NCBI RefSeq assembly: GCF_044324785.1
Contig: NZ_CP172127.1
Length of the DNA stretch: 64,000 nt
Source of the DNA: Escherichia coli
GTDB taxonomy: Bacteria; Pseudomonadota; Gammaproteobacteria; Enterobacterales; Enterobacteriaceae
Direction: 5' to 3' (one strand)
In this document: positions 1 through 64,000 of the stretch, piece after piece
Numbering within the stretch: the stretch's first letter is position 1
How the letters are laid out: every line of letters begins with the position of its first letter
The notes under the pieces: model-generated
Seen by the model: only the letters and a program-made list of their open reading frames with translations
What the model was told of the DNA's origin: nothing
Database searches by the model: none
Translations under genes and position numbers: made by a program

Positions 1-134
1 GAGCACTTCCCTGGGCCAAACTGACAAATAAAATAGCCTAATGGGACAGGCGCTAAGAAAATTGTTGCGCATTATAGCTAATAAGCGCGTCATGTCATAA
101 AGTTGAGGGCTTATTTTCATTTGAGGACCGCACC

Positions 135-1244
135 GTGGCGACATTAACCCGGCTTTTTATTCATCCTGTTAAATCGATGCGCGGCATTGGTCTTACACAT
201 GCTCTGGCAGATGTCAGTGGTCTGGCCTTCGATCGCATCTTTATGATCACGGAACCTGACGGTACGTTTATTACCGCTCGCCAGTTTCCCCAGATGGTAC
301 GGTTTACTCCTTCACCTGTGCATGATGGCTTGCATCTCACCGCACCAGATGGCAGTAGCGCATATGTTCGTTTTGCTGATTTCGCCACACAAGACGCACC
401 AACCGAAGTTTGGGGCACACATTTTACCGCGCGAATTGCGCCAGGCGCGATCAACAAATGGCTAAGTGGATTTTTCTCCCGCGAAGTGCAATTACGCTGG
501 GTGGGGCCACAAATGACCCGGCGCGTGAAACGCCACAACACTGTACCTCTGTCATTTGCTGATGGCTATCCTTACCTTCTTGCTAACGAAGCCTCGTTAC
601 GTGATCTCCAACAACGTTGTCCAGCCAGTGTAAAAATGGAGCAATTCCGCCCCAATCTGGTGGTTTCCGGCGCGTCCGCCTGGGAAGAAGATAGCTGGAA
701 AGTGATTCGCATTGGTGATGTGGTATTTGATGTGGTTAAACCTTGTAGCCGCTGTATTTTCACCACCGTCAGCCCAGAAAAAGGGCAAAAACATCCGGCA
801 GGCGAACCATTAAAAACATTGCAATCTTTCCGCACTGCCCAGGATAACGGCGATGTCGATTTTGGTCAGAATTTAATTGCCCGTAATAGCGGCGTAATTC
901 GCGTTGGCGATGAGGTGGAAATTCTGGCAACGGCTCCGGCTAAAATTTACGGCGCAGCCGCCGCTGATGATACCGTCAACATCACGCAACAACCGGACGC
1001 AAATGTAGATATTGACTGGCAGGGACAGGCATTTCGTGGAAATAACCAGCAGGTGTTGCTGGAGCAATTAGAAAATCAGGGAATTCGTATCCCTTATTCT
1101 TGCCGCGCGGGCATTTGTGGAAGTTGCCGTGTTCAGCTTTTAGAAGGCGAAGTCACGCCGCTGAAAAAATCAGCAATGGGCGATGATGGCACCATTCTTT
1201 GCTGTAGCTGTGTACCGAAGACTGCGCTTAAGCTGACGCGTTAG
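135..1244 (+). CDS. ycbX: MOSC-domain 2Fe-2S protein YcbX (369 aa, GTG start)
   Basis: 369-aa ORF with C-terminal ferredoxin-like cysteine cluster ([11 protein letters not shown] ... CCSC); matches recalled E. coli YcbX length and N-terminus [17 protein letters not shown]. Confidence 0.9.
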
Positions 1245-1783
1245 ACTGCCTGTTCGAGGCTGAAGCTGTCCGCATTAACCTGCGGTTTCAGCCTGTCGTT
1301 CATGATTTTAATGGCGTCGCCCAACTGCATCGTGCGACCCGCAATAACAACGCAGGGTTGGGCCAGCAGGCATAGTGCGGCATTTTCGCCAGATTCAATG
1401 ACCAGCAAATTGACCTGCTCGTGAGTATCGCTCAACCAAACGCAGGCCGCATCGCCCGGCATGGGCATCCACATTTCACCATGAGATACAAAATGCCAGC
1501 TTTTCGGCATTTGCGGTTTGAGATAACGAATTGCTACCAGTGCATTAAGCACCAGTTCGGCTTTTTGTTCTTTAGATAAATTAAAATCGCGGCATTTTTC
1601 TTCAAATGAGAAATAGAGCGCTGCATCATCAACACAAAAAACGGAGGGATTAAAGGCATCTGGTGTGAGCATTTTACGAGCAAAACGCGAGCGAAATAAC
1701 ATACCATTGGCTAAATCGAGCATCATTCGATCGTGCTCTTCATCATAATACCAGCGCCAGTTATCGTCAGGTTTAATTCGCAT
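1241..1783 (-). CDS. zapC: cell division protein ZapC (180 aa)
   Basis: 180-aa ORF beginning [24 protein letters not shown]; 4-bp overlap with ycbX stop; conserved position between ycbX and pyrD. Confidence 0.9.
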
Positions 1784-1956
1784 GCGGATTCTCCCACCTA
1801 AATCATTCTGCGCAACATTGTCCTTTGCCGCTTCGTTTATTGCCCTAAATAAGAAAAGACTAAAATGTATAAATAAGCAACAGGTAAGGAATATAAAACA
1901 ACCAGGGCTGGAAATAAAGCCCCGGTTGTCTCATAACGTTAAAAAGGAGAAATTAA

Positions 1957-2967
1957 TCAGATATTGCTAACGATTTCTTTAATCAAAGGCGGTCCTTTGA
2001 AAATAAATCCCGAATAAATTTGCACCAGCGTTGCACCCGCAGCAATCTTTTCACGCGCAGCGATAACCGAGTCAATGCCGCCAACACCGATGATCGGTAA
2101 GCGACCGTTTAATTCCTGTGACAAGCGGCGAATAATTTCTGTGCTTTTTAACTGAAGCGGACGACCACTTAAGCCACCGGTTTGATCACAATTTTTCATT
2201 CCCTGAACCAGAGAACGATCGAGCGTGGTATTGGTTGCAATAACGCCATCAATATTATGGCGAACTAAACTATCGGCAACCTGGATCAATTCTTCTTCAG
2301 AAAGATCCGGCGCGATCTTCACTGCGATCGGCACATATTTATGGTGCATCGCTTGCAAATCATTTTGCTTATTTTTAATCGCGGTTAAGAGATCATCCAG
2401 CGCTTCGCCATATTGCAGTGTGCGTAGTCCTGGGGTATTCGGCGATGAAATATTGATGGCGATATATCCCGCATAAGCATAGATTTTTTCCATACAAATC
2501 AGATAGTCATCTTTACCCTGCTCCACCGGCGTATCTTTATTTTTGCCGATGTTAATACCCAGGACGCCATCATAATGGGCTTTTTTTACGTTCTCTACGA
2601 GGTTATCAACGCCAAGATTATTAAAGCCCATACGGTTGATCAAACCTTCGGCATCTACCAGACGAAAGAGACGCGGCTTGTCATTACCTGGCTGTGGACG
2701 TGGCGTGACGGTACCGATCTCGATCGATCCAAATCCCATCGCGCCTAACGCGTCAATGCACTCCCCGTCTTTATCAAGACCGGCTGCCAGACCAAGCGGA
2801 TTTTTAAACGTCAGGCCCATGCAGTTAACAGGTTTCGCAGGCACTTTCTGCCGCACCAGTGCTTCAAACGGCGTTCCGGTAATGCGGCGTAATTGCTGAA
2901 AAGTAAACTCATGAGCGCGCTCTGGATCGAGCTGGAAAAGGGCTTTACGAACGAAGGGGTAGTACAT
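1957..2967 (-). CDS. pyrD: dihydroorotate dehydrogenase (quinone), 336 aa
   Basis: Class 2 DHODH sequence; ORF-track start at 2994 trimmed to the ATG at 2967 ([11 protein letters not shown]) giving the canonical 336 aa. Confidence 0.95.
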
Positions 2968-3077
2968 GAACTCTCCTGGATTCCCGGTGTGCAAACCGGG
3001 GGCGTATTATGTGCGAGTTCGGACCAAAAGGGAATTGACCTGTGGCAAAAAAAGCGCAAACGTTTTCCGAACCTGTT

Positions 3078-3788
3078 TCAGAGCAGATTTTGCTCCTTCT
3101 TTGCACTCAACCCGCCGTAATCATTTATCGTCCGCCAGGAGACATGACACGGTGCTATTGCCTGACACCAGCTTGTCTGACGCTGGCTTTTAGGTGGCAC
3201 AACTCCCGCATTACTTAACGCTTTACCATTTACGCTCACCTGAATCAGGTTAATGTAGTAAGGCGTTGGGTTAGTGAGTTGTACACCCTGCGAATTCCGT
3301 GTCCAGCGTAATTGTTGATAAGCTTCCAGCGGGTCGCCCGGCAAACCTTCGGGTCGCCAGAACAGTTTAAATACCGAGCGCATCGCCACTTTTACGCTCT
3401 GATTTTCAACTTTGCCGGATGGTACGCTGGCAATGCTTAACTCAAATAGCGTTTCGCGATCCACAGGCAAAATGCCGCTTTCCGTTCTCAGCAAGCGCAA
3501 CGTGCCTGTAGTACCGGGCTTCAGGAGAACAAGTGGTGGAGCGACCAGTAGTGGTGCTGACCCTGTCGATGCTTCGCCCCCGGCCCAACGCGTTGGGCGA
3601 TTGATTTTACTGTTAATAAGCCAGGATTCCTGACTGGTATTAGTCAGTGAAATAGATATCGATTCTCTGTCTGCCGGGAAGATAAATCGCGTTCCGCCAA
3701 CCACCACTCCTGCCTGCAATTTCCCCGCCACCAGCAGCGATAAAACGGCAAAAATCGCGAGCGTCAATCTGTTCCACGTATTAGTCAT
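3078..3788 (-). CDS. ycbF: periplasmic fimbrial chaperone (PapD-like), YcbF
   Basis: Signal peptide followed by chaperone-like sequence; last gene of the ycb fimbrial cluster; start trimmed to MTNTWNR at 3788. Confidence 0.85.
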   Translation of the reverse strand: MTNTWNRLTLAIFAVLSLLVAGKLQAGVVVGGTRFIFPADRESISISLTNTSQESWLINSKINRPTRWAGGEASTGSAPLLVAPPLVLLKPGTTGTLRLLRTESGILPVDRETLFELSIASVPSGKVENQSVKVAMRSVFKLFWRPEGLPGDPLEAYQQLRWTRNSQGVQLTNPTPYYINLIQVSVNGKALSNAGVVPPKSQRQTSWCQAIAPCHVSWRTINDYGGLSAKKEQNLL

Positions 3789-4296
3789 AATGAAGTACAA
3801 ATGTCGCGCTGGCATTCACTTTACCCGACTGCACATCGCTATTAACAGGTCGCAATTGCGCATAAAAAGTTAATGGCACCTTACCGCTATGTAGGCTGTA
3901 GTCTTTACTCGCCTGGTTAAGCGGAATCAATATTTTCGCATCATCCAGAATCGCAATTGCCAGCCCGCTGGCTGCATCCGTACCACTTTCAATGGACAGC
4001 ATTTCGCTCTGCACTCCGTCGGGGGCTCCTGAAAAGGTGACGTCAACCGTGCTGACATCTGTTCCGCAATCCTGCAAATTAATAATGAAAGATTTCTCCG
4101 GGCCAAAATTCCCATTAGAAAAACGTGTCAGCGAGACATCGCCTAACTGCACATTGATTTGCTTGCTATCCTGTGCCAGCACGCATGTATTACGGCGAAA
4201 CGATCCGCTAATGTTAACCGTGCCATCATGGGCAAATAGCTCACAGCTTCCCATTAATCCCAGTAAGCACAGCATCCAGATTATCCGTTTCAACAT
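3781..4296 (-). CDS. ycbV: fimbrial-like subunit YcbV
   Basis: About 171 aa with signal peptide and C-terminal fimbrial-subunit-like ending (ATFVLHYD); start trimmed to MLKRIIWM at 4296. Confidence 0.8.
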   Translation of the reverse strand: MLKRIIWMLCLLGLMGSCELFAHDGTVNISGSFRRNTCVLAQDSKQINVQLGDVSLTRFSNGNFGPEKSFIINLQDCGTDVSTVDVTFSGAPDGVQSEMLSIESGTDAASGLAIAILDDAKILIPLNQASKDYSLHSGKVPLTFYAQLRPVNSDVQSGKVNASATFVLHYD

Positions 4297-4303
4297 CACT
4301 CCT

Positions 4304-4846
4304 TCACTGGTAAACCAGATCAAAATAGAGAACCGCCGTCGCATTACCGCCCGTTGCGCCCGCCTTTGTGGACTTATAGCGGAGTTGATATTTGAGTGTG
4401 TTATCCCCCGCTTTTAAGGGCGTAAGAGGCTGGACCTGATTGAGCGGGATTTCTTGCTGACTTTGCGCATCAAGAATTTGCACGGCAATCCCCGTTGCCA
4501 TACCACCGCCTCCGCCTGTGTCAGTTAGTTTGAGCAGTGTCGGCACAAGGGTGTCAGCCTCACCGCTAAAAAGGACGTCCGCGCCAGTAATACCAGCGGC
4601 ACAACCGGTGATATCGATATTCAAATCAGCAGCAGTGCTTACGGTATTCGCGGCCTGAAAATCACTGATATTAAAATCACCAATATGAATATTTTGTAAT
4701 GCACTTTTGGTGGCGACATCACAGCCCTGATCGACCACATTCCCATAAATATGCATACTAACTTGTTCAGGCCCAGCCATCCCGACATGGATGTTAAGAT
4801 TGCTAAAGAACAAGATAACGCACTGAAATATCGTTTTTTTCTTCAT
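4304..4846 (-). CDS. ycbU: fimbrial-like subunit YcbU
   Basis: 180-aa secreted protein with pilin-like C-terminus (AVLYFDLVYQ). Confidence 0.8.
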   Translation of the reverse strand: MKKKTIFQCVILFFSNLNIHVGMAGPEQVSMHIYGNVVDQGCDVATKSALQNIHIGDFNISDFQAANTVSTAADLNIDITGCAAGITGADVLFSGEADTLVPTLLKLTDTGGGGGMATGIAVQILDAQSQQEIPLNQVQPLTPLKAGDNTLKYQLRYKSTKAGATGGNATAVLYFDLVYQ

Positions 4847-4857
4847 ACGTTCACGCG

Positions 4858-8519
<3,662 letters not shown>

Positions 8520-8543
8520 CTCGCTCTCTTAACTGAAGACGGC

Positions 8544-9245
8544 TTACGATTTACAGTTGAGTTGCGGCGTTTCCGCCCCGTAGTCATTGATGGTTCGGTA
8601 CGTTACGCTACTGTTTTGAGCACCCTTTGGCAGAGGGAATTGGTATTTATCAAAGGGGGAAATCATTTGATTTTTAACTACTTTTCCACCTATTTTCAGG
8701 TCTGTCAGGGTAATGAAATAAGGTGTTGGGTTACTGACCGTAACCATGTCAGCTGACGAAGTGCAACGCAGTTTCGCCGGAGCCTCGGCTAAGGGATACG
8801 CTAAACCTTTTGGTCGCCAGAAAAGTTTGATGACGCTTTGTGTGGCAATCTTCAGGGTATTGCCTTCTTCCCGCTTCGTTGTTGAAGGGACTGCCCGTAC
8901 GCTGGTGAAGAAAAGAGTTTCTCTGTCTTTCGCCAACGGCGCACCAATATACATAATGCGTAACAGATTCTCGTTTGCCGGATTCAGCACAAATAGCGGT
9001 GGTGTAATAATAAAGTCCGCTGACTTTTTATTATCTGGGGTCATCACCCATGACTGAATAAGATAAGGAACATCCGGACTGGTGTTACGTACACCCAGTG
9101 AAATTTGCTCTTCACCTTCCGAATAAACAAGACGTGTTGCTGCAAGTCCGACCCCACCTTTACCTGCCGCCCATGTGAACGAACAGCTGAGTAATATTGC
9201 CGTTAAACTTACGGTCACAATTCCCTTTGTTATGCAAGTTTTCAT
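8544..9245 (-). CDS. elfD: periplasmic fimbrial chaperone ElfD (YcbR)
   Basis: 233-aa PapD-family chaperone sequence with signal peptide. Confidence 0.9.
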   Translation of the reverse strand: MKTCITKGIVTVSLTAILLSCSFTWAAGKGGVGLAATRLVYSEGEEQISLGVRNTSPDVPYLIQSWVMTPDNKKSADFIITPPLFVLNPANENLLRIMYIGAPLAKDRETLFFTSVRAVPSTTKREEGNTLKIATQSVIKLFWRPKGLAYPLAEAPAKLRCTSSADMVTVSNPTPYFITLTDLKIGGKVVKNQMISPFDKYQFPLPKGAQNSSVTYRTINDYGAETPQLNCKS

Positions 9246-9327
9246 AAATAGTCACTCTTAAAAAATATGGATATCCCCTCCAGAACACTGGAGGGGTACT
9301 AATTAATAAAACAATTAATGAGTTCTA

Positions 9328-9867
9328 TTAATAATAGTTAATATGGAAATTTGTTACCGCATTCACATTACCAGAAGTCGCTTTCCCCGTAGCGATATAA
9401 TCAACTTTAAAAGTCAACGTCTGATCTCCATCTTGCAACAAAATGTTCCCGGTTTCTGTGTCTGGCGTGATGGCCGTTGTACCATCATTCATATACATTT
9501 GCAGGGCCACGTTTGTAGCAGCATCAGATGAGGCCTGGTTAGCAAACGCTGTAATCTGAGTAGTATCCGCAGTGCCATTAAAGGTGAACGTTGCATTTTT
9601 TGTTACGGTAGTATCACAATCTTTTAATTCAATTGGCACATCAGTTTGCACGCCAGAAACCTGACCATTGGTTTGCAACTTCGTGGCACTAACATCTGGC
9701 AAAGTCACCACGGAATCTTTCGTCGCAGCGACCAGAGTACAAGCTGGAGCAATAACTTTACCATTAAATGTTACTGAGCCATCCGTGATAGCATTATCAT
9801 CAGCAGCCATAACGCTGGACGTTGCACATACCACAGTTATAAACGCCGTCAATACACTTTTTTTCAT
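9328..9867 (-). CDS. elfA: major fimbrial subunit ElfA (YcbQ)
   Basis: About 179 aa with signal peptide (MKKSVLTAFITVVCATSSVMA) and pilin C-terminus (TNFHINYY); start trimmed to 9867. Confidence 0.85.
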   Translation of the reverse strand: MKKSVLTAFITVVCATSSVMAADDNAITDGSVTFNGKVIAPACTLVAATKDSVVTLPDVSATKLQTNGQVSGVQTDVPIELKDCDTTVTKNATFTFNGTADTTQITAFANQASSDAATNVALQMYMNDGTTAITPDTETGNILLQDGDQTLTFKVDYIATGKATSGNVNAVTNFHINYY

Positions 9868-10222
9868 CGTTATCATCCTGATCTCTTCGTAAATATGATA
9901 ATGCCTTTAAATGACATTAGACTTAATAATAACAATAATTGTCCGCCATTTAAATCAAGCATACTAAATCCAATAAGTGACAAATCTTTAATTTATAGAT
10001 TTCATGAATATTTAAATATTAACTGAACGAGTAATTCATTGATTCAACATCTAATGACTATCCAATAAATAAATATGCGTGATATATAAAGCCCTTTCTT
10101 TAGTTTATTTTCAGAAAAAGATACACAAAATTTATATTTGGCATTTTCTTGTCTCTCCGACAGACTGACCGAATTGTTATCAATGTTAACAAAACAAGAA
10201 CAATTGGTTATAAGGAGAGAGT

Positions 10223-10798
10223 ATGCGTGTCATCACCCTGGCGGGTAGTCCTCGCTTTCCTTCTCGCTCCAGCTCCTTGCTGGAATATGCGCGGGAAAAA
10301 CTGAATGGCCTGGATGTAGAGGTTTATCACTGGAATCTGCAAAACTTCGCCCCGGAAGATCTACTTTATGCTCGTTTCGATAGTCCGGCACTCAAGACCT
10401 TCACCGAACAGCTGCAACAGGCTGATGGACTGATAGTCGCTACACCTGTGTATAAAGCCGCCTATTCCGGCGCGCTGAAAACCCTGCTCGACCTGCTGCC
10501 AGAGCGCGCTTTGCAAGGCAAAGTGGTGCTGCCGCTGGCGACAGGCGGCACGGTGGCTCATCTTTTGGCGGTCGATTATGCCCTTAAGCCAGTTTTAAGT
10601 GCGCTGAAAGCCCAGGAGATCCTGCACGGCGTGTTTGCCGATGACTCACAAGTAATTGATTACCACCACAAACCCCAGTTCACGCCAAATCTGCAAACCC
10701 GTCTTGATACCGCGCTGGAAACTTTCTGGCAGGCATTGCACCGTCGGGATGTTCAGGTTCCTGACCTTCTGTCTCTGCGAGGTAATGCCCATGCGTAA
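10223..10798 (+). CDS. ssuE: NADPH-dependent FMN reductase SsuE
   Basis: 191-aa ORF; first gene of ssuEADCB. Confidence 0.9.
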   Translation: MRVITLAGSPRFPSRSSSLLEYAREKLNGLDVEVYHWNLQNFAPEDLLYARFDSPALKTFTEQLQQADGLIVATPVYKAAYSGALKTLLDLLPERALQGKVVLPLATGGTVAHLLAVDYALKPVLSALKAQEILHGVFADDSQVIDYHHKPQFTPNLQTRLDTALETFWQALHRRDVQVPDLLSLRGNAHA

Positions 10799-11750
10799 GA
10801 TCATTAAACTGGCGCTGGCGGGCTTACTTAGCGTCTCTACACTTGCTGTTGCCGCGGAGTCTTCGCCAGAGGCGTTACGGATTGGCTATCAGAAAAGCAA
10901 CATCAGTTCGGTGCTGGCGAAAAATTACCAAATGCTGGAAAAACGCTATCCGCAAACAAAAATCTTCTGGGTGGAGTTCCCGGCTGGCCCGCAGATGCTG
11001 GAGGCACTGAACGTCGGTAGTATCGATCTGGGTAGTACGGGAGATATTCCGCCAATCTTTGCTCAGGCCGCCGGGGCTGATTTGCTGTATGTGGGTGTCG
11101 AGCCACCGAAGCCAAAAGCCGAAGTGATTCTGGTGGCAGAAAATAGTCCGATCAAAACCGTAGCCGATCTTAAAGGTCACAAAGTTGCCTTTCAGAAAGG
11201 TTCCAGTTCACACAACCTTTTACTGCGTGCACTGCGTCAGGCCGGACTTAAGTTTACCGATATACAACCCACTTACCTGACACCCGCTGATGCCCGCGCC
11301 GCGTTCCAGCAAGGTAACGTTGACGCCTGGGCTATCTGGGATCCCTACTACTCCGCTGCATTATTACAGGGCGGCGTGCGGGTGCTGAAAGACGGCACCG
11401 ATCTCAATCAAACCGGATCGTTTTATCTGGCTGCCCGTCCGTATGCAGAAAAAAACGGCGCATTTATTCAGGGTGTACTGGCAACCTTTAGTGAGGCCGA
11501 TGCGTTAACCCGCAGCCAGCGCGAGCAAAGCATCGCCTTATTGGCAAAAACGATGGGCTTACCGGCCCCGGTGATTGCCTCGTATCTGGATCATCGCCCT
11601 CCCACCACCATCAAACCGGTTAACGCCGAAGTTGCCGCCTTACAGCAGCAAACGGCAGATCTGTTTTATGAAAACCGTCTGGTGCCGAAAAAAGTCGATA
11701 TTCGCCAGCGTATCTGGCAGCCCACTCAACTGGAAGGAAAACAATTATGA
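10791..11750 (+). CDS. ssuA: aliphatic sulfonate ABC transporter periplasmic binding protein SsuA
   Basis: 319 aa from the ATG at 10791 ([21 protein letters not shown] signal peptide); 8-bp overlap with ssuE; ORF-track start over-extended. Confidence 0.9.
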
Positions 11751-12892
11751 GTCTGAATATGTTCTGGTTTTTACCGACCCATGGTGACGGGCATTATCTG
11801 GGAACGGAAGAAGGTTCACGCCCGGTTGATCACGGTTATCTGCAACAAATTGCGCAAGCGGCGGATCGTCTGGGCTATACCGGTGTGCTAATCCCAACGG
11901 GGCGATCGTGTGAAGATGCGTGGTTGGTGGCGGCGTCGATGATCCCGGTGACGCAGCGGCTGAAGTTTCTTGTCGCCCTGCGCCCCAGCGTAACCTCACC
12001 TACCGTTGCCGCCCGCCAGGCCGCCACGCTTGACCGTCTCTCTAATGGACGTGCGTTGTTTAACCTGGTCACAGGCAGCGATCCACAAGAACTGGCAGGC
12101 GACGGCGTGTTCCTTGATCATAGCGAGCGCTACGAAGCCTCGGCGGAATTTACCCAGGTCTGGCGGCGTTTATTGCTGGGCGAAACCGTCGATTTCAACG
12201 GTAAACATATTCATGTGCGGGGAGCCAAACTGCTCTTCCCGCCGATTCAACAGCCGTATCCTCCGCTTTACTTTGGCGGATCGTCAGACGTCGCCCAGGA
12301 GCTGGCGGCAGAACAAGTTGATCTCTACCTCACCTGGGGCGAACCGCCAGAACTGGTTAAAGAGAAAATCAAACAAGTGCGGGCGAAAGCTGCCGCGCAT
12401 GGACGCAAAATTCGTTTCGGTATTCGTCTGCATGTGATTGTTCGTGAAACCAACGACGAAGCGTGGCAGGCCGCCGAGCGGTTAATCTCGCATCTTGATG
12501 ATGAAACTATCGCCAAAGCACAGGCCGCATTCGCCCGGACGGATTCCGTAGGACAACAGCGGATGGCGGCGCTCCATAACGGCAAGCGCGACAATCTGGA
12601 GATCAGCCCCAATTTATGGGCGGGCGTTGGCTTAGTGCGCGGCGGTGCCGGGACGGCGCTAGTGGGCGATGGTCCGACGGTCGCCGCGCGGATCAACGAA
12701 TACGCTGCACTTGGCATCGACAGTTTTGTGCTTTCGGGCTACCCGCATCTGGAAGAAGCGTATCGGGTTGGCGAATTGCTGTTCCCGCATCTGGATGTCG
12801 CCATCCCGGAAATTCCCCAGCCGCAGCCGCTGAATCTGCAAGGCGAAGCGGTGGCAAATGATTTTATCCCCCGTAAAGTCGCGCAAAGCTAA
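11747..12892 (+). CDS. ssuD: FMNH2-dependent alkanesulfonate monooxygenase SsuD
   Basis: 381-aa luciferase-like monooxygenase; 4-bp overlap with ssuA. Confidence 0.95.
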
Positions 12893-12903
12893 GGAACACG
12901 ATA

Positions 12904-13695
12904 ATGGCAACGCCAGTGAAAAAGTGGTTATTGCGCGTTGCCCCCTGGTTTTTACCGGTGGGCATCGTGGCGGTGTGGCAACTGGCCTCCTCAGTTGGCT
13001 GGCTGTCAACACGTATTTTGCCCTCACCGGAAGGGGTGGTGATGGCGTTCTGGGCGCTCTCCGCCAGCGGCGAATTGTGGCAGCATCTGGCGATCAGCTC
13101 CTGGCGGGCGCTCATTGGCTTTTCAATTGGCGGATCGCTGGGCTTGATTCTGGGACTGATTAGCGGGCTGTCGCGCTGGGGAGAACGGCTGCTGGATACC
13201 TCAATTCAGATGTTGCGCAACGTGCCGCATCTGGCGCTGATCCCGCTGGTGATTTTGTGGTTTGGCATTGATGAATCCGCAAAAATCTTTCTGGTCGCAC
13301 TCGGTACGCTATTCCCCATTTATATCAACACCTGGCATGGCATCCGTAATATCGATCGCGGGCTGGTGGAGATGGCGCGTAGCTATGGATTATCCGGCAT
13401 ACCGCTGTTTATCCATGTGATCCTGCCTGGCGCCCTGCCCTCAATTATGGTCGGCGTGCGTTTTGCGTTGGGCCTGATGTGGCTGACGCTGATTGTTGCC
13501 GAAACCATTTCTGCCAATTCTGGCATTGGTTATCTGGCGATGAATGCGCGGGAGTTTTTGCAAACGGACGTGGTGGTGGTCGCCATTATTCTTTACGCCC
13601 TGCTCGGCAAACTGGCTGACGTCAGCGCACAGCTGTTAGAGCGCCTCTGGTTGCGCTGGAACCCGGCTTATCATTTGAAGGAGGCCACGGTATGA
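12904..13695 (+). CDS. ssuC: aliphatic sulfonate ABC transporter permease SsuC
   Basis: 263-aa multi-pass membrane protein with ABC permease-like sequence. Confidence 0.9.
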
Positions 13696-14459
13696 ATACT
13701 GCTCGTCTGAACCAGGGCACACCATTGTTGCTCAATGCAGTAAGCAAACATTACGCGGAAAATATCGTCCTGAACCAACTGGATTTACATATTCCGGCTG
13801 GTCAGTTTGTGGCGGTGGTGGGCCGCAGCGGTGGTGGCAAAAGTACCCTGCTGCGCCTGCTGGCAGGTCTGGAAACGCCAACCGCTGGCGATGTGTTAGC
13901 GGGCACCACACCGCTGGCTGAAATTCAGGAAGACACGCGAATGATGTTTCAGGATGCGCGTCTGCTGCCGTGGAAATCGGTGATTGATAACGTTGGGTTA
14001 GGCCTTAAAGGCCAGTGGCGCGATGCCGCGCGTCGGGCGCTGGCTGCAGTAGGACTGGAGAATCGCGCAGGGGAATGGCCTGCCGCACTTTCTGGCGGGC
14101 AGAAACAGCGTGTGGCGCTGGCAAGAGCGTTGATTCATCGACCGGGTTTATTATTGCTTGATGAACCGCTCGGGGCGCTGGACGCCCTGACTCGGCTCGA
14201 GATGCAGGATTTGATTGTGTCACTTTGGCAGGAGCACGGCTTTACCGTACTGTTGGTGACGCATGATGTGAGCGAAGCGGTAGCAATGGCTGACCGGGTG
14301 TTGTTAATTGAAGAGGGAAAAATTGGTCTGGATTTGACGGTGGATATCCCCCGTCCGCGCCGGTTAGGGTCGGTGCGATTAGCGGAGCTGGAAGCGGAAG
14401 TGTTGCAACGGGTGATGCAGCGTGGTGAATCTGAAACTCGCCTGAGAAAACAGGGGTAA
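13692..14459 (+). CDS. ssuB: aliphatic sulfonate ABC transporter ATPase SsuB
   Basis: 255 aa with Walker A (GRSGGGKST), ABC signature (LSGGQKQR) and Walker B (LLLDEP). Confidence 0.9.
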
Positions 14460-14500
14460 ATTCCCGAATGGCGGCGCTATTGCCGCCATTCGGTTATTTA

Positions 14501-17113
14501 TCAAGCCAGTGCTTTAGTTATCTTCTCGTACAGATCGCCAGAGAGATTTTCCAGCCCTTTCAACTGTTCCAGCGCCGCGCGCATTTTCTCCTGACGTTTG
14601 GCATCATATCGTTTCAGGCGAATCAGCGGCTCAATCAGGCGCGAAGCCACCTGCGGGTTACGGCTGTTGAGGTCGGTAAGCATTTCCACCAGGAACTGGT
14701 AACCGCTGCCATCTTCAGCATGGAACGCTGCCGGGTTGCTGCCCGCAAACGCGCCAATCAACGAACGAATACGGTTCGGGTTGCTCATGGTAAATGAGCG
14801 ATGCTGCAACAGACCGCGCACCGTCTCCAGAACATTCGCCGCCGGGCTGGTGGCTTGCAGGATAAACCATTTATCCATCACCAGACCATCCTGATGCCAC
14901 TTGTCGTCGTACTCCTGCATCAGCGCATCACGGCATGGCAACTGTGCAGCAACCGCCGCAGAAAGCGCCGCCAGCGCATCAGTCATATTGTTTGCTTCAT
15001 GGAACTGCTTGCTTACCAGCACGTCAGCCAGATGCGTTTCACCAAAAGCGAGGAAGCGCAGGCAGGCATTACGCAGAGTGCGTTTTGCAATATCTTCATG
15101 CTCAACACGGTACTCGCTCTGGTAATTCGCGTTGTAAATAGCCAGCAGCTCATCCGCCAGTTCAGTCGCCAGAGTACGGGTGAGTGCTTCGCGCACTTCG
15201 GCAATAGCAATCGGGTCGATGATATCGAACAGTTCCGCCATTTCATTGACGGAAGGCAGCGTCAGGATTTCTGCCGCCAGTGCCGGATCAATCTTCTCAT
15301 CAAGCAGCACTGCGCGGAAAGCGTCAGCCACATGCACCGGCAGAGACAGCGGCTGCCCTTGCTGATGACGGGCGACGTTGAGCTTGATGTAGGTTGCCAG
15401 CAGGCTTTGCGCCGCATCCCAGCGGGAGAAATCATTACGCGCATGGCGCATCAGGAAGGTCAGTTGCTGATCGCTCCACTTATATTCCAGTTTCACTGGC
15501 GCAGAGAATTCGCACAGCAGCGCAGGCACCGGCTGAAAGTAGACATTATCAAAGACAAAGGTCTGTTCCGCCTGGGTGACGTTCAGCACCGAATTCACCG
15601 GATGACCGCCTTTTTGCAACGGGATCACTTTGCCTTCGTTATCATACAATTCGATTGCAAACGGAATATGCAGCGGTTGTTTTTCTGCCTGATCCGGCGT
15701 AGCAGGCGTACGCTGGCTGATGGTCAGGGTGTACTGCTCGGTTTCTGGATTATAGTCGTCTTTGACGGTCACAACCGGCGTACCGGACTGGCTGTACCAA
15801 CGGCGGAAATGAGAGAGATCGACATTCGACGCATCTTCCATCGCCTGAACAAAGTCGTCGCAGGTTGCCGCGCTGCCATCATGGCGCTCGAAATAGAGCT
15901 GCATCCCTTTCTGGAAGTTTTCTTCGCCCAGCAGGGTGTGGATCATGCGAATCACTTCCGCGCCCTTCTCGTAAACGGTCAGGGTGTAGAAGTTGTTCAT
16001 CTCAATGACCATATCCGGGCGGATCGGGTGCGCCATCGGGCTGGCGTCTTCCGCAAACTGCAATCCGCGCATGGTGCGCACGTTGTTGATACGGTTTACC
16101 GCGCGAGAACCAAGGTCAGAGCTGAATTCCTGATCGCGGAACACGGTTAAACCTTCTTTCAGGCTGAGCTGGAACCAGTCGCGGCAGGTCACACGGTTAC
16201 CGGTCCAGTTGTGGAAATATTCGTGACCAATAACACGCTCAATATCGAGGTAATCTTTATCGGTGGCGGTGTCGGTACGGGCCAGCACATATTTGGAGTT
16301 AAAGATATTCAGACCCTTATTCTCCATTGCGCCCATATTAAAGAAGTCCACCGCGACGATCATATAGATGTCGAGGTCATACTCCAGGCCGAAGCGTTCT
16401 TCATCCCATTTCATGGAGTTTTTCAGCGAGGTCATCGCCCACGGCGCGCGGTCGAGGTTGCCGCGATCGACGTACAACTCCAGCGCCACTTCGCGACCAG
16501 AACGCGTGGTGAAGGTGTCGCGCAGCACGTCGAAGTCGCCTGCAACCAGCGCAAACAGGTAGCACGGTTTCGGGAACGGGTCCTGCCACTGTACCCAGTG
16601 ACGTCCGTTTTCCAGTTCGCCTTGCGCAACGCGGTTACCGTTGGAAAGCAGGAAGGGATATTTGGTTTTATCGGCAATAATTTTGGTGGTAAAACGCGCC
16701 AGCACGTCCGGGCGGTCAAGATAATACGTAATATGGCGGAAACCTTCGGCTTCACACTGAGTGCAAAGCGCATCGCCTGACTGATAAAGCCCTTCCAGCG
16801 CGGTATTCGTCGCCGGGCTAATTTCATTAACGATCTTAAGCGTAAAACGCTCCGGCAAATTACTGATGACCAGTGCGCCATCTTCTTCTTTCCAGGCGGT
16901 CCACGGCTCATCATTAATATGAACAGAAACCAGTTTAAGATCTTCGCCATCAAGACGAAGCGGAGCATCTGATGCACCATGACGGACAGCCTGGCTGACC
17001 GCGGTAACGACCGTCTTTTGCGCGTCCAGGTCAAAGGTCAAGTCAATATCAGTAATCTGGTAATCCGGCGCACGATAATCGTGACGGTATTTGGCTTGTG
17101 GCTGTTGAGTCAT
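14501..17113 (-). CDS. pepN: aminopeptidase N
   Basis: 870-aa M1 metallopeptidase with HEYFHNWTG zinc motif and GAMEN motif. Confidence 0.95.
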   Translation of the reverse strand: MTQQPQAKYRHDYRAPDYQITDIDLTFDLDAQKTVVTAVSQAVRHGASDAPLRLDGEDLKLVSVHINDEPWTAWKEEDGALVISNLPERFTLKIVNEISPATNTALEGLYQSGDALCTQCEAEGFRHITYYLDRPDVLARFTTKIIADKTKYPFLLSNGNRVAQGELENGRHWVQWQDPFPKPCYLFALVAGDFDVLRDTFTTRSGREVALELYVDRGNLDRAPWAMTSLKNSMKWDEERFGLEYDLDIYMIVAVDFFNMGAMENKGLNIFNSKYVLARTDTATDKDYLDIERVIGHEYFHNWTGNRVTCRDWFQLSLKEGLTVFRDQEFSSDLGSRAVNRINNVRTMRGLQFAEDASPMAHPIRPDMVIEMNNFYTLTVYEKGAEVIRMIHTLLGEENFQKGMQLYFERHDGSAATCDDFVQAMEDASNVDLSHFRRWYSQSGTPVVTVKDDYNPETEQYTLTISQRTPATPDQAEKQPLHIPFAIELYDNEGKVIPLQKGGHPVNSVLNVTQAEQTFVFDNVYFQPVPALLCEFSAPVKLEYKWSDQQLTFLMRHARNDFSRWDAAQSLLATYIKLNVARHQQGQPLSLPVHVADAFRAVLLDEKIDPALAAEILTLPSVNEMAELFDIIDPIAIAEVREALTRTLATELADELLAIYNANYQSEYRVEHEDIAKRTLRNACLRFLAFGETHLADVLVSKQFHEANNMTDALAALSAAVAAQLPCRDALMQEYDDKWHQDGLVMDKWFILQATSPAANVLETVRGLLQHRSFTMSNPNRIRSLIGAFAGSNPAAFHAEDGSGYQFLVEMLTDLNSRNPQVASRLIEPLIRLKRYDAKRQEKMRAALEQLKGLENLSGDLYEKITKALA

Positions 17114-17331
17114 AAATAACCTTTAGCATCTTTTATAGAGTCTGGTGTTCAGTCTATTCCTGTTGCGTAAATCGCGCTATGCAGAATCTTCATCTTTTCA
17201 GGTACAAACGCCTTTATTGCTACATTTTTATAACATACACCGCGTAATGCCATCGACCAGAAAGGTGGCATATGGTGTGATCGGGGTTCAATAAATTGCG
17301 AAACAAGGTATACTCCAGCAGTTCCTGAAGA

Positions 17332-17349
17332 TGTTTATTGTACTAAACG
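17332..17349. promoter_or_regulatory. putative NadR operator (TGTTTA-N6-TAAACg) in the pncB promoter
   Basis: Imperfect inverted repeat TGTTTATTGTACTAAACG about 30-45 bp upstream of the pncB ATG; resembles the NadR box consensus. Confidence 0.45.
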
Positions 17350-17378
17350 CTCCTGTACGAGGACGCTACTGCGCACCT

Positions 17379-18581
17379 ATGACACAATTCGCTTCTCCTG
17401 TTCTGCACTCGTTGCTGGATACAGATGCTTATAAGTTGCATATGCAGCAAGCCGTGTTTCATCACTATTACGATGTGCATGTCGCGGCGGAGTTTCGTTG
17501 CCGAGGTGACGATCTGCTGGGTATTTATGCCGATGCTATTCGTGAACAGGTTCAGGCGATGCAGCACCTGCGCCTGCAGGATGATGAATATCAATGGCTC
17601 TCTGCCCTGCCTTTCTTTAAGGCCGACTATCTTAACTGGCTACGCGAGTTCCGCTTTAACCCGGAACAAGTCACCGTGTCCAACGATAATGGCAAGCTGG
17701 ATATTCGTTTAAGCGGCCCGTGGCGTGAAGTCATCCTCTGGGAAGTTCCTTTGCTGGCGGTTATCAGTGAAATGGTACATCGCTATCGCTCACCGCAGGC
17801 CGACGTTGCGCAAGCCCTCGACACGCTGGAAAGCAAATTAGCCGACTTCTCGGCATTAACCGCCGGTCTTGATATGTCGCGCTTCCATCTGATGGATTTT
17901 GGCACCCGCCGACGTTTTTCTCGTGAAGTACAAGAAACCATCGTGAAACGTCTGCAACAGGAATCCTGGTTCGTGGGCACCAGCAACTACGATCTGGCGC
18001 GTCGGCTTTCCCTCACGCCAATGGGAACACAAGCACACGAATGGTTCCAGGCGCATCAGCAAATCAGTCCGGATCTTGCCAACAGCCAGCGAGCTGCACT
18101 TGCTGCCTGGCTGGAAGAATACCCCGACCAACTTGGCATTGCATTAACCGACTGCATCACTATGGATGCTTTCCTGCGTGATTTCGGTGTCGAGTTCGCC
18201 AGCCGCTATCAGGGCTTGCGTCATGACTCCGGCGACCCAGTTGAATGGGGTGAAAAAGCCATTGCACATTATGAGAAGCTGGGAATTGATCCACAGAGTA
18301 AAACGCTGGTTTTCTCTGACAATCTGGATTTACGCAAAGCGGTTGAGCTATACCGCCATTTCTCTTCCCGTGTGCAATTAAGTTTTGGTATTGGGACTCG
18401 CCTGACCTGCGATATCCCCCAGGTAAAACCCCTGAATATTGTCATTAAGTTGGTTGAGTGTAACGGTAAACCGGTGGCGAAACTTTCTGACAGCCCTGGC
18501 AAAACTATCTGCCACGATAAAGCGTTTGTTCGGGCGCTGCGCAAAGCGTTCGACCTTCCGCATATTAAAAAAGCCAGTTAA
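17379..18581 (+). CDS. pncB: nicotinate phosphoribosyltransferase
   Basis: 400 aa from the ATG at 17379 ([26 protein letters not shown]); ORF-track start over-extended. Confidence 0.95.
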
Positions 18582-18589
18582 TATCATCA

Positions 18590-18614
18590 GGGAGCTAATC
18601 GGCTCCCTTTTTTT
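18590..18614 (+). terminator. rho-independent terminator downstream of pncB
   Basis: GGGAGC-TAATCG-GCTCCC stem-loop followed by a run of 7 T. Confidence 0.7.
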
Positions 18615-18749
18615 ACCTTTAATTCCGAAATCTTTCGCTGCATTTGCGAATTCTGCTTGTCTGATTGCAGATGCCAGGTAACATAGGTATCCCCCCATTT
18701 ACGGGTGGACAAGTGTTTATTTTTTCCGACTATTAACAGAGAGAATATT

Positions 18750-20150
18750 ATGAGCGTTGTGCCTGTAGCCGACGTACTCCAGGGCCGCGTAGCCGTTGAC
18801 AGCGAAGTCACCGTACGCGGATGGGTACGTACCCGCCGAGATTCAAAAGCTGGCATCTCCTTCCTCGCCGTTTATGACGGTTCCTGCTTTGATCCTGTAC
18901 AGGCTGTCATCAATAATTCTCTGCCCAATTACAATGAAGACGTCCTGCGTCTGACCACCGGTTGCTCGGTCATTGTGACGGGTAAAGTCGTGGCGTCGCC
19001 GGGCCAGGGGCAACAATTTGAAATTCAGGCCAGCAAGGTTGAAGTTGCTGGTTGGGTTGAAGATCCAGACACTTACCCGATGGCGGCAAAACGCCACAGC
19101 ATTGAGTATCTGCGTGAAGTCGCTCACCTGCGTCCGCGCACAAACCTGATTGGTGCCGTCGCGCGCGTTCGCCATACGCTGGCGCAGGCGCTGCATCGCT
19201 TCTTTAACGAGCAGGGATTCTTCTGGGTTTCAACGCCACTGATTACTGCGTCTGATACCGAAGGGGCTGGCGAAATGTTCCGCGTTTCTACGCTGGATCT
19301 GGAAAACCTGCCGCGTAACGATCAGGGCAAAGTGGATTTCGACAAAGACTTCTTTGGTAAAGAGTCTTTCCTGACCGTATCTGGCCAGTTGAACGGCGAA
19401 ACCTACGCTTGCGCATTATCCAAAATTTATACCTTCGGCCCGACTTTCCGTGCTGAAAACTCCAACACCAGCCGTCACCTGGCGGAATTCTGGATGCTGG
19501 AGCCGGAAGTGGCGTTTGCTAACCTGAACGATATCGCGGGTCTGGCTGAAGCCATGCTGAAATATGTCTTCAAAGCGGTTCTCGAAGAACGCGCTGACGA
19601 CATGAAATTCTTCGCTGAACGCGTAGATAAAGATGCCGTTTCACGTCTGGAACGCTTCATTGAAGCCGATTTTGCGCAGGTGGATTACACCGACGCAGTG
19701 ACCATTCTCGAAAACTGCGGCAGGAAGTTTGAAAACCCGGTTTACTGGGGCGTTGATCTCTCTTCTGAGCATGAGCGTTATCTGGCGGAAGAACACTTTA
19801 AAGCACCGGTAGTGGTTAAAAACTATCCGAAAGATATTAAAGCGTTCTATATGCGCCTTAACGAAGACGGTAAAACCGTTGCGGCTATGGACGTTCTGGC
19901 TCCGGGCATCGGTGAGATCATTGGTGGCTCCCAGCGTGAAGAACGTCTGGACGTGCTGGACGAGCGTATGCTGGAAATGGGCCTGAATAAAGAAGATTAC
20001 TGGTGGTATCGCGATCTGCGTCGCTACGGTACTGTTCCGCATTCAGGTTTCGGTCTTGGTTTTGAACGCCTGATTGCTTACGTAACTGGTGTGCAAAACG
20101 TGCGTGATGTGATTCCGTTCCCACGTACTCCGCGTAACGCCAGCTTCTAA
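18750..20150 (+). CDS. asnS: asparaginyl-tRNA synthetase
   Basis: 466 aa from the ATG at 18750 ([13 protein letters not shown]); class II aaRS sequence ending [10 protein letters not shown]. Confidence 0.95.
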
Positions 20151-20164
20151 TTTAGCGTCTTCAA

Positions 20165-20191
20165 GAGCCAGCACCCGCTGGCTCTTTTTTT
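20165..20191 (+). terminator. rho-independent terminator downstream of asnS
   Basis: GAGCCAGC-ACCC-GCTGGCTC hairpin followed by a T7 tract. Confidence 0.75.
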
Positions 20192-20262
20192 ATCCTTTCT
20201 GTCAAGTTATCTGTTTGTTAAGTCAAGCAATCTATTTGCAACCCCGCCATAACGATCATCCT

Positions 20263-20292
20263 GTTACGGAATATTACACTGCAATATTTTCG
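20263..20292. promoter_or_regulatory. distal OmpR binding site (F4-like) upstream of ompF
   Basis: GTTACGGAATATTACACTGCAATATTTTCG about 450-490 bp upstream of the ompF ATG, resembling the recalled F4 site. Confidence 0.5.
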
Positions 20293-20542
20293 CACAAAAA
20301 ATAATCCGCATTCTTATTGCGGATTAGTTTTTTCTTAGCTGATAGCACAATTTTCATACTATCTTTTGGCGTTCTGGATGTCTGAACGAGGATTTAGTGC
20401 CAGGTCGATAAAGTTTCCATCAGAAACAAAATTTCCGTTTAGTTAATTTAAATATAAGGAAATCATATAAATAGATAAATATTGCTGTAAATATCATCAC
20501 GCTTCTATGGAAATATGACGGTGTTCACAAAGTTCCTTAAAT

Positions 20543-20605
20543 TTTACTTTTGGTTACATATTTTTTCTTTTTGAAACCAAATCTTTATCTTTGTAGCACT
20601 TTCAC
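20543..20605 (+). promoter_or_regulatory. OmpR binding sites F1-F3 and ompF promoter region
   Basis: Three tandem about 20-bp boxes TTTACTTTTGGTTACATATTT / TTTCTTTTTGAAACCAAATCT / TTATCTTTGTAGCACTTTCAC about 150-210 bp upstream of the ompF ATG, matching the classical OmpR F1-F2-F3 arrangement. Confidence 0.7.
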
Positions 20606-20752
20606 GGTAGCGAAACGTTAGTTTGAATGGAAAGATGCCTGCAGACACATAAAGACACCAAACTCTCATCAATAGTTCCGTAAATTTTTATTGACAGAAC
20701 TTATTGACGGCAGTGGCAGGTGTCATAAAAAAAACCATGAGGGTAATAAATA

Positions 20753-21826
20753 ATGATGAAGCGCAATATTCTGGCAGTGATCGTCCCTGCTCTGTTAGTA
20801 GCAGGTACTGCAAACGCTGCAGAAATCTATAACAAAGATGGCAATAAAGTAGATCTGTACGGTAAAGCTGTCGGTCTGCATTATTTTTCTAAAGACAATG
20901 GTGTAAACAGTTACGGCGGAAACGGCGACAAAACTTATGCCCGTCTTGGTTTTAAAGGGGAAACACAAATCAATTCCGATCTGACCGGCTACGGTCAGTG
21001 GGAATATAACTTCCAGGGTAACAACTCTGAAGGCGCTGATGCCCAGAAAGGTAACAAAACTCGTCTGGCATTCGCAGGTCTGAAATTCGCTGATGCGGGT
21101 TCTATCGACTACGGTCGTAACTACGGTGTGGTTTACGACGCACTGGGTTACACCGATATGCTGCCTGAGTTTGGCGGTGACACGGCATACAGCGATGACT
21201 TCTTCGTTGGTCGTGTAGGCGGCGTTGCTACCTATCGTAACTCCAACTTCTTCGGTCTGGTTGACGGCCTGAACTTTGCCGTTCAGTACCTGGGCAAAAA
21301 CGAACGTGCTGGTATTCCTGAGCGTTCCAACGGCGACGGCGTCGGTGGCTCTATCAGCTACGAATTCGAAGGCTTTGGTATCGTAGGTGCTTACGGTGCA
21401 GCAGACCGTACCGACGCCCAGGAAGCCGAATTCCGCGGTCAGGGTAAAAAAGCTGAACAGTGGGCAACTGGTCTGAAGTATGACGCGAACAACATCTACC
21501 TGGCAGCGAACTACGGTGAAACCCGTAACGCTACGCCAATTGAAGGCGGCTTCGCCAACAAAACGCAAGACGTTCTGTTAGTTGCGCAATACCAGTTCGA
21601 TTTCGGTCTGCGTCCGTCCATCGCTTACACCAAATCTAAAGCGAAAGACGTAGAAGGTATCGGTGATGTTGATCTGGTGAACTACTTTGAAGTGGGCGCA
21701 ACCTACTACTTCAACAAAAACATGTCCACCTATGTTGACTACATCATCAACCAGATCGATTCTGACAACAAACTGGGCGTAGGTTCTGACGACACCGTTG
21801 CTGTGGGTATCGTTTACCAGTTCTAA
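20753..21826 (+). CDS. ompF: outer membrane porin OmpF (357-aa allele)
   Basis: Signal peptide [22 protein letters not shown]; trimeric porin sequence ending VGIVYQF; conserved position between asnS and aspC. Confidence 0.9.
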
Positions 21827-21852
21827 TAGCACACCTCTTTGTTAAATGCCGA

Positions 21853-21881
21853 AAAAACAGGACTTTGGTCCTGTTTTTTTT
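21853..21881 (+). terminator. rho-independent terminator downstream of ompF
   Basis: AACAGGAC-TTTG-GTCCTGTT hairpin followed by a T8 tract. Confidence 0.8.
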
Positions 21882-22010
21882 ATGCCTTCCAGAGCAATCT
21901 CACGTCTTGCAAAAACAGCCTGCGTTTTCATCAGTAATAGTTGGAATTTTGTAAATCTCCCGTTACCCTGATAGCGGACTTCCCTTCTGTAACCATAATG
22001 GAACCTCGTC

Positions 22011-23201
22011 ATGTTTGAGAACATTACCGCCGCTCCTGCCGACCCGATTCTGGGCCTGGCCGATCTGTTTCGTGCCGATGAACGTCCCGGCAAAATTAAC
22101 CTCGGGATTGGTGTCTATAAAGATGAGACGGGCAAAACCCCGGTACTGACCAGCGTGAAAAAGGCTGAACAGTATTTGCTCGAAAATGAAACCACCAAAA
22201 ATTACCTCGGCATTGACGGCATCCCTGAATTTGGTCGCTGCACTCAGGAACTGCTGTTTGGTAAAGGTAGCGCCCTGATCAATGACAAACGTGCTCGCAC
22301 GGCACAGACTCCGGGTGGCACTGGCGCACTACGCGTGGCTGCCGATTTCCTGGCAAAAAATACCAGCGTTAAGCGTGTGTGGGTGAGCAACCCAAGCTGG
22401 CCGAACCATAAGAGCGTCTTTAACTCTGCAGGTCTGGAAGTTCGTGAATACGCTTATTATGATGCGGAAAATCACACCCTTGACTTCGATGCACTGATTA
22501 ACAGCCTGAACGAAGCTCAGGCTGGCGACGTAGTGCTGTTCCATGGCTGCTGCCATAACCCAACCGGTATCGACCCTACGCTGGAACAATGGCAGACACT
22601 GGCACAACTTTCCGTTGAGAAAGGCTGGTTACCGCTGTTTGACTTCGCTTACCAGGGTTTTGCCCGTGGTCTGGAAGAAGATGCTGAAGGACTGCGCGCT
22701 TTCGCGGCTATGCATAAAGAGCTGATTGTTGCCAGTTCCTACTCTAAAAACTTTGGCCTGTACAACGAGCGTGTTGGCGCTTGTACTCTGGTTGCTGCCG
22801 ACAGTGAAACCGTTGATCGCGCATTCAGCCAAATGAAAGCGGCGATTCGCGCTAACTACTCTAACCCACCAGCACACGGCGCTTCTGTTGTTGCCACCAT
22901 CCTGAGCAACGATGCATTACGTGCGATTTGGGAACAAGAGCTGACTGATATGCGCCAGCGTATTCAGCGTATGCGTCAGTTGTTCGTCAATACGCTGCAG
23001 GAAAAAGGCGCAAACCGCGACTTCAGCTTTATCATCAAACAGAACGGCATGTTCTCCTTCAGTGGCCTGACAAAAGAACAAGTGCTGCGTCTGCGCGAAG
23101 AGTTTGGCGTGTATGCTGTTGCTTCTGGTCGCGTAAACGTGGCCGGGATGACACCAGATAATATGGCTCCGCTGTGCGAAGCGATTGTGGCAGTGCTGTA
23201 A
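22011..23201 (+). CDS. aspC: aspartate aminotransferase
   Basis: 396-aa PLP aminotransferase containing the SYSKNFGLY motif with the PLP lysine. Confidence 0.95.
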
Positions 23202-23216
23202 GCGTTAAAAACAATG

Positions 23217-23244
23217 AAGCCCGCTTGAAAAGCGGGCTTTTTTA
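23217..23244. terminator. bidirectional hairpin terminator between convergent aspC and ycbL
   Basis: AAGCCCGCTT-GAAA-AGCGGGCTTTTTT; the stem is flanked by A-run and T-run and could terminate both strands. Confidence 0.7.
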
Positions 23245-23251
23245 TGCGCTT

Positions 23252-23899
23252 TTACCAGACGGGCATTTCGTCTTGCAGGAAGGGATTATGCAGGCGCTCA
23301 TAACCAAGTGTGGATAATGGTCCGTGACCCGGAATAAATGTCACGTCATCCCCCAGTGGCAGCAACTTATCTTTGATTGAAGAAATCAGTTGATTATGAT
23401 CGCCACGCGGGAAGTCACTGCGCCCTACTCCGCCTTTGAAAATAACGTCGCCAGAAATCAGCAGCTTTGCCCGATCATCAAAAAACACGACATGACCCGG
23501 CGTATGCCCAGGGCAATGTAACACCTGTAAAGCCACATTCCCTATGCTGATGGTATCGCCTTCGTTCAGCCAACGATCCGGCGTCAGCGGCTGGCACTCT
23601 TCCAGACCAAACATACGACTTTGCGCAGGCAAGCCTTGCAGCCAGAACTCATCTTCTTTTTCCGGGCCAAAAACCGGCACGCCGTAATGTTGCGCCAGTT
23701 CCGCCGCTGCACCAACGTGGTCCAGATGACCATGCGTCAGCAGGATCTGCATCAGTGTCAGGCCGCTGGCGTCAACTTCCTGTTTGATTTTTTCCGCATC
23801 GCCGCCAGGATCGACCAGTGCGGCCAGGCGGGTTTGTTCACACCAGATCAATGAACAGTTCTGGGAGAATGCGGTGACCGGAATAATACGATAGTTCAT
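23252..23899 (-). CDS. ycbL: metallo-beta-lactamase fold hydrolase (glyoxalase II-like) YcbL
   Basis: 215 aa with THGHLDH metal-binding motif. Confidence 0.9.
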
Positions 23900-23925
23900 A
23901 CTGCCCCTGTTTCGTTAAGCAATTG

Positions 23926-24474
23926 CTACCAGTGCCGTGCTGGCCCGGTATCAATATGCACAAAGTTACTACGTGGGTAATATCCTACACCACCTGCGCG
24001 CATAGATAACGCGGCTTTGCGAATATTGCTTAACGCGATACCTTCAATATGGAAATCCATCGCCTGCCCTTTCGTGTGATAGCTTTTCTTCGCTACTCCA
24101 CGGCTGCGGGCGCGTAGTTCATTGTTGGTATCAATGGAACGATAACCGGAAATGAGTTGCACCGGTTTGCGGGTGCCTAATAACCCTTGCAGGCGATACA
24201 ACTGATCGAACAATCCTGGGTCGATGGACTTTATTTTGTTCGCGCGGTAATCGCGGAAAAAATGGTTAAGTTTTGCCAATTCTTCCTGAATATAGCCTCT
24301 GCCATCGAAAAACTCCGCTTTGATTGACTCTCCGGTATGAAGATTATTGAGTGTCAAAATGCGCGGGCGTGGGGTAGAGAGTGTTGCAAACGCAGGGGTC
24401 GGCAGGATGGCGGCACCGAGTGCAACGCCACCAAGCGCCAGCAATTTGCGGCGATTAGCGTCGAATTTGTCCAT
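23926..24474 (-). CDS. mepK: peptidoglycan LD-endopeptidase MepK (YcbK)
   Basis: About 182 aa with twin-arginine-like signal (RRKLLALGGVALGAAILPTPAFA); start trimmed to MDKFDANRR at 24474. Confidence 0.85.
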   Translation of the reverse strand: MDKFDANRRKLLALGGVALGAAILPTPAFATLSTPRPRILTLNNLHTGESIKAEFFDGRGYIQEELAKLNHFFRDYRANKIKSIDPGLFDQLYRLQGLLGTRKPVQLISGYRSIDTNNELRARSRGVAKKSYHTKGQAMDFHIEGIALSNIRKAALSMRAGGVGYYPRSNFVHIDTGPARHW

Positions 24475-24654
24475 GATAATCAAGTCTACAGGTCAATGTT
24501 ATCGTTTATATGCACTTCTGGCGCACAAGAGGCACCTTAACCGCCCGTAAAGCAGACGTCAAGATGACTCAACCCCAGCAGTGACGGGGGCTGCAGAGAA
24601 TCGCCCCCGATCATGCTAATTATTACGACAACTGATTTCCCCGAACTGCTTCAT

Positions 24655-26502
24655 TTACCTGATTAATTGTTCCGCTTTCGATACGATTTGCGAGCTGGAT
24701 CGCGCAGGCAGATCATAATTGTAAATATCTGTACGATACTGGGTACGACCATCTGCACCAACAAATGCCGTCAGGTAGTAGAGATTTACCGGAATCGACT
24801 GCCGAATATTGACGTAACGCGTATCGCCCTGCTTCAGCGCATCAGAAATACGTTTGTCATTCCAGCCTGCATCCTGCAACAGCATATTCGCCAGATCGGA
24901 AGCTTTATTCACTCGTACACAGCCTGAGCTCAATGCGCGTGTATCACGCTTGAACAGATTGTGGTTCGGCGTGTCATGCAAATAAATGGCCTCTGAACTC
25001 GGCATATTGAATTTATAGCGCCCCAGCGAGTTCCGTGGGCCTGGAGCCTGCTGGAAGCGGAACGGTAAATTCGAGGCCGTGATTGTAGACCAGTCAACCT
25101 GCCATGGGTCAATCGCTTCTCTGCTGTTCCAGCCGCGCATCACCGTATAGCCATGGCTTTCGAGATATCCCGGATCGTTGCGCACTTTCGGCAGAATATC
25201 TTTGCGTGCCAGAGTTGGGGGTACGTTCCACGGCGGGTTTACCACTACGTTGTTAAGTGCACTGCTCATCATCGGCGTTTTGCGATCGGGGCGACCAACA
25301 ATGACTCGCGAATCCAGCACCTGATTGCCGTTCTGATAGTAGACCAGCGAATAGGCCGGAATGTTAACCATGATCCCGGTAGAAAGCTCTGTTGGCAGCA
25401 AGCGCAATCGCTGGATGTTGAGTGCCAACACGCCAGCACGCTGGGCGGGCGTTACGTTTAACCAGTCACGCGTTGCCGGGCCAATAGCGCCATCTGCTCC
25501 CAATCCTTGCCATGCCTGAAAACGTTTAACGGCTTCCACCAGTTCATTATCGTAGGCGGCACGAACGGCAGGCGCAGGTTTACTACGAGACGTCGTTTGC
25601 TTGTCCATCGGCTTAGTTTCTGCTGTTTCAACAGTAACAGCGGATGGGCTGACTACTGCGTCAGTTGGCGTGTCATCGCCAGGGAGAGTAATTTTTGGCC
25701 CCCCGTCCAACATGCCTGTGCGTTGCAATATTTCGCGCAACGCCGGTACGTCGTTACTCCACTGCCCTGGGCGCAACGTTGCTTTACCGGTCAGTTGAGG
25801 CCACGGTTTGGTGTCACTGAGTAAGGCCAGTAACGATTCATGCATCGCCGCATATTGCGGATGCTGCGGTGCCAGTCCTGCAACAAACGTCGGCAATTGA
25901 CCTTTATCCAGCGTCAGCTGCCATTGGTTAATCACCGAAAGCGGCGGCGTTGCAAGCGCATAAGGTTTACTGCTATATAGCCAGCGAGTGCCTTTGACCG
26001 GAATATTTGCAATGAAATGGAGATAGCCCATCATCGCATCAGAGAGCACGACGTCGCGTGCCATCCCGTTAACACCAGGATCGGTCAGTAACTCTACCCA
26101 TTTATTAAACTGCGGCTGGAAACCGGCAATCGCCACCTCTGCCAGCTGTTGCTGGAAGGCTTTAACAGCATCACGGTTTTCCCACATGGGTTGCATATCG
26201 CGTGCGGCATACAACAGTTGAAGCTGGTTAAGATAAACCGGCTTGTAACCTGCGGGTAATTGAGATTCGATTTGCGTGCGGGCTTTTTCTGCCGCACCTT
26301 CAGGCAATGGCTGGATCCCCGCCATTATTGCCGTGGCTTGCGCCTGCGGCAGTGCCTCGCCCTGTTCACTGACAGCCACCGGGCTGTCGCCAGGGATTAC
26401 TTCAGGCTCATCGGCCTGCGCATTGAACAGTGGAGCGAATGTTACGGCCAGGCACAAACTGATTGCCGACAGCCGACGACCACACATCATATTAAGCAAC
26501 AT
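24655..26502 (-). CDS. ldtD: L,D-transpeptidase LdtD (YcbB)
   Basis: 615 aa with signal peptide and YkuD-type L,D-transpeptidase catalytic motif (HDTP ... SSGCVRV). Confidence 0.9.
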
Positions 26503-26762
26503 CCCTTGCCCCCTGTTTTTATCATACTCTGAATAGCCAGGCTGTTATTTTACGACTTGCCTGTACAACGCCAATACTCACGAAAGTATGACGAGCAAGC
26601 CTGTTACTCATCAGGCTTATCTTCAGTATATAAACGCCGATACGTTTTTACATAACCTAATGTAAAGAAGTTTAAAGAAAAGCGCGCCGTAATGTGCCAC
26701 TTTTTTAGTGCAGAAACGGAGTTTTCGGAAAAAGAAAAGGCGGCATTGCTGCCGCCTTCATT

Positions 26763-29700
26763 TTAACTCGCCTGGGAAGGCGCTTCGTCACTTCCTGGAA
26801 GCGTTTCAGGGAGTTGCGGCGCAAATCCTCGCAGGCCGACGACGTGAACGTGTTCGGTATTCTGGAAGACTTTACGTACCAGTTTATAGGTGGTGCCTTT
26901 TTCCGGACTGATATTTTCCGGCGCTGCGATGATGAGCTGCATTTGCAAACGTTCACACAATTCAAACAGCGTGGCGATAGAACGAGCATCCAGTCGCGCT
27001 GCTTCATCGAGGAACAGCAGGCGGCAAGGAGAGATATCTTTACCGCGCAGGCGGCGAGATTCATCTTCCCAGCTTTGTACCACCATCACCAGAATCGACA
27101 TACCGGTACCAATCGCCTCACCGGTCGACAATGCACCAGACTCTGCACGCAACCAGCCATCAGAACCACGGTTAACCTCAACTTCCATTTCCAGATAGTT
27201 GCGGTAATCCAGCAGTTCTTCGCCAATGGTCTGCGGCGTGCGCTGCCCCATATCAATCTGCGGATTAAGACGCTGATACAATTTCGCCAGTGCTTCTGAG
27301 AAGGTCAGACGGTTGCTGTTAAACAGATCCTGATGCTGCTCGTGCTGTTCAGAGAGCACATCCAGCAGCATGGCGTGCGTTTCACGCACGTTCACGTTCA
27401 GACGTACGCTGTTCACCTGACCAAACGATACGTTCTGCAACCCCTGGTTGAGCATACGGATACGGTTCTGTTCGCGCTGAATGGTTTTGCGAATAATGTT
27501 CGCCACGCTGCGGGAACTGATCGCCAGTTTCTGTTCACGGGAGGTTAACTCTTCGGTCAAACGGCTAAGTTCGATCTCCATCTGTTCGATAGCTTCCACC
27601 GGATCATCGGTACGAATAATATCCTGACGAATACGTTCACGCAGATGCTGATAAACCGCCACGAAGAACTGAATTTTACGTTCCGGACGTTTTGGATCTT
27701 CCGACATCCGCAGCACGTCGCGCAGATGTTCGTTATCCGCCACCGCCAGACGCAGCGCACCTAACGCCTTATCCGACATGGAACGCAAATCATCAGCGGA
27801 GAGATAAGCCAGCTCACGACGGTGTAAGCGACGCTCAACGCCGTTATCTTTCACCATGCGCATGACTGCACACCAGCCCGCTTTCGCGGTCACTACCTGC
27901 TCGCGCATCTCAAAGTAATCACGCTCCAGCTTGCGTAGTTTGCGGGTCAGATTGTCCATCTCCGCTTCGCAGAAGGTAAGCGCTTTTTCCAGTTGATTGC
28001 GGCGGGACCGGTTATTGCTCAGCTGCGCATGCAACTCGTCACGGCGAATACGCGCCCGCTCTTCTGCCCCGCTATCAGCACGCACGCCGATATCCTGCAA
28101 TTCACGTTGCAGATCGTTGAGTAGCTCTTTTTTGGTGTCGTAAGAACTTTTCAGCGAAGCCAGCACCTGGTTGTACTGACTCAACTGCGCTGCGTGACCG
28201 CGCAACGCTTCGCGAGCGCGGGTACGCTCCGCTTCCGCCTGTTCCAGACGTTCACGCAGTTTTTCGTTGAGATCGCTGTTACCGCTAAGCATTTCTGCCG
28301 AGTCAGAATAGCTAAAGTGCGCACGACGCTGCACCACTTCCGTCAGGGCAAACGCCTGCTGACGGGCATCGCGCTGCATCTGCTGAGAGTACGCGTAATC
28401 TTCTTTTAACTGTTCGAACTGTTCCGGGTCGCTCTGCAATACCGAAACGATCGGTTCCAGTTTCGCCAGTTGATTACCGAACTGCTGAACAAAACGCGCG
28501 GCTTCCTGGGCTTCATCCAGACGTTCGCGGATTTCCTCGACGCGATCCGCCAGGCTGTCATCAGCCAACAGGTTGAGACGCGGCAGAATGCGGTTCAGCG
28601 CCGTAACGCCTTCTTTCGCCTGCTCAAACTGAATGCGCTGCTGCTGGTTATCATTTTCATGATTACTCAACGCCCGCTCCAGTTCGACGCGACGGCTGTT
28701 CAGTTGACGGATTTCTGCTTCCGGGTCAGACTCAAACGCCACCGCCAGATGACTACCGATAAAGCGGCTGAACGCCTGATGCAGACGCTGGGTTTTCTGT
28801 ACATCAAAGGAGAGCGTGGCGAAGCGTTCGGAAAGCACTTCACGCTCAGCATGGAGACTTTCAATACGGCTTTCACGCGCAGCACGACCAAACAGCGGCA
28901 CTTCCGGGAAACGTGAATAACGCCACTGACGATCGGCGATTTTCACCACCACCGCTTTTTCCAGCTCATCAACGCTGAACACGCTGTCATCGAATGACTG
29001 CGGATCCCCTTCGATCAAATAGAGATCTTCCGGGCAATCGCTCAAGCCTTCCAGGTGTTCGGTTACCTGTGACAGATCTGGCACCACGATGGCGTGGCGT
29101 GACGGGCCATACAGCGCCGAGAAGTACGGCGCATCCTCCAGGCTAACGTCGTCATAAATTTCTGACAGCAGCACACCACCAAAACGCTCCGCCAGTGCGT
29201 TCAGACGCTGATCTTCAGAGCCGCCAGGCTGGCTTAAACGTTCGATCTCTTCATCGACAGCGTTTTTGCGCGCGCCCACTTCATCGCGTTCAACAATGGC
29301 TTCGCGCTCACGCTCCAGCAGCTGTTGCAGATATTCGGTGACGTCCTGGCTGGAGGAGAACTCTTCGCCGCACTGTTCACTCAACTGGTTGAGACTGTTT
29401 TGCGCTGCCAGCCAAACCGGTGCACGCTGCATCAAACTCTGAATGCGAGACTGCAGCTGTTCCTGCTCCTGGCGCAGTGCCATACGCTCTTCGCGGGCGT
29501 TAGACACGCTATCGGAAAGAGAGGCAATACGCGCTTCCAGCTCCTGATGCAGGGCTTCCAGTTCGTCGATATCAAAATTCTTGCCCTGACGTTTGCAGAA
29601 ATCTGCCAGCAGGCGTTCGGCTTCTTGCTGTTCGCGCAGACGCTGTTCCAGTTCGCTTAAGCGCATCCGCAACGGCTGAACCTGCTCTGCCAGGTGACGC

Positions 29701-31223
29701 TGATCGACCCCTTCGCGCAATAGTTCGCGAGCGACATCCCACGCCTCGTTACGCGCCAGCGGGCCGTTGATTGCCACCACCAGCTGATAAGCCTGCTCAA
29801 ACTGGCTGTGCGCGGTTTGCGCCATGCTCATTTTCTGCTCAAGAGAGAGCATTTTTTCAGTCGCTTCCAGCTCTTTCGCCTGGAAGGTTTCCAGCCATTC
29901 GGCGGCGCTGTCGGCGGTTAAGTCCGGCAGATGGCACAGTTCTTTGGCACGATTAAGCGCAGCAATCGCCTGGTTATACTGGATCGCGCGCGTTTGCTGG
30001 ACGTCCAGCGCCTGCTGGTAGTCAGCAAGCTGGCTTTTCAGCTCGTCCACTTCCAGTTCGGCAGCTTCCGCACGAGCCTCATTCTCTTCCTGGCGTTCGA
30101 TGGCTTCTGCCACCACTTCATTTTGCTCTTCCAGACGGATCTGCAGCTCATCGAGATCCGCTTCGTAGCGTTCGATCTTCTCCTGCTGACGCAGTGCGGT
30201 TTGCACCAGGTTCAGGTGATCGCTGGCCGCCTGATAATCCGCTTCCAGATCGCCTTCGGCACCGTTGTGCTCTGCCAGCTCACGCGCCATATCGACGTGT
30301 TTGTACTGCTCCGCCGCCAGTTGCTGACGCGAAGTATGTAGTTCGCGACGAAACTCCAGGGCCTTATCGAGATGGACACGGCGCTCGTTGGCGTGACGCA
30401 TGTAGTCCGCCGCCACGTAGTTGGTGGCTTCGCTGATCAGATGCTTAAACAGGTCGCGGTCCGACTGGGTGACACGAATCGCTTCCAGCGTCATGCGGTT
30501 TTCGCGCAGCGCCGCTTCCATGTCCTGGAACGCTTTCCGCACGCCGCTGTTTTCCGGCAACAGGTAGTCGCGCAGAGAGCGCGTAATGGCGCTGGAGATC
30601 CCGCCGTACAGCGAAGCTTCGATCAGACGATAGAATTTGCTACGGTCAGATGCGGAGCGCAGACGACGCGCGATGATGCCCAGATCGAACATCAGCGAGT
30701 GGTAATCGGTAATGGAGTTGAACTGCTTAAACTGCACGCCTTCCATCGCCTCGAGCTTGTCTTTCAGCTCGTTCAGCGGCAGTACACGCGCCTGGCGTTC
30801 GTTCAGAGTTTCGGTCACCAACTGCGTCGGCTGCACCGACATCGGCAGTCCCTGAATGGCAAATGGTTTGATATCCACTTTACGATCGCGTCCGGCAACC
30901 TGTTGCAGACGCACACCGACCACCACGCGCTGGTGGCGCGAGTTAATGGTGTCGAGCATCGAATAACAGACACCCGCTTTCAGCTTACCGTGCAGACCTT
31001 TATCGCGCGAACCGCTGGTGGCCCCGGCTTCCGTAGTGTTACGGAAGTGCAGCAGGGTCAGGTCGGGGATCAGCGCCGTAACGAACGCCGCCATGGTGGT
31101 GGATTTACCCGCCCCGTTACCGCCGGAGAGCGTCGTAACCAGCTCATCGAGGTCAAAAGTTCGGGCAAAAAAGCCGTTCCAGTTAATCAGCGTCAGTGAG
31201 CGAAATTTACCGCGTTCAATCAT
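26763..31223 (-). CDS. mukB: chromosome partition protein MukB (SMC-like condensin)
   Basis: 1486 aa with N-terminal Walker A (GGNGAGKST), long coiled coils and C-terminal ABC-like head. Confidence 0.95.
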
Positions 31224-31927
31224 TATTCTTCCTCTCCGCTATCTGGCTGATTCTCTTCGGTTTCATCGTTGAGTTGCAGATGATTTTCAATCGGCATTGC
31301 TTCGCCATCACGAATCAGGCGACGCTGTGCTTCACGGGGATCGTCGCCAGCACGCACATCGGCTCCGAAGCGGAACACCGATTCGGTAATGCGGAACTTG
31401 CTGCTGTCGTGGCCCATAAACCACACCATACCCAAACGACGCAGACGGTTGAGCGAAGAACGTACTTTTTCCTGCAACTTCTGGCGGTCAACGTCTGAAC
31501 CGGTTGAACGGTTGTTCACCAGTTTCAGCAGTTTCGCTTCATCGGCCAGGGTGAGCAGTTCGTCGTACAGTTCCTGCTGGGTGAAAATCCCCTCGTTCGC
31601 CAGCCGTTCCGGGCTGAGATAGAGATAACAGAGGATTTTCCCGACCATCATATCCAGTTCCGACAAGACGGAACGAGGGATCAGCGTGGTGGAACGTGGG
31701 CGTAAATAGAAGAACCCTTCTGGTGCGCGAATAAGCTCAACGTTATAACGCGCGTAAAACTCTTCCAGATATTCCTGAAAATCCATCAGGAATGCATGAT
31801 TATCCAGTTCGTCGAGGCCAATATGGCGGCCTGAACGTAAGGCGCTGTCCAGCGCCGGAAATAACGGATTCGCCAGCGCCTGCGCCAGCTTAACCGGCAT
31901 CACTTGTTCAATATTTGTCGATGACAT
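31223..31927 (-). CDS. mukE: chromosome partition protein MukE
   Basis: About 234 aa from the ATG at 31927 ([23 protein letters not shown]); overlaps the mukB start and the mukF stop. Confidence 0.9.
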
Positions 31928-33230
31928 GCGCCTGTACCTTGGCTCCGTAATCATTAATCGGCTGCCATTTCGCTGGCAGTCCGGTGAAATCTGCTTGCGC
32001 TACGCCAAGACGTACCGCCTGATCAATAACAATGCGCGCAACGTCAAAGTGACGTGCACGCGGATACTGTGACAGATATTCGCGTACCACCAGACCAAGA
32101 TCCAGCGGCACTTGTCTGGTTTTGTACACGGCAAGTTGTTCTTCGATGATCGCCGCCAGCTGTTCGCGGATCTCGTTAAACTCTTCGTATTCCAGATCCT
32201 CAGGAAGTTCCCCAGTCACTTCTTCATCGCGCAGTGCCATCTCTTCGTCACGCATATCCAGCAGACGATCGGCATTGGCATAAGTTAGCGCCCACGGCTC
32301 ATCAAAATAGGTTTGTACCGACTGACGTAACCGCTGGGCAAAGACACGGTTTTTATCCATATCGATAGCGGTACGGATAAATTTATGTACGTGGCGGTCG
32401 TAGCCAATCCACAAATCGATGGATTGCTGGCCCCAGCTGATAATACGGTCAAGTTTGCTCTGCAGATCGAATACCAGACGATCGACAAAATGCAGATCGT
32501 CATGGGTCATCGTCGCATCCTGAATGCGCAACAGATTAGCCTGCAACTTGTCGCCTGCCGCTTCCAGCGTATCCTGCAATTCACGCAGCGTGCCGGAAGT
32601 TTCCGAAAGCAACAATTCACAGCTGGAGATCGCCGCCCGCCAGTCTTTGTTCAGCAACTGGGCGATATCGTCCTTCACCTGCTGCTGCTGTTCGTCCATC
32701 AGACGTTGCGTCAGGTCGATACTGTCGAAAATTTCTGCTACCGAATATTTCAGTGGCGCATAAACATTACGGTGCCAGTGAAATTCATCACCGCCCTCTT
32801 CGGCGGCATCTGCCGCGCGTTTGAGCTCACCCGCCACAATCGACAACTGCATAGAAAGGCGCAGCGTAGAAAACTCGCGCTGACGGATGTAATAGTCAGT
32901 AATGCCGATGCCGAGCGGCGTCAGACGGTAAATTGCGTTCCCTTCCGCCTGCTCGCTGGTAAAGCGGTTCAGCAGACGTTGACGCACCATGTCGTTGATC
33001 GCGTTGTTGGCGCGCACGCCGATGGTTTCGCTGGTTTGCTCAAACGCATCACTCACATGGCGGAATGCATCCACCAGCTCGCCTTCACTCATCTCACCAT
33101 CCAGACGCTCGCCGTTCAGCGTGGCAACCGCCAGCAGAAAAGAGAGTCGGTCTACCGGCAGCGAGATGGAGAAGTCATTTTTTCTGGCCCAGGCAACCAG
33201 TTCGGGGACTGTCTGGGAAAATTCACTCAT
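31908..33230 (-). CDS. mukF: chromosome partition protein MukF (kleisin)
   Basis: 440-aa ORF; first gene of mukFEB. Confidence 0.95.
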
Positions 33231-34012
33231 ACTTTATCCTTGCTCTGCGGTTTGCGCGCGGTGACATGAATATAACGCCCCAGGGTAATATACGGTTCCT
33301 GACGGCAATAACGCGTTTCTAATTCAAGTAATGCTTCATAGCAGTCGCGCTGCTGGTGCTTCTCGCGCAGATAATCATGAAACACGCGAACGCCTGTCTT
33401 ACCCATAATTTGCCAACCAGCTTCTTCCAGCCACAGATAAACCTGCGCCGGGTCGCGTGGATAATCTGGCGAAAGCGTCCGTTTTTTCTTTTTCGGCATT
33501 CCCGCCTGCACGTAATCAAAATTCCCGGCGACCATGTTATGCATCAACAAACCATGCGCATTGTAGAACATTAACGACAACACACCGCCTGGACGCAACA
33601 CTGACCACAGGGTCTGTAATACGCTGCGGGGATCGGCCACCCACTCGAGCACCGCATGGAACAATATCAGATCAACGGGCGTTTCCAAATGCGAAGCAAC
33701 ATCCTGAGCGGCGCAATGTATAAATTGCATGTTGTCGCTCACACCTTTTGCTTCTGCCGCCTGTTTTGCGCGGTCGATCATCTGCGCAGAAAGATCGCAT
33801 AAAATGACCTGATGCCCGCGCTCAGCCATTTTGATTGCGGTCTGCCCTTCTCCACCGCCAGCATCCAGCACACGCAGTTTTTGCGGGCCCATTTCCGCCA
33901 GCACGCGATCGAGATCCTGCCACAGAATAGCCTGTCGAAGCTGCCCTTTGGTGGTGCCGTAAATGTTACGGGAAAACTTTTCCGCAATATCATCAAAATT
34001 GCGATCCTGCAT
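33227..34012 (-). CDS. cmoM: SAM-dependent methyltransferase CmoM (SmtA)
   Basis: About 261 aa with class I methyltransferase motif (VLDAGGGEG); 4-bp overlap with the mukF start. Confidence 0.9.
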
Positions 34013-34147
34013 TGCTTTCTCCACCGGTTGGCTAAGACGTTTTCTGATAAAGACGCTATTTTGTCACAGCCACGGCGAGAATGAACCCGTCTGGTGTAAT
34101 ATCGCTGGCGATCCCTTGCTATATGGTTAAAAAAGGAACCAGAAAGG

Positions 34148-34927
34148 ATGCTTTTTACACTGAAAAAAGTGATTGGCAATATGTTGCTGCCACTTCCGCT
34201 GATGTTGTTGATTATTGGCGCTGGCCTGGCGCTGCTGTGGTTTAGCCGTTTTCAAAAAACCGGGAAGATTTTTATTAGCATTGGGTGGCTGGCGCTCTTG
34301 TTATTGAGTTTGCAACCGGTAGCCGACCGCCTGCTGCGTCCCATCGAAAGCACCTATCCGACATGGAATAATTCGCAAAAAGTGGACTATATCGTGGTGC
34401 TCGGAGGTGGTTATACCTGGAACCCGCAGTGGGCACCAAGCTCGAATTTAATCAATAACAGTCTGCCCCGCCTGAATGAAGGTATTCGCTTATGGCGCGA
34501 AAATCCGGGATCAAAACTGATCTTCACGGGAGGCGTAGCAAAAACCAATACGGTGAGTACAGCGGAAGTAGGTGCCAGAGTTGCGCAATCGCTGGGCGTG
34601 CCGCGCGAGCAAATTATCACCCTGGATTTGCCAAAAGATACCGAAGAAGAAGCTGCGGCAGTGAAACAGGCGATTGGTGACGCCCCTTTCCTGCTGGTGA
34701 CCTCCGCATCACATCTGCCGCGGGCGATGATCTTTTTTCAGCAGGAAGGGCTAAATCCGCTGCCAGCCCCGGCGAATCAGTTGGCCATCGACTCGCCGCT
34801 TAATCCGTGGGAACGGGCAATCCCTTCTCCGGTTTGGTTGATGCATAGCGATCGTGTTGGCTATGAAACGCTTGGCCGCATCTGGCAGTGGCTAAAAGGT
34901 TCGTCAGGCGAGCCACGGCAAGAGTGA
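34148..34927 (+). CDS. elyC: envelope biogenesis factor ElyC (YcbC), DUF218
   Basis: 259 aa with two N-terminal transmembrane segments and a DUF218-like domain. Confidence 0.85.
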   Translation: MLFTLKKVIGNMLLPLPLMLLIIGAGLALLWFSRFQKTGKIFISIGWLALLLLSLQPVADRLLRPIESTYPTWNNSQKVDYIVVLGGGYTWNPQWAPSSNLINNSLPRLNEGIRLWRENPGSKLIFTGGVAKTNTVSTAEVGARVAQSLGVPREQIITLDLPKDTEEEAAAVKQAIGDAPFLLVTSASHLPRAMIFFQQEGLNPLPAPANQLAIDSPLNPWERAIPSPVWLMHSDRVGYETLGRIWQWLKGSSGEPRQE

Positions 34928-35797
34928 TTTTGATGCCAGATCGAAGTTGCGCCGACTAAATCGTCCGGTATTAACCAGTTGCGCAACTTCATCCCATAAC
35001 ACATACAACCAACGCCGCCAGATGAATGACTCCGCCACTGGCGCGCGTTGCAGGTAACTCCAGAGCAAATCTTCCGCCAGAGAATTATCCATTAGTCGGA
35101 ACAGTTCGTATTCTCGCGGTGCCCAAAGCATTAGTCCCGGCCCGACCATCGCCAGTAACTGATCGCTGCGCGAATCTTTCAGCATGCTGCGTAAACAGAA
35201 GTTACCGTGAATCAGCACACAATTGTCGTTAAAGCCTTCAAATAATGCCGGGAGACATTCGCGAGTACGAAACAGGATCCGCTTATCCTGCATCGTTAGA
35301 CCGGTGTTATTGAACTGATTGAGCGTGGTCCATAGCACTTCAACATGTTGCCGGTACCATGAGGGCCAGAAATTTTCCTGAGTATTGTCGACCGCGCCGA
35401 CGCAACCGCGACTGTCCTGACGGTGCCAGGCCAGTAAGGCTTCAACGATTTGATCTTTGAGTTGTTCCCAGCGTTCTGGTGTTCGGGCTGGTGCCTCCAC
35501 CGAAACACCACGCATCCGCTCCAGTAGCAGGACATCGGGGCCGGGGTGTTCTTCATGCGTCATCACACCATAAATAGTCGGCATACGGACAGTCCCACTT
35601 CTTGCCAGCATGGTGGTTTTCCATGCCAGTTGTCGGGCTTTTCCGGGCGTACTAAAGCTTCTTGCCATTAACGGCATTGGGTTTCCCTGGCTGTCATACA
35701 AAGCCCACAACGCCGTATCCGCTTTTTCATTGACGCACTCAATACGACTGAGTTTCTCGCCCAGTAAATGGCTTAATTCGGCACGCAGCTGTTCCAT
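34904..35797 (-). CDS. ycbJ: putative phosphotransferase/kinase-fold protein YcbJ
   Basis: 297-aa ORF in conserved position; 24-bp overlap with the elyC 3' end. Confidence 0.8.
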   Translation of the reverse strand: MEQLRAELSHLLGEKLSRIECVNEKADTALWALYDSQGNPMPLMARSFSTPGKARQLAWKTTMLARSGTVRMPTIYGVMTHEEHPGPDVLLLERMRGVSVEAPARTPERWEQLKDQIVEALLAWHRQDSRGCVGAVDNTQENFWPSWYRQHVEVLWTTLNQFNNTGLTMQDKRILFRTRECLPALFEGFNDNCVLIHGNFCLRSMLKDSRSDQLLAMVGPGLMLWAPREYELFRLMDNSLAEDLLWSYLQRAPVAESFIWRRWLYVLWDEVAQLVNTGRFSRRNFDLASKSLLPWLA

Positions 35798-35950
35798 TCA
35801 GATTACCCTCATAAAAGCTACTGCTTTCATAATGAGCGCCAATATAAAAGATGTCACCTGAATGAGATCAATTGTTGAAAAGAAAAATTGAGGAAAATCG
35901 TAACGGTACGACACTCCTCCCAAAATTGGCTGGAGTGTCGTGAAGTGAAA

Positions 35951-36876
<926 letters not shown>

Positions 36877-36927
36877 AGTTCCTCCAGATGGATCGGGTTA
36901 TGAATGCATAAATCTTATCATAATCAT

Positions 36928-38160
36928 TTATGCGACGGGGTCTATTTCCCAGCCGGTGCGGCAATCAGTAAAGAGGCCTTGCGGGCAGCGTCCTAATGTC
37001 ACCCGCGTTGCCTGCTGCCAGTTAGCGAAATCAGTAATCGCCTGACGTAACCCTTTTTGCAGCGTTGTAGTTGGTTTAATACCTTCTTGTAACCACAGAG
37101 AGATAACTTCAAGGATGCCTGTCTGGCGATGCATTTTGGCATCCATTCGCCCAACTAATTGCCCACGATGTAATAACGGCAGAACAAAATAGCCATACTG
37201 GCGTTTCGGCGCTGGGGTATAGCACTCCAGCCGGTAGCTAAAATCAAAAAGCTGCTCTGCGCGTTTGCGATCCCAGACAACAGGATCAAAAGGCGAAAGT
37301 ACCGCGCTGTGCGTTGCAGTGAGCTTTCCGGCCAGCGCACGCTCGAGTAGCGGCAGCAAATCAGCATGCAGCCAAAGATTGCCCAATTTTTCAACATGCA
37401 CAGCAATGATTTGCTGCTGTTCAGCCCTCGCTTCGCGCCAAGCCGCCAGTGCCGGACGTTTCAGCCGATAGTAATCTGCCAGCCACTGTTCGCGGAATAT
37501 TCCCAGGCTACGCGCACTGTTATCCAGCATGATGATTTCTGCTTCTGTTTGCGAAACGAGATCGCGCTCATCATCCCAGTCAGGCATGACACGGTAGGTT
37601 AAATCATAAACGCGCTGGAAGTTGCGCCGTTCAATCACCATCACTTTCCCGGCTGTAAATAAACCTTCCAGATGCCGTTTATGCGGCTTCCACTCCCACC
37701 AGCCGCTTGCACCTTTACGAGGATGCTCAAAATCGGCTGAACGTACCGGCCCCTTATCATGAATATGCTGAATTAACTGTGCAATTTCCGCCGCATGTTC
37801 CTGCATCCAGGCGTTTTTGTATTTCCAGCCCATTTTTTCAGGTGCCAGCATGCGGTGGCGAATAAGACGAAAGTCGCTACGCGGCATAAAGCAGGCTTCA
37901 TGCGCCCAGTATTCCATTAATTCACCACGCGCCAGAGACTCATCCAGCCATTGCGCAGGATAATTTCCCAGACGACTGAAAAGCACCAGATATGGGCTAC
38001 GGGCAACAATATTGATGGTATCGATTTGCAGCAAGGACATGCGGGAGATCGTTGCCGGAATATCCTCCAACGATGCTCGACGGCGGGGTTTGTTTAACAG
38101 GCCTTGCGCGGCAAGGTGAAGATTACGCGCATCAGCAAGGGAGATGTGCGGCAGCGACAT
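36928..38160 (-). CDS. ycaQ: winged-helix DNA glycosylase YcaQ (interstrand crosslink repair, AlkZ-like)
   Basis: 410-aa ORF in conserved position upstream of ycaR-kdsB. Confidence 0.85.
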   Translation of the reverse strand: MSLPHISLADARNLHLAAQGLLNKPRRRASLEDIPATISRMSLLQIDTINIVARSPYLVLFSRLGNYPAQWLDESLARGELMEYWAHEACFMPRSDFRLIRHRMLAPEKMGWKYKNAWMQEHAAEIAQLIQHIHDKGPVRSADFEHPRKGASGWWEWKPHKRHLEGLFTAGKVMVIERRNFQRVYDLTYRVMPDWDDERDLVSQTEAEIIMLDNSARSLGIFREQWLADYYRLKRPALAAWREARAEQQQIIAVHVEKLGNLWLHADLLPLLERALAGKLTATHSAVLSPFDPVVWDRKRAEQLFDFSYRLECYTPAPKRQYGYFVLPLLHRGQLVGRMDAKMHRQTGILEVISLWLQEGIKPTTTLQKGLRQAITDFANWQQATRVTLGRCPQGLFTDCRTGWEIDPVA

Positions 38161-38196
38161 TCATGACTCCATCAATCGAACGCTGCCGCGGCGTAA

Positions 38197-39183
38197 CTAG
38201 TTGCCAGAAGCCAGCGAGGTTAGTTGCGCAAGCAGTTTCGCTGGTTCATCACCTGAAAGCTGTGCGTCTACAGGCAAATACCACCAATTTTCTTCTGCAA
38301 AGGCCCGGCATTTCACCGCATCTTTTTCAGTCATTACCAGCGTTTGCCCGGCGCTTACCAACGCGCTGACATCCGCATGGTTCAAAGACTGATGATCGGC
38401 CAGCGGTATACATTTTTCCGGTTGTACGCCGCACATCTTCAGCGTGGCAAAAAAGCGCGGCGGATGACCAATCCCTGCCATCGCCACCACATGTTCAAGC
38501 TGAGCAACGTCACAACGCGTACCGGTACGTAAATTCACCGCCTGACCCGGCAGCAGATGCATGGGGATTTCACCGCTGCGGGGGACACCACCGTTGACAA
38601 TTACCGCATCAACCGACTTTAAGCGCCCCGCTCGCTCACGCATTGGCCCCGCCGGCAACCACCAGCCATTGCCAAAGCGACGCACACCATCAACAACGAC
38701 AATTTCCACATCACGCGCCAGACGGTAATGCTGTAAACCGTCGTCGGTTACGATGATCTGCACATCAGGGTGTTGCGCCAGAATGGCTTTTACCGCATCA
38801 GAACGCACGGGAGAAACCGCAACAGGCGCATCAGTGCGTTGATAAATCAACACAGGTTCATCACCCGCCTGTGCTGTGGTGGTATCTGCCGACAATAACA
38901 GCGGATAAGATTCAGCCTTACCACCATATCCCCGCGATACGACCCCCACGCGAATACCGCGCTGTTGCAGCTGTTCCACCAGCCAGACAACGACCGGGGT
39001 TTTTCCGTTGCCGCCTGCGGTGAGATTACCAACCACGACAACCGGTACGGGGGCACGCCAGGCGCGCTTCAGTTTTAGTTTATAGCAAAGACGGATCGCG
39101 CCACTCACCAGGCCATACAACCAGGAGAGTGGCAGCAAGAGCCGCCACAAAGGGGATTCACCAGACCAGATTTTTTCGATCAT
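38197..39183 (-). CDS. lpxK: tetraacyldisaccharide 4'-kinase
   Basis: 328 aa with P-loop ([12 protein letters not shown]). Confidence 0.95.
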
Positions 39184-40928
39184 TGGCCAAACTGCATTTT
39201 GTGAAGTTGCGCGTAAACGCCACGGTGCTCAAGCAAATCGTTATGCGTACCGCGTTCCACAATGACACCATCCTCGACGACCACGATTTCGTCTGCCTTT
39301 TCAATGGTAGACAAGCGGTGGGCAATCACCAGAGAGGTACGGTTTTTCTGCAACTCATCCAGTGCCGCCTGAATCGCACGTTCAGATTCGGTATCCAGCG
39401 CCGAGGTAGCTTCGTCCAGAATCAGAATCGGGCTATCACGCAACAAGGCTCGAGCGATAGCAATACGCTGACGCTGACCGCCAGAGAGCAGCACGCCGTT
39501 TTCACCAATCACTGTATCGAGACCGTTATCCATCTTATTGATGAAGTCCATGGCGTAGGCCATACGCGCCGCTTCTTCAATTTGCTCACGGCTGTACTGT
39601 TCAGTCCGTGCGTAAGCAATGTTGTTAGCAACAGTATCGTTAAACAGATGGACATTCTGCGACACCAGAGCAACCTGGTTACGTAGCGACGCCAGGGTAT
39701 ACTCGCGCAGATCGTGACCATCCATCAGGATTTCGCCTTCATCAATATCGTAAAAACGCGTGATCAGGCTGGCGATGGTTGATTTACCCGAACCAGAGCG
39801 TCCAACCAGAGCAACCGTCTTCCCTGCCGGAATTTTCAGGTTGATGTTACGCAATGCGGGTACGTCACGTCCCGGATAAGTAAAGGTGACATTGCGGAAT
39901 TCCACGTCGCCAGTCGCACGCTCGATCACGCGCTTACCTTCGTCTTTCTCCTGCTCACTGTCCAGAATGGTAAACAGCGTCTGACAAGCCGCCATACCGC
40001 GCTGGAACTGGGCGTTAACGTTGGTCAGCGATTTCAGCGGACGCATCAGTGCAATCATTGAAGAGAAAACAACGGTAATCGTACCGGCAGTCAGGCTATC
40101 CATGACACTTGGGAAGCTCGCCGCATACAGAACAAACGCCAGCGCCAAAGAGGCGATCAGCTGAATGATCGGATCAGAGATGGAAGAGGCTGAAACCATT
40201 TTCATCCCCTGAAGACGCATTCGGTTGCTGACTTTATCGAAGCGTTTCGTTTCCACTTCCTGACCACCGAATATCAATACTTCTTTGTGGCCCTTCAGCA
40301 TTTGTTCTGCGCTGGTGGTCACCTGCCCCATGGTGTTCTGCATGTTTTTACTGATGTTACGAAAACGCTTCGATACAACGCGAATCGCAATCGAAACAAT
40401 CGGTGCCAGCACAATCAAAATGATCGACAGTTGCCAACTGTAATAGAACATCATGATGAACAGGCCGATGATCGACGCACCTTCACGCACAACAGTAATC
40501 AGTGCGCCAGAAGAAGAAGAAGCAACCTGTTCGGAATCGTAGGTGATACGTGACAACAGCGTACCCGTTGACTGTTTGTCAAAAAATGAAACAGGCATTC
40601 CCATCATGTGACCAAACAGGCGGCGACGCATAGTCATTACCACCTTTCCTGATACCCAGGAGATACAGTAGCTGGAGACATAGCTGGTGATACCACGTAA
40701 AATCATCAGCCCGATCACCACCAGCGGCATCCACACCAGCACGGAGCGATCTGTTTTACCAAAGCCATCATCAAGAAGTGGCTTAAGGAGCGATAACATG
40801 AAGGTATCGCTGGCTGCGTTGAGGATTAACGCTACGCCCGCCACGATCAGACCCGCTTTAAAAGGCGCAATGGTTGGCCACAGTCGGCGGAACGTCTGCC
40901 ACGTAGAGAGATCTTTGTCGTTATGCAT
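39180..40928 (-). CDS. msbA: lipid A/LPS flippase ABC transporter MsbA
   Basis: 582 aa with N-terminal TMD and Walker A (GRSGSGKST), signature (LSGGQRQR) and Walker B ([12 protein letters not shown]); 4-bp overlap with lpxK. Confidence 0.95.
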
Positions 40929-40964
40929 TCAAAAAACCAGCATTTGTTGAAATAGCCGCATATT

Positions 40965-43229
40965 CTACCCGTTATCCACTGGCACGCCAAACCACTGATG
41001 ATACCAACGAGGTAAAATTTGCTCCCTGAGGCTGCTAATCCGCCATCCTTGCGCTGAAAAATTGACCATTATTTGCCCCTGATGAGGAGTATCAAGCCAC
41101 TTATAACCCTGTTGTTGATAGCGATGTTTAACTTTGCTTGAGGGCAGTCGCCATGCGTTATAGCGCGATGCCGATGCGAGTGCCACTTTTCCATTCACTC
41201 GCTGAATTAATGGCAACGATGATGAGGTATTACTGCCATGGTGAGGTACCTGAAGCAATGTTGCCTGCACTTGCTGCCAGTAACGGCTTAGCATCTTTTG
41301 TTCAGCGGGGGCTTCAATATCACCGGTTAGAAGAATGCTATTCGTCCCGTCATCAACCTTAACCACACAGGAATGGTTATTTCCTTTATCGTTGCTAGCT
41401 TGTAAAGGCCAGTGCACGCTGAAACGCAATCCTTGCCATCGCCACTCTTCGCCACGCACACAGGGCTGATGATGTTCCCAGTTTAACGGACTTCTGATCC
41501 ATAACATCGGCCATGTATGCAATATTGAGTCCAGTCCTCCCCGGTGATCCAGATGTTCATGACTCAGAATAACGCCTTCCGGTTCAAGATTATGCCAGTG
41601 GAGCCAGGGGATAATCAGTTGTTGCCCACTATCTCCTTCAGGCCAGGCCAGTCCCGTGTCATAGAGAATCGCTTTGCCGTTTCTGGCTATCACCATTGCC
41701 AGCCCTTGCCCGACATCAAGCATGTACACTTGCCACTCGTCAGGTCGAGGTTTTTGCCACAGCGGCCAGCACATCAGCAAGCCTCCAGCCACACACATTG
41801 CTGGCAACGTTCGCCAGGCGTTTAATCGCCATACCGCCAGTAAGAACCATGGGGAAAATGTTAGCCATTGCCAACGTTCAGCAATGTTGATCCACCCTTC
41901 CGGCAAACTCTTTAACCCCCAGAAAAGTAAAGCCAAAGACTGGTCGGCAAGAAACCATAACCCTTGTTCCAGAATAAACGGCCCGCTTAAATGCGCAACC
42001 ATCGCGGCGAGGATCAACGGAACCGTGATAAATGTCACCAAGGGAATTGCAAAAAGATTTGCAATAAACGAGGTCAGACTAATGCCATGAAATATGACGA
42101 TTTGCACGGGCATAAGCAGGAGGGTGATTCCCAGTTGCAGATGGATGAGGGAAACAACCGCACGCAATACCGGCGGCAGCTGCCACTCAGGACAGGGAAA
42201 CCACTGATACCAAAAAATCAGTGCCGCGACCGCAGCGGCAGAGAGCCATAAACTTTGCGAGAGAATGGCAACAGGATCCATCAGCAAAATTGCCGCCAGA
42301 CAACATATCCATACATCCCAGCCACTCCATTGTCGCCCACTTAACTTAAGCATTCCCCACATGGCAAGCGCCACCACGGTACGCAATGCAGGAGGTTGCA
42401 TCCCAGTCAGCCAGGCATAAAAAGCAGCACAGCAGATTCCGCCAATTAATGGCATTTGCCAGTGGATCCAGCGCCCAGGCAGAAAAACTTGCCCACCGCG
42501 AATGAGTCCGGCAGCCAGCAACGCCGCAAAAGCGATATGCAATCCCGATATCGCCATTAAATGCGCCGTTCCAGTATCGCGCATGATATTTTTGATTTCT
42601 TTGGGAACGGATAACCGTTCCCCCATACCTAAACCAAGAATAACTGCATTCCACGGATAGGGTTGCAGCGTTGTTTGTAATGACGCCAGATACTGTGCAC
42701 GCAAGCTACAATTCGGTTCAATGACACTTGCCTGCAGAAAGCGGCCGGTCAGCGGCTGATGCTGGGCAATGGCATAACGCTGGCTATCAAAGCTGCCATC
42801 ATTAAGTTGGCCATGAACTGCACGAACTTTGAGTTTCATTGACCATAGTTGTCCAGCACAAACCGCTTGCGGAAGATATTCGCCATACAGCACGAGGCCT
42901 GGCGCAGGGAATATACGTCGACCTTGTAGATGAGTGACTTGACCGTAATGAGTGGTCATGCCGTCAGTAGCAGTGATCTCAACTATTGCATCCTGCGTCG
43001 CGCCAGTTAAGGTTTCTCCTGCCCACAAAATTTGCTTTGCCGCTGATATGCCCCAAAGAAAAAACAGCAACGTCAGCGCGATATAACGGACGGCTTTAAC
43101 AGGAATAAATGCCAGTACGCAGGCGAAGACAGTCAGAAACGCAAGGGTTAATGTCCCAGGCAATTGGGGCAAAACCAGCAACGGAAAAATTCCGCAAATT
43201 ATGCATACGCCGACTGTCGTTATTTTCAT
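40965..43229 (-). CDS. ycaI: ComEC/Rec2-family inner membrane protein YcaI
   Basis: About 754 aa polytopic membrane protein with C-terminal metallo-beta-lactamase-like domain (HEHLDHRGG); start trimmed to MKITTVGV at 43229. Confidence 0.85.
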   Translation of the reverse strand: MKITTVGVCIICGIFPLLVLPQLPGTLTLAFLTVFACVLAFIPVKAVRYIALTLLFFLWGISAAKQILWAGETLTGATQDAIVEITATDGMTTHYGQVTHLQGRRIFPAPGLVLYGEYLPQAVCAGQLWSMKLKVRAVHGQLNDGSFDSQRYAIAQHQPLTGRFLQASVIEPNCSLRAQYLASLQTTLQPYPWNAVILGLGMGERLSVPKEIKNIMRDTGTAHLMAISGLHIAFAALLAAGLIRGGQVFLPGRWIHWQMPLIGGICCAAFYAWLTGMQPPALRTVVALAMWGMLKLSGRQWSGWDVWICCLAAILLMDPVAILSQSLWLSAAAVAALIFWYQWFPCPEWQLPPVLRAVVSLIHLQLGITLLLMPVQIVIFHGISLTSFIANLFAIPLVTFITVPLILAAMVAHLSGPFILEQGLWFLADQSLALLFWGLKSLPEGWINIAERWQWLTFSPWFLLAVWRLNAWRTLPAMCVAGGLLMCWPLWQKPRPDEWQVYMLDVGQGLAMVIARNGKAILYDTGLAWPEGDSGQQLIIPWLHWHNLEPEGVILSHEHLDHRGGLDSILHTWPMLWIRSPLNWEHHQPCVRGEEWRWQGLRFSVHWPLQASNDKGNNHSCVVKVDDGTNSILLTGDIEAPAEQKMLSRYWQQVQATLLQVPHHGSNTSSSLPLIQRVNGKVALASASRYNAWRLPSSKVKHRYQQQGYKWLDTPHQGQIMVNFSAQGWRISSLREQILPRWYHQWFGVPVDNG

Positions 43230-43435
43230 GCACCCCTCCGTGTTTATGGAAAGTGTGCAACTTTGTTGAGCGGTTGTCTGGTGGGAGTTTTGCGTTCCCC
43301 GAGGCACGTTCAGAAGAATTTAACGAGAGGGTGAAAACTGTTCAAAACTCTGCGAGGCTGCTTCCAGTTCCAGATTAGAGAAATGAAAAAAGCACCCGAC
43401 AGGTGCTTTTCTCGCGTTCAAGTTTGAGTAAAAAC

Positions 43436-43720
43436 TTAACCGTAAATATTGGCGCGATCGCGCAGTTCTTTACCTGGTTTAAAGTGAGGAACGTATTTTC
43501 CTTCCAGTTCTACTTTATCGCCAGTCTTCGGATTACGTCCGGTACGTGGTGCGCGGTAGTGCAAAGAGAAACTGCCGAAACCGCGGATTTCAATACGCTC
43601 GCCCTGCGCAAGAGTCGAGGCCATATGCTCCAGCATCTCTTTTACTGCATCTTCAACCGTCTTGGCGGGAATGTGCGATTGCTGGGTGGCAAGTCTTTCT
43701 ATCAATTCTGACTTGGTCAT
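43436..43720 (-). CDS. ihfB: integration host factor beta subunit
   Basis: 94 aa beginning [67 protein letters not shown]. Confidence 0.95.
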
Positions 43721-43879
43721 GATTCCTCCGGTTCCTTAAAGGCAAATTTAGCGGCTGCTGTTGCTGCATTGATTAAGGGCGGCCGTAGCCGCCCTTAGTG
43801 CTTGATTACAGGACGAAACCTGCAATCTGTCAAGTAAACTCAACAAACTTCGGAATAAAAATCCCGAAGAGTCAGAGAA

Positions 43880-45553
43880 TTACTCGCCTTTAGCTGCTTT
43901 GAAAGCTTCAGCCATTGCGTTGTTGGAGAAGTTTGCATCTTCCTGTTTGTTAACAGTTGCGATTGCATCTTTCTCGTCAGCTTCGTCTTTTGCACGAACA
44001 GACAGGCTGATTGCGCGGTTTTTACGATCAACGCCGGTGAATTTAGCTTCAACTTCGTCGCCAACGCTCAGAACCAGGGTAGCGTCTTCAACGCGGTCAC
44101 GGGATGCTTCAGAAGCACGCAGGTAACCTTCAACGCCGTCAGCCAGTTCTACGGTTGCGCCTTTAGCGTCAACTGCAGTTACTTTACCGGTTACGATAGC
44201 GCCTTTCTTGTTCAGAGCAACCCAGTTGTTGAACGGATCTTCTGCGAGCTGTTTAACGCCCAGGGAGATACGTTCACGTTCTGCGTCAACCTGCAGAACA
44301 ACTGCAGCGATTTCGTCGCCTTTTTTGTATTCACGAACTGCTTCTTCGCCTGCAACGTTCCAGGAGATGTCAGACAGGTGAACCAGGCCGTCGATGCCGC
44401 CGTCAAGGCCGATGAAGATACCGAAGTCAGTGATAGACTTGATTTTACCTTCAACACGGTCACCCTTGTTGTGGGTTTCCGCGAACTGCTGCCACGGGTT
44501 AGCTTTGCACTGTTTCAGACCCAGGGAGATACGACGACGTTCTTCGTCGATATCCAGAACCATAACTTCCACTACATCGCCAACGTTAACAACTTTGGAC
44601 GGGTGGATGTTTTTGTTGGTCCAATCCATTTCGGAAACGTGTACCAGGCCTTCAACGCCTTCTTCGATTTCAACGAAGCAGCCGTAGTCGGTCAGGTTGG
44701 TCACGCGACCAGTCAGTTTGGTACCTTCCGGATAACGTTTAGCGATAGCTACCCACGGATCTTCGCCCAGCTGTTTCAGGCCCAGGGATACACGGGTACG
44801 TTCGCGGTCGAACTTCAGCACTTTAACAGTGATTTCGTCGCCCACGTTGACGATTTCGCTCGGATGCTTAACGCGTTTCCAGGCCATATCAGTGATGTGC
44901 AGCAGGCCGTCAACGCCGCCCAGATCAACGAATGCACCGTAGTCAGTGAGGTTCTTAACGATACCTTTAACTTCCATGCCTTCCTGCAGGTTTTCCAGCA
45001 GCTGATCGCGCTCTGCGCTGTTTTCGGATTCGATAACGGCACGACGAGAAACAACAACGTTGTTGCGCTTCTGATCCAGCTTGATTACTTTGAATTCAAG
45101 CTCTTTGCCTTCCAGGTGCAGAGTGTCACGCACCGGACGAACGTCTACCAGAGAACCTGGCAGGAACGCACGAATACCGTTCAGCTCAACAGTGAAGCCG
45201 CCCTTAACTTTGCCGTTGATAACACCGGTAACAGTTTCAGCATCTTCGTAAGCTTTTTCCAGCGTGATCCAGGCTTCGTGACGTTTAGCTTTCTCACGGG
45301 ACAGCAGAGTTTCACCGAAGCCGTCTTCTACTGCGTCCAGAGCAACGTCAACTTCGTCACCTACCTGGATTTCCAGCTCGCCCTGGGCATTTTTGAACTG
45401 CTCAGCCGGGATGGCGGACTCAGATTTCAGACCAGCGTCAACCAGTACTACGTCTTTGTCGATAGCAACAACAACGCCACGAACGATAGAACCCGGGCGG
45501 GTTTCGATTTCTTTTAAGGACTCTTCAAAGAGTTGAGCAAAAGATTCAGTCAT
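43880..45553 (-). CDS. rpsA: 30S ribosomal protein S1
   Basis: 557 aa with six S1 repeats, beginning [26 protein letters not shown]. Confidence 0.97.
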
Positions 45554-45663
45554 GTTTAATCTTCAGGTTTATATTTAACGTCCACCTGGCTCCATGCCGG
45601 ATGGGGTTGTTTAACATACCCGCTGTCATTCCATTGCAACGGGGGTACTGCAAATTCGGTCGC

Positions 45664-46347
45664 TTATGCGAGAGCCAATTTCTGGCGCGCGTATTGTAGC
45701 GCTTTTTCAATCACTTGCTCAATGCTTAAGGTGGTGGAATCCAACACTAAAGCATCGGCTGCCGGAACCAGTGGCGCTACCGCTCGGTTACGATCGCGGT
45801 CGTCGCGTTCTTTGATCTCGGCCAAAAGGCGCTCAAAGTTAACACTAAAGCCCTTCTCCTGCAACTGTAGCATGCGGCGATGCGCACGTTCTTCCGAGGA
45901 GGCGTCAAGGAAAATTTTCACTGGCGCATCAGGGAATACCACCGTTCCCATATCGCGGCCATCGGCAATCAAGCCTGGTAATTCGCGAAACGCGCGTTGG
46001 CGACGCAATAATGCTTCACGAACGCGTGGGAATGCCGCGACTTGTGAAGCAGCATTCGCCACTTCCTGAGTACGAATTTCGCCGCTGACATCTTCCCCTT
46101 CGAGGATCACTTCCAGATTGCCATTGGTCGACACAAAACGTACATCCAGATGGGATGCCAGCGGCACGAGCGCATCTTCCGATGCAACATCAACATGGTG
46201 ATGTAATGCCGCCAGTGCCAGTACGCGATAAATTGCACCCGAGTCCAGCAGATGCCATTGCAACGCTTCCGCCATAGCCTTACACAAGGTGCCTTTCCCT
46301 GCACCGCTTGGGCCATCAATGGTAATAACCGGGGCAATTGCCGTCAT
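45664..46347 (-). CDS. cmk: cytidylate kinase
   Basis: 227 aa with P-loop (GPSGAGKGT). Confidence 0.95.
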
Positions 46348-46519
46348 CTTTATCTCCTTAAAACAGGCGTACCGTTAACATAACCGCGCGCATTATACGC
46401 GCCGACGCCACAAATCGTTAACGTTGTGTGCAAAAACCAGTTTTGTCTGTATTCAGATGGGGATTTATTGCGCAATTATAGCGGGCTGGCAGAAGACCAG
46501 CCCGAAAGATGACAATGAT

Positions 46520-47284
46520 TTACTTACCAGAGGCGATACGATCACGGATGTGTTGCGCACGCTCTGTTGATGGTGGGTGAGAGTCAAACATGGACTGGGT
46601 ACGACCGCCATCCAGGCTGGCCAATTTTTCAAAGCTGCCAACCAGCCCCTGGGTGCTGATGCCACGTTTCTTCAACAGATCAAAGGAGAAATCATCTGCT
46701 TCGGACTCTTTATCGCGGGAGTATTTAGCATTGATCGCGCCTTCTGCGATATCACCTAATTGTGAGCGAGAAAGCTGGGAAGCCACACCGCTGGTAGCGG
46801 AAATCGCATCACGTGCGGCCACGATCGCATAAGAAGCTTTCATTTCAGCCAGCGAGTGACCCAACGCGACGTGGCCCAGTTCATGACCCAGAACGCCTTC
46901 AATTTCGTTGTCGTTCATCATGTCCATCAGGCCACTGTAGACACGAACACAGCCGTTCGCCATCGCCCATGCGTTGACGTCGCTGGTCATATAAACCTTA
47001 TAGTTGACCGGCGTGCCATTAATATTGTTACCCAATGCTTTGGCGATTTTTGCCAGACGTTTACCGTACTTGCTGGATTTACTTGCGACTTGATTGCCGC
47101 TGTCCATTTCGGCACAGCCCTGATTGGCAATCGCTTTTGCATCAGCATCGCTTAACGTTGCTGCTTTATAGGCATTTAAACCTGAGCTGATAGCCATATT
47201 GGTATCAATACCGTGGGTATTTTGACACCCTGTCAGTAATGCTGCAGAGGCCGCAATCGCCAGCAGTAATTTAGTATTCTTCAT
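46520..47284 (-). CDS. ycaL: M48-family metallopeptidase lipoprotein YcaL
   Basis: About 254 aa with lipoprotein signal (LLTGC) and HELGH zinc motif (GHELGHVALGH); start trimmed to MKNTKLLLAIA at 47284. Confidence 0.85.
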   Translation of the reverse strand: MKNTKLLLAIAASAALLTGCQNTHGIDTNMAISSGLNAYKAATLSDADAKAIANQGCAEMDSGNQVASKSSKYGKRLAKIAKALGNNINGTPVNYKVYMTSDVNAWAMANGCVRVYSGLMDMMNDNEIEGVLGHELGHVALGHSLAEMKASYAIVAARDAISATSGVASQLSRSQLGDIAEGAINAKYSRDKESEADDFSFDLLKKRGISTQGLVGSFEKLASLDGGRTQSMFDSHPPSTERAQHIRDRIASGK

Positions 47285-47452
47285 GTGAATCATCCGTTGA
47301 TTAATCATATATAAATATTATGTATCAATAACTTACATTGACAAACGACGCTACCATTAATCAAAATGACTCACAAGGTCCGAAAAAAAACGCCGGCAAT
47401 GTGCCGACGTTTTGATAAAGAAAGATTTGGCTATTTATTGCACGTTGTTCAT

Positions 47453-48736
47453 TCAGGCTGCCTGGCTAATCCGCGCCAGCTGCTCGAAATAATCCGGAAA
47501 TGTTTTGGCCGTGCATTTGGGATCAAGAATCGTCACTGGTGTATCTGACAACGCCACCAGCGAGAAACACATCGCTATCCGGTGATCATTGTATGTCGCG
47601 ATCTCGGCAAAGTTCAGCTTTTCCGGTGGAGTGATACGAATGTAATCGTGCCCCTCTTCTACTTCCGCACCAACTTTACGCAGTTCTGTTGCCATCGCAA
47701 ACAGGCGATCGGTTTCTTTAACACGCCAGTTATAGATATTGCGCAGCGTGGTGGTGCCTTTTGCAAATAACGCCGCCGTGGCAATGGTCATCGCCGCATC
47801 GGGAATATGGTTCATATCCATATCAATAGCGTTCAGTTCACCACGCGTGCAGGAAATATAATCATCACCCCAGCAAATGGTCGCGCCCATTTTTTCCAGC
47901 ACATCAGCAAAGCGAATATCACCCTGCATACTGTTGCGTCCAATGCCGGTCACTTTTACAGTGCCACCTTTGATTGCTGCTGCTGCCAGGAAGTAAGAAG
48001 CCGAAGATGCATCGCCTTCGACCAAATAAGTACCCGGAGACTGATAAGACTGCCCGCCTTTTACGACAAATTGTTGATAGTGCTGATTTTCAATTTCAAC
48101 ACCAAACGTCTTCATCAGATTGAGTGTGATGTTGATATAAGGTTTAGAAACCAGATCGCCTTTAATACGAATCACCGTATCTTCCGGTGCAAGAGGCGCA
48201 GTCATTAACAGTGCGGTGAGGAACTGGCTGGAAACGGAGCCATCAACGTCAACGTTGCCGCCAGTAAAGCCGCCCTGTAAACGCAATGGCGGATAATTTT
48301 CTTGTTCCAGGTAAGTGATCTTCGCCCCGCCCAGGCGCAGCGCATCCACCAGATGACCAATCGGGCGCTCTTTCATACGCGGCTCACCAGTCAGCACAAT
48401 ATCATTGCTACCCAGACAAAGAGCTGCCGCCAGCGGGCGCATTGCCGTTCCGGCGTTTCCGAGGAACAACTCCAGGGCACCTTCTGCGTGTAATGGACCG
48501 CCGTTACCGATGATTTCGCAACGCGTACGATCGGCTGAAAGCGTATAGCTTACCCCTAACGCTGCTAATGCATTCAGCATATGGCGCACGTCATCGCTAT
48601 CCAGCAGATTGGTTAATACTGTTTTGCCGTGTGCTAATGCCGCCAGCAATAAAGCGCGGTTAGAAACGCTCTTGGAACCGGGCAGATTAATAGTGCCATC
48701 GACACGAGCGATGGGTTGTAACGTCAGGGATTCCAT
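47453..48736 (-). CDS. aroA: 3-phosphoshikimate 1-carboxyvinyltransferase (EPSP synthase)
   Basis: 427 aa beginning [35 protein letters not shown]. Confidence 0.95.
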
Positions 48737-48806
48737 GAACTCAACTCTCTACAACAGAAATAAAAACCCCACAGGCTGGCTGTGGGGATTAAGCAAAATT
48801 TCGGCA

Positions 48807-49895
48807 TTAACCGTGACGGCGTTCGAACTCAACCATGAAGTCTGTCAGCGCTTTAACGCCTTCCAGCGGCATGGCATTATAAATAGACGCGCGCATTCCG
48901 CCGACCACACGGTGACCTTTCAGTGCATGAAGGCCTGCAGCAAAAGACTCTTCAAGGAACAATTTGTCAAGCGCACTGTCCGCCAACTGGAACGGCACGT
49001 TCATCCGCGAACGGTTAGCTTTCGCCACGTCATTGCGGTAGAAATCGCTGTTATCAATCACCCCATACAGCAGTTCTGCTTTTTGCTGATTGATTTTATC
49101 CATTGCAGCTACACCGCCGTTCGCTTTCAGCCATTTAAAGACCAGACCAGACAGATACCAGGCAAATGTCGGCGGCGTGTTAAACATGGAGTCGTTATCG
49201 TTGAGAATGGAATAATCCAGAATCGACGGACACGCGATATTCGCTTTGCCCAGCAAATCTTCACGAACGATGACGATTGTCAGGCCAGCCGGGCCGATAT
49301 TTTTCTGCGCGCCAGCGTAAATTACACCATAACGGCTGACGTCAATCGGACGGGAAAGAATGGTTGAAGAGAAGTCGGCGGCGACCACCACATCTTTGCC
49401 GAAGTCTGGCGTTTCGTCGATAGCGATACCGTCGATGGTTTCATTCGGGCAGTAATGCATATAAGCAGCATTATCAGAGAGTTGCCATTCACGCATTGGT
49501 TTAACCGCGCGCAGACCATCAACAGTCACTTTGGCGTCAAAGACATTAGGCGTGCAGTATTTTTTCGCTTCTTTAATGGCACTTGCCGCCCAGTAACCGG
49601 CATCAACATAATCTGCAGTGGTTTTATCACCGAGAATATTCAGCGGAACAGCAGCAAACTGACCGCGACCGCCGCCATGGCAGAACAATACTTTGTAGTT
49701 GGAGGGGACATTAAGAAGATCGCGAAAATCCTTCTCGGCTTCCTCTGCAACCTGAATGAACTCTTTGCCACGGTGACTCACTTCCATCACCGACGTACCA
49801 AGACCGTTCCAGTCGCGCAGTTCCTGTTGAGCCTGTTTAAGCACCTCTGCCGGTAGCATTGCCGGACCAGAACTAAAATTGAAGATTTGAGCCAT
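48807..49895 (-). CDS. serC: phosphoserine aminotransferase
   Basis: 362 aa beginning [33 protein letters not shown]. Confidence 0.95.
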
Positions 49896-50093
49896 TTCCC
49901 CTCACCACGTTGCGTTGCTATTAACCCGCGGTCAATCGATTGCGACCACAGGTAATACATTATTCCTGTGGCTATCGGTTTTATCATTCAGTGACACACA
50001 TCGCAATGAGTAAAACCGTTGAGGGCAAAAATGTGGCTTGCATCACACAAAAGAATCTCTCGGATTATTAGCAAAAAGCCGATGTTTTTACTG

Positions 50094-50786
50094 TCAGGTC
50101 ACCCGTTTTGCCCGACTTGCCTTCGTCCATTCTGGATTTGCACAGCGCGGACATAATTGTTTTTCCCCCGCGTTCATATGAATGATTTCACTGCAACGAA
50201 TGCAGGCATAGTCCGCCGACTCGGGTACCACTTTGTAACGCTGAGTACAGTCACTGGGTAAAATAAGTAAGCCCGGTTTCACCTTGTCATCTTCAAAGAA
50301 ATAGACACTGATTTGCCCGTTGGTTTCGAGAATCGCCAGACGTACCTGCCCCAACTGCTCTACACCGCGCAATCGTAGCTCCATAAAGAACTCAAATTCC
50401 GTCATGTTGGAGTTATTGAGTTTTGACCAGGCCAGCTCGCCATCTTCAATAATGACAACCGGCTTACCTTCCAGAAGATCTTCCAGTTTTTCACTGTGCG
50501 CCATCAACCACATTACCAGTCGGTATAACAACGCCAGAGTAATAAAGACGATAAGTACCGGGACCATCGGCACATCATCATAAAACGCCACATCTCCCGC
50601 CGCTGATCCCAGCGTCAGAATGATTAACACTTCAAAAAGCGACATCTGCCGCACACCGCGTCTTCCGGTCATTTTGAGGAACAAAAAAACCAGTACAAAG
50701 GTATACAGACTACGTAGTGCCACTTCGCCAAGGAAATCAAAAGGCACTTTATCAAATGCCATACGGTGGAGATCGAACGCCTTCAT
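50094..50786 (-). CDS. ycaP: DUF421-family inner membrane protein YcaP
   Basis: 230-aa ORF with N-terminal TM segments; divergent to ycaO. Confidence 0.8.
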   Translation of the reverse strand: MKAFDLHRMAFDKVPFDFLGEVALRSLYTFVLVFLFLKMTGRRGVRQMSLFEVLIILTLGSAAGDVAFYDDVPMVPVLIVFITLALLYRLVMWLMAHSEKLEDLLEGKPVVIIEDGELAWSKLNNSNMTEFEFFMELRLRGVEQLGQVRLAILETNGQISVYFFEDDKVKPGLLILPSDCTQRYKVVPESADYACIRCSEIIHMNAGEKQLCPRCANPEWTKASRAKRVT

Positions 50787-50915
50787 TTTTATGCTCTTAT
50801 CGTAGTTTATCCACTAAAAGCATAGTCAACAGTTCATCGGCATGGCGGCGGTGATAGCGCCTTTGAGATAAAACCCGTATTATTGCGCGCTTTCCGTACG
50901 ACTAAAGTGATTTTC

Positions 50916-52676
50916 ATGACGCAAACATTTATCCCCGGCAAAGATGCCGCTCTGGAAGATTCCATCGCTCGCTTCCAGCAAAAACTTTCAGACCTCGGTT
51001 TTCAGATTGAAGAGGCCTCCTGGCTGAATCCCGTGCCTAACGTCTGGTCTGTACATATTCGCGACAAAGAGTGCGCACTGTGTTTTACCAACGGTAAAGG
51101 CGCAACCAAGAAAGCGGCGCTGGCTTCTGCACTCGGTGAATATTTCGAGCGTCTCTCAACCAACTACTTTTTTGCTGATTTCTGGCTGGGCGAAACCATC
51201 GCCAACGGTCCATTTGTGCATTATCCCAACGAAAAATGGTTCCCACTGACCGAAAATGACGATGTGCCAGAAGGGCTGCTCGATGACCGTCTGCGCGCAT
51301 TTTACGATCCGGAGAATGAATTGACCGGCAGTATGCTGATTGACCTGCAATCTGGTAACGAAGATCGTGGTATTTGCGGCCTGCCGTTTACGCGTCAGTC
51401 CGACAATCAGATCGTTTATATTCCGATGAATATCATTGGTAACCTGTACGTTTCTAACGGTATGTCCGCTGGCAATACCCGCAACGAAGCACGCGTTCAG
51501 GGGTTGTCCGAAGTTTTCGAACGCTACGTGAAAAACCGCATTATTGCTGAAAGCATCAGCTTGCCGGAAATCCCGGCAGACGTGCTGGCGCGTTACCCAG
51601 CGGTGGTTGAAGCCATCGAAACGCTGGAAGCAGAAGGTTTCCCAATCTTTGCTTATGATGGTTCGCTTGGCGGCCAGTATCCGGTGATTTGCGTGGTACT
51701 GTTCAATCCTGCTAACGGTACCTGCTTTGCCTCTTTCGGTGCGCATCCTGATTTTGGCGTAGCACTGGAACGTACCGTGACCGAGCTGCTGCAAGGTCGT
51801 GGCCTGAAAGATTTGGATGTGTTTACTCCGCCAACCTTCGATGATGAAGAAGTTGCTGAACATACCAACCTCGAAACGCACTTTATCGATTCCAGCGGTT
51901 TAATCTCCTGGGACCTGTTCAAGCAGGATGCCGATTATCCGTTTGTGGACTGGAATTTCTCCGGCACTACGGAAGAAGAGTTTGCTACGCTGATGGCTAT
52001 CTTCAACAAAGAAGATAAAGAAGTTTATATTGCCGATTACGAGCATCTGGGCGTTTATGCTTGCCGTATTATTGTGCCTGGCATGTCCGATATTTATCCG
52101 GCTGAAGATCTGTGGCTGGCGAATAACAGTATGGGCAGCCATTTACGTGAAACGATTCTTTCGTTACCAGGCAGCGAGTGGGAAAAAGAAGATTACCTGA
52201 ACCTTATCGAGCAACTGGATGAAGAAGGTTTTGATGACTTTACTCGCGTGCGTGAGCTGTTGGGTCTGGCGACCGGGTCGGATAACGGTTGGTACACCCT
52301 GCGTATCGGAGAATTAAAAGCCATGCTGGCGCTGGCTGGTGGCGATCTGGAACAGGCTCTGGTCTGGACCGAATGGACGATGGAGTTTAACTCATCAGTA
52401 TTTAGTCCGGAACGCGCCAACTATTATCGCTGCCTGCAAACGTTGTTATTACTGGCGCAGGAAGAAGATCGCCAGCCGCTGCAATATCTGAATGCGTTTG
52501 TTCGCATGTACGGCGCAGATGCCGTGGAAGCCGCCAGTGCGGCAATGAGCGGCGAAGCGGCGTTTTATGGCTTGCAACCAGTAGATAGCGATCTGCACGC
52601 GTTTGCTGCACATCAGTCGTTGTTGAAGGCCTACGAAAAGCTGCAGCGCGCCAAAGCAGCATTCTGGGCAAAATAA
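50916..52676 (+). CDS. ycaO: YcaO-domain protein (ribosomal protein S12 methylthiolation accessory factor)
   Basis: 586 aa from the ATG at 50916 (MTQTFIPGKDAALEDS); YcaO superfamily namesake; ORF-track start over-extended. Confidence 0.9.
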   Translation: MTQTFIPGKDAALEDSIARFQQKLSDLGFQIEEASWLNPVPNVWSVHIRDKECALCFTNGKGATKKAALASALGEYFERLSTNYFFADFWLGETIANGPFVHYPNEKWFPLTENDDVPEGLLDDRLRAFYDPENELTGSMLIDLQSGNEDRGICGLPFTRQSDNQIVYIPMNIIGNLYVSNGMSAGNTRNEARVQGLSEVFERYVKNRIIAESISLPEIPADVLARYPAVVEAIETLEAEGFPIFAYDGSLGGQYPVICVVLFNPANGTCFASFGAHPDFGVALERTVTELLQGRGLKDLDVFTPPTFDDEEVAEHTNLETHFIDSSGLISWDLFKQDADYPFVDWNFSGTTEEEFATLMAIFNKEDKEVYIADYEHLGVYACRIIVPGMSDIYPAEDLWLANNSMGSHLRETILSLPGSEWEKEDYLNLIEQLDEEGFDDFTRVRELLGLATGSDNGWYTLRIGELKAMLALAGGDLEQALVWTEWTMEFNSSVFSPERANYYRCLQTLLLLAQEEDRQPLQYLNAFVRMYGADAVEAASAAMSGEAAFYGLQPVDSDLHAFAAHQSLLKAYEKLQRAKAAFWAK

Positions 52677-53081
52677 AATCAAATAGCCTACGCAATGTAG
52701 GCTTAATGATTCGTCTGAGTTATATTACGGGGCGTTTTTTTAATGCCCCGCTTTACATATATTTGCATTAATAAAATAATTGTAATTATAAAGTTAAATA
52801 TCGGTAATTTGTATTTAATAAATACGATCGATATTGTTACTTTATTCGCCTGGTGCTCCCTTTTAATTAACTGTTTTAGCGGAGGATGCGGAAAAAATTC
52901 AACTCATTTGTTAATTTTTAAAATTTATTTTTATTTGGATAATCAAATATTTACTCCGTATTTGCATAAAAACCATGCGAGTTACGGGCCTATAAGCCAG
53001 GCGAGATATGATCTATATCAATTTCTCATCTATAATGCTTTGTTAGTATCTCGTCGCCGACTTAATAAAGAGAGAGTTAGT
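52677..53081 (+). promoter_or_regulatory. AT-rich focA-pflB regulatory/leader region
   Basis: About 400 bp of very AT-rich DNA upstream of focA; in E. coli this region carries the multiple FNR/ArcA/IHF-controlled pfl promoters; individual sites not mapped here. Confidence 0.5.
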
Positions 53082-53939
53082 GTGAAAGCTGACAACCCTT
53101 TTGATCTTTTACTTCCTGCAGCAATGGCCAAAGTGGCCGAAGAGGCAGGTGTCTATAAAGCAACGAAACATCCGCTTAAGACTTTCTATCTGGCGATTAC
53201 CGCCGGTGTTTTCATCTCAATCGCATTCGTCTTCTATATCACAGCAACCACTGGCACAGGAACAATGCCCTTCGGCATGGCAAAACTGGTTGGCGGCATT
53301 TGCTTCTCTCTGGGGCTGATTCTTTGTGTTGTCTGCGGAGCCGATCTCTTTACTTCCACAGTGTTGATTGTTGTTGCTAAGGCGAGTGGGCGCATCACCT
53401 GGGGTCAGTTGGCGAAAAACTGGCTAAATGTCTATTTTGGCAACCTGGTCGGCGCACTGCTGTTTGTACTTTTAATGTGGCTTTCCGGCGAGTATATGAC
53501 CGCGAATGGTCAATGGGGACTAAACGTTCTACAAACCGCCGACCACAAAGTGCACCATACTTTTATTGAGGCCGTCTGTCTTGGTATCCTGGCAAACCTG
53601 ATGGTATGTCTGGCAGTATGGATGAGTTATTCTGGCCGCAGCCTGATGGATAAAGCGTTCATTATGGTGCTGCCGGTCGCGATGTTTGTTGCCAGCGGTT
53701 TTGAGCACAGTATCGCAAACATGTTTATGATCCCGATGGGTATTGTAATCCGCGACTTCGCATCTCCGGAATTCTGGACCGCTGTCGGTTCTGCACCGGA
53801 AAATTTTTCTCACCTGACCGTGATGAACTTCATCACTGATAACCTGATTCCGGTTACGATCGGTAATATTATCGGCGGTGGTTTGTTGGTTGGGTTGACA
53901 TACTGGGTCATTTACCTGCGTGAAAACGATCACCATTAA
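53082..53939 (+). CDS. focA: formate channel FocA (GTG start)
   Basis: 285 aa from the GTG at 53082 (VKADNPFDLLLPAAMAKV...); the ORF-track 398-aa ORF is an in-frame upstream extension through the AT-rich leader. Confidence 0.9.
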   Translation: MKADNPFDLLLPAAMAKVAEEAGVYKATKHPLKTFYLAITAGVFISIAFVFYITATTGTGTMPFGMAKLVGGICFSLGLILCVVCGADLFTSTVLIVVAKASGRITWGQLAKNWLNVYFGNLVGALLFVLLMWLSGEYMTANGQWGLNVLQTADHKVHHTFIEAVCLGILANLMVCLAVWMSYSGRSLMDKAFIMVLPVAMFVASGFEHSIANMFMIPMGIVIRDFASPEFWTAVGSAPENFSHLTVMNFITDNLIPVTIGNIIGGGLLVGLTYWVIYLRENDHH

Positions 53940-53993
53940 TGGTTGTCGAAGTACGCAGTAAATAAAAAATCCACTTAAGAAGGTAGGTGTTAC

Positions 53994-56276
53994 ATGTCCG
54001 AGCTTAATGAAAAGTTAGCCACAGCCTGGGAAGGTTTTACCAAAGGTGACTGGCAGAATGAAGTAAACGTCCGTGACTTCATTCAGAAAAACTACACTCC
54101 GTACGAGGGTGACGAGTCCTTCCTGGCTGGCGCTACTGAAGCGACCACCACCCTGTGGGACAAAGTAATGGAAGGCGTTAAACTGGAAAACCGCACTCAC
54201 GCGCCAGTTGACTTTGACACCGCTGTTGCTTCCACCATCACCTCTCACGACGCTGGCTACATCAACAAAGCGTTGGAAAAAGTTGTTGGTCTGCAGACTG
54301 AAGCTCCGCTGAAACGTGCTCTTATCCCGTTCGGTGGTATCAAAATGATCGAAGGTTCCTGCAAAGCGTACAACCGCGAACTGGACCCGATGATCAAAAA
54401 AATCTTCACTGAATACCGTAAAACTCACAACCAGGGCGTGTTCGACGTTTACACTCCGGACATCCTGCGTTGCCGTAAATCCGGTGTTCTGACCGGTCTG
54501 CCAGATGCTTATGGCCGTGGTCGTATCATCGGTGACTACCGTCGCGTTGCGCTGTACGGTATCGACTACCTGATGAAAGACAAACTTGCACAGTTCACCT
54601 CTCTGCAGGCTGATCTGGAAAACGGCGTAAACCTGGAACAGACTATCCGTCTGCGCGAAGAAATCGCTGAACAGCACCGCGCTCTGGGTCAGATGAAAGA
54701 AATGGCTGCGAAATACGGCTACGACATCTCTGGTCCGGCTACCAACGCTCAGGAAGCTATCCAGTGGACTTACTTCGGCTACCTGGCTGCTGTTAAGTCT
54801 CAGAACGGTGCTGCAATGTCCTTCGGTCGTACCTCCACCTTCCTGGATGTGTACATCGAACGTGACCTGAAAGCTGGCAAGATCACCGAACAAGAAGCGC
54901 AGGAAATGGTTGACCACCTGGTCATGAAACTGCGTATGGTTCGCTTCCTGCGTACTCCGGAATACGATGAACTGTTCTCTGGCGACCCGATCTGGGCAAC
55001 CGAATCTATCGGTGGTATGGGCCTCGACGGTCGTACCCTGGTTACCAAAAACAGCTTCCGTTTCCTGAACACCCTGTACACCATGGGTCCGTCTCCGGAA
55101 CCGAACATGACCATTCTGTGGTCTGAAAAACTGCCGCTGAACTTCAAGAAATTCGCCGCTAAAGTGTCCATCGACACCTCTTCTCTGCAGTATGAGAACG
55201 ATGACCTGATGCGTCCGGACTTCAACAACGATGACTACGCTATCGCTTGCTGCGTAAGCCCGATGATCGTTGGTAAACAAATGCAGTTCTTCGGTGCGCG
55301 TGCAAACCTGGCGAAAACCATGCTGTACGCAATCAACGGTGGCGTTGACGAAAAACTGAAAATGCAGGTTGGTCCGAAGTCTGAACCGATCAAAGGCGAT
55401 CTCCTGAACTACGATGAAGTGATGGAGCGCATGGATCACTTCATGGACTGGCTGGCTAAACAGTACATCACTGCACTGAACATCATCCACTACATGCACG
55501 ACAAGTACAGCTACGAAGCCTCTCTGATGGCGCTGCACGACCGTGACGTTATCCGCACCATGGCGTGTGGTATCGCTGGTCTGTCCGTTGCTGCTGACTC
55601 CCTGTCTGCAATCAAATATGCGAAAGTTAAACCGATTCGTGACGAAGACGGTCTGGCTATCGACTTCGAAATCGAAGGCGAATACCCGCAGTTTGGTAAC
55701 AACGATCCGCGTGTAGATGACCTGGCTGTTGACCTGGTAGAACGTTTCATGAAGAAAATTCAGAAACTGCACACCTACCGTGACGCAATCCCGACTCAGT
55801 CTGTTCTGACCATCACTTCTAACGTTGTGTATGGTAAGAAAACTGGTAACACCCCAGACGGTCGTCGTGCTGGCGCGCCGTTCGGACCGGGTGCTAACCC
55901 GATGCACGGTCGTGACCAGAAAGGTGCTGTAGCGTCTCTGACTTCCGTTGCTAAACTGCCGTTTGCTTACGCTAAAGATGGTATCTCCTACACCTTCTCT
56001 ATCGTTCCGAACGCACTGGGTAAAGACGACGAAGTTCGTAAGACCAACCTGGCAGGTCTGATGGATGGTTACTTCCACCACGAAGCATCCATCGAAGGTG
56101 GTCAGCACCTGAACGTTAACGTGATGAACCGTGAAATGCTGCTCGACGCGATGGAAAACCCGGAAAAATATCCGCAGCTGACCATCCGTGTATCTGGCTA
56201 CGCAGTACGTTTCAACTCGCTGACTAAAGAACAGCAGCAGGACGTTATTACTCGTACCTTCACTCAATCTATGTAA
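53994..56276 (+). CDS. pflB: pyruvate formate-lyase (formate C-acetyltransferase)
   Basis: 760 aa with C-terminal glycyl-radical motif (RVSGYAVRF). Confidence 0.97.
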
Positions 56277-56317
56277 TTAGATTTGACTGAAATCGTACAG
56301 TAAAAAGCGTACAATAA

Positions 56318-56345
56318 AGGCTCCACGAAAGTGGGGCCTTTTTTA
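56318..56345 (+). terminator. rho-independent terminator downstream of pflB
   Basis: AGGCTCCAC-GAAA-GTGGGGCCT hairpin followed by TTTTTT. Confidence 0.75.
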
Positions 56346-56467
56346 GCACGAGAGCCTTTTTTGTCAGCTATCTATACTTTAATGTGACTGCCAAAACAGA
56401 CTCGACGTAGCCTTCGAGCTGCGCACCAACACGGCCTCAGATGGGCCACATCTGGAGAAACACCGCA

Positions 56468-57208
56468 ATGTCAGTTATTGGTCGCATTCACTCCTTTGAA
56501 TCCTGTGGAACCGTAGACGGCCCGGGTATTCGCTTTATCACCTTTTTCCAGGGCTGCCTGATGCGCTGCCTGTATTGTCATAACCGCGACACCTGGGATA
56601 CGCATGGCGGTAAAGAAGTTACCGTTGAAGATTTAATGAAGGAAGTGGTGACCTATCGCCACTTTATGAACGCTTCCGGCGGCGGCGTTACCGCATCCGG
56701 TGGTGAAGCAATCCTGCAAGCCGAGTTCGTTCGCGACTGGTTCCGCGCCTGCAAAAAAGAAGGCATTCATACCTGTCTGGACACTAACGGTTTTGTTCGT
56801 CGTTACGATCCAGTAATTGATGAACTTCTGGAAGTGACCGACCTGGTAATGCTCGATCTCAAACAGATGAACGACGAAATCCACCAGAATCTGGTAGGCG
56901 TTTCCAACCATCGTACACTCGAGTTTGCTAAATATCTGGCGAACAAAAATGTGAAAGTCTGGATACGTTATGTCGTAGTACCTGGCTGGTCTGACGATGA
57001 CGATTCAGCTCATCGCCTCGGTGAATTTACTCGCGATATGGGTAACGTCGAAAAAATCGAGCTCCTCCCCTACCATGAGTTAGGCAAACATAAGTGGGTG
57101 GCGATGGGCGAAGAGTACAAACTCGACGGTGTGAAACCACCGAAAAAAGAAACCATGGAGCGAGTGAAAGGGATTCTTGAGCAATATGGTCATAAAGTGA
57201 TGTTCTAA
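56468..57208 (+). CDS. pflA: pyruvate formate-lyase activating enzyme (radical SAM)
   Basis: 246 aa from the ATG at 56468 ([23 protein letters not shown]) with the CxxxCxxC radical-SAM cluster motif ([10 protein letters not shown]). Confidence 0.95.
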
Positions 57209-57264
57209 AACATCATGTGCAGGCTGAATTCCGACCTGCCACCCCTTCCTTTAGTAGTAAAAAG

Positions 57265-57300
57265 TAAATCAGCGTTGAGAACATGCTCGACGCTGATTTA
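57265..57300. terminator. hairpin between convergent pflA and the bcsC-like gene
   Basis: Inverted repeat TAAATCAGCG ... CGCTGATTTA around a 16-nt loop; an A-run on the plus-strand 5' side gives a T-run on the minus strand, so it most plausibly terminates the bcsC-like transcript. Confidence 0.4.
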
Positions 57301-57342
57301 CTGGATTTAATTTCCGAGTTTTAACCTTCTGATTCTACCTCA

Positions 57343-60300
57343 TTACCAGTCGGCGTAAGGTATCAGCGGCTGCGGCGGTAAATCCATGTCGCCCTGCCAT
57401 CCGGCGGCGGAATACCGCACGTAGAGCAGGAAATGGCTTGGCGCATAATCTTTCGCCTGCTGGATATCAATCGCCGTGCCGACAAACCAGTTGGACGTGA
57501 CGCGACGCTCAAGTAACGCCCGCGCCGTGTAGCCAAAGCCCTGACTGCTGCCGCCGTCGTTGGTCTGACTGGCGGCATCCTCTTTCCAGTCCGTCGGGAT
57601 CAGGTTCATCAGCGGATAACGCGGCATGGTTTTGGTGCGCGAATGCGACCACGAGCCAGACGCACCCAGCTCCCACGACCAGTTTTCCGTCCGCTCCCGC
57701 CACATCACCGGTATGGCAAACGACAGGTATTCCTGCGGGCTGTAGTAACCGCCCTGACCAAGTGAGTAGCCACTCAGGTCTTTGTCGTAATGCCAGATCA
57801 TATTGTTAAGACCAATGGTCACACGGCGATTATTCTGGTTGATGATCTTATAGTAATAGCCCGTCATCCAGCGCACGCGCCAGTTATCTTCGACATTTTT
57901 ACCGGTTAACTGGTCACCGCTAAGCGATGCCCAGACGCCGTTTGCTTCACCTTTATCGTAGCTCAGGCTTAGCCCCACGCCGTCGGCACGCACGCCGCCC
58001 CATTTTTTCCCGGTATTGCTCGGGGAGTCTTTTTGCCCGCCAAAGGCCAGCAAAGAACTGGAGATGGGCCGACGGTGGGCGTTAACGGTGTAACCCAGCG
58101 GCCCGATATCATCGCTGTAACTGATGCCGCCGACCACATCCACCACGTTGAAGCCCATCGGCGTGGTGCCGATATCCCAGCTCCAGACGTCATTTCGCCA
58201 GCCGACCGCCACGCTGGCACCGGAATCCGACTGGCTGCGGTTGCCGCTACAGTCCTGTAATGTACAGGTGCCCCAGTTGTCATCCCATTTGCCATCGGCA
58301 TTAGTGGAGAAACTGCCGACGTTCATATTGACGAAATCACTGCGAAAGAACATCCGCCCGTCAGAGTACGGCGCATCCACCTGCAACATGGTGGTGTGCG
58401 CTTTCAGATCGGAGTAACCACCGGTGCCGCTCGAACCCCAGTAATCGTGCTCGAGGGTGACGTTAAGATCCTGCTGGCGATAGAGGTCCGCTGCATCGCT
58501 GCGCACGCCGCGTTTCAGCCAGTCATCTTTCTCGTCGTTACGGGTCAGCCGGGTAAAGGTGTCGTTATCCTGCGGACGCGTCGTGGTCACACCGGATGCG
58601 ACCATCGCGTCTTTGTAGGTTTCCAGCGCCTGCGTTGGATCGCCCGCCTGCGCTTCAAACTTCGCACCGTCGCGCAGCACCATCGCGCTTTCCATCGACG
58701 GTGGCTGAGATTTTGCCTGCGGGATCAACTTATTAAACGTCTGCTGCGCCGCTGCGGTATCGCCAAGCTGCGCCTGCGCCAGCGCCACGCGCCGCTGAGT
58801 GTTCAGAGAGGCGTTATCAGTGGCGGGCAGTTTCGCCAGCTGGCTACGTGCCGCCGCTTTGTCACCGGCAGCAATATCCACTTCCGTCAGACCAAGAATG
58901 GCATCGGCGTTAGTTGGCTCCCGCGTCAGGACATTCTGATATGCAGCGCGAGCGGCGGTGTAATCACGTCGTTGTTGCGCCCAGTCAGCCAGCGTGAGGT
59001 CAATACGCGAGGAAGGCGGTTGCTGGCGCAGCATCGCTTCCGCTTCTGCCTCTTTGCCGCTTTCTCGCAGGCGATTAGCGGTTTCCAACACCTGATCGCT
59101 TTGCAGTCGATTAACCAGCTCCTGAATATTGCTGCTCCACTGCGCGCGCGGCAGGCTGTTGATATGCGCCAGCGCCGCTCTGTCCTGGTCATGACCAGAG
59201 AGATACAGCCCGTAAGCGTAAACCTGCTCCGGGTCGTTCGGCTTCTGCTGCGCCAGATTGCGCATTAACGTATCGGCCTGGCTGCGTTGTCCGGCCTGCC
59301 AGAGATCCTGTGAAAGTCGGTAAGTAATCCATACACTGCCGGGGTCCAGCGCCAGTCGCTGGCGCTGAAGTGCTGCTGCCTGCGCCCATTTGCCCTGTTT
59401 TTCCAGCGCTTCGGCCTGCTGTGACAAACGGTCATTTTGCAGGCTGCGTTCGATATCATCAATGCTACGCCGCTGACTGGCAGAGAGCGAGGCGATAAAC
59501 GCTTCAGCCTTTTCTGGCGATTGCTGGCGGTATATATTCGCCAGCCCGCGCACGGCGTTAGTGTTGCCGCTGTCCATACGCAAGGTCTGCTGATAATAAC
59601 GTTCGGCGGCGGGATAATCTTTTCGCGCCATCGCCACATCGCCCAGCCCCAGCACTGCATAGCTGTCGGTGTTATCGACATTACGCGCCTGCTGGAACAG
59701 GCGTTCTGCCCGGTCAGGATTATTGGCTTTCAGCGCAGCATCGCCCTGCTGGATCGCCAGCCAGTAGCGGTTTACTTTCAGGAGACTGTTCCATTTGTCG
59801 TTGTTGCTGCTGTGCGGATCCAGGGCGAGGGCTTTTTCCAGATTCGCCACCGCATTGGCGCGATCGCCTTTCTGAGAATACGCCTGGCCCAGCGCTCCAA
59901 ATATGGCACCAGAGTCAGGATTATCAATATTAAGTATTTTCAACTGACGAATCGCTTCGTTGCGACGGGAGGCAATTTGCGTCATTGCCCCCCAGTATTC
60001 CAGCGCCATTTCGATATCTGGCGGTGCACCGTTAAATAGCTTGTCGTAACTGTCGATAGCCTCTTTATGTCGCCCGGAGATAGCTTGTAAGCGTGCCATT
60101 TGCAGTGCCTGACGCCCCTCAGGCGAAGAAAGTCGCATGGCCGTGCGCGATGCTTTATATATTTTTGAATCAGGAGCGAGCAGGGAAAGTCTGGCAAGTT
60201 GTTTTTGCGCGCCTTCAATATCTCCCTTACGCAGCAGATAGCGAAAACGCGCCGCAACGACATCTGGATTATCAGGTTCCGCCAATTCAAGACGATAAAG

Positions 60301-60450
60301 CGACTGTTCGACCAGATCTTCACGATGAATGTCTTCGCCTAACCGAATCTGCGCCATTAACAGCTTGTGTGCAGTTGGTGTGGCTTTCGCCATCGACATT
60401 ACCGCCAAACCAAGGGATATTGTGAGTAAATTTAGGGTGAATTTGTACAT
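57343..60450 (-). CDS. bcsC: BcsC-like outer membrane polysaccharide export protein (TPR repeats plus C-terminal beta-barrel), 1035 aa
   Basis: Signal peptide; long TPR-rich N-terminal region (repeated A/L/Q/R-rich about 34-aa units); aromatic-rich C-terminal beta-barrel ending PLIPYADW; directly downstream of a BcsB-like gene. Call based on architecture and recalled similarity, not a database search. Confidence 0.75.
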   Translation of the reverse strand: MYKFTLNLLTISLGLAVMSMAKATPTAHKLLMAQIRLGEDIHREDLVEQSLYRLELAEPDNPDVVAARFRYLLRKGDIEGAQKQLARLSLLAPDSKIYKASRTAMRLSSPEGRQALQMARLQAISGRHKEAIDSYDKLFNGAPPDIEMALEYWGAMTQIASRRNEAIRQLKILNIDNPDSGAIFGALGQAYSQKGDRANAVANLEKALALDPHSSNNDKWNSLLKVNRYWLAIQQGDAALKANNPDRAERLFQQARNVDNTDSYAVLGLGDVAMARKDYPAAERYYQQTLRMDSGNTNAVRGLANIYRQQSPEKAEAFIASLSASQRRSIDDIERSLQNDRLSQQAEALEKQGKWAQAAALQRQRLALDPGSVWITYRLSQDLWQAGQRSQADTLMRNLAQQKPNDPEQVYAYGLYLSGHDQDRAALAHINSLPRAQWSSNIQELVNRLQSDQVLETANRLRESGKEAEAEAMLRQQPPSSRIDLTLADWAQQRRDYTAARAAYQNVLTREPTNADAILGLTEVDIAAGDKAAARSQLAKLPATDNASLNTQRRVALAQAQLGDTAAAQQTFNKLIPQAKSQPPSMESAMVLRDGAKFEAQAGDPTQALETYKDAMVASGVTTTRPQDNDTFTRLTRNDEKDDWLKRGVRSDAADLYRQQDLNVTLEHDYWGSSGTGGYSDLKAHTTMLQVDAPYSDGRMFFRSDFVNMNVGSFSTNADGKWDDNWGTCTLQDCSGNRSQSDSGASVAVGWRNDVWSWDIGTTPMGFNVVDVVGGISYSDDIGPLGYTVNAHRRPISSSLLAFGGQKDSPSNTGKKWGGVRADGVGLSLSYDKGEANGVWASLSGDQLTGKNVEDNWRVRWMTGYYYKIINQNNRRVTIGLNNMIWHYDKDLSGYSLGQGGYYSPQEYLSFAIPVMWRERTENWSWELGASGSWSHSRTKTMPRYPLMNLIPTDWKEDAASQTNDGGSSQGFGYTARALLERRVTSNWFVGTAIDIQQAKDYAPSHFLLYVRYSAAGWQGDMDLPPQPLIPYADW

Positions 60451-60562
60451 GCCTGCCTCAATCAGGTGTTAACTCACTTTTTATTAAAAACAGAACGGGC
60501 GCAGCTCCCTGCCTGTATAAAGTCAGGACAGAATGGAGCCGCAAAATAGAAATGATGATGAA

Positions 60563-61166
60563 TTACTGTTGATGAGGGTTCAGACGACGGCGACTAATGT
60601 TACGTAACAGACTCCATACTACCCACGCCAATAGCACCACACTGAGAGTTGCCAGCACTGCCAGTAGAATGGGATGTCTGGCTAACACATATTGCACTCG
60701 TTCAATCCAGGGGAGATGCCCAACGTAATAAGTATCTCCAACTCGTAAACTATTGATGCCAGATTCACGAATAACCGCGACTGAACCAAAAATATTGCCG
60801 CGTTTTGTACTATTAATTAACGCATTGTTGAGTAGCGTATCTCCGCGTGATCCCTCGGACATTAAAGCAATTACGCTGCGTTGGGTATGATATGGAGACT
60901 GAAAACCAACTATCGCCGCCATTGGCAATGGAGAATTTATAGTTGTTTGTATTTCAGGTTTTTGATCGTCGTTATCTGTCATAATTTTGGCGTAATCAGA
61001 GTGTCGTATTGGGCTTTTTACCCAACTTGTTGTTGCCTCAATGAGCAGATTAATTTGCTGATTGTCTGCAAATTCTTGCGGAAGTCTTCCTATTAACAGG
61101 ATATCTGAATCCTTGCCCTGGACAGAACCTATATCATCAGTAATTGTCAGATTAATTGCCGGAGAT
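60563..61166 (-). pseudogene. bcsB: 3' portion of BcsB-like gene (cellulose synthase periplasmic subunit) separated from its 5' portion by IS2
   Basis: Reading frame is open from the IS2 boundary (61166) through the ORF-track ORF 60563..60982 and ends in a C-terminal TM anchor (HPILLAVLATLSVVLLAWVVWSLL); frame is continuous with the 5' part once IS2 plus one TSD copy are removed. Confidence 0.7.
61162..61166. repeat. IS2 target-site duplication GAGAT (copy 1)
   Basis: GAGAT immediately flanks both IS2 termini. Confidence 0.9.
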
Positions 61167-61177
61167 TGGATTTGCCC

Positions 61178-62083
61178 CTATATTTCCAGACACCTGTTAT
61201 CACTTAACCCATTACTGGCCTGCTGCCGCAGATATTCCCGTGGCGAGCGATAACCCAGTGCACTATGCGGATGCCATTCGTTATAATGCTCGAACGCCTC
61301 TGCAAGGTTCTTTGCTGCCGTTAACCCGTCTGGTTTAGGCATGATACTGATGTAGTCACGCTTTATCGTTTTCACGAAGCTCTCTGCTATGCCGTTACTC
61401 TCCGGACTCCGCACCGCCGTGTTCTTCGGTTCAAGCCCCAACATCCGGGCAAACTGCCGTGTTTCATTAGCCCGGTAGCATGAACCATTATCCGTCAGCC
61501 ACTCTACTGGAGACGCCGGAAGCTCGTTGCCGAAGCGGCGTTCCACCGCTCCCAGCATTACGTCCTGTACTGTTTCACTGTCGAAGCCGCCCGTAGTGAC
61601 TGCCCAGTGCAGTGCCTCACGGTCACAGCAGTCCAGCGCGAACGTGACTCGCAGTTTTTCTCCGTTATCACAGCGGAACTCGAACCCGTCAGAGCACCAT
61701 CGTTGATTGCTTTCTTTCACGGCCACTTTGCCAGTATGTGCCCGTTTCGATGGCGGTACAGCGGTTTTTCGCTCAAGCAACAGCGCATTCTGGCGCATGA
61801 TCCGGTAAACACGTTTGGCATTGATCGCAGGCATACCATCAAGTTCGGCCTGTCTGCGAAGCAGCGCCCATACCCGACGATAACCATACGTGGGCAGCTC
61901 TCCGATAACATGGTGTATACGGAGAAGCACATCCGTATCATCTGAGTGACGGCTGCGGCGACCATCTTTCCAGTCATCGGTTCGTCTGAGAATTACGTGC
62001 AACTGCGCACGCGACACCCGGAGACAACGGCTGACTAAGCTTACTCCCCATCCCCGGGCAATAAGGGCGCGTGCGCTATCCAC
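61178..62083 (-). CDS. insD: IS2 transposase OrfB (InsD), DDE integrase domain
   Basis: 301-aa ORF beginning [29 protein letters not shown], with rve-type catalytic region; overlaps insC in the -1 frame as expected for IS3-family frameshifting. Confidence 0.9.
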
Positions 62084-62406
62084 TTTTTTGCACGCCCGTA
62101 TTCAACGGCTTCTTTAAGGAGTTCATTTTCCATCGTTTTTTTGCCGAGCAGGCGCTGGAGTTCTTTAATCTGCTTCATGGCAGCAGCAAGTTCAGAGGCA
62201 GGAACGACCTGCTCTCCTGCGGCCACAGCAGTAAGACTTCCCTCCTGGTATTGCTTGCGCCAGAGAAATAACTGGCTGGCTGCCACACCGTGTTGCCGGG
62301 CAACAAGGGAGACCGTCATTCCCGGTTCAAAACTCTGCTGAACAATAGCGATCTTTTCCTGTGTAGTACGCCGTCTGCGTTTCTCCGGTCCTAAGACATC
62401 AATCAT
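62041..62406 (-). CDS. insC: IS2 OrfA (InsC), helix-turn-helix regulator
   Basis: 121 aa from the ATG at 62406 ([41 protein letters not shown]...); ORF-track start over-extended. Confidence 0.9.
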
Positions 62407-62497
62407 CTGCTCTCCAATGACTAGTCTAAAAACTAGTATTAAGACTATCACTTATTTAAGTGATATTGGTTGTCTGGAGATTCAGGGGGCCAGTCTA

Positions 62498-62502
62498 GAG
62501 AT
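62498..62502. repeat. IS2 target-site duplication GAGAT (copy 2)
   Basis: GAGAT immediately flanks both IS2 termini. Confidence 0.9.
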
Positions 62503-64000
62503 CCAGTTTGAGCACCAATCAGTCCAAGGGTATTTAATAATGTTTCAACTTGCGTTGTGCCAGGATTTTCAGGCATAACCACAACCGTTTCTGATAGATC
62601 GGCCATGCGGCTAAATGGAAAGCCTGAGCTGGCAAAAGCGCGTAAATCTGGCATTGCGATAAAGTGATGGTACTTTGAAAAATCGATAGTGGAATCATCT
62701 GCAATAACCGCATGATTTTTTAGCGACCGGGAAATAATACAGCTATCGGCATCAGAGCGCGGCATTGTATTAACGTACTCAAAATTAAATCGCAATTGAT
62801 TAAGCGCCCCTAACGTCAGCGCAGGAATGTTAATTTCATTATTACCATCCAACAATTCTTGCAATAACGGTAAACGTAACAATAACCTATCAGTAGCAGA
62901 TTGCGGACTCAGCCGGAAAGATTCAAGGTACTGGTTATTAAGGCTGACATCCATGCGTGAACCACCTATCGTTGGCGTGGTATAACGATAGTTAATCTTC
63001 ATCTCACCCCCACGATTACGCAATAGAAAGAGATCAGGTGGCAAATTAAATGAAACATTAATTGCCGCAGACTCCAGGGCACTTGCCTGTAACTGCCCTT
63101 CATAATTTTTAAGCTCTGCGAAAGTTACAGGACGATCAGTGCGTATCCAGTTTGGCGCATCATAAGGTTTACGCGGCAGTAACGGCTTCACGTCATTTAC
63201 GACCACGCTATCGCCGCGAAATAATATATTTCCCTGTGCAAGGCCTTTTGCCGCCTGTAATAAATCTTTATCATCGCGGCCCAAAAGTACCAGCAATTTG
63301 ACAAAGGGATTTTGTGGATGACTGATCATTTTAATAACAGGCGCATTCACCAACGGATGCTCGCGCAGAAAGTCTGGGCGTCTATTGTTCGTGGCAAAGA
63401 CTACTGCATTACTTTCCGGTAACTGGTTATAGAAAACCGGAAATCGGTGACCACGCCAGCCAGATTGCGAACCAAACCACGAAGCGACAATAGCTGATAC
63501 CTGCTGCAAACCAGTCCCAGGAGTACCGGCAAAAACCATCGGCAATGTATTAGGGCGGTTATCTCGCGGATCAAAGAACGGTACAGGAAGATATGAAAGA
63601 TCATTTTTCAAATTGAGTCTCTGAACTACCAGTTCAAGTTCACTGGTACGTCCAATATCAAGCCACAAATTGCCGCTGGTCGGGTTTTCGCAGGCGCTCT
63701 GGTAGTGACTAATTAATTCTAGGCGCAAGCGATTAAAATCCGAAAAATACAATGGGTTAAGAGTTATTTCCGCCAGCGTTTTCTTCCCCAGTTGTTCTTT
63801 GGTAATCGGCAATACCTCCATCAACTCGTCATTAAGATAGACCTTAAGCTGTGACTGGACCGGGATCAGCGACGGTGATGGAGTGTATTCAAGTTTTAGT
63901 TTCGCTTCTGACACTATTTCATCGCTACGCATACCAAACTCAATTTGCCCCTGTGGGTTAACTCCATTCAGGACTATGTTTCCTGGCGCTGGTGCGATTT
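62498..64000 (-). pseudogene. bcsB: 5' portion of BcsB-like gene interrupted by IS2 (runs off the window end)
   Basis: Open minus-strand frame from the window edge to the IS2 boundary; ORF-track protein 62448..63932 (494 aa) is BcsB-like, with its last 16 codons read from IS2 sequence before a stop. Confidence 0.7.

Follow-up and report, generated by a model that had tools for sequence, protein, structure and literature searches.

Between pepN and pncB of Escherichia coli lies a short spacer in which an 18-bp palindrome precedes the pncB start codon. The locus raises the question of whether this palindrome is the operator of the NAD-sensing repressor NadR, and how it is placed relative to the pncB promoter. 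The NadR–pncB circuit has been known since about 1990. NadR binds a palindrome with NAD as its co-repressor and ATP antagonises binding, and c-di-GMP was recently reported to antagonise it as ATP does (PMC2330245, PMC2330246, PMC12421817). The operator consensus is the 18-bp palindrome TGTTTA-N6-TAAACA (PMC2330245, PMC2330246). pncB is listed among the NadR-repressed genes (PMC12421817, PMC5343134), and the known regulon used here for comparison comprises nadA-pnuC, nadB, pncB, niaP and nadR. The conserved core of this regulon is nadA-pnuC, and only several enterobacterial genomes include pncB in it (PMC5343134).

The pepN–pncB locus

The window, that is, the whole 64-kb stretch of DNA analysed, is E. 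coli chromosome. RefSeq annotation of identical E. coli DNA gives the gene order ssuC, ssuB, pepN (minus strand), pncB (plus strand), asnS and ompF. The pepN start codon ends at 17113 and the pncB ATG occupies 17379–17381, in agreement with RefSeq and K-12, which leaves a spacer of 265 bp (17114–17378). A first-pass annotation had described a divergent pepN–pncB region with these same boundaries, and they agree with both RefSeq and K-12. The list of open reading frames opens pncB at an in-frame upstream ATG at 17331; the annotated start is 17379. The features discussed below are as follows, in window coordinates.

14501..17113, minus strand: pepN, aminopeptidase N, 870 aa, the divergent neighbour (annotation; Pfam Peptidase_M1 and associated domains)
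17144, minus strand: pepN transcription start site, mapped from 990591, with a leader of 31 nt
17271..17308, plus strand: conserved block TATGGTGTGATCGGGGTTCAATAAATTGCGAAACAAGG, upstream of and overlapping the -35 region, about -50 to -13
17286..17291, plus strand: putative weak -35-like element GTTCAA with a 17-bp spacer, read from the sequence
17309..17314, plus strand: pncB -10 hexamer TATACT (-12 to -7), placed relative to the mapped start site
17321, plus strand: pncB transcription start site (G), mapped from 990414 through the 100% identical spacer
17321..17378, plus strand: 58-nt pncB 5' leader, from the mapped start site to the annotated ATG
17332..17349, no strand assigned: probable NadR operator (NAD box) TGTTTATTGTACTAAACG, TGTTTA-TTGTAC-TAAACG, from consensus match and conservation
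17379..18581, plus strand: pncB, nicotinate phosphoribosyltransferase, 400 aa (RefSeq annotation of identical DNA; Pfam NAPRTase_N and NAPRTase)

Comparison with the K-12 pncB promoter, which the first-pass annotation had proposed as a check, showed that the spacer is base-for-base identical to MG1655 990357–990621 (K-12 coordinate = 1007735 minus window position). A 501-bp segment around the NadR box has 100% matches in many complete E. coli genomes and is present in 5425 of 5426 E. coli genomes. Of 5425 E. coli genomes, 5404 carry the 265-bp spacer at 99% identity or more, and the 77-nt promoter, operator and leader are identical in 5404 of the 5425 complete genomes. When E. coli genomes were searched with the spacer, four of 5429 matching places were on records labelled plasmids. 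Between the window strain and K-12, 4.4% of the positions in pepN and 2.4% of those in pncB are different, nearly all of them third codon positions. Over 566 bp (17028–17593), a tract that takes in the whole spacer, there are no differences from K-12. The distribution of substitutions indicates either strong purifying selection or a shared recombinant segment.

The pncB promoter

Start sites were taken from SMRT-Cappable-seq data for K-12 in NC_000913.3 coordinates (PMC6131387, Supplementary Data 1 and 2). They lie at 990414 (reverse) for pncB (b0931), 990591 (forward) for pepN (b0932), 782002 (forward) for nadA-pnuC and 2710391 (forward) for nadB (PMC6131387). The pncB start at 17321 is 7 nt past TATACT, an exact fit for a -10 hexamer at -12 to -7. 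TATACT is invariant in the 55 box-bearing sequences described below and present in all representative and box-less loci inspected. A scan of 16900–17600 for consensus sigma-70 promoters and terminators found nothing; it missed the pncB promoter because this promoter combines a good -10 with a poor -35. On this map the NadR box occupies +12 to +29 of the pncB transcription unit.

The promoters of pepN and pncB stand back to back with no overlap. The starts of pepN and pncB are 177 bp apart. The NadR box lies 188 bp from the pepN start, and because of this distance pepN is unlikely to be affected by the box.

The NadR box of pncB

TGTTTATTGTACTAAACG sits exactly at 17332–17349, the position at which the first-pass annotation had placed a palindrome just upstream of the pncB start, and it lies 30–47 nt upstream of the ATG. 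The annotation had also noted a resemblance to the NadR operator. This was borne out, as the box matches the consensus at 11 of the 12 specified positions with a spacing of exactly 6 nt and its placement parallels the boxes of nadA and nadB; the mismatch is the last base, G in place of A. Five of the six pairs of the box are self-complementary (GTTTA/TAAAC). A search for inverted repeats with an exact 6-nt seed reported nothing at the box, because the arms share only five exact complementary bases.

The box is the sole match with at most one mismatch to the consensus in the 64-kb window, where 0.19 are expected, and 18 of 100 shuffles of the whole window contain such a match somewhere. At two mismatches or fewer the window holds seven matches, and the other six are unremarkable and fall within unrelated sequence. 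For the 265-bp spacer alone, a match with no more than one mismatch has an analytical probability of 0.0015; shuffling gives 0.00115.

A degenerate NadR-like sequence, TCAATAAATTGCGAAACA, occurs at 17288–17305 (-33 to -16), where it overlaps the pncB -35 and spacer. It has four mismatches in E. coli, and its counterpart in Salmonella and Citrobacter, TCAATAAATCGCTAAACA, has three. This sequence may be a weak auxiliary site or may simply be promoter sequence.

Comparison with nadA and nadB

The K-12 nadA box TGTTTAGCATATAAAACA has one mismatch and spans -7 to +11, and the K-12 nadB box TGTTTAGTAAATTAAACA has none and spans +6 to +23. nadB in K-12 also has a second site, a two-mismatch box at -69 to -52. 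Nothing comparable was found upstream of K-12 nadR. The best boxes of nadA, nadB and pncB therefore all lie on or just downstream of the start site, where a repressor that keeps polymerase from binding or escaping would be expected to sit. The pncB site is the same palindrome as the NAD box (the NadR/NadI operator of nadA-pnuC, nadB and pncB) at 11 of 12 positions, is start-proximal like the others, and is identical in sequence to K-12. It differs from the nadA and nadB boxes in its one non-consensus base, the final G, and in lying slightly further downstream (+12 to +29).

K-12 nadR is annotated as a DNA-binding repressor, and its trifunctional product carries an N-terminal HTH_3 domain (residues 7–59), followed by an NMN adenylyltransferase domain (CTP_transf_like) and a ribosylnicotinamide kinase domain (AAA_28). 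nadR lies outside the 64-kb window, and an HTH-bearing NadR is established for the species through the K-12 copy. The operators of NiaR (YrxA) and NrtR, through which other bacteria regulate pncB and further NAD genes, are, like the pncB box, repressor sites at promoters of NAD biosynthesis or salvage genes, and these regulators, as NadR does, respond to a pyridine-nucleotide-related effector (PMC2330245, PMC2330246). However, NiaR (niacin) and NrtR (ADP-ribose) belong to regulator families unrelated to NadR, with unrelated motifs and effectors, and neither is expected in E. coli.

Conservation in Enterobacteriaceae

A PncB query against one genome per species gave 80 Enterobacteriaceae loci with 82–98% protein identity. 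The boxes were tallied over 81 sequences, namely these 80 loci and the window.

Box with at most one mismatch, 46–47 nt before the pncB ATG: 54 loci and the window (the same 18-mer, in 54 of 80 species)
Different two-mismatch box TGTTCAATATATTAAACT, about 155 nt upstream of the pncB ATG: 9 sequences (Klebsiella, Raoultella, Trabulsiella)
Perfect box at -197: 1 sequence (Enterobacter sp. Ag1)
No box: 16 sequences (Atlantibacter, Franconibacter, Siccibacter, Mangrovibacter, Superficieibacter, Pseudescherichia vulneris and relatives)

The proximal box is found in Escherichia, Salmonella, Citrobacter, Enterobacter, Lelliottia, Leclercia, Kluyvera, Kosakonia, Phytobacter, Pluralibacter, Pseudocitrobacter and others. 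Every proximal box ends in G, and almost all share the TTGTAC spacer. Among the 80 species, Cronobacter-like and other lineages have no NadR-like box at pncB. This patchy distribution agrees with reports that pncB belongs to the NadR regulon in only some enterobacteria (PMC12421817, PMC5343134). In a midpoint-rooted tree of pncB most of the taxa without a box are basal and a few are nested, and a single-gene tree of this kind cannot settle the direction of box gain or loss.

Conservation of the palindrome in orthologous pncB promoters was the test set in advance by the first-pass annotation. It is retained in 54 of 80 species. Identity to E. coli, in the 55 box-bearing sequences (a set chosen for having the box) and at synonymous sites of the same genomes, is as follows.

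Half-sites of the box: 100%, with 12 of 12 columns invariant
Spacer of the box: 97%
-10 hexamer: 100%
Linker between start site and box, 17322–17331: 43%
Four-fold degenerate sites of pncB: 42.5%

The pncB box is a sharp phylogenetic footprint, and the adjacent linker drifts at the neutral rate.

In Klebsiella, Raoultella and Trabulsiella (L058, L054, L038 and relatives), TGTTCAATATATTAAACT lies inside a block homologous to E. coli 17284–17305, and an insertion of about 65 nt separates this block from the conserved TATACT. The arrangement suggests that the NadR site is placed differently in these genera.

Conserved sequences around the box

The box is embedded in sequence that is conserved more widely than the box itself. 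The block at 17271–17308 has a mean identity of 91% with 22 of 38 columns invariant in the 55 sequences, compared with 42.5% at neutral sites, and it is also retained in species without a NadR box. All 80 species share the TATACT -10, a TGTGATC-N4-TTCAATAAA block at about -45 to -25 and a leader motif GAAACGCTCC...GAGGA. A CRP/FNR site was considered at TGTGATCGGGGTTCAA (17276–17291), which has a perfect left half, TGTGA. It was judged by eye not to be canonical, as the right half is poor (TTCAA against TCACA) and the element as a whole is centred at -37.5 instead of -41.5.

Downstream of the start site, AAACGCTCC (17345–17353) is common to all 80 species, with or without a box, and is followed in all of them by a conserved leader ending GAGAGGA(T/C)GC...GCGCACC-ATG. 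The leader 3' of the box (17350–17378) is conserved, and identity in the rest of the leader is 86%. In place of the ...TTGTACTAAACGCTCC of E. coli, species without a box have ...TGATGGAAACGCTCC. The final G of the pncB box thus belongs to a motif kept more widely than the box, and membership in the wider AAACGCTCC motif would plausibly explain why this base is not the consensus A. Since AAACG is kept in species without a box, conservation of the right half-site is not all attributable to NadR.

The box-less species (L062, L069, L076, L084, L049, L053 and others) have a conserved early leader of their own, TCTTTATCTGC...TGATGGAAACGCTCC; at the same position E. coli has the variable linker and the NadR box. 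Only about 25 nt of the early leader set species with a box apart from those without one, and within each group its own version of this stretch is conserved. It is possible, though we consider it rather doubtful, that the pncB operator is a lineage-specific graft on an older regulatory scaffold. If it were, at least one undescribed regulator of niacin salvage would have its sites in the shared block and the alternative leader (TCTTTATCTGC...TGATGGAAACG), and NadR control would have been layered on by turning a pre-existing AAACG into a half-site. Such a conversion would explain the non-consensus G.

GAGGA (17359–17363), conserved in all 80 species, is the sole Shine–Dalgarno-like motif in the pncB leader. 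It ends 15 nt before the ATG, which is too far for a canonical ribosome-binding site, and initiation of pncB therefore looks atypical. Hand-drawn stems (SD-sequestering, 'B-type') were also considered for the leader and were discarded, as uncompensated substitutions in Klebsiella, Trabulsiella and P. vulneris disrupt their pairs.

Alternative explanations for the palindrome

A functionless, AT-rich near-palindrome could arise by chance, a reading favoured by the seven window matches at two mismatches and by the 18 of 100 shuffled windows with a match of at most one mismatch. Inside this particular 265-bp spacer, however, the probability is about 0.001. The 18-mer is moreover kept in 54 species while neutral sites stand at 42.5% and the adjoining 10 nt drift freely, so that a chance origin can be practically dismissed. 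We give just as little weight to the reading of the box as coding sequence, in which PncB would be extended at its N-terminus from the ATG at 17331 as a 416-aa product. The frame 17331..18581 is indeed open and continuous with pncB. However, both the annotation and K-12 place the start at 17379, and the mapped transcription start would leave a leader of only 10 nt before 17331. The ATG itself is TTG in most genera, Salmonella and Citrobacter among them, and the frame is not kept, since the distance from box to ATG varies between 47 and 46 nt from genus to genus.

The box could instead act at the RNA level, as a hairpin in the 5' leader that affects mRNA stability or translation, since it is transcribed within the 58-nt leader, the rest of the leader is conserved as well (86% identity), and in box-less species this place is taken by another leader segment that is likewise conserved. 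Yet the leader (17321–17400) folds no better than shuffled sequences (z = 0.11), and in its minimum-energy fold the palindrome does not form a hairpin; the stem of such a hairpin would consist of five A-U-rich pairs and one G-U. No Rfam family was found on the pncB side, and the box-less leaders show no common fold. The half-sites match the consensus of a protein operator that also occurs at nadA and nadB. We consider action at the RNA level very improbable, although it is the least improbable of these alternatives. A different regulator that recognises a TGTTTA/TAAAC-like motif might bind the box while NadR controls pncB from elsewhere, for example from the degenerate sequence at 17288–17305 over the -35 and spacer (four mismatches, three in Salmonella and Citrobacter); Klebsiella and Raoultella have their two-mismatch box at the homologous upstream block. 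Against this, 17332–17349 is by far the best match in the spacer, its placement parallels that of the nadA and nadB boxes, and literature searches brought up no other candidate. This explanation is slightly less probable still than one at the RNA level.

We conclude with high confidence, from comparative sequence evidence, that 17332–17349 is the NadR operator of the E. coli pncB promoter. The site agrees with the consensus, stands at the promoter of an NAD gene close to the start site, is conserved, and occurs in a species with an HTH-bearing NadR. Going by statements in the secondary literature, TGTTTATTGTACTAAACG is presumably the published pncB operator; a full-text literature search for the exact 17-mer found no paper. 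The operator is an already described, ordinary regulatory element, and there is nothing new in it.

When NAD is plentiful, NadR would bind the 18-bp palindrome, as the literature describes for this repressor. NadR bound at +12 to +29 would overlap the downstream edge of the RNA polymerase footprint and might hinder open-complex formation or promoter escape at pncB by steric means. With a full NAD pool, less nicotinate phosphoribosyltransferase would then be made and niacin salvage would be reduced. Repression is perhaps modest, as a box that starts at +12 lies at the edge of the polymerase footprint. pncB is repressed more weakly than nadA and nadB, which would fit a box in this position. The site would thus tie niacin salvage to the NAD-sensing NadR repressor, and its value here is one of correct annotation. 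A modest value for the evolution of the regulon lies in the map of the box against the start site, the parallel with nadA and nadB, the patchy distribution, and the leader motif that would explain the mismatch.

The pepN side of the spacer

Rfam RF02779, the PepN 5' UTR thermometer, gave a weak match at 17084–17211 on the minus strand (21.3 bits, E = 0.08–0.2). Membership in the family was rejected, as the score is far from the gathering value of 83, the match comes mostly from the first pepN codons with many non-canonical pairs, and the mapped pepN leader is only 31 nt long. This match is on the pepN side of the spacer and is unrelated to the NadR box. Literature searches for other regulators of the pepN–pncB spacer gave nothing useful. 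The mapped pepN start is preceded by a -10-like TAGACT at 17156–17151 on the minus strand. Further upstream, 17219–17236 is a conserved block with 89% identity and 7 of 18 columns invariant, which reads TGTTATAAAAATGTAGCA on the pepN strand. As an extended -10-like TGnTATAAA some 75 nt ahead of the mapped pepN start, the block could be a second pepN promoter or the site of a regulator.

Follow-up and report, generated by a model that had tools for sequence, protein, structure and literature searches.

The closest described relatives of the porin gene analysed here are OmpF of E. coli K-12 (P02931; PDB 2OMF, 1OPF, 3HW9 and 4GCP) and the OmpF proteins of E. coli strains IAI39, SMS-3-5, CE10, N3 and AR_0013, referred to as 'Variant 10' or the 'CE10' group. 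In OmpF, R167 together with K80 is reported to set the electric field of a 'pre-orientation region' above the constriction and to affect antibiotic translocation, and R167, which is replaced by leucine in OmpC, distinguishes K-12 OmpF from OmpC, although it stands outside any formal family definition (PMC7730927). The surface loops serve as contact sites for several agents: phage K20 requires OmpF L5, L6 and L7 according to Traurig and Misra, cited in PMC12032242, a difference in L4 blocks the docking of a CdiA-like effector (bioRxiv 10.64898/2026.05.07.723447), and loop polymorphism in OmpC restricts contact-dependent inhibition (CDI) (PMC5056734).

Up to now, the ompF gene of E. coli has been described as evolving in a mosaic manner, with CE10 representing one structural type and with residues gained or lost around L6 (bioRxiv 10.1101/2021.09.21.461324). 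In the work of Camprubi-Font et al. 2019 (PMC6691688, Table S5), the exact residue combination of the protein described below corresponds to OmpF 'Variant 10', found in 5 of 58 sequences, and mosaics confined to L1 are represented by variants 7-9. This behaviour resembles that of E. coli ompC, lamB, fhuA and ompA, Yersinia ompF and Neisseria porB, in which a conserved barrel carries hypervariable loops swapped by local recombination, with few loop types whose distribution is discordant with the strain phylogeny. Unlike those mosaic genes, ompF has few classes (5 groups as compared to at least 220 OmpC sequences) and its L1-L6 region moves as one block, though L1-only recombinants exist. In a clinical context, three carbapenem-resistant isolates (Elppa2/5/9) were described by Yang et al. 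2022 (PMC9062692) as carrying 'OmpF DEL264-269', a change termed novel and classified as deleterious by PROVEAN.

The window, meaning the whole stretch of 64,000 nucleotides of E. coli DNA analysed here, was described in a first-pass annotation as carrying an ompF allele of 357 amino acids with several short patches changed relative to K-12. Assignment of the gene to ompF was confirmed by the NCBIfam model NF007446 'porin OmpF' (751.9 bits, cutoff 583) and by the locus, since the gene lies between asnS (18750-20150) and aspC (22011-23201), with gloC on the opposite strand, in the open reading frames of the window. The same asnS-ompF-aspC order is annotated in MG1655, C41(DE3), AR_0013, IAI39 and N3. 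Scores for other porins fall below their cutoffs (PhoE 486, cutoff 599; OmpC 465, cutoff 484), and the Pfam family PF00267 Porin_1 is matched with 456.9 bits. The gene and its control elements are located as follows.

20543..20602, plus strand: OmpR-binding sites F1-F2-F3 of the ompF promoter, by exact 60-mer match.
20753..21826, plus strand: ompF coding sequence, 357 codons and stop, from the list of open reading frames and the NCBIfam equivalog; its protein is RefSeq WP_000977905.1.
20753..20818, plus strand: signal peptide of 22 amino acids, identical to K-12, with the mature protein starting AEIYNK; mature OmpF chains in the PDB align from residue 23, and codons 1-30 are without differences.
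21852..21881, plus strand: probable intrinsic terminator, a hairpin CAGGAC-TTTG-GTCCTG followed by a run of T, read directly from the sequence 3' of ompF.

The 60-mer at 20543-20602 corresponds to the F1-F2-F3 region of the K-12 promoter. The entire interval 20504-20752, comprising the proximal regulatory region and the 5' UTR, has zero differences from MG1655; ompF in the window is intact, and from this promoter identity its normal regulation would be expected. Reading it as a pseudogene was ruled out by the intact ORF and a regulatory region identical to that of K-12, and an assembly or sequencing artefact by the presence of the identical sequence in 486 complete genome records. A simple consensus scan for promoters and terminators returned nothing useful near ompF and did not flag the hairpin at 21852-21881. 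Further upstream, a cluster of five differences from K-12 is present in the distal ompF region (20279-20301), only some of which are found in AR_0013; this cluster lies near the distal OmpR site F4. In the aspC-gloC intergenic region, at window position 23225, about 170 bases of K-12 are missing from the window and from AR_0013, and this K-12 extra is probably an intergenic insertion of REP/BIME type.

The window protein was compared with MG1655 OmpF (362 amino acids, from NC_000913.3, confirmed against PDB chain 3HW9_A), to which it is identical in 336 of 363 alignment columns (92.6%). The two differ by 20 substitutions, a one-residue insertion in L4 and a six-residue gap in L6, a net difference of -5 amino acids. 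The codon table adds 51 synonymous changes, all in codons 31-262 of the window ORF, whereas the C-terminal 92 residues are those of K-12 with one synonymous difference. Thus, the first-pass annotation was right in that the allele has 357 residues with several changed patches and a remainder essentially identical to K-12, and all three peptides that it quoted are present; its list of patches was real albeit incomplete, lacking G48D, E51V, M60K, T99K, Y112F, V115A, F118I, Y205F, the one-residue insertion and the 51 synonymous changes.

Differences were placed on an AF2 model, obtained with an alignment of 85 porins at 60-94% identity (pLDDT 92.9, pTM 0.88), and loop boundaries were taken from its DSSP assignment in the mature numbering of the window allele. 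DSSP assigns 16 strands, with L7 at 279-281 and L8 at 312-325 (mature numbering), and the model superimposes on the OmpF crystal structures 1GFP, 2ZFG and 1OPF with a TM of 0.98 and an rmsd of 1.0 A (Foldseek). The predicted fold is a beta-barrel of 16 strands, with loop L3 reaching into the lumen. Features of the protein are distributed along the gene as listed.

20891..20935, plus strand: loop L1, mature 25-39, with G26D, E29V and M38K (G48D, E51V and M60K in precursor numbering); AF2 secondary structure and codon table.
21017..21055, plus strand: loop L2, mature 67-79, with T77K (T99K) and the latch residue E71 kept; AF2 secondary structure and codon table.
21086..21106, plus strand: periplasmic end of strand 4, turn T2 and start of strand 5, with the conservative changes Y90F, V93A and F96I (Y112F, V115A and F118I); AF2 model and codon table.
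21125..21211, plus strand: constriction loop L3, mature 103-131, protein unchanged with seven synonymous differences; D113, E117, G119 and D121 kept.
21293..21337, plus strand: loop L4, mature 159-173, NER-DTARR of K-12 becoming NERAGIPER, with a one-residue insertion and with D164, T165, A166 and R167 replaced (R167E) and R168 kept; by alignment.
21407..21448, plus strand: loop L5, mature 197-210, with N198D, L199A, Q203E, P204F, L205R and N207Q (K-12 numbering).
21527..21559, plus strand: loop L6, mature 237-247, PITNKFTNTSGF of K-12 corresponding to PIEGGF, six residues shorter as compared to K-12.
21548..21826, plus strand: 3' part of ompF encoding strands 12-16, L7 and L8, K-12-like with one synonymous difference (21787).

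Of the 20 substitutions, 16 are located in extracellular loops, and so are both indels, the distribution being three in L1, one in L2, four and the insertion in L4, six in L5, and two in L6 together with the gap, where the six K-12 residues TNKFTN are without counterpart. This corresponds to 16 of 63 loop codons as against 4 of 171 other codons of the divergent part of the gene (Fisher p = 3e-7), so that the presumed location of the changes in surface loops was upheld by structure mapping and a scatter over the barrel strands is not what was seen. The four exceptions are conservative, three of them located around turn T2 and the fourth, Y205F, at the periplasmic end of strand 8; the phenylalanine of Y90F and the alanine of V93A agree with the consensus of other genera. 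L3, L7 and L8 have a protein sequence unchanged from K-12. Of the residues listed in PMC7730927 and PMC5056734, those of the constriction (K16, R42, R82 and R132, facing D113, E117 and D121), the OmpF-specific K80 and the L2 latch E71 are all kept as in K-12, and G119 is kept as well.

The most notable single change is R167E in L4, where a glutamate aligns with the vestibule arginine of OmpF and R168 is kept, a placement around the L4 insertion that comes from sequence alignment. Loop charges change by +1 in L1, +1 in L2, -1 in L4, -1 in L5 and -2 in L6, with a sum of -2, and the net charge is -14 for window OmpF as compared to -12 for K-12. Overall, the gene shares with K-12 ompF its locus, signal peptide, 16-strand barrel, L3, basic ladder, L2 latch, L7, L8, C-terminal third and OmpR F1-F3 region, and it differs in L1, L2, L4 (one residue longer), L5, L6 (six residues shorter), the replacement of R167 by glutamate and an internal block diverged by about 10-24% in DNA.

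This internal block accounts for nearly the whole of the difference between the two genes and has the following extent.

20845..21545 (class-wide start 20872), plus strand: deeply divergent mosaic block of about 700 bp, delimited by identity bins, codon table and dS.

The block holds 107 of the 108 differing alignment columns of ompF, the remaining one being at 21787. Its first position, 20845, is a private synonymous T common to the window and strain N3 only, and the first class-wide difference occurs at 20872. In bins of 100 nucleotides, identity to K-12 is 76-96% across 20835-21616 and 98-100% on either side. By the method of Nei-Gojobori, dS between the window and K-12 amounts to 0.49 in the block, 0.016 in the 3' part of ompF, 0.047 in asnS and 0.040 in aspC, while K-12 and E. 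albertii are separated by 0.40-0.52 in asnS and aspC and by 0.54 in the ompF block. Hence, divergence in the block exceeds that of the neighbouring sequence about tenfold and is about as large as that of a sister species, E. albertii. The first-pass annotation had implied loop substitutions on a K-12-like background, which does not hold, as the differences came as one block of about 700 bp with a dS of 0.49 as compared to 0.04-0.05 in the flanks.

Exchange within the block is indicated by ompF of strain 67-1 (WP_000977907.1), which has the L1 residues of the window class (D48, V51, K60) and V115I on a K-12-type gene, and this sequence shows that L1 and L2 are separated by a recombination breakpoint. 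A wider comparison of window positions 10000-34000 revealed no complete E. coli genome close over the 24 kb, the best being N3 with 99.0% and the others at most 98.4%. N3 is near-identical to the window at about 18750-29620 and about 3% diverged at 12840-16750, and such switches of identity mark the chromosome around ompF, too, as a patchwork produced by recombination. In addition, a 2.4 kb ENA contig encodes a protein of 348 amino acids whose N-terminal ~100 residues are OmpC-like and whose remainder is the window OmpF allele; it represents either a chimeric assembly or a genuine ompC/ompF hybrid.

The survey of related strains, which the first-pass annotation had proposed, places the window gene in a common and already described natural allele class, and the allele is not new. 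The protein is identical to the OmpF proteins of IAI39, N3 and AR_0013 (RefSeq WP_000977905.1), which makes it a member of the class by exact identity, and the gene is one synonymous base apart from each of theirs. SMS-3-5 and CE10 are 99.9% identical to the window over a 781-bp block, the only part compared in their case. No difference of substance thus separates the window allele from OmpF of IAI39, SMS-3-5, CE10, N3 and AR_0013. The distribution of identity to the block over 5,426 complete E. coli genomes is bimodal: 486 records reach 99% or more, 4,936 lie at 80-90%, and the range of 90-99% is empty. Carriers make up about 9% of complete E. coli genomes. Within the class, gene identity is 99.4-100%. 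The exact protein sequence is present on at least 1,000 contigs of a public collection, and its 90% cluster has 544 member sequences. Carriers were obtained from humans, cattle, chickens, dogs, wild birds, a pangolin, river water and wastewater, and they include, besides IAI39, SMS-3-5 and CE10, strains with ST405-like names such as O102:H6. IAI39, SMS-3-5 and CE10 belong to phylogroup F.

Taken together, these data make it very probable that the window encodes an intact general trimeric porin OmpF of the IAI39/SMS-3-5/CE10 minority class, a mosaic gene in which an old block alters the surface and the core is kept. In this mosaic, the 5' end, the 3' third and the flanks are ordinary E. coli sequence, and codons ~40-265 are an anciently diverged block, which split from the K-12-type block at about the time when E. 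coli split from E. albertii. According to this proposal, the block either persisted as an old polymorphism or came from an Escherichia-like donor outside the sampled species, and homologous recombination has passed it from one E. coli lineage to another. With barrel, L3 constriction and basic ladder as in K-12, basic pore function is expected to be kept, with the five loops L1, L2, L4, L5 and L6 presenting a different and overall more acidic predicted surface (+2 over L1 and L2, -4 over L4-L6). To phages, colicins, CDI effectors and antibodies that bind OmpF, such a surface could present an altered epitope. At the pore mouth, the orientation of charged solutes or beta-lactams may be modestly changed, and R167E could shift selectivity.

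A different account follows from Yang et al. 2022, in which a recent adaptive deletion (264-269) together with point mutations would have arisen under antibiotic selection and would lower the entry of carbapenems and other beta-lactams. It draws on the report of DEL264-269 in three carbapenem-resistant isolates (PMC9062692) and on the finding that elppa9 (NZ_CP083481.1) carries the window allele class, with 99.4% identity over the gene. However, the short form of L6 (PIxGGFANK) is the usual state in alignments of OmpF from E. albertii, the cryptic Escherichia lineage SCPM-O-B-8794, several Citrobacter, Dryocola, Superficieibacter and Salmonella, and TNKFTN is exceptional. Because the short L6 is common to the outgroups, parsimony indicates that K-12-type L6 gained six residues, and the six-residue gap is most likely an insertion in the K-12 lineage and not a loss in the window allele. 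The 'short deletion' of the first-pass annotation hence stands only as a length difference from K-12, with L6 six residues shorter. Furthermore, the supposed deletion is accompanied by 51 synonymous changes in one block, and the allele occurs in 486 records among 5,426 genomes, with sources such as cattle, birds and river water and with old references such as IAI39 and SMS-3-5 among its carriers. In elppa9 itself, ompF contains an extra 4-bp CGAA tandem duplication (equivalent to window position 21506) and is annotated in RefSeq as 'frameshifted'; this lesion alone explains the porin loss. The paper on elppa9 ascribed its carbapenem resistance to the L6 'deletion' instead. A recent origin under antibiotic selection is therefore highly improbable, and the alleles of Elppa2/5/9 (same class, confirmed for elppa9) carry as a 'new deletion' what is read here as the outgroup state.

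Regarding the source of the block, its recent import from a named neighbour such as E. albertii or Citrobacter would agree with the divergence of the block from K-12, which equals the between-species divergence of the flanking genes, and with one Dryocola sp. OmpF having the near-identical L4 motif NERAGIPTR. Nevertheless, every sampled candidate is farther from the block than K-12 is, with dS of 0.86 for E. albertii, 0.65 for cryptic SCPM-O-B-8794 and 1.03 for Citrobacter, and with 72-82% nucleotide identity for Dryocola, which renders such an import quite improbable. No donor was found among GTDB species representatives, where the Escherichia among the matches listed were E. albertii and a single cryptic lineage labelled 'E. 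coli', with E. fergusonii, E. marmotae and E. ruysiae outside them. That lineage, represented in GTDB by 'Escherichia coli' SCPM-O-B-8794, is itself at species-level distance from K-12 (asnS/aspC dS 0.32-0.45, a cryptic clade), and its OmpF combines a short L6 with a K-12-like L4. As to what maintains the block, it may have entered once by recombination and persisted by descent as a neutral passenger, its weakly constrained loops diverging faster, without selection on receptor or permeability properties. Such a history accords with a pairwise NG86 dN/dS between the window and K-12 of 0.15 in L1, L2, L4, L5 and L6 as compared to 0.03 elsewhere in the block, with the near-zero diversity of the class, and with F112, A115, F205, D221/A222 and the short L6 being the consensus of other enterobacterial genera. 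The loop value does not exceed 1, as expected for diversifying selection, although as a selection test this pairwise ratio is uninformative with loop dS near saturation at 1.15; it is compatible with relaxed constraint and hitch-hiking in one recombined block. Selection by phages, colicins or antibiotics, which the first-pass annotation had invoked as the driver of the loop variation, is accordingly not demonstrated by the pairwise comparison. Against purely neutral persistence, both edges of the block fall within ompF and are flanked by ordinary E. coli sequence, partial recombinants with only L1 exist (67-1; variants 7-9), the published mosaic pattern over lineages favours repeated and retained exchange (bioRxiv 10.1101/2021.09.21.461324), and the same pattern is found in ompC, lamB and fhuA, for which receptor effects have been demonstrated. 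On balance, a neutral passenger is rather unlikely. The fuller selective scenario is put forward only tentatively and is judged unlikely as a whole: in it, the block would be a polymorphism as old as the Escherichia splits (dS ~0.5) or an introgression from an unsampled lineage, would have been retained by frequency-dependent selection exerted by OmpF-targeting phages, colicins or CDI, and R167E with the short L6 would confer measurably different phage, colicin or beta-lactam susceptibility.

On the functional side, an effect of the loop changes, including R167E at the pore mouth, on phages, colicins or antibiotics is plausible. In the searched literature, no phage, colicin or permeability phenotype of the window allele was found, and neither the BASEL paper nor the EAEC 042 genome paper mentions it.

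For the old mosaic ompF proposed here, the value of the analysis lies mainly in a correction, as alignments to K-12 make a common allele resemble a set of new loop mutations and a deletion. In this guise of mutation and deletion the allele has been published as a possible mechanism of carbapenem resistance, which the outgroup, synonymous-site and frequency data contradict. Since the class is old and widespread and its L6 is in the outgroup state, associations of 'OmpF del264-269', E51V and M60K with resistance or virulence likely reflect lineage. If R167E and the changes in L4-L6 were to alter recognition by phages, colicins or CDI systems or the entry of beta-lactams, this would be useful for the choice of hosts in phage therapy and for the interpretation of porin genotypes; even then, known principles would be extended and no new kind of system would be added. 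What is of interest is the ancient mosaic block, a pattern that has already been published for porins of E. coli.

Follow-up and report, generated by a model that had tools for sequence, protein, structure and literature searches.

The ycaO gene divergent from ycaP in Escherichia coli: a stand-alone YcaO enzyme, probably the uL16 Met82 thioamidase

The ycaO gene of the window (the whole stretch of 64,000 nucleotides of Escherichia coli DNA analysed here) very probably, at about 0.94, codes for the stand-alone thioamidase acting on Met82 of ribosomal protein uL16; as this substrate is encoded in trans, no precursor gene is needed. The preliminary description had taken the gene for a housekeeping, non-RiPP YcaO; this is supported, and a function, uL16 Met82 thioamidation (PMC13063428), can now be assigned. 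Both the function and the precursor-free context are already known, and the locus is the ordinary core-genome ycaO of E. coli with a facultative divergent neighbour, ycaP. Our analysis addressed gene identity, domains, acidity, conservation of the checked residues, the lack of a conserved small ORF on either side, and synteny; the substrate, chemistry and binding mode of YcaO are taken from the literature, and rplP, the gene for uL16, lies outside the window.

Identity and start of the ycaO gene

The divergent arrangement of ycaO and ycaP, described earlier from the letters of the sequence, was borne out with exact coordinates. The two genes and the domains of YcaO are:

50094-50786, minus strand: ycaP, a 230-aa DUF421/YetF-family membrane protein (Pfam PF04239 and PF20730; RefSeq annotation)
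50916-52676, plus strand: ycaO, 586 aa, an ATP-dependent backbone amide-activating enzyme (Pfam, NCBIfam and PDB 4Q84 match)
51090-52088, plus strand: YcaO catalytic (ATP/Mg2+-binding) domain, residues 59-391 (Pfam PF02624, 252 bits)
52134-52658, plus strand: YcaO_C domain, residues 407-581 (Pfam PF18381, 220 bits)

In the ORF list the plus-strand ycaO frame ends with a stop codon at 52676 and has TTG 50883 as its mechanical start. This start was rejected in favour of ATG 50916, because the solved YcaO protein opens with MTQTF, the alignment to the NCBIfam model begins at residue 4, and ATGACNCAAAC is kept in all ycaO orthologues, with indels of lengths not divisible by three 5′ of it. The catalytic domain covers the full PF02624 profile (1-325; cut-off 25.7 bits). 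Membership of the YcaO superfamily follows from this match and from TIGR00702 (572 bits, cut-off 75.65), and the NCBIfam equivalog NF040716 scores 915 bits against a cut-off of 700. The YcaO_C domain is probably the counterpart of the TPR-like dimerisation domain, ∼150 residues long, that has been described for E. coli YcaO (EcYcaO; PMC13063428).

The protein is identical at 585 of 586 positions to the crystallised E. coli YcaO (PDB 4Q84/4Q85/4Q86). The sole difference from the 4Q84 protein, T166I, is shared with strain N3, which has an identical YcaO by tblastn comparison; the position is T in 76/81 orthologues and I in 3/81. Among 5426 complete E. coli genomes, 5425 carry the 3.2-kb stretch around the locus, with 95-99% identity or higher.

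Conserved residues and acidity of YcaO

Residues S71, E75, E78, S184, N187, E199, R203 and R286, reportedly ATP/Mg2+-binding (Dunbar et al. 2014), are invariant in the 81 orthologues. The ATP/Mg2+-binding residues are in place here, the protein being identical to that of the ATP-bound crystal structure except for T166I. Also invariant in these orthologues is E202, whose replacement in the E202A variant of EcYcaO leads to incomplete thioamidation (PMC13063428), and the same holds for 10 of the 12 interface residues that this study probed. YcaO of the window has a pI of 4.38, with 92 Asp+Glu versus 42 Lys+Arg, and the pI of the 81 orthologues ranges from 4.34 to 4.61. An unusually low pI (about 4.4), complementary to the basic uL16, is a hallmark of the uL16-modifying YcaO clade (PMC13063428). 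The protein falls within this clade by sequence (the identity to EcYcaO and the NF040716 equivalog match), by its low pI, and by a context free of RiPP genes, judged from the neighbours and from an ORF comparison across 81 loci. No sequence evidence against the uL16-thioamidase reading was found at the locus.

Thioamidation of uL16

EcYcaO thioamidates Met82 of folded uL16 at the expense of ATP (Rice et al. 2026, PMC13063428; this source also for what follows). The Met82 thioamide is lost in a ΔycaO strain, which has no growth defect on its own, and co-expression with YcaO makes the modification of uL16 complete. In vitro, the reaction requires full-length uL16, ATP, MgCl2 and Na2S, the sulfide being non-physiological. 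EcYcaO binds uL16 with a Kd of 9.8 nM; it does not bind 11-24-residue peptides, nor does it modify them. Orthologues from Klebsiella and Pseudomonas have the same activity, and that study, too, reports no small ORF near E. coli ycaO. The biochemistry and genetics were done with the K-12/BL21 protein, and by analogy the T166I allele would be expected to thioamidate uL16 Met82 as well.

In the proposed mechanism, the homodimeric and very acidic YcaO would bind the folded, very basic uL16, supplied by rplP elsewhere in the genome, and the uL16 loop carrying Arg81-Met82-Gly83 would enter the active site. A sulfide equivalent would then attack the backbone carbonyl of Met82, which YcaO would phosphorylate with ATP and Mg2+, and elimination of phosphate would leave a thioamide adjoining the peptidyl-transferase centre. 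The uL16 thioamide shows epistasis with the RoxA hydroxylation of Arg81. Since uL16 would be recognised by its tertiary structure, as a trans-encoded housekeeping protein, no leader-peptide gene, RRE partner, E1-like protein, dehydrogenase or TfuA should be needed.

Short ORFs in the gaps flanking ycaO

The segments 50787-50915 and 52677-53081 are true intergenic gaps. The preliminary description had advised searching both for Cys/Ser/Thr-rich ORFs with ribosome-binding sites, and had noted that a conserved short precursor-like ORF next to ycaO would change its reading. We enumerated all ORFs of ≥10 aa with ATG, GTG or TTG starts in the two gaps. Seven were obtained, with a Cys+Ser+Thr fraction of 0.05-0.25 and at most one Cys each, and none of the seven is Cys/Ser/Thr-rich or preceded by a Shine-Dalgarno sequence. 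For comparison across species, 1085 short ORFs from 81 Enterobacterales loci and the window were clustered, and neither gap yielded a precursor-like ORF conserved among these loci. Every large cluster maps to conserved regulatory DNA or is antisense to the block upstream of ycaO. Cys-rich ORFs of other species are mostly species-specific (clusters of 1-3 loci), and the rest occur singly, as atypical members of large clusters that are antisense or in promoter regions.

A single mini-ORF is widely kept, and it lies upstream of focA:

53008-53046, plus strand: 12-codon ORF MIYINFSSIMLC (ORF cluster in 66 loci)
53082-53939, plus strand: focA, formate channel, GTG start, first gene of focA-pflB (NCBIfam NF008069, 634 bits)

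The 12-codon ORF overlaps an FNR-box-like sequence, ATGATctatATCAA, at 53008-53021 (FNR pattern match), as well as conserved TATAAT/TAGTAT promoter elements upstream of focA. Its ATG is kept in 72 and its TAG stop in 68 of 73 aligned sequences. The columns conserved in this alignment belong to the FNR half-sites and the promoter-like hexamers, identity by codon position is 0.89/0.94/0.82, without clear three-base periodicity, and no Shine-Dalgarno sequence precedes the ORF. It was rejected as a precursor peptide because it coincides with those half-sites and hexamers and lacks clear periodicity; we judge the region, from its pattern of conservation, to be regulatory DNA. A second candidate was an in-frame extension of focA by 113 codons, from the mechanical start ATG 52743. 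The frame upstream of focA is open for 121 codons and includes "CSLLINCFSGGCGK", but the full-length opening is limited to the window and strain N3, with 2-86 codons open at the other loci, and the extension was therefore attributed to chance.

Neighbourhood and transcription signals of ycaO

The gene order aroA-serC-ycaP / ycaO-focA-pflB-pflA is the conserved enterobacterial arrangement. The statement that ycaO has no adjacent precursor, dehydrogenase or E1-like partner holds: the neighbours are serC, ycaP, focA, pflB and pflA, and no E1-like, dehydrogenase or TfuA gene lies next to ycaO (TfuA is absent from E. coli). YcaP carries the YetF C-terminal domain DUF421 (61.8 bits, Pfam cut-off 23.6), a weaker YetF_N match below the cut-off (23.3 versus 26.5 bits) and a conserved C-terminal CxxC-N13-CxxC motif. 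Of 81 places with a scorable upstream neighbour, 47 have ycaP, and at the other 34 serC directly abuts ycaO; we rejected ycaP as a functional partner of ycaO because of these 34 places. On the other side, focA is the next gene, on the same strand, at 73 of 82 places examined, and at least five loci lack it downstream of ycaO although no contig end interrupts them. In the window focA begins ∼400 bp downstream of ycaO, past a set of hairpins.

Two elements flank the gene:

50853-50910, plus strand: conserved block upstream of ycaO, GATAGCGCC-N16-AAAACCCGTATTATTGCGCGCTTTCCGTACGA...AAAGTGA (alignments of 82 and 13 sequences)
52685-52750, plus strand: hairpins after the ycaO stop codon, at 52685-52703, 52706-52723 and 52728-52750 (fold energy)

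The upstream block contains a -10-like TATTAT (50878-50883) with a GC-rich discriminator behind it, and the conservation of the block suggests that it comprises the ycaO promoter and a short leader whose ribosome-binding site is weak; the consensus promoter scan gave no call there. The order of a -10-like TATYAT and a GC-rich discriminator is also that of stringently controlled ribosomal promoters. We also rejected a riboswitch or other structured RNA leader ahead of ycaO, as Rfam gave no match at an E-value of 1 or better and RNAalifold gave three pairs without covariation. The hairpins 3′ of ycaO have a fold energy of -33.9 kcal/mol (z = -4.4 versus shuffles); that at 52728-52750 has a GC-rich stem with a weak T tract behind it, and a terminator-like site lies on the minus strand at 52703-52685. 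We infer that they form the ycaO terminator region, which separates ycaO from focA-pflB, and that ycaO forms a transcription unit by itself, from the -10-like element to these hairpins. Independent transcription of ycaO and focA-pfl has been reported (Sawers 2005, as cited in PMC7550191).

Relationship to other YcaO enzymes

The closest known system is E. coli K-12 YcaO (UniProt P75838; PDB 4Q84/4Q85/4Q86), the uL16 Met82 thioamidase, which is the same gene: length, domains, pI and the neighbours serC-ycaP / ycaO-focA-pflB are equal, and T166I is the difference. The OsmC-YcaO fusions (TIGR03549) are closely similar in their YcaO and C-terminal parts (680.7 bits, below the 900-bit cut-off), but the N-terminal OsmC domain is absent here, because the match starts at profile position 148. 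The methanogen YcaO (TIGR03266), which acts with TfuA and thioamidates Gly465 of McrA, likewise carries out an ATP-dependent O-to-S replacement in a protein backbone, on a non-RiPP substrate encoded elsewhere. Its sequence is distant, however (38.7 bits for the YcaO of the window, cut-off 365), and with no tfuA at the locus the protein falls outside the TfuA-associated thioamide-forming class (TIGR03266 and thioamitide-type); moreover, the methanogen enzyme takes short McrA peptides, whereas EcYcaO requires folded full-length uL16 (PMC13063428). The TOMM/LAP cyclodehydratases (SagD/BalhD/McbD, TIGR03604) share the YcaO ATP-binding fold and amide activation via an O-phosphorylated hemiorthoamide. 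With 43.7 bits against a cut-off of 219.25, YcaO of the window lies outside this family, and its locus lacks an E1-like/ocin-ThiF partner, an RRE, an FMN dehydrogenase and a precursor gene. The nucleophile also differs, being a Cys/Ser/Thr side chain in the TOMM/LAP enzymes and a sulfide equivalent in EcYcaO.

Alternative functions

The database name suggests that YcaO is an accessory factor that aids RimO in the methylthiolation of Asp88 of uS12. S12-accessory names stand on NCBIfam NF040716, which the sequence matches, on RefSeq and on the PDB entries, and Strader et al. 2011, as summarised in PMC13063428, found YcaO co-purified with tagged uS12 and a fall in uS12 modification from 99% to 84% in a ΔycaO strain. 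Yet in vitro RimO suffices to modify a uS12 peptide, a ΔrimO strain is wholly without uS12 modification, and the ΔycaO effect is small and may be indirect. The AlphaFold3 interface scores are not confident (0.31 for YcaO-uS12 and 0.16 for YcaO-RimO), and the accessory role is questioned in the same study (PMC13063428). In addition, rimO was not seen among the larger identified ORFs of the window, the annotation of which is partial. We consider an accessory role unlikely. Almost no credit goes to a cryptic RiPP maturase forming azolines or thioamides, whose short precursor was overlooked in a flanking gap. Small ORFs are easily missed, and the 12-codon ORF ends in Cys and is kept in nearly all 73 aligned Enterobacterales sequences, but it is too short for a leader plus core; the composition of the gap ORFs, the scatter of Cys-rich ORFs elsewhere, the low scores with the SagD and McrA-type models and the inertness of short peptides towards EcYcaO all speak against such a precursor.

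The linkage of ycaO to focA-pflB could instead reflect a shared role in anaerobic formate and pyruvate metabolism, in place of or besides ribosome modification, and Watson et al. describe the same synteny across Gammaproteobacteria. The strong hairpins behind the ycaO stop codon, the independent transcription, the focA gap with its own FNR-box region and the loci that lack focA argue against it, and the uL16 thioamide is found in aerobically grown cells; we hold this role to be very improbable. Preferring uL16 thioamidation, we also see little chance that something at the locus beyond the known enzyme matters. Three possibilities are covered jointly by this estimate: the near-invariant serC-ycaO-focA-pflB order and the element upstream of ycaO might tie uL16 thioamidation to growth rate or anaerobic state; the same arrangement and element might point to the sulfur-delivery route in vivo; and the 12-codon ORF inside the FNR box might be translated from transcripts of upstream promoters.

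Implications

For a genome scan the locus counts as a true negative: this is a textbook core gene, and its reading as a non-RiPP YcaO was correct. The label "S12 methylthiotransferase accessory factor" in the databases is out of date and lags behind the 2026 demonstration of uL16 thioamidation. The missing precursor gene is explained and not suspicious, since the substrate is a folded ribosomal protein encoded in trans.

The ycaO locus and the start of the gene

By megablast, 5425 of the 5426 complete E. coli genomes contain the 49900-53100 stretch, every match being annotated as ycaP, ycaO and focA, and the top match was to strain N3, the closest relative (99.2%). An ORF listing, together with a ycaO start at ATG 50916, returned exactly the coordinates of ycaP and ycaO and the two intergenic gaps (50787-50915 and 52677-53081) named in the preliminary description. 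The genes of the locus are:

47453-48736, minus strand, aroA
48807-49895, minus strand, serC
50094-50786, minus strand, ycaP (230 aa)
50916-52676, plus strand, ycaO (586 aa; long ORF with its stop at 52676)
53082-53939, plus strand, focA (GTG start)
53994-56276, plus strand, pflB, with pflA next

The ycaO product matched the Pfam families YcaO (252 bits) and YcaO_C (220 bits) and the NCBIfam equivalog NF040716 (915 bits; cut-off 700). It is identical at 585 of 586 positions to the E. coli YcaO of the solved structures 4Q84, 4Q85 and 4Q86, and T166I (codon 166, 51411-51413) is its sole difference from the crystallised K-12 protein. Among 81 orthologues this position is Thr in 76 and Ile in 3, and tblastn comparison revealed no difference between the YcaO of strain N3 and that of the window. 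The mechanical start of the ORF, TTG 50883, was rejected. The start was placed at ATG 50916 because the crystallised protein begins with MTQTF, ATGACNCAAAC in the start region is unchanged in all orthologues, and indels of lengths not divisible by three occur 5′ of it.

The neighbour genes were placed by tblastn. Besides the window and strain N3, the comparison took in 80 fetched loci with a YcaO orthologue at 81-99% identity (Escherichia, Citrobacter, Salmonella, Klebsiella, Enterobacter, Cedecea, Pantoea, Erwinia, Brenneria, Serratia and others), giving 82 places in all, or 81 loci when the window is not counted. serC lies 5′ of ycaO at every scorable place; ycaP is present between them in 47 places and missing in 34, its absence affecting the Erwiniaceae and some Citrobacter, Cedecea and Enterobacter loci. 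focA-pflB lies 3′ of ycaO in 73 of the 82 places. Of the remaining nine, four run into a contig end; in the other five (L047, L049, L062, L064 and L078) no match to focA was found within ~3 kb downstream. In the locus of strain N3 (L001), an IS4-family transposase (135-1481) adjoins aroA.

YcaP matched the YetF/DUF421 C-terminal domain in Pfam and, more weakly and below the cut-off, YetF_N. Beyond the region matching DUF421/YetF, its C-terminal ~40 residues carry a zinc-ribbon-like CxxC-N13-CxxC motif, conserved in all orthologues inspected.

A second cellulose-synthase-like cluster

Directly 3′ of pflA, the minus strand carries a second cellulose-synthase-like cluster (57343-63932):

57343-60450, minus strand, BcsC-like gene (1035 aa)
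61178-62083, IS3-type transposase (rve domain), between the BcsC-like and BcsB-like genes
62448-63932, minus strand, BcsB-like gene (match to profile positions 32-502 of 606)

At least 80% of 57250-64000 was covered in only 6 of the 5426 complete E. coli genomes. Strain N3 came nearest: it matched at 99.9% in two pieces that together span only 80% of the query, a pattern suggesting that the IS is absent from it.

Search for a precursor ORF in the gaps

The two gaps of the window contain seven ORFs of at least 10 aa. None is Cys/Ser/Thr-rich (fractions 0.05-0.25, with at most one Cys), and a Shine-Dalgarno sequence was absent from all seven. When 1085 short gap ORFs were clustered across the loci, no conserved precursor-like family was found among them, and Cys-rich gap ORFs were mostly limited to 1-3 species.

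The most widely kept gap ORF has 12 codons:

53008-53046, plus strand, MIYINFSSIMLC

Of 73 aligned Enterobacterales sequences, 72 keep its ATG; no ribosome-binding site was found for the ORF, and its identity by codon position (0.89/0.94/0.82) gave no clear coding pattern. The invariant columns here are ATGAT....ATCAA, which is an FNR box with one mismatch (53008-53021), the promoter-like hexamers TATAAT and TAGTAT, and a GCTTTGTTAGTATC block downstream. The ORF coincides with this FNR-box-like ATGATctatATCAA and with the hexamers, upstream of focA. From these alignments we judge the conservation to be probably regulatory. The conserved region is presumably the FNR-dependent promoter region of focA-pflB, which Sawers and co-workers are said to have characterised long ago.

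The focA frame is itself open for 121 codons 5′ of the GTG, including CSLLINCFSGGCGK, in a region of ~35% G+C; the mechanical ORF in this frame begins at ATG 52743 (52743-53081, plus strand). This extension was rejected as a chance open frame, since the full length occurs only in the window and strain N3, the other loci having 2-86 codons.

Sequences flanking ycaO

Alignments revealed a block strongly kept from Escherichia to Erwinia and Serratia:

50853-50910, plus strand, GATAGCGCC-N16-AAAACCCGTATYATTGCGCGCTTTCCGTACGA...AAAGTGA, upstream of ycaO

Neither consensus RNA structure, covariation nor an Rfam match was found for this block. It contains a -10-like TATTAT (50878-50883; TATYAT across relatives) followed by a GC-rich discriminator, and we infer that it is the ycaO promoter plus a short leader; a simple consensus promoter scan made no call here, so that the promoter role stays inferential. 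An invariant ATAG motif ~18 bp further upstream would make a poor -35 element and may be a site for a regulator.

Three RNA hairpins follow the ycaO stop (-33.9 kcal/mol, z = -4.4), the last of which (52728-52750) has a GC-rich stem and then a weak T tract. These fit the independent transcription of ycaO and focA-pfl reported by Sawers 2005, as cited in PMC7550191.

Function of YcaO

The window YcaO scored far below the cut-off of each model for other YcaO families: 43.7 bits for the TOMM SagD-type (cut-off 219), 38.7 for the McrA-thioamidation YcaO (365) and 680.7 for the OsmC-YcaO fusion (900), whose OsmC part it lacks. Together with the lack of a conserved precursor ORF, this supports the earlier reading of ycaO as a stand-alone housekeeping, non-RiPP gene.

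A backbone thioamide at Met82-Gly83 of ribosomal protein uL16 was seen in a 2.0-Å E. coli ribosome structure, and YcaO was put forward as its enzyme (Watson et al. 2020, PMC7550191). This was established by Rice et al. 2026 (PMC13063428). Of the 4403 proteins in their proteome-wide AlphaFold3 screen, only uL16 came out as a partner in a catalytically competent pose. ΔycaO ribosomes lacked the thioamide, co-expression with YcaO gave fully modified uL16, and ATP-binding-residue variants, e.g., E202A, modified it incompletely. Purified YcaO modified full-length uL16 only with ATP, MgCl2 and Na2S (Kd = 9.8 nM), 11-24-residue peptides were neither bound nor modified, and the Klebsiella and Pseudomonas orthologues had the same activity (PMC13063428). 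By the general YcaO mechanism, a sulfide equivalent attacks the backbone carbonyl as nucleophile, ATP phosphorylates the resulting oxyanion, and phosphate elimination follows. A low enzyme pI (4.4) is the clade hallmark (PMC13063428); the computed pI is 4.38 for the window YcaO and 4.34-4.61 for all 81 orthologues, in which E202 is invariant, as are 10 of the 12 interface residues that the study tested.

The name under which databases list YcaO, "S12 methylthiotransferase accessory factor", would assign it to uS12 instead. The basis of this name, as related in PMC13063428, is co-purification and a fall in the modified share of uS12 from 99% to 84%. RimO alone sufficed for uS12 modification in vitro, and neither the YcaO-uS12 nor the YcaO-RimO interface was predicted with confidence (PMC13063428). 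A role in uS12 modification would be at most minor or indirect, and second to uL16 thioamidation. Nothing about ycaO at this locus is unexpected. As to the physiological role of the thioamide, a ΔycaO strain grows normally, and deletion of ycaO suppresses the slow growth of ΔroxA cells in minimal medium.

Follow-up and report, generated by a model that had tools for sequence, protein, structure and literature searches.

The question raised by this locus is where translation of focA begins. In the window, a 64,000-nt stretch of Escherichia coli DNA, a mechanically called open reading frame (ORF) on the plus strand (52743–53939) starts with ATG and encodes 398 residues. It consists of 113 in-frame spacer codons followed by focA. 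Codon 114 is a GTG (53082–53084), which is followed by KADNPFDLL. Read from this GTG, the focA coding sequence (plus strand, 53082–53939, 858 nt) encodes 285 residues plus a stop. The spacer and focA features described below lie on the same strand unless stated otherwise. The gene order at 50.9–57.2 kb of the window is the ycaO-focA-pflB-pflA order of E. coli. Specifically, ycaO ends at 52676, while pflB (53994–56276) and pflA (ending at 57208) are located directly 3′ of focA, in an order identical to that in RefSeq. The original prediction regarded the 398-residue ORF as a false N-terminal extension of FocA, running through an AT-rich region of about 400 bp. The ORF, the GTG, the KADNPFDLL sequence and the purine-rich stretch that it described are all in place, and the ycaO-focA spacer (52677–53081) is indeed 405 bp long and AT-rich, with a GC content of 31.1% vs 50.7% for the window and 48.4% for focA.

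Translation of focA almost certainly starts at GTG 53082–53084, with the 113 preceding codons being non-coding and open by chance in this lineage. The position of the start, the non-coding upstream stretch and the polymorphism described below are demonstrated by the present analysis; the use of GUG, the binding of 30S subunits and the effects of Shine-Dalgarno (SD) mutations are taken from the literature, and the identities of the promoters are those that we infer. The biology is confirmatory. That focA starts with GUG was already established, and the present result adds no discovery; its weak ribosome-binding site and the several promoters of the pfl control region are likewise textbook knowledge, and the reference annotation is already correct. 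The GUG start was reportedly first demonstrated, by mutagenesis, by Suppmann and Sawers in Mol Microbiol in 1994.

RefSeq annotation, FocA profiles, FocA structures and comparative data all place the start at 53082, which bears out the prediction of a false extension. In a genome that is 100% identical to the window over 52600–53400, RefSeq/PGAP calls a focA of 858 nt from the base matching 53082, and focA of K-12 (b0904, RefSeq) is likewise 858 nt long and begins at the equivalent base. The NCBIfam FocA equivalog NF008069 (285 positions) aligns with its profile positions 1–285 on ORF residues 114–398, with a score of 631.9 bits (cutoff 440). TIGR04060 scores 425.3 bits on FocA, against a cutoff of 290.1 bits. 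The match to the formate/nitrite transporter family PF01226 (262 bits) begins at residue 128 of the long ORF. Residues 1–113 of the long ORF match no NCBIfam or Pfam model.

The structures give the same boundary. Residues 1–285 of the PDB chains 3kcu (E. coli) and 3q7k (Salmonella) align with ORF residues 114–398, and the alignment of the Vibrio cholerae chain 3kly to the long ORF starts from chain residue 3. Over residues 1–285, the encoded FocA does not differ from the 3kcu chain, and the pore residues T91 and H209 are in place when numbering starts from the GTG. With a full-length equivalog match, both pore residues and the adjacent pflB-pflA, the product is the FocA formate channel. K-12 focA (b0904, FOCA_ECOLI, 3KCU), the first gene of the focA-pflB operon, has the same 285-residue protein, the same GTG and the same gene order, but differs from the window in having an in-frame TGA at 52851–52853, so that K-12 has no 398-residue ORF. 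A published focA deletion primer stops exactly 5′ of the GTG (PMC2636881). In a 30S-seq preprint, focA is handled as a GUG-started gene and gives an initiator-tRNA-dependent toeprint at its start (bioRxiv 10.1101/2025.04.04.647229).

For the comparison across Enterobacteriaceae, one genome per species was scanned. Of the 80 loci obtained, 79 could be used to compare the start site, and 77 spacers entered the conservation profile. The GTG start is present in 79 of 79 species, and AGAGAGAGTTAGTGTGAAAGCTGACAACCCT is invariant too. Each of the 78 other species has an in-frame stop 4–86 codons 5′ of the GTG. In the Mangrovibacter, Kluyvera, Klebsiella/Raoultella and Phytobacter loci, this stop lies only 4, 5 or 12 codons upstream. 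Because there is no ATG, GTG or TTG between the stop and the GTG, the GTG is the sole canonical start in those loci.

The upstream stretch does not evolve as coding sequence. The spacers are 382–407 bp long across species, and 212 of the 214 indels in pairwise upstream alignments with the window are not multiples of three; the net length differences spread evenly over the residues modulo 3. Mismatch frequencies at codon positions 1/2/3 are 0.078/0.029/0.408 for the whole focA coding sequence and 0.036/0.008/0.236 for focA codons 2–15, vs 0.267/0.287/0.287 for the 113 upstream codons. It is thus at the GTG that the coding signature sets in, neither at the ATG of Met15 (53124) nor upstream. In codon usage, the upstream stretch scores −0.12 bits per codon, compared with +0.25 in focA and +0.47 at the end of ycaO; the GC content at codon positions 1/2/3 is 0.30/0.31/0.29 in this stretch vs 0.52/0.39/0.54 in focA. 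Conservation of the upstream 113 codons in orthologs, which the original prediction had named as the result that would speak against it, decisively failed to appear, with stops in the 78 other species, flat substitutions and frame-breaking indels. On these results, the stretch lacks both the conservation and the coding signature of a genuine N-terminally extended isoform.

A separate feature of the profile of 77 spacers is a 72-nt block (53030–53101), from a −10 hexamer through codon 6 of focA, which is invariant or nearly invariant. Third positions of focA codons 2–6 never vary, vs 41% differing third positions over the whole gene. Such extreme invariance of 53030–53101 is a residual oddity of the locus.

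Why, then, is the frame open in this strain? The spacer differs from that of K-12 at 3 of 408 positions, and one of them is 52853, which is G in the window and A in K-12. This G turns the TGA at 52851–52853, present in K-12 and most E. coli, into TGG and thereby extends the open upstream run from 76 to 121 codons, giving the 398-residue ORF. Of 5426 complete E. coli genomes, 3522 carry a 33-mer containing the TGA and 502 carry its TGG version. Another E. coli representative has just 48 open codons upstream. In the window, 52743–53081 contains 23 stop triplets, none of them in frame 0, and an open run of 113 codons arises in only 5 of 20,000 shuffles of the spacer. The long ORF thus exists only because the lineage has TGG for TGA and no other stop falls in frame. 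We read the long open run as a chance outlier of this lineage, noticed for its length and without any conserved property.

Selection for an open frame was considered and rejected. Outside the conserved proximal 120 nt, stops across species are even over the three frames (393/442/441 triplets in the non-conserved distal 219 nt). As an observation in its own right, an open frame of 121 codons in DNA of 31% GC is improbable a priori, and counts as a point against a non-coding reading.

The 398-residue form has entered the databases. It is deposited in GenBank (BAX16513.1, BAX21455.1, BBJ09540.1 and BBQ39470.1) and in UniRef (A0A2X8MI82_ECOLX), and is present on at least 1000 contigs. RefSeq/PGAP does not call it, TGG genomes included. 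The deposited form is a propagated mis-annotation. It resembles the common gene-calling artefact of longest-ORF N-terminal over-extension, in which an upstream in-frame ATG is likewise preferred over a GTG with a weak SD. Unlike the usual case, its 113 codons are unusually long for AT-rich DNA and hinge on one polymorphic base. Through this single base, longest-ORF callers add 113 spurious residues in about 1 of 11 E. coli genomes, and the 398-residue form is even the representative of a 90% cluster in a large protein collection. [quoted passage not shown]

The GTG is preceded by a weak purine-rich SD region, AAAGAGAGAG (53067–53076), with three overlapping GAG triplets 5 nt before the GTG. 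Within it, AGAGAGAG (53069–53076) is invariant in the 79 species, while the two As in front of it vary in a few. The region around 53082 is predicted to be unstructured (z = +1.12) and is invariant. Expression of a focA-lacZ fusion is wholly lost on mutation of this start-proximal SD (bioRxiv 10.1101/2025.04.04.647229). Initiation at the GTG relies on the weak GAGAGAG SD 5 nt upstream, in this unstructured and extremely conserved region.

Scoring of the ribosome-binding sites before 53082 and 52743, which had been proposed as a way to decide, brought no separation: the best anti-SD duplex is −4.9 kcal/mol before 53082 vs −5.5 kcal/mol before 52743, where it involves a G-run. The duplex energy slightly favours 52743 and in itself is a point against the GTG reading. 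In place of SD energy, the starts were told apart by how well they are conserved, by the predicted RNA structure and by the position of the mapped transcription start.

The true start is overlapped by an out-of-frame GTG-TGA mini-frame (GTGTGA, 53080–53085), which is invariant in the 79 species and is known for K-12 from a preprint supplement (bioRxiv 10.1101/2025.04.04.647229). The window has at 53080–53084 the same GTGTG as the overlapping GUGUG/AUGUG starts described in E. coli (Nucleic Acids Res 2022, PMC9841429), and that study counts focA as one of the gtGTG starts that lack an SD of at least 4 nt. Unlike other GUGUG/AUGUG genes, the out-of-frame GTG of focA meets TGA at once, so no peptide beyond the initiator residue can result.

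The upstream ATG (52743–52745) sits in a very different context. It is paired in the 3′ arm of a GC-rich 9-bp hairpin 3′ of ycaO (52728–52750), of which the G-run forms the other arm. This hairpin is the last of three after ycaO. RNA folding places the two others at the ycaO 3′ end at 52685–52703 and 52706–52723, and the fold of 52677–52765 contains all three hairpins at −30.1 kcal/mol (z = −5.14). The terminator scan, too, picked up the hairpin at 52685–52703, there on the minus strand. Across species, the ATG at 52743 is less than 10% conserved.

A conserved −10-like hexamer, TATATT (52721–52726), precedes position 52734, which corresponds to K-12 position 954814. The latter is described as the ‘most 5′-distal known TSS’ of focA, with a 348-nt 5′ UTR (30S-seq table, bioRxiv 10.1101/2025.04.04.647229). 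The block TATATTACGGGGC (52721–52733) is more than 90% conserved in the 77 spacers. TATATT and the distal start probably represent pfl promoter 7. Because transcription from 52734 removes the G-run, the distal transcript has no SD for the ATG at 52743, which is only 9 nt from its 5′ end. The original prediction called the whole region a leader. The label holds for the distal transcript, with its 348-nt 5′ UTR, but does not hold for the rest, which is promoter/operator DNA.

The distal 5′ UTR contains a far-upstream SD-like GGAGG (‘uSD’, 52881–52885) at −201. In K-12, an upstream 30S-binding site (uRBS) of focA that begins at −213 and contains a strong SD has been reported on the evidence of 30S-seq, toeprinting and lacZ fusions, and mutation of the uSD causes an approximately 10-fold loss of focA expression (bioRxiv 10.1101/2025.04.04.647229). 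The window is identical to K-12 over this site. The GGAGG region is predicted to be unstructured (z = +1.36), and the non-conserved ATG that adjoins the motif at 52886 is in another frame and leaves no spacing. On sequence grounds, the locus would therefore be classed among uRBS mRNAs, since it has a far SD-like motif in a transcribed 5′ UTR and no usable start. Such sites occur in long 5′ UTRs and are akin to ribosome standby sites, and the window has GGAGG at −201 as in K-12 (bioRxiv 10.1101/2025.04.04.647229). A 5-nt SD at −199 to −205 is found in 35 of the 77 spacers and is absent from the Klebsiella, Raoultella, Kluyvera and Mangrovibacter loci; the motif is thus conserved only in part.

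Ribosomes in the far 5′ UTR could instead be taken to mean that the ATG at 52743 opens a regulatory upstream ORF (uORF), 36 codons long in K-12 and fused to focA in the window, which modulates focA. K-12 does have the ATG, the 36 codons and the TGA at 52851–52853, and ribosome signal is present in the far 5′ UTR (70S 3.04 vs total 8.3, compared with 28 vs 1272 in the ORF; 30S-seq table, bioRxiv 10.1101/2025.04.04.647229). However, beyond Escherichia both the ATG and the frame lack conservation. In the preprint, the far-UTR signal is explained by 30S subunits that bind, independently of tRNAi, at GGAGG, about 140 nt 3′ of the ATG, and the GGAGG site is stated to have no functional start codon (bioRxiv 10.1101/2025.04.04.647229). 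We consider the uORF very unlikely. The presence of some 70S signal over the far 5′ UTR, relative to the low RNA level, is a residual oddity and a point against the GTG reading.

In a combined version, a few distal transcripts of the approximately 9% of E. coli with TGG would give a 398-residue FocA, while TGA strains would translate the 36-codon uORF. This has a very slim chance of being correct. If true, a long FocA or uORF could explain the 70S signal in the far 5′ UTR together with lineage differences in focA translation.

Extremely unlikely is the reading in which, on some distal transcripts of TGG strains, the ATG at 52743 serves as the start of a lineage-specific FocA isoform of 398 residues, with a hydrophobic extension of 113 residues. 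The frame is open and begins with ATG, the distal transcript includes this ATG 9 nt after its first base, the protein is deposited in GenBank and UniRef, and some 70S signal covers the far 5′ UTR in K-12. Against this, the extension shows no conservation, codon periodicity or domain match and has a negative codon score, and its ATG is absent from other genera. In read-through RNA, this ATG is base-paired within a hairpin, and in the distal transcript it has no SD. TGG is the minority allele, and PGAP omits the long form even in TGG genomes.

[quoted passage not shown]

Translation from GTG 53082–53084 thus yields the 285-residue formate channel FocA, and the 339 bases added upstream in the long ORF belong to the non-coding ycaO-focA spacer. 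Within this spacer lie the hairpins at the 3′ end of ycaO and the putative upstream pfl promoters, with an FNR box and an IHF-like site. The spacer also supplies the 5′ UTR of the distal transcript, whose GGAGG is reported to hold 30S subunits and to raise focA translation.

The original prediction took the region before focA to be the multi-promoter pfl control region, and the spacer does hold this region, with −10 elements, an FNR box and a site resembling the IHF consensus. Specifically, AATCAAATATTTA (52941–52953) is a perfect match to the IHF consensus and the sole match to WATCAANNNNTTR in the spacer. Its ATCAA core is conserved in the 77 spacers, and we regard 52941–52953 as a putative IHF site. 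The FNR box ATGATCTATATCAA (53008–53021) has one mismatch to TTGATNNNNATCAA and is nearly invariant in the 77 spacers. Downstream of it are two invariant −10-like hexamers, TATAAT (53031–53036) and TAGTAT (53044–53049). TAGTAT would place transcription initiation close to 53056, at 41.5 bp from the centre of the FNR box, which is class II geometry; FNR is reported to activate focA-pflB from a site at −40.5 (PMC3688515). The FNR-dependent proximal promoter should thus produce a leader of about 26 nt. From the class II geometry and the earlier literature, the two hexamers may correspond to promoters P6 and P6A.

Other searches of the region were less productive. A second FNR box, for the distal promoter, was not found at up to 2 mismatches. 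A sigma-70 scan site at 52752–52780 was given no role; it is poorly conserved and is the only promoter-like site of the scan, fewer than in shuffles. An Rfam search of 52500–54100 returned only a chance match (E = 0.55) and no family. The AT-rich blocks at 52862–52871 and 52898–52935 are presumably candidates for ArcA-type sites. Control of the focA-pflB operon by FNR, ArcA, IHF and NarL is stated in the literature. Insertions of IS elements in the ycaO-focA spacer raise anaerobic focA expression and were selected in the mouse gut (PMC5094792), effects that fit a regulatory, non-coding spacer.

The 72-nt segment at positions 53030–53101, which runs from the −10 hexamers to codon 6 of focA, is invariant or nearly so among the 77 Enterobacteriaceae ycaO-focA spacers compared. 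The invariant block includes the third positions of focA codons 2–6, in a gene with a gene-wide third-position difference of 41%. The retention of these third positions in the aligned sequences suggests a constraint on the DNA or RNA itself, in addition to that on the protein. Such a constraint could come from the promoter, from the initiation region, or from an unknown binding partner.

Farther upstream, an out-of-frame ATG directly abuts a GGAGG with zero spacing (GGAGGATG, 52881–52888). This ATG is not conserved in the 77 related spacers. A 5-nt Shine-Dalgarno (SD) sequence occurs at the position of the GGAGG in only 35 of the 77 species, and none is present in the Klebsiella, Raoultella, Kluyvera, and Mangrovibacter loci of this set. 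In K-12, the far 5’ UTR of focA (52734–53061) has a 70S value of 3.04 versus a total RNA value of 8.3, and the focA ORF has a 70S value of 28 versus a total RNA value of 1272 (supplement of bioRxiv 10.1101/2025.04.04.647229). Thus, with the UTR taken as a whole and the published table values used in unconfirmed units, the far 5’ UTR is not depleted of 70S per unit RNA.

Three hairpins are arranged in series downstream of the ycaO stop codon (52685–52750; z = −5.14), none of which has a clear T-tract on the plus strand. The −10 element and the transcription start of the distal focA promoter are located between and within these hairpins. Thus, ycaO termination overlaps with focA distal initiation.

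The extended 398-aa FocA (P0002; 52743–53939) is deposited in GenBank as BAX16513.1, BAX21455.1, BBJ09540.1, and BBQ39470.1, and in UniRef as A0A2X8MI82_ECOLX. It is present in at least 1000 contigs, and the 90% cluster to which the true 285-aa FocA belongs has a 398-aa sequence as its representative. In the same operon neighbourhood, the mechanical ORF call for pflA (56441–57208, 255 aa, ATG at 56441) is likewise over-extended. In K-12, pflA is 741 nt long, which corresponds to an annotated start at the second ATG (56468, MSVIGRIH...), nine codons 3’ of 56441. The mechanical ORF for ycaO (50883–52676, 597 aa) begins at TTG 50883, and the RefSeq gene (1761 nt, 586 aa) begins at ATG 50916.

Three loci from the cross-species scan, L052 (labelled Chryseobacterium sp. 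18061) and L037 and L069 (from “Proteobacteria bacterium” MAGs), encode an enterobacterial FocA with 91–93% identity, and their spacer and focA start are the same as the enterobacterial ones. The Chryseobacterium label of L052 is therefore doubtful, and judged by these sequence features the assembly looks mislabelled or contaminated.

Follow-up and report, generated by a model that had tools for sequence, protein, structure and literature searches.

We found that positions 57,209–64,000 of a 64,000-nt stretch of Escherichia coli DNA (contig NZ_CP172127.1; henceforth, the window) very probably form the pflA-proximal end of an accessory cellulose-synthesis island, which is broken by an IS2 insertion and carries a mosaic bcsC gene (Table 1). 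The island is 12.7 kb long and comprises genes for an EAL phosphodiesterase and a GGDEF cyclase together with bcsA, bcsB, and bcsC, in that order, on the minus strand and reading toward pflA. The same five-gene island is annotated in strains N3, E7-1N7, and 06-00048, and the divergent strain E69 has the same island sequence at the same site. The genes for BcsA, the cyclase, and the phosphodiesterase sit past the window end, and their presence in the source strain is expected from its near-identity to N3, with one mismatch in 3958 bp across the junction.

In a few Escherichia lineages, the island stands in place of ycaK–ycaN, from the stop codon of pflA to that of the convergent gene ycaM. This agrees with the earlier note, which described a break in synteny relative to K-12: there, pflA is followed by ycaK, ycaN, and ycaM, and the bcs operon lies at a distant locus. 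Alignment of N3, E7-1N7, 06-00048, and E69 placed the pflA-side end of K-12 homology at the pflA stop or at most 1 bp off, and homology restarts at a single point, the ycaM stop, in all four. The far side of the island is contiguous into ycaM–ycaD–dmsC. We considered a recombination endpoint at the island edge and rejected it, since differences between the window and N3 actually cease ∼315 bp earlier, within pflA. bcsB is joined directly to bcsC via a 112-bp spacer, and the annotated loci of N3, E7-1N7, and 06-00048 lack bcsZ, bcsQ, bcsR, bcsE, bcsF, and bcsG within the island. GC content is low (0.33–0.44) outside the converted segment of bcsC. Rfam had no matches in 56,400–64,000 or in the N3 upstream region.

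Table 1. Features of the window at the pflA end of the accessory island
Feature	Position	Strand	Description
pflA	56468–57208	+	Last gene in common with K-12, whose homology ends exactly at the pflA stop; start as annotated by RefSeq at the corresponding N3 locus (the ORF list runs to an upstream ATG at 56441)
Spacer between convergent pflA and bcsC	57209–57342		Island-specific, 134 bp, without K-12 counterpart; terminator-like hairpin at 57263–57302 with a 17-bp stem
Accessory bcsC	57343–60450	−	Intact 1035-aa ORF with stop codon at 57343–57345; TPR domain and outer-membrane barrel exporter; hybrid gene
Core-derived 3' segment of bcsC	57343–59895	−	∼2.55 kb; 95%–97% identity to E. coli core bcsC; GC 0.55–0.61
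Unconverted patch near bcsC 3' end	57391–57691	−	Island-specific differences common to the N3, 06-00048, and E69 variants
Large core-state block in bcsC	57877–59332	−	Alignment nt 1485–2940; one island-state site within
Second core-state block in bcsC	59431–59887	−	Alignment nt 930–1386
Native divergent 5' segment of bcsC	59896–60450	−	First ∼555 nt; ∼70% nucleotide identity to core bcsC; GC ∼0.48
bcsB 3' fragment	60563–61166	−	∼Codons 567–766, including the C-terminal membrane anchor; IS2 severs it from the gene start
Target-site duplication GAGAT, copy 1	61162–61166
IS2	61167–62497	−	1331 bp; tnpA 62041–62406, tnpB 61178–62083
IS2 imperfect terminal inverted repeats	61175–61207 and 62456–62488		Found by repeat search
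Target-site duplication GAGAT, copy 2	62498–62502
bcsB 5' part	62498–64000	−	Open to the window edge; start codon expected ∼199 nt past the window

The bcsC gene has two origins. Identity to core bcsC leaps from ∼70% to 95%–97% at nt ∼555, a jump in GC content coincides, and at the other end the likeness to core begins exactly at the stop codon. The gene also lacks an equivalent of core codons 177–298 (a 122-codon gap). The native 5' segment is well conserved among the N3, 06-00048, and E69 variants (99%–99.6% identity). Within the 3' segment, the window copy has runs of 1048 and 386 nt along which every position agrees with one or more of three core-type sequences. Its core-state and island-state sites fall into 15 runs, whereas 20,000 shuffles averaged 71 and never gave fewer than 48; the 06-00048 copy has 11 runs against a shuffle mean of 52. 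Which blocks are overwritten differs between the N3-type copy and that of 06-00048, but their unconverted patches are the same. Because the core-identical blocks differ between island variants, the pattern indicates repeated core-to-island gene conversion of bcsC, the direction and number of events being what we infer from the sequences. We sought mosaicism in bcsA and bcsB as well and saw no discontinuity of the bcsC kind.

We consider it improbable that a foreign bcsC 5' end was fused once, long ago, to a core 3' part and that only ordinary divergence, with no later conversion, followed. The 122-codon gap and the breakpoint are common to all island variants, as a fusion would have it, the E7-type differences from core are fairly evenly spread, and E69 compared with E7 gives 86 runs, where 103 are expected. 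However, the window copy and 06-00048 are core-identical in long, differing blocks, the clustering of sites goes far beyond the shuffles, and one fusion cannot yield variant-specific blocks atop common unconverted patches.

We were more skeptical still of a technical origin, in which core reads mis-mapped onto the island copy during polishing or consensus calling left a patchy core identity. The two bcsC copies are alike enough that reads could cross-map, and draft assemblies collapse there; such an artefact, however, predicts a match to the genome's own core gene. The core-like segment of the N3 island differs from the N3 core at 95 of 2580 sites and from another strain's core at 81. Furthermore, the window and N3 are two records of essentially one sequence, the unconverted patches are identical in three variants, all of which have an intact ORF, leaving this explanation very unlikely. 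The same counts led us to reject the present resident core bcsC of N3 as the donor. The conversions may predate the arrival of the island in its present background.

An unconverted native accessory bcsC was not found in our searches, which included the 181-aa divergent N-terminal stretch; the N-terminal matches obtained were contig-end fragments. One candidate, an abundant class of 1027-aa E. coli BcsC proteins (60% identity, 100% coverage), proved on alignment to be core BcsC that has lost residues 547–677 in frame, and was dropped. A literature search on bcsC gene conversion returned nothing relevant.

The near-identity of ∼2.5 kb to core bcsC also raises the question of whether the junction is real. 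The earlier note had offered three alternatives for the locus, namely, a paralogous polysaccharide-export module, a rearrangement of the core operon, or an assembly chimera, and the first of these is the one that stood. In a chimera, a mis-resolved repeat would have linked the pflA region with the core bcs locus, and the core-like stretch of bcsC is a plausible place for it: short-read assemblies do break here, with all four Escherichia marmotae contigs stopping 579–772 nt into bcsC and N-terminal BcsC matches lying at contig ends. Yet the pflA–bcsC junction recurs in nine independent complete genomes and in E69; the island leads on without a break to ycaM; the core likeness ends at the bcsC stop, with divergent bcsB and not bcsZ upstream of the gene; and the window and N3 agree at 3957 of 3958 positions. 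We therefore give a chimera hardly any credence. What lies here is a genuine if rare accessory island, to be neither flagged as a misassembly nor merged with the core bcs genes.

Relocation of the canonical bcs operon to a place beside pflA, for which the core-like 3' two-thirds of bcsC could speak, is scarcely credible given its divergent BcsA and BcsB, its short gene complement, and the intact core bcsRQABZC–bcsEFG that N3 retains at the normal site, between dppF/yhjV and hmsP/dctA. The island BcsA has 53% identity to K-12 BcsA (52.9% over 690 aligned residues; ∼42% of the full 872 aa) and BcsB has 64.5%. At 706 aa, compared with 872 aa in the core, this BcsA is without the ∼150-aa N-terminal extension of the core protein. 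The paralogous module is thus the right one of the three alternatives. The earlier note's placement of a convergent BcsC-like gene 134 bp past the pflA stop with a BcsB-like gene behind it is confirmed, the coordinates and NCBIfam scores being in agreement.

Equivalog cut-offs in NCBIfam were passed by all three Bcs proteins: BcsC of the window scored 1899.7 bits against NF008520 (cut-off 858), and the N3 BcsA and intact BcsB scored 1014 bits against NF008558 (cut-off 992) and 1168 bits against NF008325 (cut-off 922; 766 of 766 positions). N3 BcsA has the GT2 catalytic motifs (DDG, DxD, TED, QxxRW) and a C-terminal PilZ domain (RxxxR, DxSxxG), all intact as DDG, DCD, TED, QRIRW, RFSPR, and DFSEGG. 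Over their full length, the GGDEF and EAL proteins have 42% identity to DgcI/YliF and 39% identity to PdeI/YliE of K-12, respectively, and the gene order of the pair matches K-12. In E. marmotae, the homologous cyclase combines a GAPES2 sensor domain with GGDEF (Pfam).

Turning to distribution, we identified the pflA–bcsC junction in nine of 5426 complete E. coli genomes (0.17%), so it does exist in other assemblies and is not, as the earlier note had allowed, the normal arrangement in the source species. The island is also present in E. marmotae, where it appears to be common. A scan of species-representative genomes with BcsA matched E69 alone, using exact peptide patterns that probably miss relatives of ∼90% identity such as those of E. 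marmotae. BcsA relatives of at least 73% identity came only from E. coli, E. marmotae, and Escherichia ruysiae clusters; the next-best matches (at most 56%) were core BcsA proteins from other genera. We looked for a non-Escherichia donor with BcsA and the 181-aa divergent N terminus of BcsC as queries; outside Escherichia, nothing was closer than Enterobacteriaceae core proteins. Short-read assemblies break inside the island bcsC because of its near-identity to the core gene, so the island is probably under-counted, and bcsC calls in drafts are open to confusion.

Elements of this kind are already known, and the general picture of cellulose secretion is unchanged. A recent preprint describes accessory chromosomal bcsABC clusters of a "BcsA3 type," with a plasmid-borne "BcsA2 type" as their sister and with functional tests of a type-4 plasmid operon only (Hosseinpourlamardi et al., bioRxiv 10.1101/2025.05.09.653004). 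According to that description, the BcsA3 type has a short BcsA ∼41% identical to BcsA1. The island resembles it in having bcsABC alone at a chromosomal site away from the core locus, a short BcsA that lacks the ∼150-aa N terminus and is ∼42% identical to BcsA1 over the whole 872 aa, YliF-like GGDEF and YliE-like EAL genes immediately adjacent, and confinement to the genus Escherichia, E. marmotae included. It thus matches the BcsA3 type, by description rather than by direct match to a reference accession; the reference proteins WP_000576412.1 and WP_309491259.1 are not among the members listed (15 per cluster). We prefer type 3 to type 2 because of the chromosomal location, the association with E. 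marmotae, and the 73% identity to the plasmid type. The preprint, in its searchable text and tables, names neither the pflA–ycaM site nor the island strains.

The core class IIa locus of E. coli, bcsRQABZC–bcsEFG (K-12 b3530–b3538), has homologous BcsA, BcsB, and BcsC proteins, and its BcsA is PilZ-gated as in the island. It differs in having bcsZ between bcsB and bcsC, adjacent bcsQ and bcsR, and divergent bcsEFG, none of which the island possesses; in its position (dppF/yhjV to hmsP/dctA, rather than pflA–ycaM); and in its longer BcsC (1157 aa vs. 1035 aa). The cyclase and phosphodiesterase pair and the low GC content are, in turn, features of the island that the core locus does not share. 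Plasmid accessory bcsAB clusters (for example, pLR-29-1_1 and S56 plasmid A) carry a short divergent BcsA, 73% identical to that of the island, together with BcsB and a core-type bcsC, and S56 plasmid A has GGDEF and EAL genes nearby, as does the island. The plasmid bcsC, however, is the full 3474-bp core gene (98.5% identical to K-12) with 121 bp of the bcsZ tail, whereas the island keeps its own bcsC 5' end, and a group II intron lies between bcsB and bcsC in the plasmid clusters.

The preprint has BcsC clustering concordantly with BcsA, in contrast to the hybrid island bcsC with its core-type 3' ∼2.55 kb. As far as searchable text shows, the bcsC mosaic and exporter replacement are unreported in the literature describing accessory clusters, and the preprint is silent on conversion. 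The mosaic is a possible new point. It illustrates cleanly how a core gene exchanges sequence with its accessory paralogue. Tentatively, the accessory BcsA–BcsB pair might need a host-matched, core-type BcsC, so that overwriting by core bcsC is more than homology-driven drift and is maintained as concerted evolution of an outer-membrane exporter shared by two synthase systems; we regard this as possible but rather doubtful. Exporter replacement as a reading covers both the pflA island, by repeated overwriting, and the plasmid type, by capture of the whole core bcsC. If the mosaic were indeed selected, it would bear on which Bcs parts are interchangeable.

Established Bcs systems suggest how an intact island would work. 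Its cyclase and phosphodiesterase would set the local c-di-GMP level, and c-di-GMP would bind the short BcsA at its PilZ domain. Together with membrane-anchored BcsB, this BcsA would then polymerise β-1,4-glucan and pass it through the inner membrane, with BcsC, by means of its TPR domain and barrel, carrying it over the outer membrane. Since the island lacks BcsG and BcsZ, the predicted product is unmodified cellulose, unless core proteins act in trans; the regulation and the loss of function considered below are likewise predicted. The exporter gene itself combines the native 5' ∼555 nt with ∼2.55 kb that very probably came from an Escherichia core bcsC and was later re-overwritten repeatedly by non-crossover gene conversion from core-type bcsC.

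The window copy departs from the BcsA3-type description in being disrupted by IS2, which we detected as an insertion relative to N3 that splits bcsB after ∼codon 567 of 766. The bcsB::IS2 junction occurs in 0 of 5426 complete E. coli genomes. Judging from the sequence, the accessory cellulose operon is probably inactive in the source strain, because IS2 removes the C-terminal anchor of BcsB and cuts bcsC off from the promoter of the operon. The insertion adds a clear instance of an accessory cellulose system in decay and fits the view of the preprint that E. coli does not stably favour a second operon (bioRxiv 10.1101/2025.05.09.653004). Neither the IS2 insertion nor the hybrid bcsC featured in the earlier note. 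The element is an unremarkable IS2 (IS3 family), its length, 5-bp duplication, overlapping tnpA/tnpB, and imperfect repeats all being typical, and TnpA and TnpB matched the IS2-specific NCBIfam models at full length (276 bits against NF006928, cut-off 229; 706.5 bits against NF006918, cut-off 597). A repeat search found an inverted repeat of 33 nt, 79% complementary, near both ends. The 5' part of bcsB differs from N3 by two nonsynonymous changes, at 63,282 and 63,499.

We searched for the junction between pflA and the convergent bcsC gene in 5,426 complete E. coli genomes by megablast, as the earlier note had proposed, and found it in nine, at 99.5% identity in strain N3, 98.6% in 06-00048 and ~90% in the seven others. 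The claims made about this site from sequence were borne out: the gap between the two genes is exactly 134 bp from ORF coordinates, the ORF described as BcsC-like is BcsC (1899.7 bits against NCBIfam NF008520; cut-off 858), and the gene described as BcsB-like is bcsB, upstream of bcsC on the minus strand. K-12 does continue past pflA with ycaK, ycaN and ycaM, its bcs operon lies ~2.7 Mb from pflA, and the break in synteny is real. Coordinates of the main features are summarized in the table.

Three explanations had been offered for the break, of which only a paralogous module stands. Relocation of the core bcs operon is not supported: the island proteins are only 53% (BcsA) and 64.5% (BcsB) identical to those of K-12, island BcsA lacks the ~150-residue N-terminal extension of its core counterpart, and the island is without bcsZ, bcsQ, bcsR, bcsE, bcsF and bcsG. 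Moreover, N3 carries a complete and intact core bcsRQABZC-bcsEFG locus at the usual place, dppF/yhjV to hmsP/dctA. An assembly chimera joining the pflA region to bcs is likewise unsupported, as the junction is found again in independent complete genomes and in strain E69 (flanks 88%–95% identical to K-12), and the Escherichia marmotae island is seen from the ycaD side.

Features of the accessory cellulose-synthesis island and related loci
Feature	Sequence	Position	Strand	Length	Remark
pflA	window	56468-57208	+		last gene before junction
bcsC	window	57343-57345 (stop codon)	-	1035-aa ORF	
bcsB 3' fragment	window	60563-61166			separate; last ~200 residues, including membrane anchor
GAGAT direct duplication	window	61162-61166 and 62498-62502			flanks IS2
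IS2 insertion	window	61167-62497		1,331 bp	relative to N3
bcsC product	island			1035 aa	RefSeq annotation
bcsB product	island			766 aa	RefSeq annotation
bcsA product	island			704-706 aa	RefSeq annotation
GGDEF protein	island			446 aa	RefSeq annotation
EAL protein	island			782 aa	RefSeq annotation
AT-rich spacer, EAL gene to ycaM	island			~1.1 kb	RefSeq annotation
Plasmid accessory cluster	L007	9988-20909			
Plasmid accessory cluster	L008	5991-16913			
E. marmotae bcsC start	L010-L012	14601			
E. marmotae bcsC start	L013	13980			

Strains N3, E7-1N7 and 06-00048 share one annotated order (RefSeq): pflA, bcsC, bcsB, bcsA, GGDEF, EAL, spacer, ycaM, ycaD, ycaC, dmsC. K-12 homology runs precisely to the stop codon of pflA and picks up again at that of ycaM, so that a 12.7-kb island stands in place of the 1.68-kb ycaK-ycaN, between convergent genes. 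The island's annotation includes neither an integrase nor any other gene for mobility. Of the island, the window takes in only the end next to pflA, with bcsC and the greater part of bcsB; the bcsA, GGDEF and EAL genes lie outside. Between the EAL gene and ycaM, 1.1 kb upstream of the former (28423-29521 of L001, the record that holds the E. coli island) has a GC content of 0.32, no annotated gene and no Rfam match; the operon's promoter and regulatory region presumably lie here.

The Römling laboratory, in a preprint of 2025, described accessory E. coli cellulose clusters as BcsA2, mostly plasmid-borne; BcsA3, a chromosomal bcsABC also found in E. marmotae; and BcsA4. In that account, they are restricted to Escherichia, encode a short BcsA ~41%–43% identical to core BcsA (BcsA1) and adjoin YliF-like GGDEF and YliE-like EAL genes (bioRxiv 10.1101/2025.05.09.653004). 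The island agrees with this account: its BcsA is ~42% identical to BcsA1 over all 872 residues, and its GGDEF and EAL proteins are 42% and 39% identical over their full length to DgcI/YliF and PdeI/YliE, respectively, in the same gene order as in K-12. A search of 5.8 billion protein clusters found just three with close relatives of the island BcsA, namely E. coli (E7 type), E. marmotae (88%–90%) and a plasmid type (73%); the remaining matches (≤56%) were core BcsA of other genera. Given this fit in BcsA identity, neighboring genes and cluster distribution, we filed the island under BcsA3, an assignment made by description and not by a direct match to the preprint's reference accession. The searchable text and tables of the preprint do not mention pflA, ycaM, the island-bearing strains or bcsC recombination (bioRxiv 10.1101/2025.05.09.653004). 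The island thus belongs to a class described only recently, and IS2 has very probably inactivated it in this strain; its mosaic, probably repeatedly converted bcsC appears to be an undescribed feature.

We built a codon alignment of four island bcsC alleles and core bcsC. None of the four alleles has a counterpart of core codons 177–298, and at this point their relation to the core gene changes abruptly. On the 5' side, island bcsC is 67%–70% identical to core at the nucleotide level; on the 3' side, identity rises to 95%–97% in the window and N3, ~94.5% in 06-00048, ~92% in E69 and ~88% in the E7 type, and GC content jumps from 0.48 to 0.59. The similarity to core bcsC spans the exact stop codon to window position 59895-59898, and no comparable discontinuity was found in bcsB or bcsA. 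The 122-codon gap may be native to the accessory gene or may have arisen at the fusion.

Within the core-like part, two stretches of the window allele (1,048 and 386 nt) agree at every site with one or more of three core-type sequences. The core-identical blocks of 06-00048 lie in different places, and the N3-type, 06-00048 and E69 alleles have the same patches of island-specific sequence, close to the breakpoint and toward the 3' end. Across the 167 sites that set E69 apart from an invariant core panel, the allele in the window switched between core and island states 15 times, compared with a mean of 71 and a minimum of 48 in 20,000 shuffles. These patterns suggest a two-step history, in which most of the native bcsC would have been replaced long ago by an Escherichia core bcsC and core-type bcsC would then, in E. 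coli hosts, have converted the gene repeatedly without crossover. Of 2,580 sites, the island segment of N3 differs at 95 from the core bcsC of N3 itself and at 81 from the core of another strain, so the donor was a copy other than the one now resident. The same 95 differences also speak against an artefact of read mismapping or polishing, since that would equalize the two copies within a genome. The N3 copies lie ~2.8 Mb apart in opposite orientation, so recombining them by crossover would cause a large chromosomal inversion; this may be why conversion-type exchanges alone are seen. Conversion may have been selected or merely homology-driven.

The window strain differs from N3 by an IS2 insertion after approximately codon 567 of the 766-codon bcsB. 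Both IS2 ORFs match the IS2-specific TnpA and TnpB models at full length and above cut-offs, and imperfect inverted repeats lie close to both ends. The upstream bcsB fragment continues into IS2 for 16 foreign codons before its stop, and bcsC is now cut off from the operon promoter. Since BcsA activity requires the membrane-anchored C-terminal part of BcsB, and bcsC is parted from its promoter, the accessory system is very probably inactive in this strain. The bcsB-IS2 junction was absent from all 5,426 complete E. coli genomes, which marks the event as recent and strain-specific. Within the island and outside IS2, the window and N3 differ by one mismatch across 57209-61166 and two across 62498-64000. 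The only two differences in the 5' part of bcsB, at 63282 (A to V) and 63499 (F to L), are both nonsynonymous, which fits relaxed constraint after the insertion, with far too few sites to interpret.

The plasmid clusters have divergent bcsA and bcsB genes, ~70% identical in nucleotides to island and core alike, with a group II intron (ltrA) separating bcsB from bcsC. Their bcsC is complete, core-type and 98.5% identical to K-12, and it is accompanied by 121 bp from the tail of core bcsZ, which points to capture of a chromosomal bcsC by the plasmid cluster. Both accessory types therefore end with a core-type exporter, reached by different routes.

The E. marmotae island is 82%–85% identical to the E. 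coli versions, with flanks ~87% identical to E. coli. Its far boundary differs: most of ycaM is gone, with the first ~80 nt kept (L010 4882-6442 compared with L001 29487-30952). All four E. marmotae contigs (L010–L013) stop 579–772 nt into bcsC, the point at which a short-read assembly would be expected to end if the remainder repeats the resident core gene. The best matches to the island BcsC N terminus are contig-end fragments, too. Draft assemblies thus break systematically within bcsC, and the island is probably under-counted. Divergence among island lineages is similar to that among Escherichia species, suggesting long residence at the pflA-ycaM site within the genus, sporadic in E. coli, as opposed to a recent arrival from outside. 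Searches with BcsA and the N-terminal stretch of BcsC found no donor outside Escherichia.

GC content climbs along the island toward pflA (L001 16810-29521), from 0.32 in the upstream spacer through 0.33 (EAL), 0.34 (GGDEF), 0.375 (bcsA), 0.44 (bcsB) and 0.48 (bcsC 5') to 0.59 (bcsC 3'); the last step alone is explained, by core-derived sequence. The pflA-bcsC spacer contains a plus-strand hairpin (57263-57302) with a 17-bp stem followed by a T-rich tail; read from the minus strand, the stem has a mismatch in place of one G-T pair. As it lies within island-specific sequence, it is likely a pflA terminator supplied by the island and not of K-12 type. Farther upstream, an IS4 present between ycaL and aroA in N3 is absent from the window (47394-47406). 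The window equals N3 at every site over 41839-47406 and differs at 83 sites in 48298-56893, 23 of them in 48394-48893, which looks like a recombination patch within an otherwise near-identical background. Finally, core E. coli BcsC in public data includes many in-frame TPR-deletion forms of 948–1066 aa, ~100% identical to K-12 elsewhere (proteins P0158, P0123, P0139, P0145, P0189, P0195, P0198, P0199, P0201 and P0146), which could reflect real TPR-repeat recombination or assembly collapse; a 1027-aa form (residues 547–677 deleted) occurs on at least 1,000 contigs.

Follow-up and report, generated by a model that had tools for sequence, protein, structure and literature searches.

The core BcsC of Escherichia coli (b3530, P37650; structures 6TZK and 9B8A), encoded in K-12 by 3474 nt (1157 aa), consists of a Sec signal peptide, a TPR solenoid, and a 16-strand BCSC_C barrel. 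There are 19 TPRs in the enterobacterial core protein, and their boundaries are taken here from PMC5638805 and PMC11379886, with TPR7 assigned from sequence and from the count in the paper rather than from a solved structure. The same work has shown that CBD-1 of BcsB docks TPR#1 of BcsC via Gln30, Gln34, Leu37, Gln49, Arg53, Leu56, and Ile57 (PMC5638805, PMC11379886).

Besides the core operon, accessory bcs clusters have been described. The type 3 cluster (Hosseinpourlamardi et al., bioRxiv 10.1101/2025.05.09.653004) is a chromosomal bcsABC set, seen only in Escherichia, with a YliE-like EAL gene and a YliF-like GGDEF gene adjacent to it. Its BcsA has about 41% identity to BcsA1 and lacks an N-terminal extension of ~150 aa (10.1101/2025.05.09.653004). 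In that preprint, the clustering of BcsC was found to be concordant with that of BcsA; the words TPR, recombination, and chimer- do not occur in its main text. The type 2 cluster is carried by P1-like (p0111) phage-plasmids such as pLH13-b-B, in the order EAL, GGDEF, bcsA, bcsB, bcsC. Its bcsC is of core origin; it is wholly core-type and full length (1157 aa) and follows a 126-nt remnant of bcsZ, which indicates a complete capture rather than a partial graft.

The gene considered here lies in a window of 64,000 nt of E. coli DNA (Table 1). A first-pass annotation had reported an ORF of 1035 aa, about 120 residues below E. coli BcsC, and the lengths agree with this (1035 versus 1157 aa, a difference of 122 aa). 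However, the assumption that this was the core BcsC of E. coli carrying a lesion does not hold. The short bcsC (bcsC3) encodes the outer-membrane channel of a second, rare operon for cellulose synthase, located in an accessory island between pflA and ycaM and without an adjacent bcsZ, bcsQ/R, or bcsEFG. The island comprises EAL, GGDEF, bcsA, bcsB, and bcsC, in an order seen in full in strain N3; the window ends inside bcsB, and the presence of bcsA and the c-di-GMP genes is inferred from N3. Fragments of bcsB lie directly upstream of bcsC3 in the window, as expected from the bcsA-bcsB-bcsC order of N3, and bcsC3 has 100% identity to the annotated N3 bcsC (WP_116836667.1). In addition to the island copy, N3 has an intact 1157-aa core bcsC elsewhere in its genome.

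Table 1. Features of the accessory bcs island in the window
Feature	Position	Strand	Evidence
Hairpin, 17-bp stem, between convergent pflA and bcsC3	57263..57302	.	Terminator scan
bcsC of accessory (type-3-like) bcs island (bcsC3), 1035 aa, intact	57343..60450	-	ORF list, translation, Pfam BCSC_C and TPR families
Core-type 3' segment, gene nt 556-3108: TPR8-19 and beta-barrel	57343..59895	-	Identity to core
BCSC_C outer-membrane beta-barrel domain (residues 680-1014)	57409..58413	-	PF05420, model positions 1-334/336, E=1.2e-119
Island-type 5' segment, gene nt 1-555, codons 1-185: signal peptide, TPR1-TPR4, first 9 post-gap codons (NPDSGAIFG)	59896..60450	-	Divergence and breakpoint
Site of the 122 residues missing versus core BcsC, codons 176/177	59922..59923	-	Protein and nucleotide alignments
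3' fragment of accessory bcsB (bcsB3), severed from 5' part by IS	60563..61166	-	Pfam BcsB C-terminal match; colinear with N3 bcsB up to IS
IS2-like IS3-family insertion sequence, 1331 bp	61167..62497	-	Absent at N3 site; HTH_Tnp_1 and rve ORFs
5' part of bcsB3; start codon beyond window end	62498..64000	-	Pfam BcsB model positions 32-502/606; 99.9% to N3 bcsB

Judging from identity level and gene order rather than from a match to the accession numbers in the preprint (10.1101/2025.05.09.653004), the island fits the type 3 cluster. The comparison was made on N3, which is identical to the window over bcsC and 99.9% identical over the portion of bcsB that the window holds. The N3 island has the type 3 gene order, and its BcsA, at 706 aa, lacks the N-terminal extension and falls at the expected ~41-42% identity (365 identities over 872 aa of BcsA1, or 41.9%; the value for the type-2 plasmid BcsA is 43.9%). 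The island BcsA is 73% identical to that of type 2, but the BcsB proteins of the two are only 60% identical. The gene bcsC3 and its island are no new kind of system. Such islands are rare: the 5' segment, at an identity of at least 80%, is present in 9 of 5426 complete E. coli genomes, all nine of which also have a core copy. The island also occurs in E. marmotae, where the bcsC copy is partial. The idea that the shortening is peculiar to one strain is contradicted by colinear 1035-aa orthologues in N3, 06-00048, E69, and the MS 21-1 group (7 genomes), an outcome that the first-pass annotation had itself named as refuting. All full-length island copies examined have 1035 aa, and all copies, including the partial one of E. 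marmotae, share the same junction.

The gene itself is in good order. It starts with ATG, contains zero internal stops, and has GAGG 6-9 nt 5' of the start, which is the same start as in the RefSeq annotation of N3. The N-terminal sequence MYKFTLNLLTISLGLAVMSMAKA, followed by TP, was read from the translation by eye as a signal peptide, and several Pfam TPR families match behind it. The BCSC_C match scores 399.9 bits against a cut-off of 23.5 and covers a full-length 16-strand barrel; PDB 6TZK (barrel plus TPR19) aligns with residues 587-1035, and PDB 9B8A also aligns with the C-terminus, so that the barrel is complete, as the annotation had judged. For the island-specific 5' part the dN/dS ratio lies at 0.14-0.30, and for the remainder at 0.04-0.06. 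With neither a frameshift nor a stop, bcsC3 is an intact gene under purifying selection and not a pseudogene or the remnant that had been suggested. Past the stop codon, the flank bears no relation to that of core bcsC and consists of island/pflA sequence, and the hairpin found there is likely to be a bidirectional terminator.

Relative to core BcsC, all missing residues fall in a single uninterrupted gap (122 aa, 366 nt) at K-12 residues 177-298, gene nt 529-894, and neither the protein nor the nucleotide alignment with K-12 bcsC contains a further indel. Its location within the N-terminal TPR region is the one that had been predicted. TPR5, TPR6, the unpaired helix (alpha14), and TPR7 are absent, TPR4 is joined directly to TPR8, and ~16 TPRs are kept. 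Both edges of the gap have the same phase in the TPR motif, after a helix B and before an N/A-P-x-D/N turn. In an AF2 model, the junction consists of a helix (160-176), a turn, and a second helix (181-194), with block-mean pLDDT values of 81-91 over residues 161-210; there are 33 helices in residues 27-618, and the block means of the TPR region are mostly 75-93. The barrel of this model has pLDDT < 50 because there were only 22 close sequences in the alignment, and the barrel was judged from the Pfam and PDB matches instead. Of the docking residues, five of the seven BcsB contacts of TPR#1 (Gln34, Leu37, Gln49, Arg53, and Leu56) are present in bcsC3, with Gln30 changed to Leu and Ile57 to Ala. 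On the BcsB side, the N3 island protein retains V108, L162, S165, D166, L207, and K210 and has the changes F163Y, I164F, and V209L; the overall count of unchanged BcsB contact residues is five of nine. The bcsC3 protein would dock the accessory BcsB via TPR#1 and then pass the glucan along a core-like solenoid and porin.

Besides being shorter, bcsC3 is a mosaic. Sites that differ from core bcsC make up 31% of the 5' segment versus 3-4% downstream, and the maximum chi-square method places the breakpoint at K-12 nt 921/922 in bcsC3; each of five pairs compared gave a position within nt 916-922 (chi-square 149-500). The 5' segment has about 70% nucleotide identity to any core bcsC; over its 528 nt 5' of the gap, island copies are 85-99% identical among themselves and ~69-70% identical to any core. 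At the protein level, TPR1-4 are just 66% identical to core BcsC of E. coli and 56-66% identical to every enterobacterial core BcsC, a range to be set against the 70-97% of K-12 versus the same proteins. In contrast, the remaining 850 aa, from residue 186 on, are 98.6% identical to K-12 and have the same profile of distances to other genera as K-12 itself. The preprint reports concordant clustering of BcsC and BcsA, but in bcsC3 core-type sequence makes up 83% of the gene, and the island history is confined to the first 185 codons.

The 3' segment resembles the core gene of the host in which it is found. It is 96.1% identical to the K-12 core and 96.9% identical to N3's own core, and the latter match is patchy, with identical runs of up to 321 nt and clustered differences. 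Over nt 922-1366, the window copy shares 98.2% identity with K-12 and 89% with the E. marmotae core, whereas the island copy of E. marmotae shares 99.8% with the E. marmotae core and 89% with E. coli; this comparison covers the 445 nt of core-type sequence held by the E. marmotae contig, and the core genes used are from other E. marmotae assemblies than the one with the island copy. The MS 21-1-type copy is ~88% identical in its 3' part to both the E. coli and the E. marmotae cores and matches neither as donor. The gene bcsC3 has a sharp breakpoint, likeness within the host, and patchy identical tracts, the pattern by which gene conversion is recognized, and its core-type 3' part speaks for conversion by the core bcsC of the host. 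A further argument, that the window, 06-00048, and E69 copies are near-identical 5' and divergent 3', was dropped, since N3 and 06-00048 share no more than 94-95% identity over the remainder of the island as well.

Taken together, these results favor, with a probability of roughly 0.78, a model in which bcsC3 is a fixed 1035-aa form belonging to the island operon, its 3' part converted by the host core bcsC, in a strain whose bcsB has been disabled by an IS. In this model, the 1035-aa length is neither a recent lesion nor a by-product of a later exchange with the core gene. Since island-type sequence is found on both sides of the gap, the loss of TPR5-7 most likely occurred once, in the island lineage, before the copies diverged. 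Codons 1-185 follow the divergent history of the island, and the sequence from K-12 nt 922 to the stop has been repeatedly overwritten through homologous recombination with the resident core bcsC of each Escherichia host that carries the island. Conversion could not reach further 5' because identity falls there to ~70%. The order of events, with the gap preceding the exchange, depends on just nine codons.

Those nine codons also bear on a different history, in which an out-of-register crossover between island bcsC near TPR5 helix A and core TPR8 helix A removed the TPRs and grafted the 3' part in a single step. The gap and the switch point are just 27 nt apart, deletions in core bcsC repeatedly have an end-point at a TPR helix-A motif (GCGCTGG, Ala-Leu-Gly), and one core deletion (P0164) begins exactly at residue 308. 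Furthermore, a full-length island-type bcsC is not known, and the failure to find an unconverted island gene also counts against the favored model. An N-terminal word-index search for an unconverted gene gave partial proteins only; HMMER against 1.84 billion protein representatives gave the MS 21-1-type protein and distant colinear matches, which at ~30% identity were impossible to place in register; and a DNA scan of GTDB species representatives gave only one more E. coli copy. However, the nine codons after the gap (NPDSGAIFG), which are island-type, are much closer to core 299-307 (NPKDSEALG), the start of TPR8, than to core 177-185, the start of TPR5. This likeness suggests, though the stretch is short and not decisive, that the island gene already had TPR4 joined to a TPR8-like repeat, and a single-step origin is considered unlikely. 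Also examined as possible native accessory BcsCs were E. coli matches of 997-1066 aa, especially a 1027-aa protein found in at least 1000 contigs; these were rejected as core-type proteins from which other TPR segments have been deleted in frame, and they are uninformative about the native length of the island gene.

The first-pass annotation had considered a repeat-mediated in-frame deletion plausible, and a recent, strain-specific event of this kind in the usual bcsC of E. coli, or a remnant of that gene in decay, would have precedent. Such deletions are common, and at least 13 different in-frame TPR deletions are present in core bcsC of E. coli and Salmonella; 91-209 aa are lost within the TPR array, the signal peptide and barrel remain intact as in bcsC3, and most have direct repeats of 4-9 nt at their edges. 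However, these alleles are scattered and do not amount to a trait fixed in a family, they have a core-type N-terminus, and the segments that they lack, all within K-12 residues 214-728, are other than that missing here. In the K-12 sequence, the edges of the bcsC3 gap share 0 nt of direct repeat. The in-frame loss of whole TPR units, as the annotation had it, stands. The separate locus with its own bcsA and bcsB, the 31% divergence of the 5' 555 nt, the occurrence of the 1035-aa form in several diverged lineages, the intact core gene of N3, and an intact, selected ORF also speak against a recent deletion, which is therefore given very little credence.

Equally improbable is a model without recombination, in which bcsC3 is an old paralogue with a fast 5' end and a strongly constrained 3' end. 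The barrel and solenoid are indeed highly conserved among genera (76-86% aa), but the two parts are also about eight-fold apart in synonymous divergence from K-12 (dS 1.3 versus 0.17), the 3' part finds its match in the core of the current host (E. coli or E. marmotae) and not in other island copies, and identical tracts of ~320 nt alternate with clusters of differences. Finally, draft assemblies do split inside bcsC3, just past the junction, at the repeat, but a false chimera made by collapsing core bcsC reads onto the island gene is scarcely credible given the same in-frame structure in nine complete genomes, E69, and the window, where the differences from the core are distributed differently in each copy, and the island/pflA sequence 3' of the stop.

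In the strain studied, the operon upstream of bcsC3 is interrupted. The IS2-like element breaks bcsB3 ~200 codons before its end and is flanked by a 5-bp target duplication, GAGAT, at 61162-61166 and 62498-62502, the ends having been read directly. Since bcsB3 is split, the accessory synthase and its operon are probably dead in this strain, and bcsC3 is an intact gene within a probably disabled operon. A promoter scan, in which matches were no better than in shuffled sequence, was uninformative about expression 3' of the IS. Neither the mosaicism of bcsC3 nor the IS-split upstream bcsB had been noticed in the first-pass annotation.

It is conceivable, although rather doubtful, that bcsC3 is a selected modular graft, combining island TPR1-4 that dock BcsB, a shortened arm, and a solenoid plus porin kept in step with the host's core BcsC by gene conversion. 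If so, TPR1-4 would co-vary with the accessory BcsB, a mobile synthase would always meet a host-adapted outer-membrane exit, and the presence of core-type BcsC in both types of accessory cluster, by partial graft in one and by whole-gene capture in the other, would reflect selection rather than chance. However, the type 2 plasmid cluster has a wholly core-type BcsC beside a divergent BcsB, which weakens the need for TPR1-4 to match their own BcsB.

These findings resolve what might look like an annotation puzzle: the short BcsC is a normal trait of a rare second cellulose operon rather than damage to the main one. The fusion of TPR4 to TPR8, together with the many TPR-deletion alleles of the core gene, provides a natural experiment on the structure and function of BcsC, and raises the question of how much periplasmic arm cellulose export needs. 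Accessory and core operons also appear to exchange 2.5 kb within one genome. Consequently, phylogenies of the Bcs proteins are affected, in that a BcsC tree would mislead, as is short-read assembly, in that contigs end at the exchange point. Furthermore, two copies of bcsC are a potential substrate for large chromosomal rearrangements.

The accessory bcsC gene of the window, bcsC3, is an ORF of 1035 codons with no internal stop (ORF list and translation) and a GAGG 6-9 nt 5' of its ATG. By Pfam, the product has many TPR matches within residues 158-582 and, over residues 680-1014, a complete BCSC_C barrel that takes in model positions 1-334 of 336 (E=1e-119). The K-12 gene has 3474 nt and encodes 1157 aa; in alignments of the two proteins the only indel is a gap of 122 residues, which corresponds to K-12 residues 177-298 and gene nt 529-894, and the E. 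coli BcsC PDB chains 9B8A and 6TZK align with the rest of the window protein. The window protein is a BcsC by all tests save the canonical repeat number. The shortfall of about 120 residues and the complete C-terminal barrel claimed in the first-pass annotation are borne out; the direct repeats that it had proposed to look for at the gap edges are absent from the K-12 DNA.

Features and alleles with their coordinates
Feature	Sequence	Coordinates	Remarks
bcsC3	window	57343..60450 (-)	
IS2-like element (IS3 family)	window	61167-62497	1331 bp; HTH_Tnp_1 and rve ORFs
Target duplication GAGAT	window	61162-61166 and 62498-62502	5 bp
Hairpin	window	57263-57302	17-bp stem; between convergent pflA and bcsC3; likely bidirectional terminator
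Island and core bcsC of N3	NZ_CP031609.1 (loci L001, L010)	3,994,112-3,997,219 (-) and 1,203,611-1,207,084 (+)	
Type 2 cluster of pLH13-b-B	NZ_CP100527.1 (L005, L009)	36-54 kb	
pflA beside MS 21-1 island	L003	11469-12209	
Core bcsC used to map deletion alleles	L002	3701-7174	
Core bcsC deletion alleles, E. coli			P0085, P0089, P0106, P0119, P0153, P0159, P0163, P0105, P0161, P0164, P0165, P0176, P0186
Core bcsC deletion alleles, Salmonella			P0151, P0169, P0179, P0199

In Enterobacter BcsC, TPR4 spans residues 148-181, TPR5 182-214, TPR6 215-249, and an unpaired helix, alpha14, 251-265, with two protease-stable fragments, 24-272 and 295-695 (PMC5638805). E. coli BcsC has 19 TPRs in total, TPR#1-4 being residues 21-179 (PMC11379886). 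Window and K-12 numbers are the Enterobacter numbers minus one, as implied by the phmmer match to 5XW7. Because the gap spans 177-298 on these published boundaries, TPR5, TPR6, and alpha14 are absent from bcsC3. A helix pair at 268-297, also within the gap, is assigned to a putative TPR7 from its sequence and the published TPR count. Consequently placed side by side, TPR4 abuts TPR8 directly, and about 16 TPRs are left. Both gap edges lie just past a helix B, ahead of an 'x-P-x-N/D' turn. An AF2 model from a 22-sequence alignment, whose poor barrel portion was left out of the analysis, has a helix at 160-176, a turn, and helices at 181-194 and 197-210, with block-mean pLDDT of 81-91 over the junction (residues 161-210).

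The short gene is distinct from the core bcsC. Over 4167 nt, the window region has 100% identity to E. coli N3, in which the order is pflA / bcsC, bcsB, bcsA, GGDEF, EAL-sensor / ycaM; this is a separate locus with its own bcsB and bcsA, and the N3 core operon, located directly, is bcsA-B-Z-C with BcsC intact at 1157 aa. The island also occurs in 06-00048 (96%) and in a seven-genome group typified by MS 21-1 (86%). Of 5426 complete E. coli genomes, 9 have the island-specific 5' end of bcsC at ≥80% identity, and all nine have a second, core-type match. Island BcsA (706 aa) is without the N-terminal extension and has 41.9% global identity to the core protein BcsA1; island BcsB is 64.6% identical to core BcsB1. 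The island fits the chromosomal 'type 3' accessory bcs cluster, which has YliE- and YliF-like neighbours (bioRxiv 10.1101/2025.05.09.653004), as judged from sequence identity and the order of the genes. The BcsA of the type 2 cluster on the P1-like phage-plasmid pLH13-b-B is 73% identical to island BcsA and 43.9% to BcsA1. The plasmid has, in order, EAL-GGDEF-bcsA-bcsB, a group II intron, an IS200/IS605 tnpA, a 126-nt remnant of bcsZ, and a core-type bcsC of full length with 95-100% identity to that of K-12; evidently, the plasmid took up chromosomal bcsZ'-bcsC. At the position matching the window's intergenic hairpin, MS 21-1 has a homologous, diverged one.

The gene had been read as a lesion, for which colinear orthologues of the same size had been named beforehand as refuting evidence, and as a possible remnant. 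Such orthologues, 1035 aa with the gap at one common place, are found in N3, 06-00048, MS 21-1, and E69 (a GTDB species representative), and the junction recurs in a partial copy from E. marmotae; 1035 aa is the normal form of this bcsC family. The uninterrupted frame and dN/dS among island lineages of 0.14-0.30 in the 5' part (island-type codons 1-185) and 0.04-0.06 in the core-type 3' part speak against a remnant; bcsC3 is under purifying selection. E69 (L011, CP089930.1) has the only match for the island-specific motif among 100,044 GTDB species representatives; its 1035-aa bcsC is 99.6% identical to the window's in the 5' part and 93.5% in the 3' part.

Differences from K-12 number 173 over the first 555 aligned nt (31%) but only 100 over the other 2553 (3.9%). 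The maximum chi-square method puts the breakpoint at K-12 nt 921/922, and within nt 916-922 for each of the five pairs tested; past the gap, 27 nt (NPDSGAIFG) are still island-type, the switch coming at 'ALGQAYSQ'. Core similarity stops at the bcsC3 stop codon, and the downstream flank is unrelated, with its own hairpin terminator. TPR1-4 of the window protein have 56-66% aa identity to every core BcsC tested (Escherichia, Citrobacter, Enterobacter, Lelliottia, and a 1180-aa protein, probably Salmonella's), vs 70-97% for K-12 TPR1-4 against the same set, whereas over the other 850 residues identity to K-12 is 98.6% and the distance profile to other genera is K-12-like. Since dS relative to K-12 falls from 1.3 in the 5' part to 0.17 in the 3' part, differences in selective rate cannot account for the contrast.

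Furthermore, the 3' part tracks its host. Over nt 922-1366, identity of the E. marmotae island copy is 99.8% to the core bcsC of E. marmotae (from two assemblies other than the island-bearing one) and 89% to E. coli; for the window copy, it is 98.2% to K-12 and 89% to E. marmotae. Over the 5' 528 nt, island copies cluster together (85-88% between lineages, about 99% inside the window's lineage, and about 69-70% to any core). Within N3, island and core bcsC are 96.9% identical over 2553 nt, with identical runs of 272-321 nt and differences clustered at nt 1194-1458, 2971-3015, and 3213-3426, a pattern of repeated, patchy gene conversion. These two genes form inverted repeats of about 2.55 kb, 2.79 Mb apart, a possible substrate for a large inversion. 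The MS 21-1-type 3' part is about 88% identical to both the E. coli and E. marmotae cores, and the adjacent pflA is only 92.7% identical to N3 pflA (ycaM, on the other side, 96.9%), which suggests a recent import of island and flanking DNA from another Escherichia lineage. Draft assemblies break in bcsC shortly 3' of the junction, yielding many entries named 'partial TPR protein', 200-333 aa long; such breaks would follow from a 3' part that is repeated almost exactly in those genomes. The E. marmotae contig (L006, GCA_024722075.1) and partial proteins end 300-470 nt past the junction, inside island bcsC. The breaks are a practical marker of a near-identical repeat and a reason why the island is easily missed or mis-annotated.

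How the deletion and the chimera arose can be ordered to some extent. A single unequal crossover making both together is unlikely, because the nine island-type codons after the gap are by far nearer to core 299-307 (NPKDSEALG) than to core 177-185 (APGNTGLQN). This resemblance, though thin evidence, suggests that TPR4 was probably joined to a TPR8-like repeat in the island gene before the in-register gain of the core-type 3' part. TPR5-7 are present in all close enterobacterial BcsCs; therefore, the island lineage most likely lost them by in-frame deletion. The deletion mechanism proposed in the first-pass annotation is thus probably of the right kind, although the loss is an old one that has become fixed. 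Conversion tracts would end at nt 922 because identity further upstream is too low for homologous recombination. An unconverted island bcsC was not found in a HMMER search of 1.84 billion proteins or a DNA scan of GTDB species representatives.

The TPR region of core bcsC is itself a hot spot of in-frame deletion, at least 13 different E. coli alleles having lost 91-209 aa. The losses all lie in K-12 residues 214-728, and most have 4-9-nt direct repeats at the edges (e.g. GGCGCTGGC). The 1027-aa allele (deletion of 548-677) is present in at least 1000 contigs, and complete genomes with the 548-677 segment number 5314 of 5426, about 67 fewer than those with the 5' end of the gene (5381). In P0160 (E. 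coli, 1012 aa), roughly residues 1-235 of BcsA are fused in frame to BcsC, which begins near its residue 370; this implies a deletion across bcsA, bcsB, bcsZ, and the 5' part of bcsC.

In this strain, the IS2-like element lies at about codon 566 of the 766-codon accessory bcsB, removing the C-terminal 200 residues; it is absent from this site in all nine complete island-bearing E. coli genomes. The C-terminal region of BcsB includes the membrane anchor, which is needed for BcsA activity, and the accessory operon is therefore probably inactive here. Polarity may silence bcsC3; a promoter scan did no better than on shuffled sequence.

The bcsC3 product would likely be the export channel for accessory BcsA/BcsB, and its periplasmic arm would be shorter. 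In the E. coli complex, TPR#1 is the only part of BcsC that docks on the terminal BcsB subunit, at its CBD-1 (PMC11379886). Of the BcsB-contact residues, the window protein keeps Gln34, Leu37, Gln49, Arg53, and Leu56, with Gln30 changed to Leu and Ile57 to Ala; island BcsB keeps V108, L162, S165, D166, L207, and K210 and carries F163Y, I164F, and V209L. As a speculation, V209L together with I57A could compensate for size. The case for strict partner specificity of TPR1-4 is weakened by the type 2 plasmid, in which a divergent BcsB is paired with a BcsC of core type throughout.

BcsC has been reported to cluster concordantly with BcsA (bioRxiv 10.1101/2025.05.09.653004); in the main text of that work, TPR, recombination, and chimer- have zero occurrences each. 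The island is of the published accessory-cluster kind, and a mosaic kept by core-gene conversion is a modestly new evolutionary observation. The short BcsC is a known protein in a well-explained variant form.

Follow-up and report, generated by a model that had tools for sequence, protein, structure and literature searches.

An accessory cellulose-synthase island of Escherichia coli with a probable bcsZ scar, a chimeric bcsC and an IS2 insertion in bcsB

The bcsB- and bcsC-like genes that adjoin one another without an intervening bcsZ in a 64-kb stretch of E. coli DNA (the window) belong to an accessory cellulose-synthase island, which has been acquired horizontally by a minority of E. coli and by E. 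ruysiae and is carried alongside the core bcsRQABZC-bcsEFG locus. The absence of bcsZ is the normal state of this island and not damage to the core cellulose genes, and with the recognition of a second synthase island a possible mis-annotation of the locus is settled. It is highly probable that the locus as a whole is explained by such an island in combination with an old deletion of bcsZ that left a scar, a bcsC gene of chimeric descent and a bcsB gene split by IS2. The accessory bcsABC cluster is already known, and RefSeq already names the genes bcsB and bcsC; what is added here are modest details, namely the scar of bcsZ, the knockout by IS2 and a 3' part of bcsC that evolves in concert with the core gene.

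Results

The island spans 12.7 kb between ycaM and pflA, in place of ycaN-ycaK, and homology to K-12 stops at the ends of pflA and ycaM. It is composed of a yliE-like EAL gene, a yliF-like GGDEF gene, bcsA, bcsB and bcsC, arranged in N3, E7-1N7 and 06-00048 as pflA / bcsC-bcsB-bcsA-GGDEF-EAL / ycaM; K-12 has pflA ycaK ycaN ycaM at the same site, and its bcs locus (bcsC-bcsZ-bcsB-bcsA-bcsQ, beside pdeK and dctA) is found 2.7 Mb away. The full order bcsA-bcsB-bcsC without bcsZ also occurs in E69 and in E. ruysiae. The annotation of the N3 locus, which is 99.4% identical, was transferred to the window by blastn, and the 6.7-kb region concerned is 99.9% identical to E. coli N3 apart from a 1.33-kb insertion. 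The bcsA, GGDEF and EAL genes lie outside the window and were deduced from N3, whose sequence over the junction is 100% identical. The coordinates of the features are collected in Table 1.

Table 1. Features at and around the bcsB-bcsC junction in the window.
Feature	Coordinates	Strand	Remarks
pflA	56468..57208	+	core-genome gene flanking the island, convergent with bcsC; K-12 homology ends at the pflA stop
17-bp-stem hairpin	57263..57302		between the stop codons of pflA and bcsC, in an island-specific gap of 134 bp
bcsC 3' tract	57343..59896	-	about 851 codons, distal TPRs and beta-barrel; core-type, 2.55 kb
bcsC 5' tract	59897..60450	-	554 nt, signal peptide and TPR#1-4; island-specific
bcsB-bcsC spacer	60451..60562	-	112 nt, from the bcsB stop to the bcsC start
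Putative decayed relic of the last ~27 bcsZ codons	60451..60529	-	reads VLTLYRQGAAPVLFLIKSELTPD*GR; includes GAGG, the ribosome-binding site of bcsC
Predicted RNA hairpin in the spacer	60500..60543	-	fold z-score -1.76, weakly supported
bcsB 3' fragment	60563..61166	-	about 195 codons at the 3' end, with the C-terminal membrane anchor; blastn to intact N3 bcsB
IS2, 1,331 bp	61167..62497	-	5-bp duplication GAGAT at 61162-61166 and 62498-62502
bcsB 5' fragment	62498..64000	-	approximately codons 67-571; open, runs off the window end

The three synthase proteins of the island, with BcsA and BcsB taken from N3, all reach their NCBIfam cut-offs. Island BcsA is 52% identical to K-12 BcsA (52.2% over 703 aligned residues; 706 versus 872 aa), or about 42% for the N3 protein when the identity is expressed over the full length of BcsA1, and the 706 residues of N3 BcsA align to positions 148-836 of the 872-position profile. 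Island BcsB is 66% identical to K-12 BcsB. The neighbouring genes had the Pfam architectures CHASE9-EAL and GAPES2-GGDEF in nine of nine loci, and matched the NCBIfam GGDEF and EAL models too.

The island junction was present in nine of 5,426 complete E. coli genomes, and bcsB abutted bcsC in every one of them. A tBLASTN search with BcsZ for a copy elsewhere in the genome had been proposed in an earlier note on this DNA. All nine complete island genomes have a core bcsZ elsewhere; in N3 the core locus is intact (bcsGFE/bcsRQABZC) and situated 2.8 Mb from the island. The exact 1,035-aa BcsC recurred in 173 blocks of the assembly collection, with the same layout in all nine places shown. Also in E69, in nine further assemblies and in E. 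ruysiae, where the island occupies the same site and 110 of 112 spacer nucleotides are identical, bcsZ is absent at the island position. A lineage normally without bcsZ at this position, which the same note had said would speak against its claim, is thus what is seen in every known carrier. In a scan of 100,044 species genomes (one genome per species; 80 loci kept), island-type BcsB was found only in E. coli E69, there also without bcsZ, and every other BcsB among the 80 loci was at most 65% identical to the island protein. A bcsZ gene lay between bcsB and bcsC in 76 of these 80 loci, the order bcsB-bcsZ-bcsC spanning Pseudomonas to Escherichia, and the scan yielded no BcsB relative of the island type that still had bcsZ.

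From this DNA alone, the gene pair could be taken for a canonical E. coli bcsQABZC operon from which bcsZ has recently been cleanly removed. The 3' two-thirds of bcsC are 96% identical to K-12 bcsC, so that the gene looks canonical when judged from its sequence, and clean losses of bcsZ do occur, as in Enterobacter sp. ENT03 where exactly 1,070 bp are missing. A recent deletion is nevertheless very improbable, being refuted by the location of the locus beside pflA and not beside pdeK and dctA, by a BcsB only 66% identical to that of K-12, and by the complete and separate canonical operon with bcsZ in N3, 2.8 Mb from a junction that is identical to that of the window. Furthermore, identity to K-12 over the first 554 nt of bcsC is only about 70%, and the spacer remnant is no near-copy of bcsZ but shares 73% identity with it. 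The earlier note had taken the canonical bcsA-bcsB-bcsZ-bcsC operon as its reference.

At the junction itself, the bcsB-like ORF stops with TAA at 60565-60563 on the minus strand, and the bcsC-like ORF (57343-60450, minus strand, 1,035 aa) begins with an ATG at 60450 that is followed by a signal peptide, MYKFTLNLLTISLGLAVMSMAKA. The earlier note's coordinates, with 112 nt and no bcsZ between the two genes, were therefore confirmed, and no GH8 ORF was found: tblastn with E. coli K-12 BcsZ as the query returned no GH8 gene, either from the 64-kb window (best E 0.63) or from the 35-kb N3 locus that contains the whole island. Exactly the same 112-nt spacer was seen in 12 independent loci as well as in L100 and L101, and 110 of its 112 nucleotides were identical in three further loci (L097-L099). 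In a second island lineage (E7-type), which is about 16% diverged, the spacer measures 104 nt. No match was obtained with Rfam at E <= 1 on 60300-60750, and a promoter and terminator scan gave no promoter- or terminator-like sites on the coding strand of the spacer. A counterpart of the hairpin predicted in the spacer is better supported in the diverged E7-type spacer, where the fold z-score is -3.1. A block of 34 nt at 60466-60499 (TTTTTAATAAAAAGTGAGTTAACACCTGATTGAG) is identical in the two island lineages, which otherwise are about 15% apart; it is the best-conserved part of the spacer and adjoins the bcsC ribosome-binding site on the upstream side. Its identity may reflect chance, recent exchange or a constraint on bcsC expression.

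Most of the spacer appears to consist of a decayed bcsZ 3' end. The translation SVLTLYRQGAAPVLFLIKSELTPD*GR, in which a stop codon interrupts the relic in frame, was set against the strongly conserved C-terminus of BcsZ, a motif conserved in 62 distinct BcsZ C-terminal sequences (76 loci plus K-12). By tblastn, BcsZ residues 335-363 aligned to 60529-60449 in one frame, with the alignment ending at the bcsC start as in canonical operons. In six-frame translations of the spacer, a BcsZ profile HMM built from the 76 loci plus K-12 placed the right frame and positions at the top with E-values of 0.08-0.18; the target is too short for HMMER, and a permutation test was therefore used instead. None of 2,000 dinucleotide shuffles and none of 1,991 random genomic 112-mers from the window attained the best local score of 46, while the first 80 nt of the spacer alone (p ~0.02) and the E7-type spacer alone (p ~0.03) gave marginal values. 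Compared as nucleotides, the final 85 aligned columns shared 73% identity with the K-12 bcsZ 3' end, a divergence equal to that of the adjacent bcsC 5' tract. The E7-type spacer retains GQG...F...ELTPD*, and what the two island lineages have kept of the motif is complementary, with VLTL in one lineage and GQG in the second.

Such a relic in the spacer argues that bcsZ was lost through an old deletion that was neither recent nor clean. Judged by the alignment, the ancestor of the island would have had the order bcsB-bcsZ-bcsC, and the deletion would have taken bcsZ codons ~1-334 and left about 80 nt of the 3' end; the deletion is deduced, as no type-3 relative with bcsZ was found. The loss seems to predate the split of the two island lineages. 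Part of the similarity lies over the translation-initiation region of bcsC, and could have been conserved for its own sake. In every canonical operon, however, bcsC is preceded by coding sequence of bcsZ, so that even homology of the ribosome-binding region implies descent from the 3' end of bcsZ. Of the two origins that the earlier note had offered, a clean deletion of bcsZ is thus borne out as a deletion and not as a clean or recent one, given the remnant of some 27 codons, and a distinct module that never had bcsZ is borne out as a distinct accessory bcsABC module and not in its history.

A module that never possessed bcsZ, with a spacer that resembles bcsZ by chance or by constraint on the bcsC ribosome-binding site, is in our judgement unlikely. 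The E-values from the profile HMM are weak, the best-conserved block of 34 nt is found just upstream of the bcsC start, and minimal bcsABC clusters have been reported as such with no mention of a relic (bioRxiv 10.1101/2025.05.09.653004), all of which would agree with such a history. Against it stand the alignment score that neither shuffled nor genomic sequences attained, a match that is co-linear, in a single frame and ends where canonical operons would have it end, the complementary VLTL and GQG parts in the two lineages, the bcsZ coding sequence that precedes bcsC in every canonical operon, and the wide occurrence of the bcsB-bcsZ-bcsC order from Pseudomonas to Escherichia.

The two tracts of bcsC differ greatly in their relation to the core gene. 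The 554 nt at the 5' end are 64-70% identical to every canonical bcsC tested, with K-12 at about 70%, while the 3' tract is 96% identical to K-12 bcsC and closer still to the resident core gene: 96.9% between the island and the core copy of N3, and 98.2% between those of E69, whose island tract is 92.4% identical to K-12 bcsC. The 3' tract of E7-type islands is 93.4% identical to E. albertii bcsC versus 88% to K-12 bcsC. From about nucleotide 555 of the island gene (window ~59896) to the stop codon the resident core gene is followed almost SNP for SNP, and homology with the core locus extends up to the bcsC stop codon and no further. Informative sites in the 3' tract favoured a grouping by genome over one by paralogue (118 vs 3, 164 vs 6 and 188 vs 2), whereas those in the 5' tract grouped by paralogue type (135 vs 0). 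That the 3' tract tracks the resident core bcsC argues for gene conversion. The pattern in the aligned sequences indicates that bcsC is a chimera, which has kept its own 5' end and has had the rest overwritten from the resident core gene. Conversion appears to be confined to bcsC, as no window of 50 residues in BcsB or BcsA was more than 88% identical to the core proteins.

The island BcsC also lacks a stretch of 366 nt (122 codons) of core bcsC between 59923 and 59922, corresponding to K-12 residues 177-298 and roughly to TPR#5-7. The protein matched the NCBIfam BcsC model NF008520 with 1,899.7 bits (cut-off 858) in two stretches with 122 profile positions skipped, residues 178-1035 falling on profile positions 300-1157. 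This gap is located 26 nt upstream of the start of core-like sequence, and may act as a barrier at which conversion tracts end.

A 2.55-kb near-repeat of the core gene at which short-read contigs break could, in principle, deceive an assembler, and a collapse or misjoining of two bcsC copies would produce both a false chimera and a false bcsB-bcsC junction. E. ruysiae short-read contigs do break 180-310 nt past the bcsB-bcsC junction, as is expected if the bcsC 3' tract is a repeat. But several complete chromosomes and many independent assemblies share this junction, spacer and 1,035-aa BcsC (the exact protein in 173 blocks), and the island and core copies are 2-3% apart and hence distinct sequences, which makes an assembly artefact exceedingly improbable.

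In the window, bcsB is split after approximately codon 571 by a copy of IS2, which separates the C-terminal membrane anchor from the rest of the protein. The insertion lies 600 bp upstream of the junction and was overlooked in the earlier note, as was the chimeric nature of bcsC. Alignment with N3 by blastn is interrupted at 61166/62498, where its two parts overlap by 5 bp, and the ORFs of the element exceed the NCBIfam cut-offs for TnpB (NF006918, 706 bits) and TnpA (NF006928, 276 bits). Intact BcsB of N3 attains 1,168 bits where the cut-off is 922 (NF008325, a 766-position model), and the bcsB of the window is not full-length. Two missense changes distinguish the 5' fragment from N3. The list of ORFs had suggested a nonsense mutation at the 5' end of bcsB, which was rejected since the ORF simply runs off the window. 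IS2 was absent from bcsB in the other island loci examined. BcsB is required for the activity of BcsA (bioRxiv 10.1101/2025.05.09.653004), and with bcsB split by IS2 the accessory module in the source strain is therefore most likely inactive. The expression of bcsC is probably also lowered by polarity of IS2.

Other lesions were observed elsewhere, and the island is decaying in several strains through different ones. In one locus (L088, 3984-5323) the GGDEF gene of the island is split into two ORFs of 117 and 356 aa, and in another (L095, 1631-3978) the EAL gene is split into ORFs of 91 and 682 aa. In three E7-type carriers (SCU-172, OZ547117.1 and MSB1_4I) the bcsB match ends about 70 nt short in comparison with other E7-type genomes, which may represent a truncation or an insertion at the 5' end of bcsB.

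On the pflA side, the 134-bp gap between pflA and bcsC has no match in the K-12 bcs locus or in the pflA-ycaK spacer of K-12. The 17-bp-stem hairpin in this gap was the only terminator-like site in the scan and likely serves as a terminator for the convergent pflA and bcsC. Further afield, an IS4 element between ycaL and aroA in N3 (L001, 3735-5081) is absent from the window (47394-47406), and mismatches to N3 cluster at 48000-50500 and at 56500. The IS4 difference and the clustered mismatches together indicate a source strain close to N3 and not identical with it.

Discussion

The genes of the island have been under purifying selection since the loss of bcsZ. In a comparison of the two island lineages, dN/dS was 0.06-0.14 and dS 0.5-0.76 over all six genes or gene parts, and low dN/dS values after this loss indicate that the module without bcsZ has long been kept functional. 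In published experiments, cellulose export fell sharply without BcsZ, only its hydrolytic activity mattered, an unrelated cellulase could replace it, and no BcsZ-BcsC complex was detected (PMC11379886). In the island, c-di-GMP from the adjacent cyclase would activate the PilZ-bearing BcsA, BcsB and BcsC would form the export path of a BcsA-BcsB-BcsC secretion line with cellulose as the putative product. The scar still supplies the ribosome-binding site of bcsC. Cellulase activity might be supplied in trans by the core BcsZ, which is soluble and periplasmic, or might not be needed; supply in trans fits the results cited above (PMC11379886). The long persistence of such modules (dS ~0.6) without a cellulase of their own agrees with the recent finding that nothing more than free hydrolytic action in the periplasm is required of BcsZ. 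The scar indicates that minimal bcsABC modules arose from full bcsB-bcsZ-bcsC operons.

The distribution of conversion along bcsC may also be informative about BcsC itself. TPR#1-4 comprise residues 21-179, and TPR#1 docks on the terminal BcsB subunit (PMC11379886). At the published BcsB-BcsC interface the island differs on both sides, with F163Y, I164F and V209L in BcsB and Q30L and I57A/V in BcsC. The 5' end would then resist conversion because TPR#1-4 docks on the island's own BcsB. We lean towards a modular BcsC in which only the BcsB-docking end is the island's own, and in which the rest of the TPR solenoid and the barrel have repeatedly been overwritten, with E. coli-type sequence in N3, E69-type in E69 and E. 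albertii-type in E7. The accessory synthase would share the cellulase and the export parts with the core system, and only the contact of BcsB with TPR#1 of BcsC would have to match. If so, the chimeric bcsC amounts to a natural domain-swap, where resistance to homogenisation in TPR#1-4 alone points to a BcsB-BcsC contact that must stay matched.

A bcsB-bcsC pair without bcsZ between the two genes is seen also outside the island. Enterobacter sp. ENT03 (L057, 9741-9785; NZ_JAHUXA010000026.1) resembles the island in that bcsC directly follows bcsB with no GH8 gene, but differs from it in having lost precisely 1,070 bp from a canonical operon, with a spacer of 21 nt that holds no relic; here bcsZ was lost naturally and independently, in a single genome and not across a lineage. 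In a locus of Legionella wadsworthii (L085) there was no BcsZ match between bcsB and a bcsC-like ORF of 1,040 aa.

The closest described relatives are the accessory bcsABC clusters of types 2 and 3, which are confined to Escherichia, have a short BcsA and are accompanied by YliE/YliF homologues; these were described in a 2025 preprint by Hosseinpourlamardi et al. of the Römling laboratory, in which BcsB and BcsC cluster concordantly with BcsA (bioRxiv 10.1101/2025.05.09.653004). By location and percent identity, the island is probably the chromosomal type 3 (BcsA3) of the preprint. It shares with type 3 the order bcsA-bcsB-bcsC without bcsZ, bcsQ, bcsR, bcsE, bcsF or bcsG, a BcsA without the N-terminal extension of about 150 residues, a chromosomal site away from the core locus, adjoining YliE-like EAL and YliF-like GGDEF genes and a restriction to the genus Escherichia. 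For the BcsA of type 3 an identity of about 41% to BcsA1 is given, and N3 BcsA agrees with this at about 42%. The type 2 and type 3 reference proteins could not be matched to island strains or accessions in the text or supplements of the preprint, and the BcsA3 reference HDP8224287.1 was found neither there beside any island strain nor among the 15 listed members of the 414-member cluster. The copy in the window departs from type 3 as described by its IS2 in bcsB, its chimeric bcsC and its bcsZ scar; neither a bcsC mosaic nor a bcsZ remnant is reported in the preprint.

With the core type IIa locus (bcsRQABZC-bcsEFG) the island has homologous BcsA, BcsB and BcsC in common, as well as the same architecture of signal peptide, TPRs and barrel and the 3'-terminal 2.55 kb of bcsC, with 96-98% identity to the resident core gene. 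The core bcsZ and bcsC overlap by 19 nt, whereas the island has only the scar. Unlike the core locus, the island is devoid of bcsQ, R, E, F and G, is not located beside pdeK/dctA and has no divergent bcsEFG; its BcsA and BcsB are 52% and 66% identical to the core proteins, and its BcsC is without 122 residues of the TPR region.

A parallel to the scar is provided by the plasmid-borne type 2 clusters, bcsAB(C), of P1-like phage-plasmids such as pLH13-b-B (NZ_CP100527.1). The short BcsA of this plasmid is 72% identical to island BcsA, while BcsB2 is only 61% identical to island BcsB. As in the island, there is no working bcsZ, and a 3' stub of bcsZ adjoins a core-type bcsC. In contrast to the island, the bcsC of the plasmid is of core type in its entirety (99% amino acid identity to K-12), and the stub of 140 nt lies inside a tract that is 97% identical to the K-12 locus, indicating a recent capture. 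A group II intron and an IS200-family element lie between bcsB2 and the stub, giving the arrangement bcsA2-bcsB2, intron, IS200-family element, bcsZ stub and bcsC (L005, 11119-22041), in which an accessory synthase has been joined to a captured core export gene.
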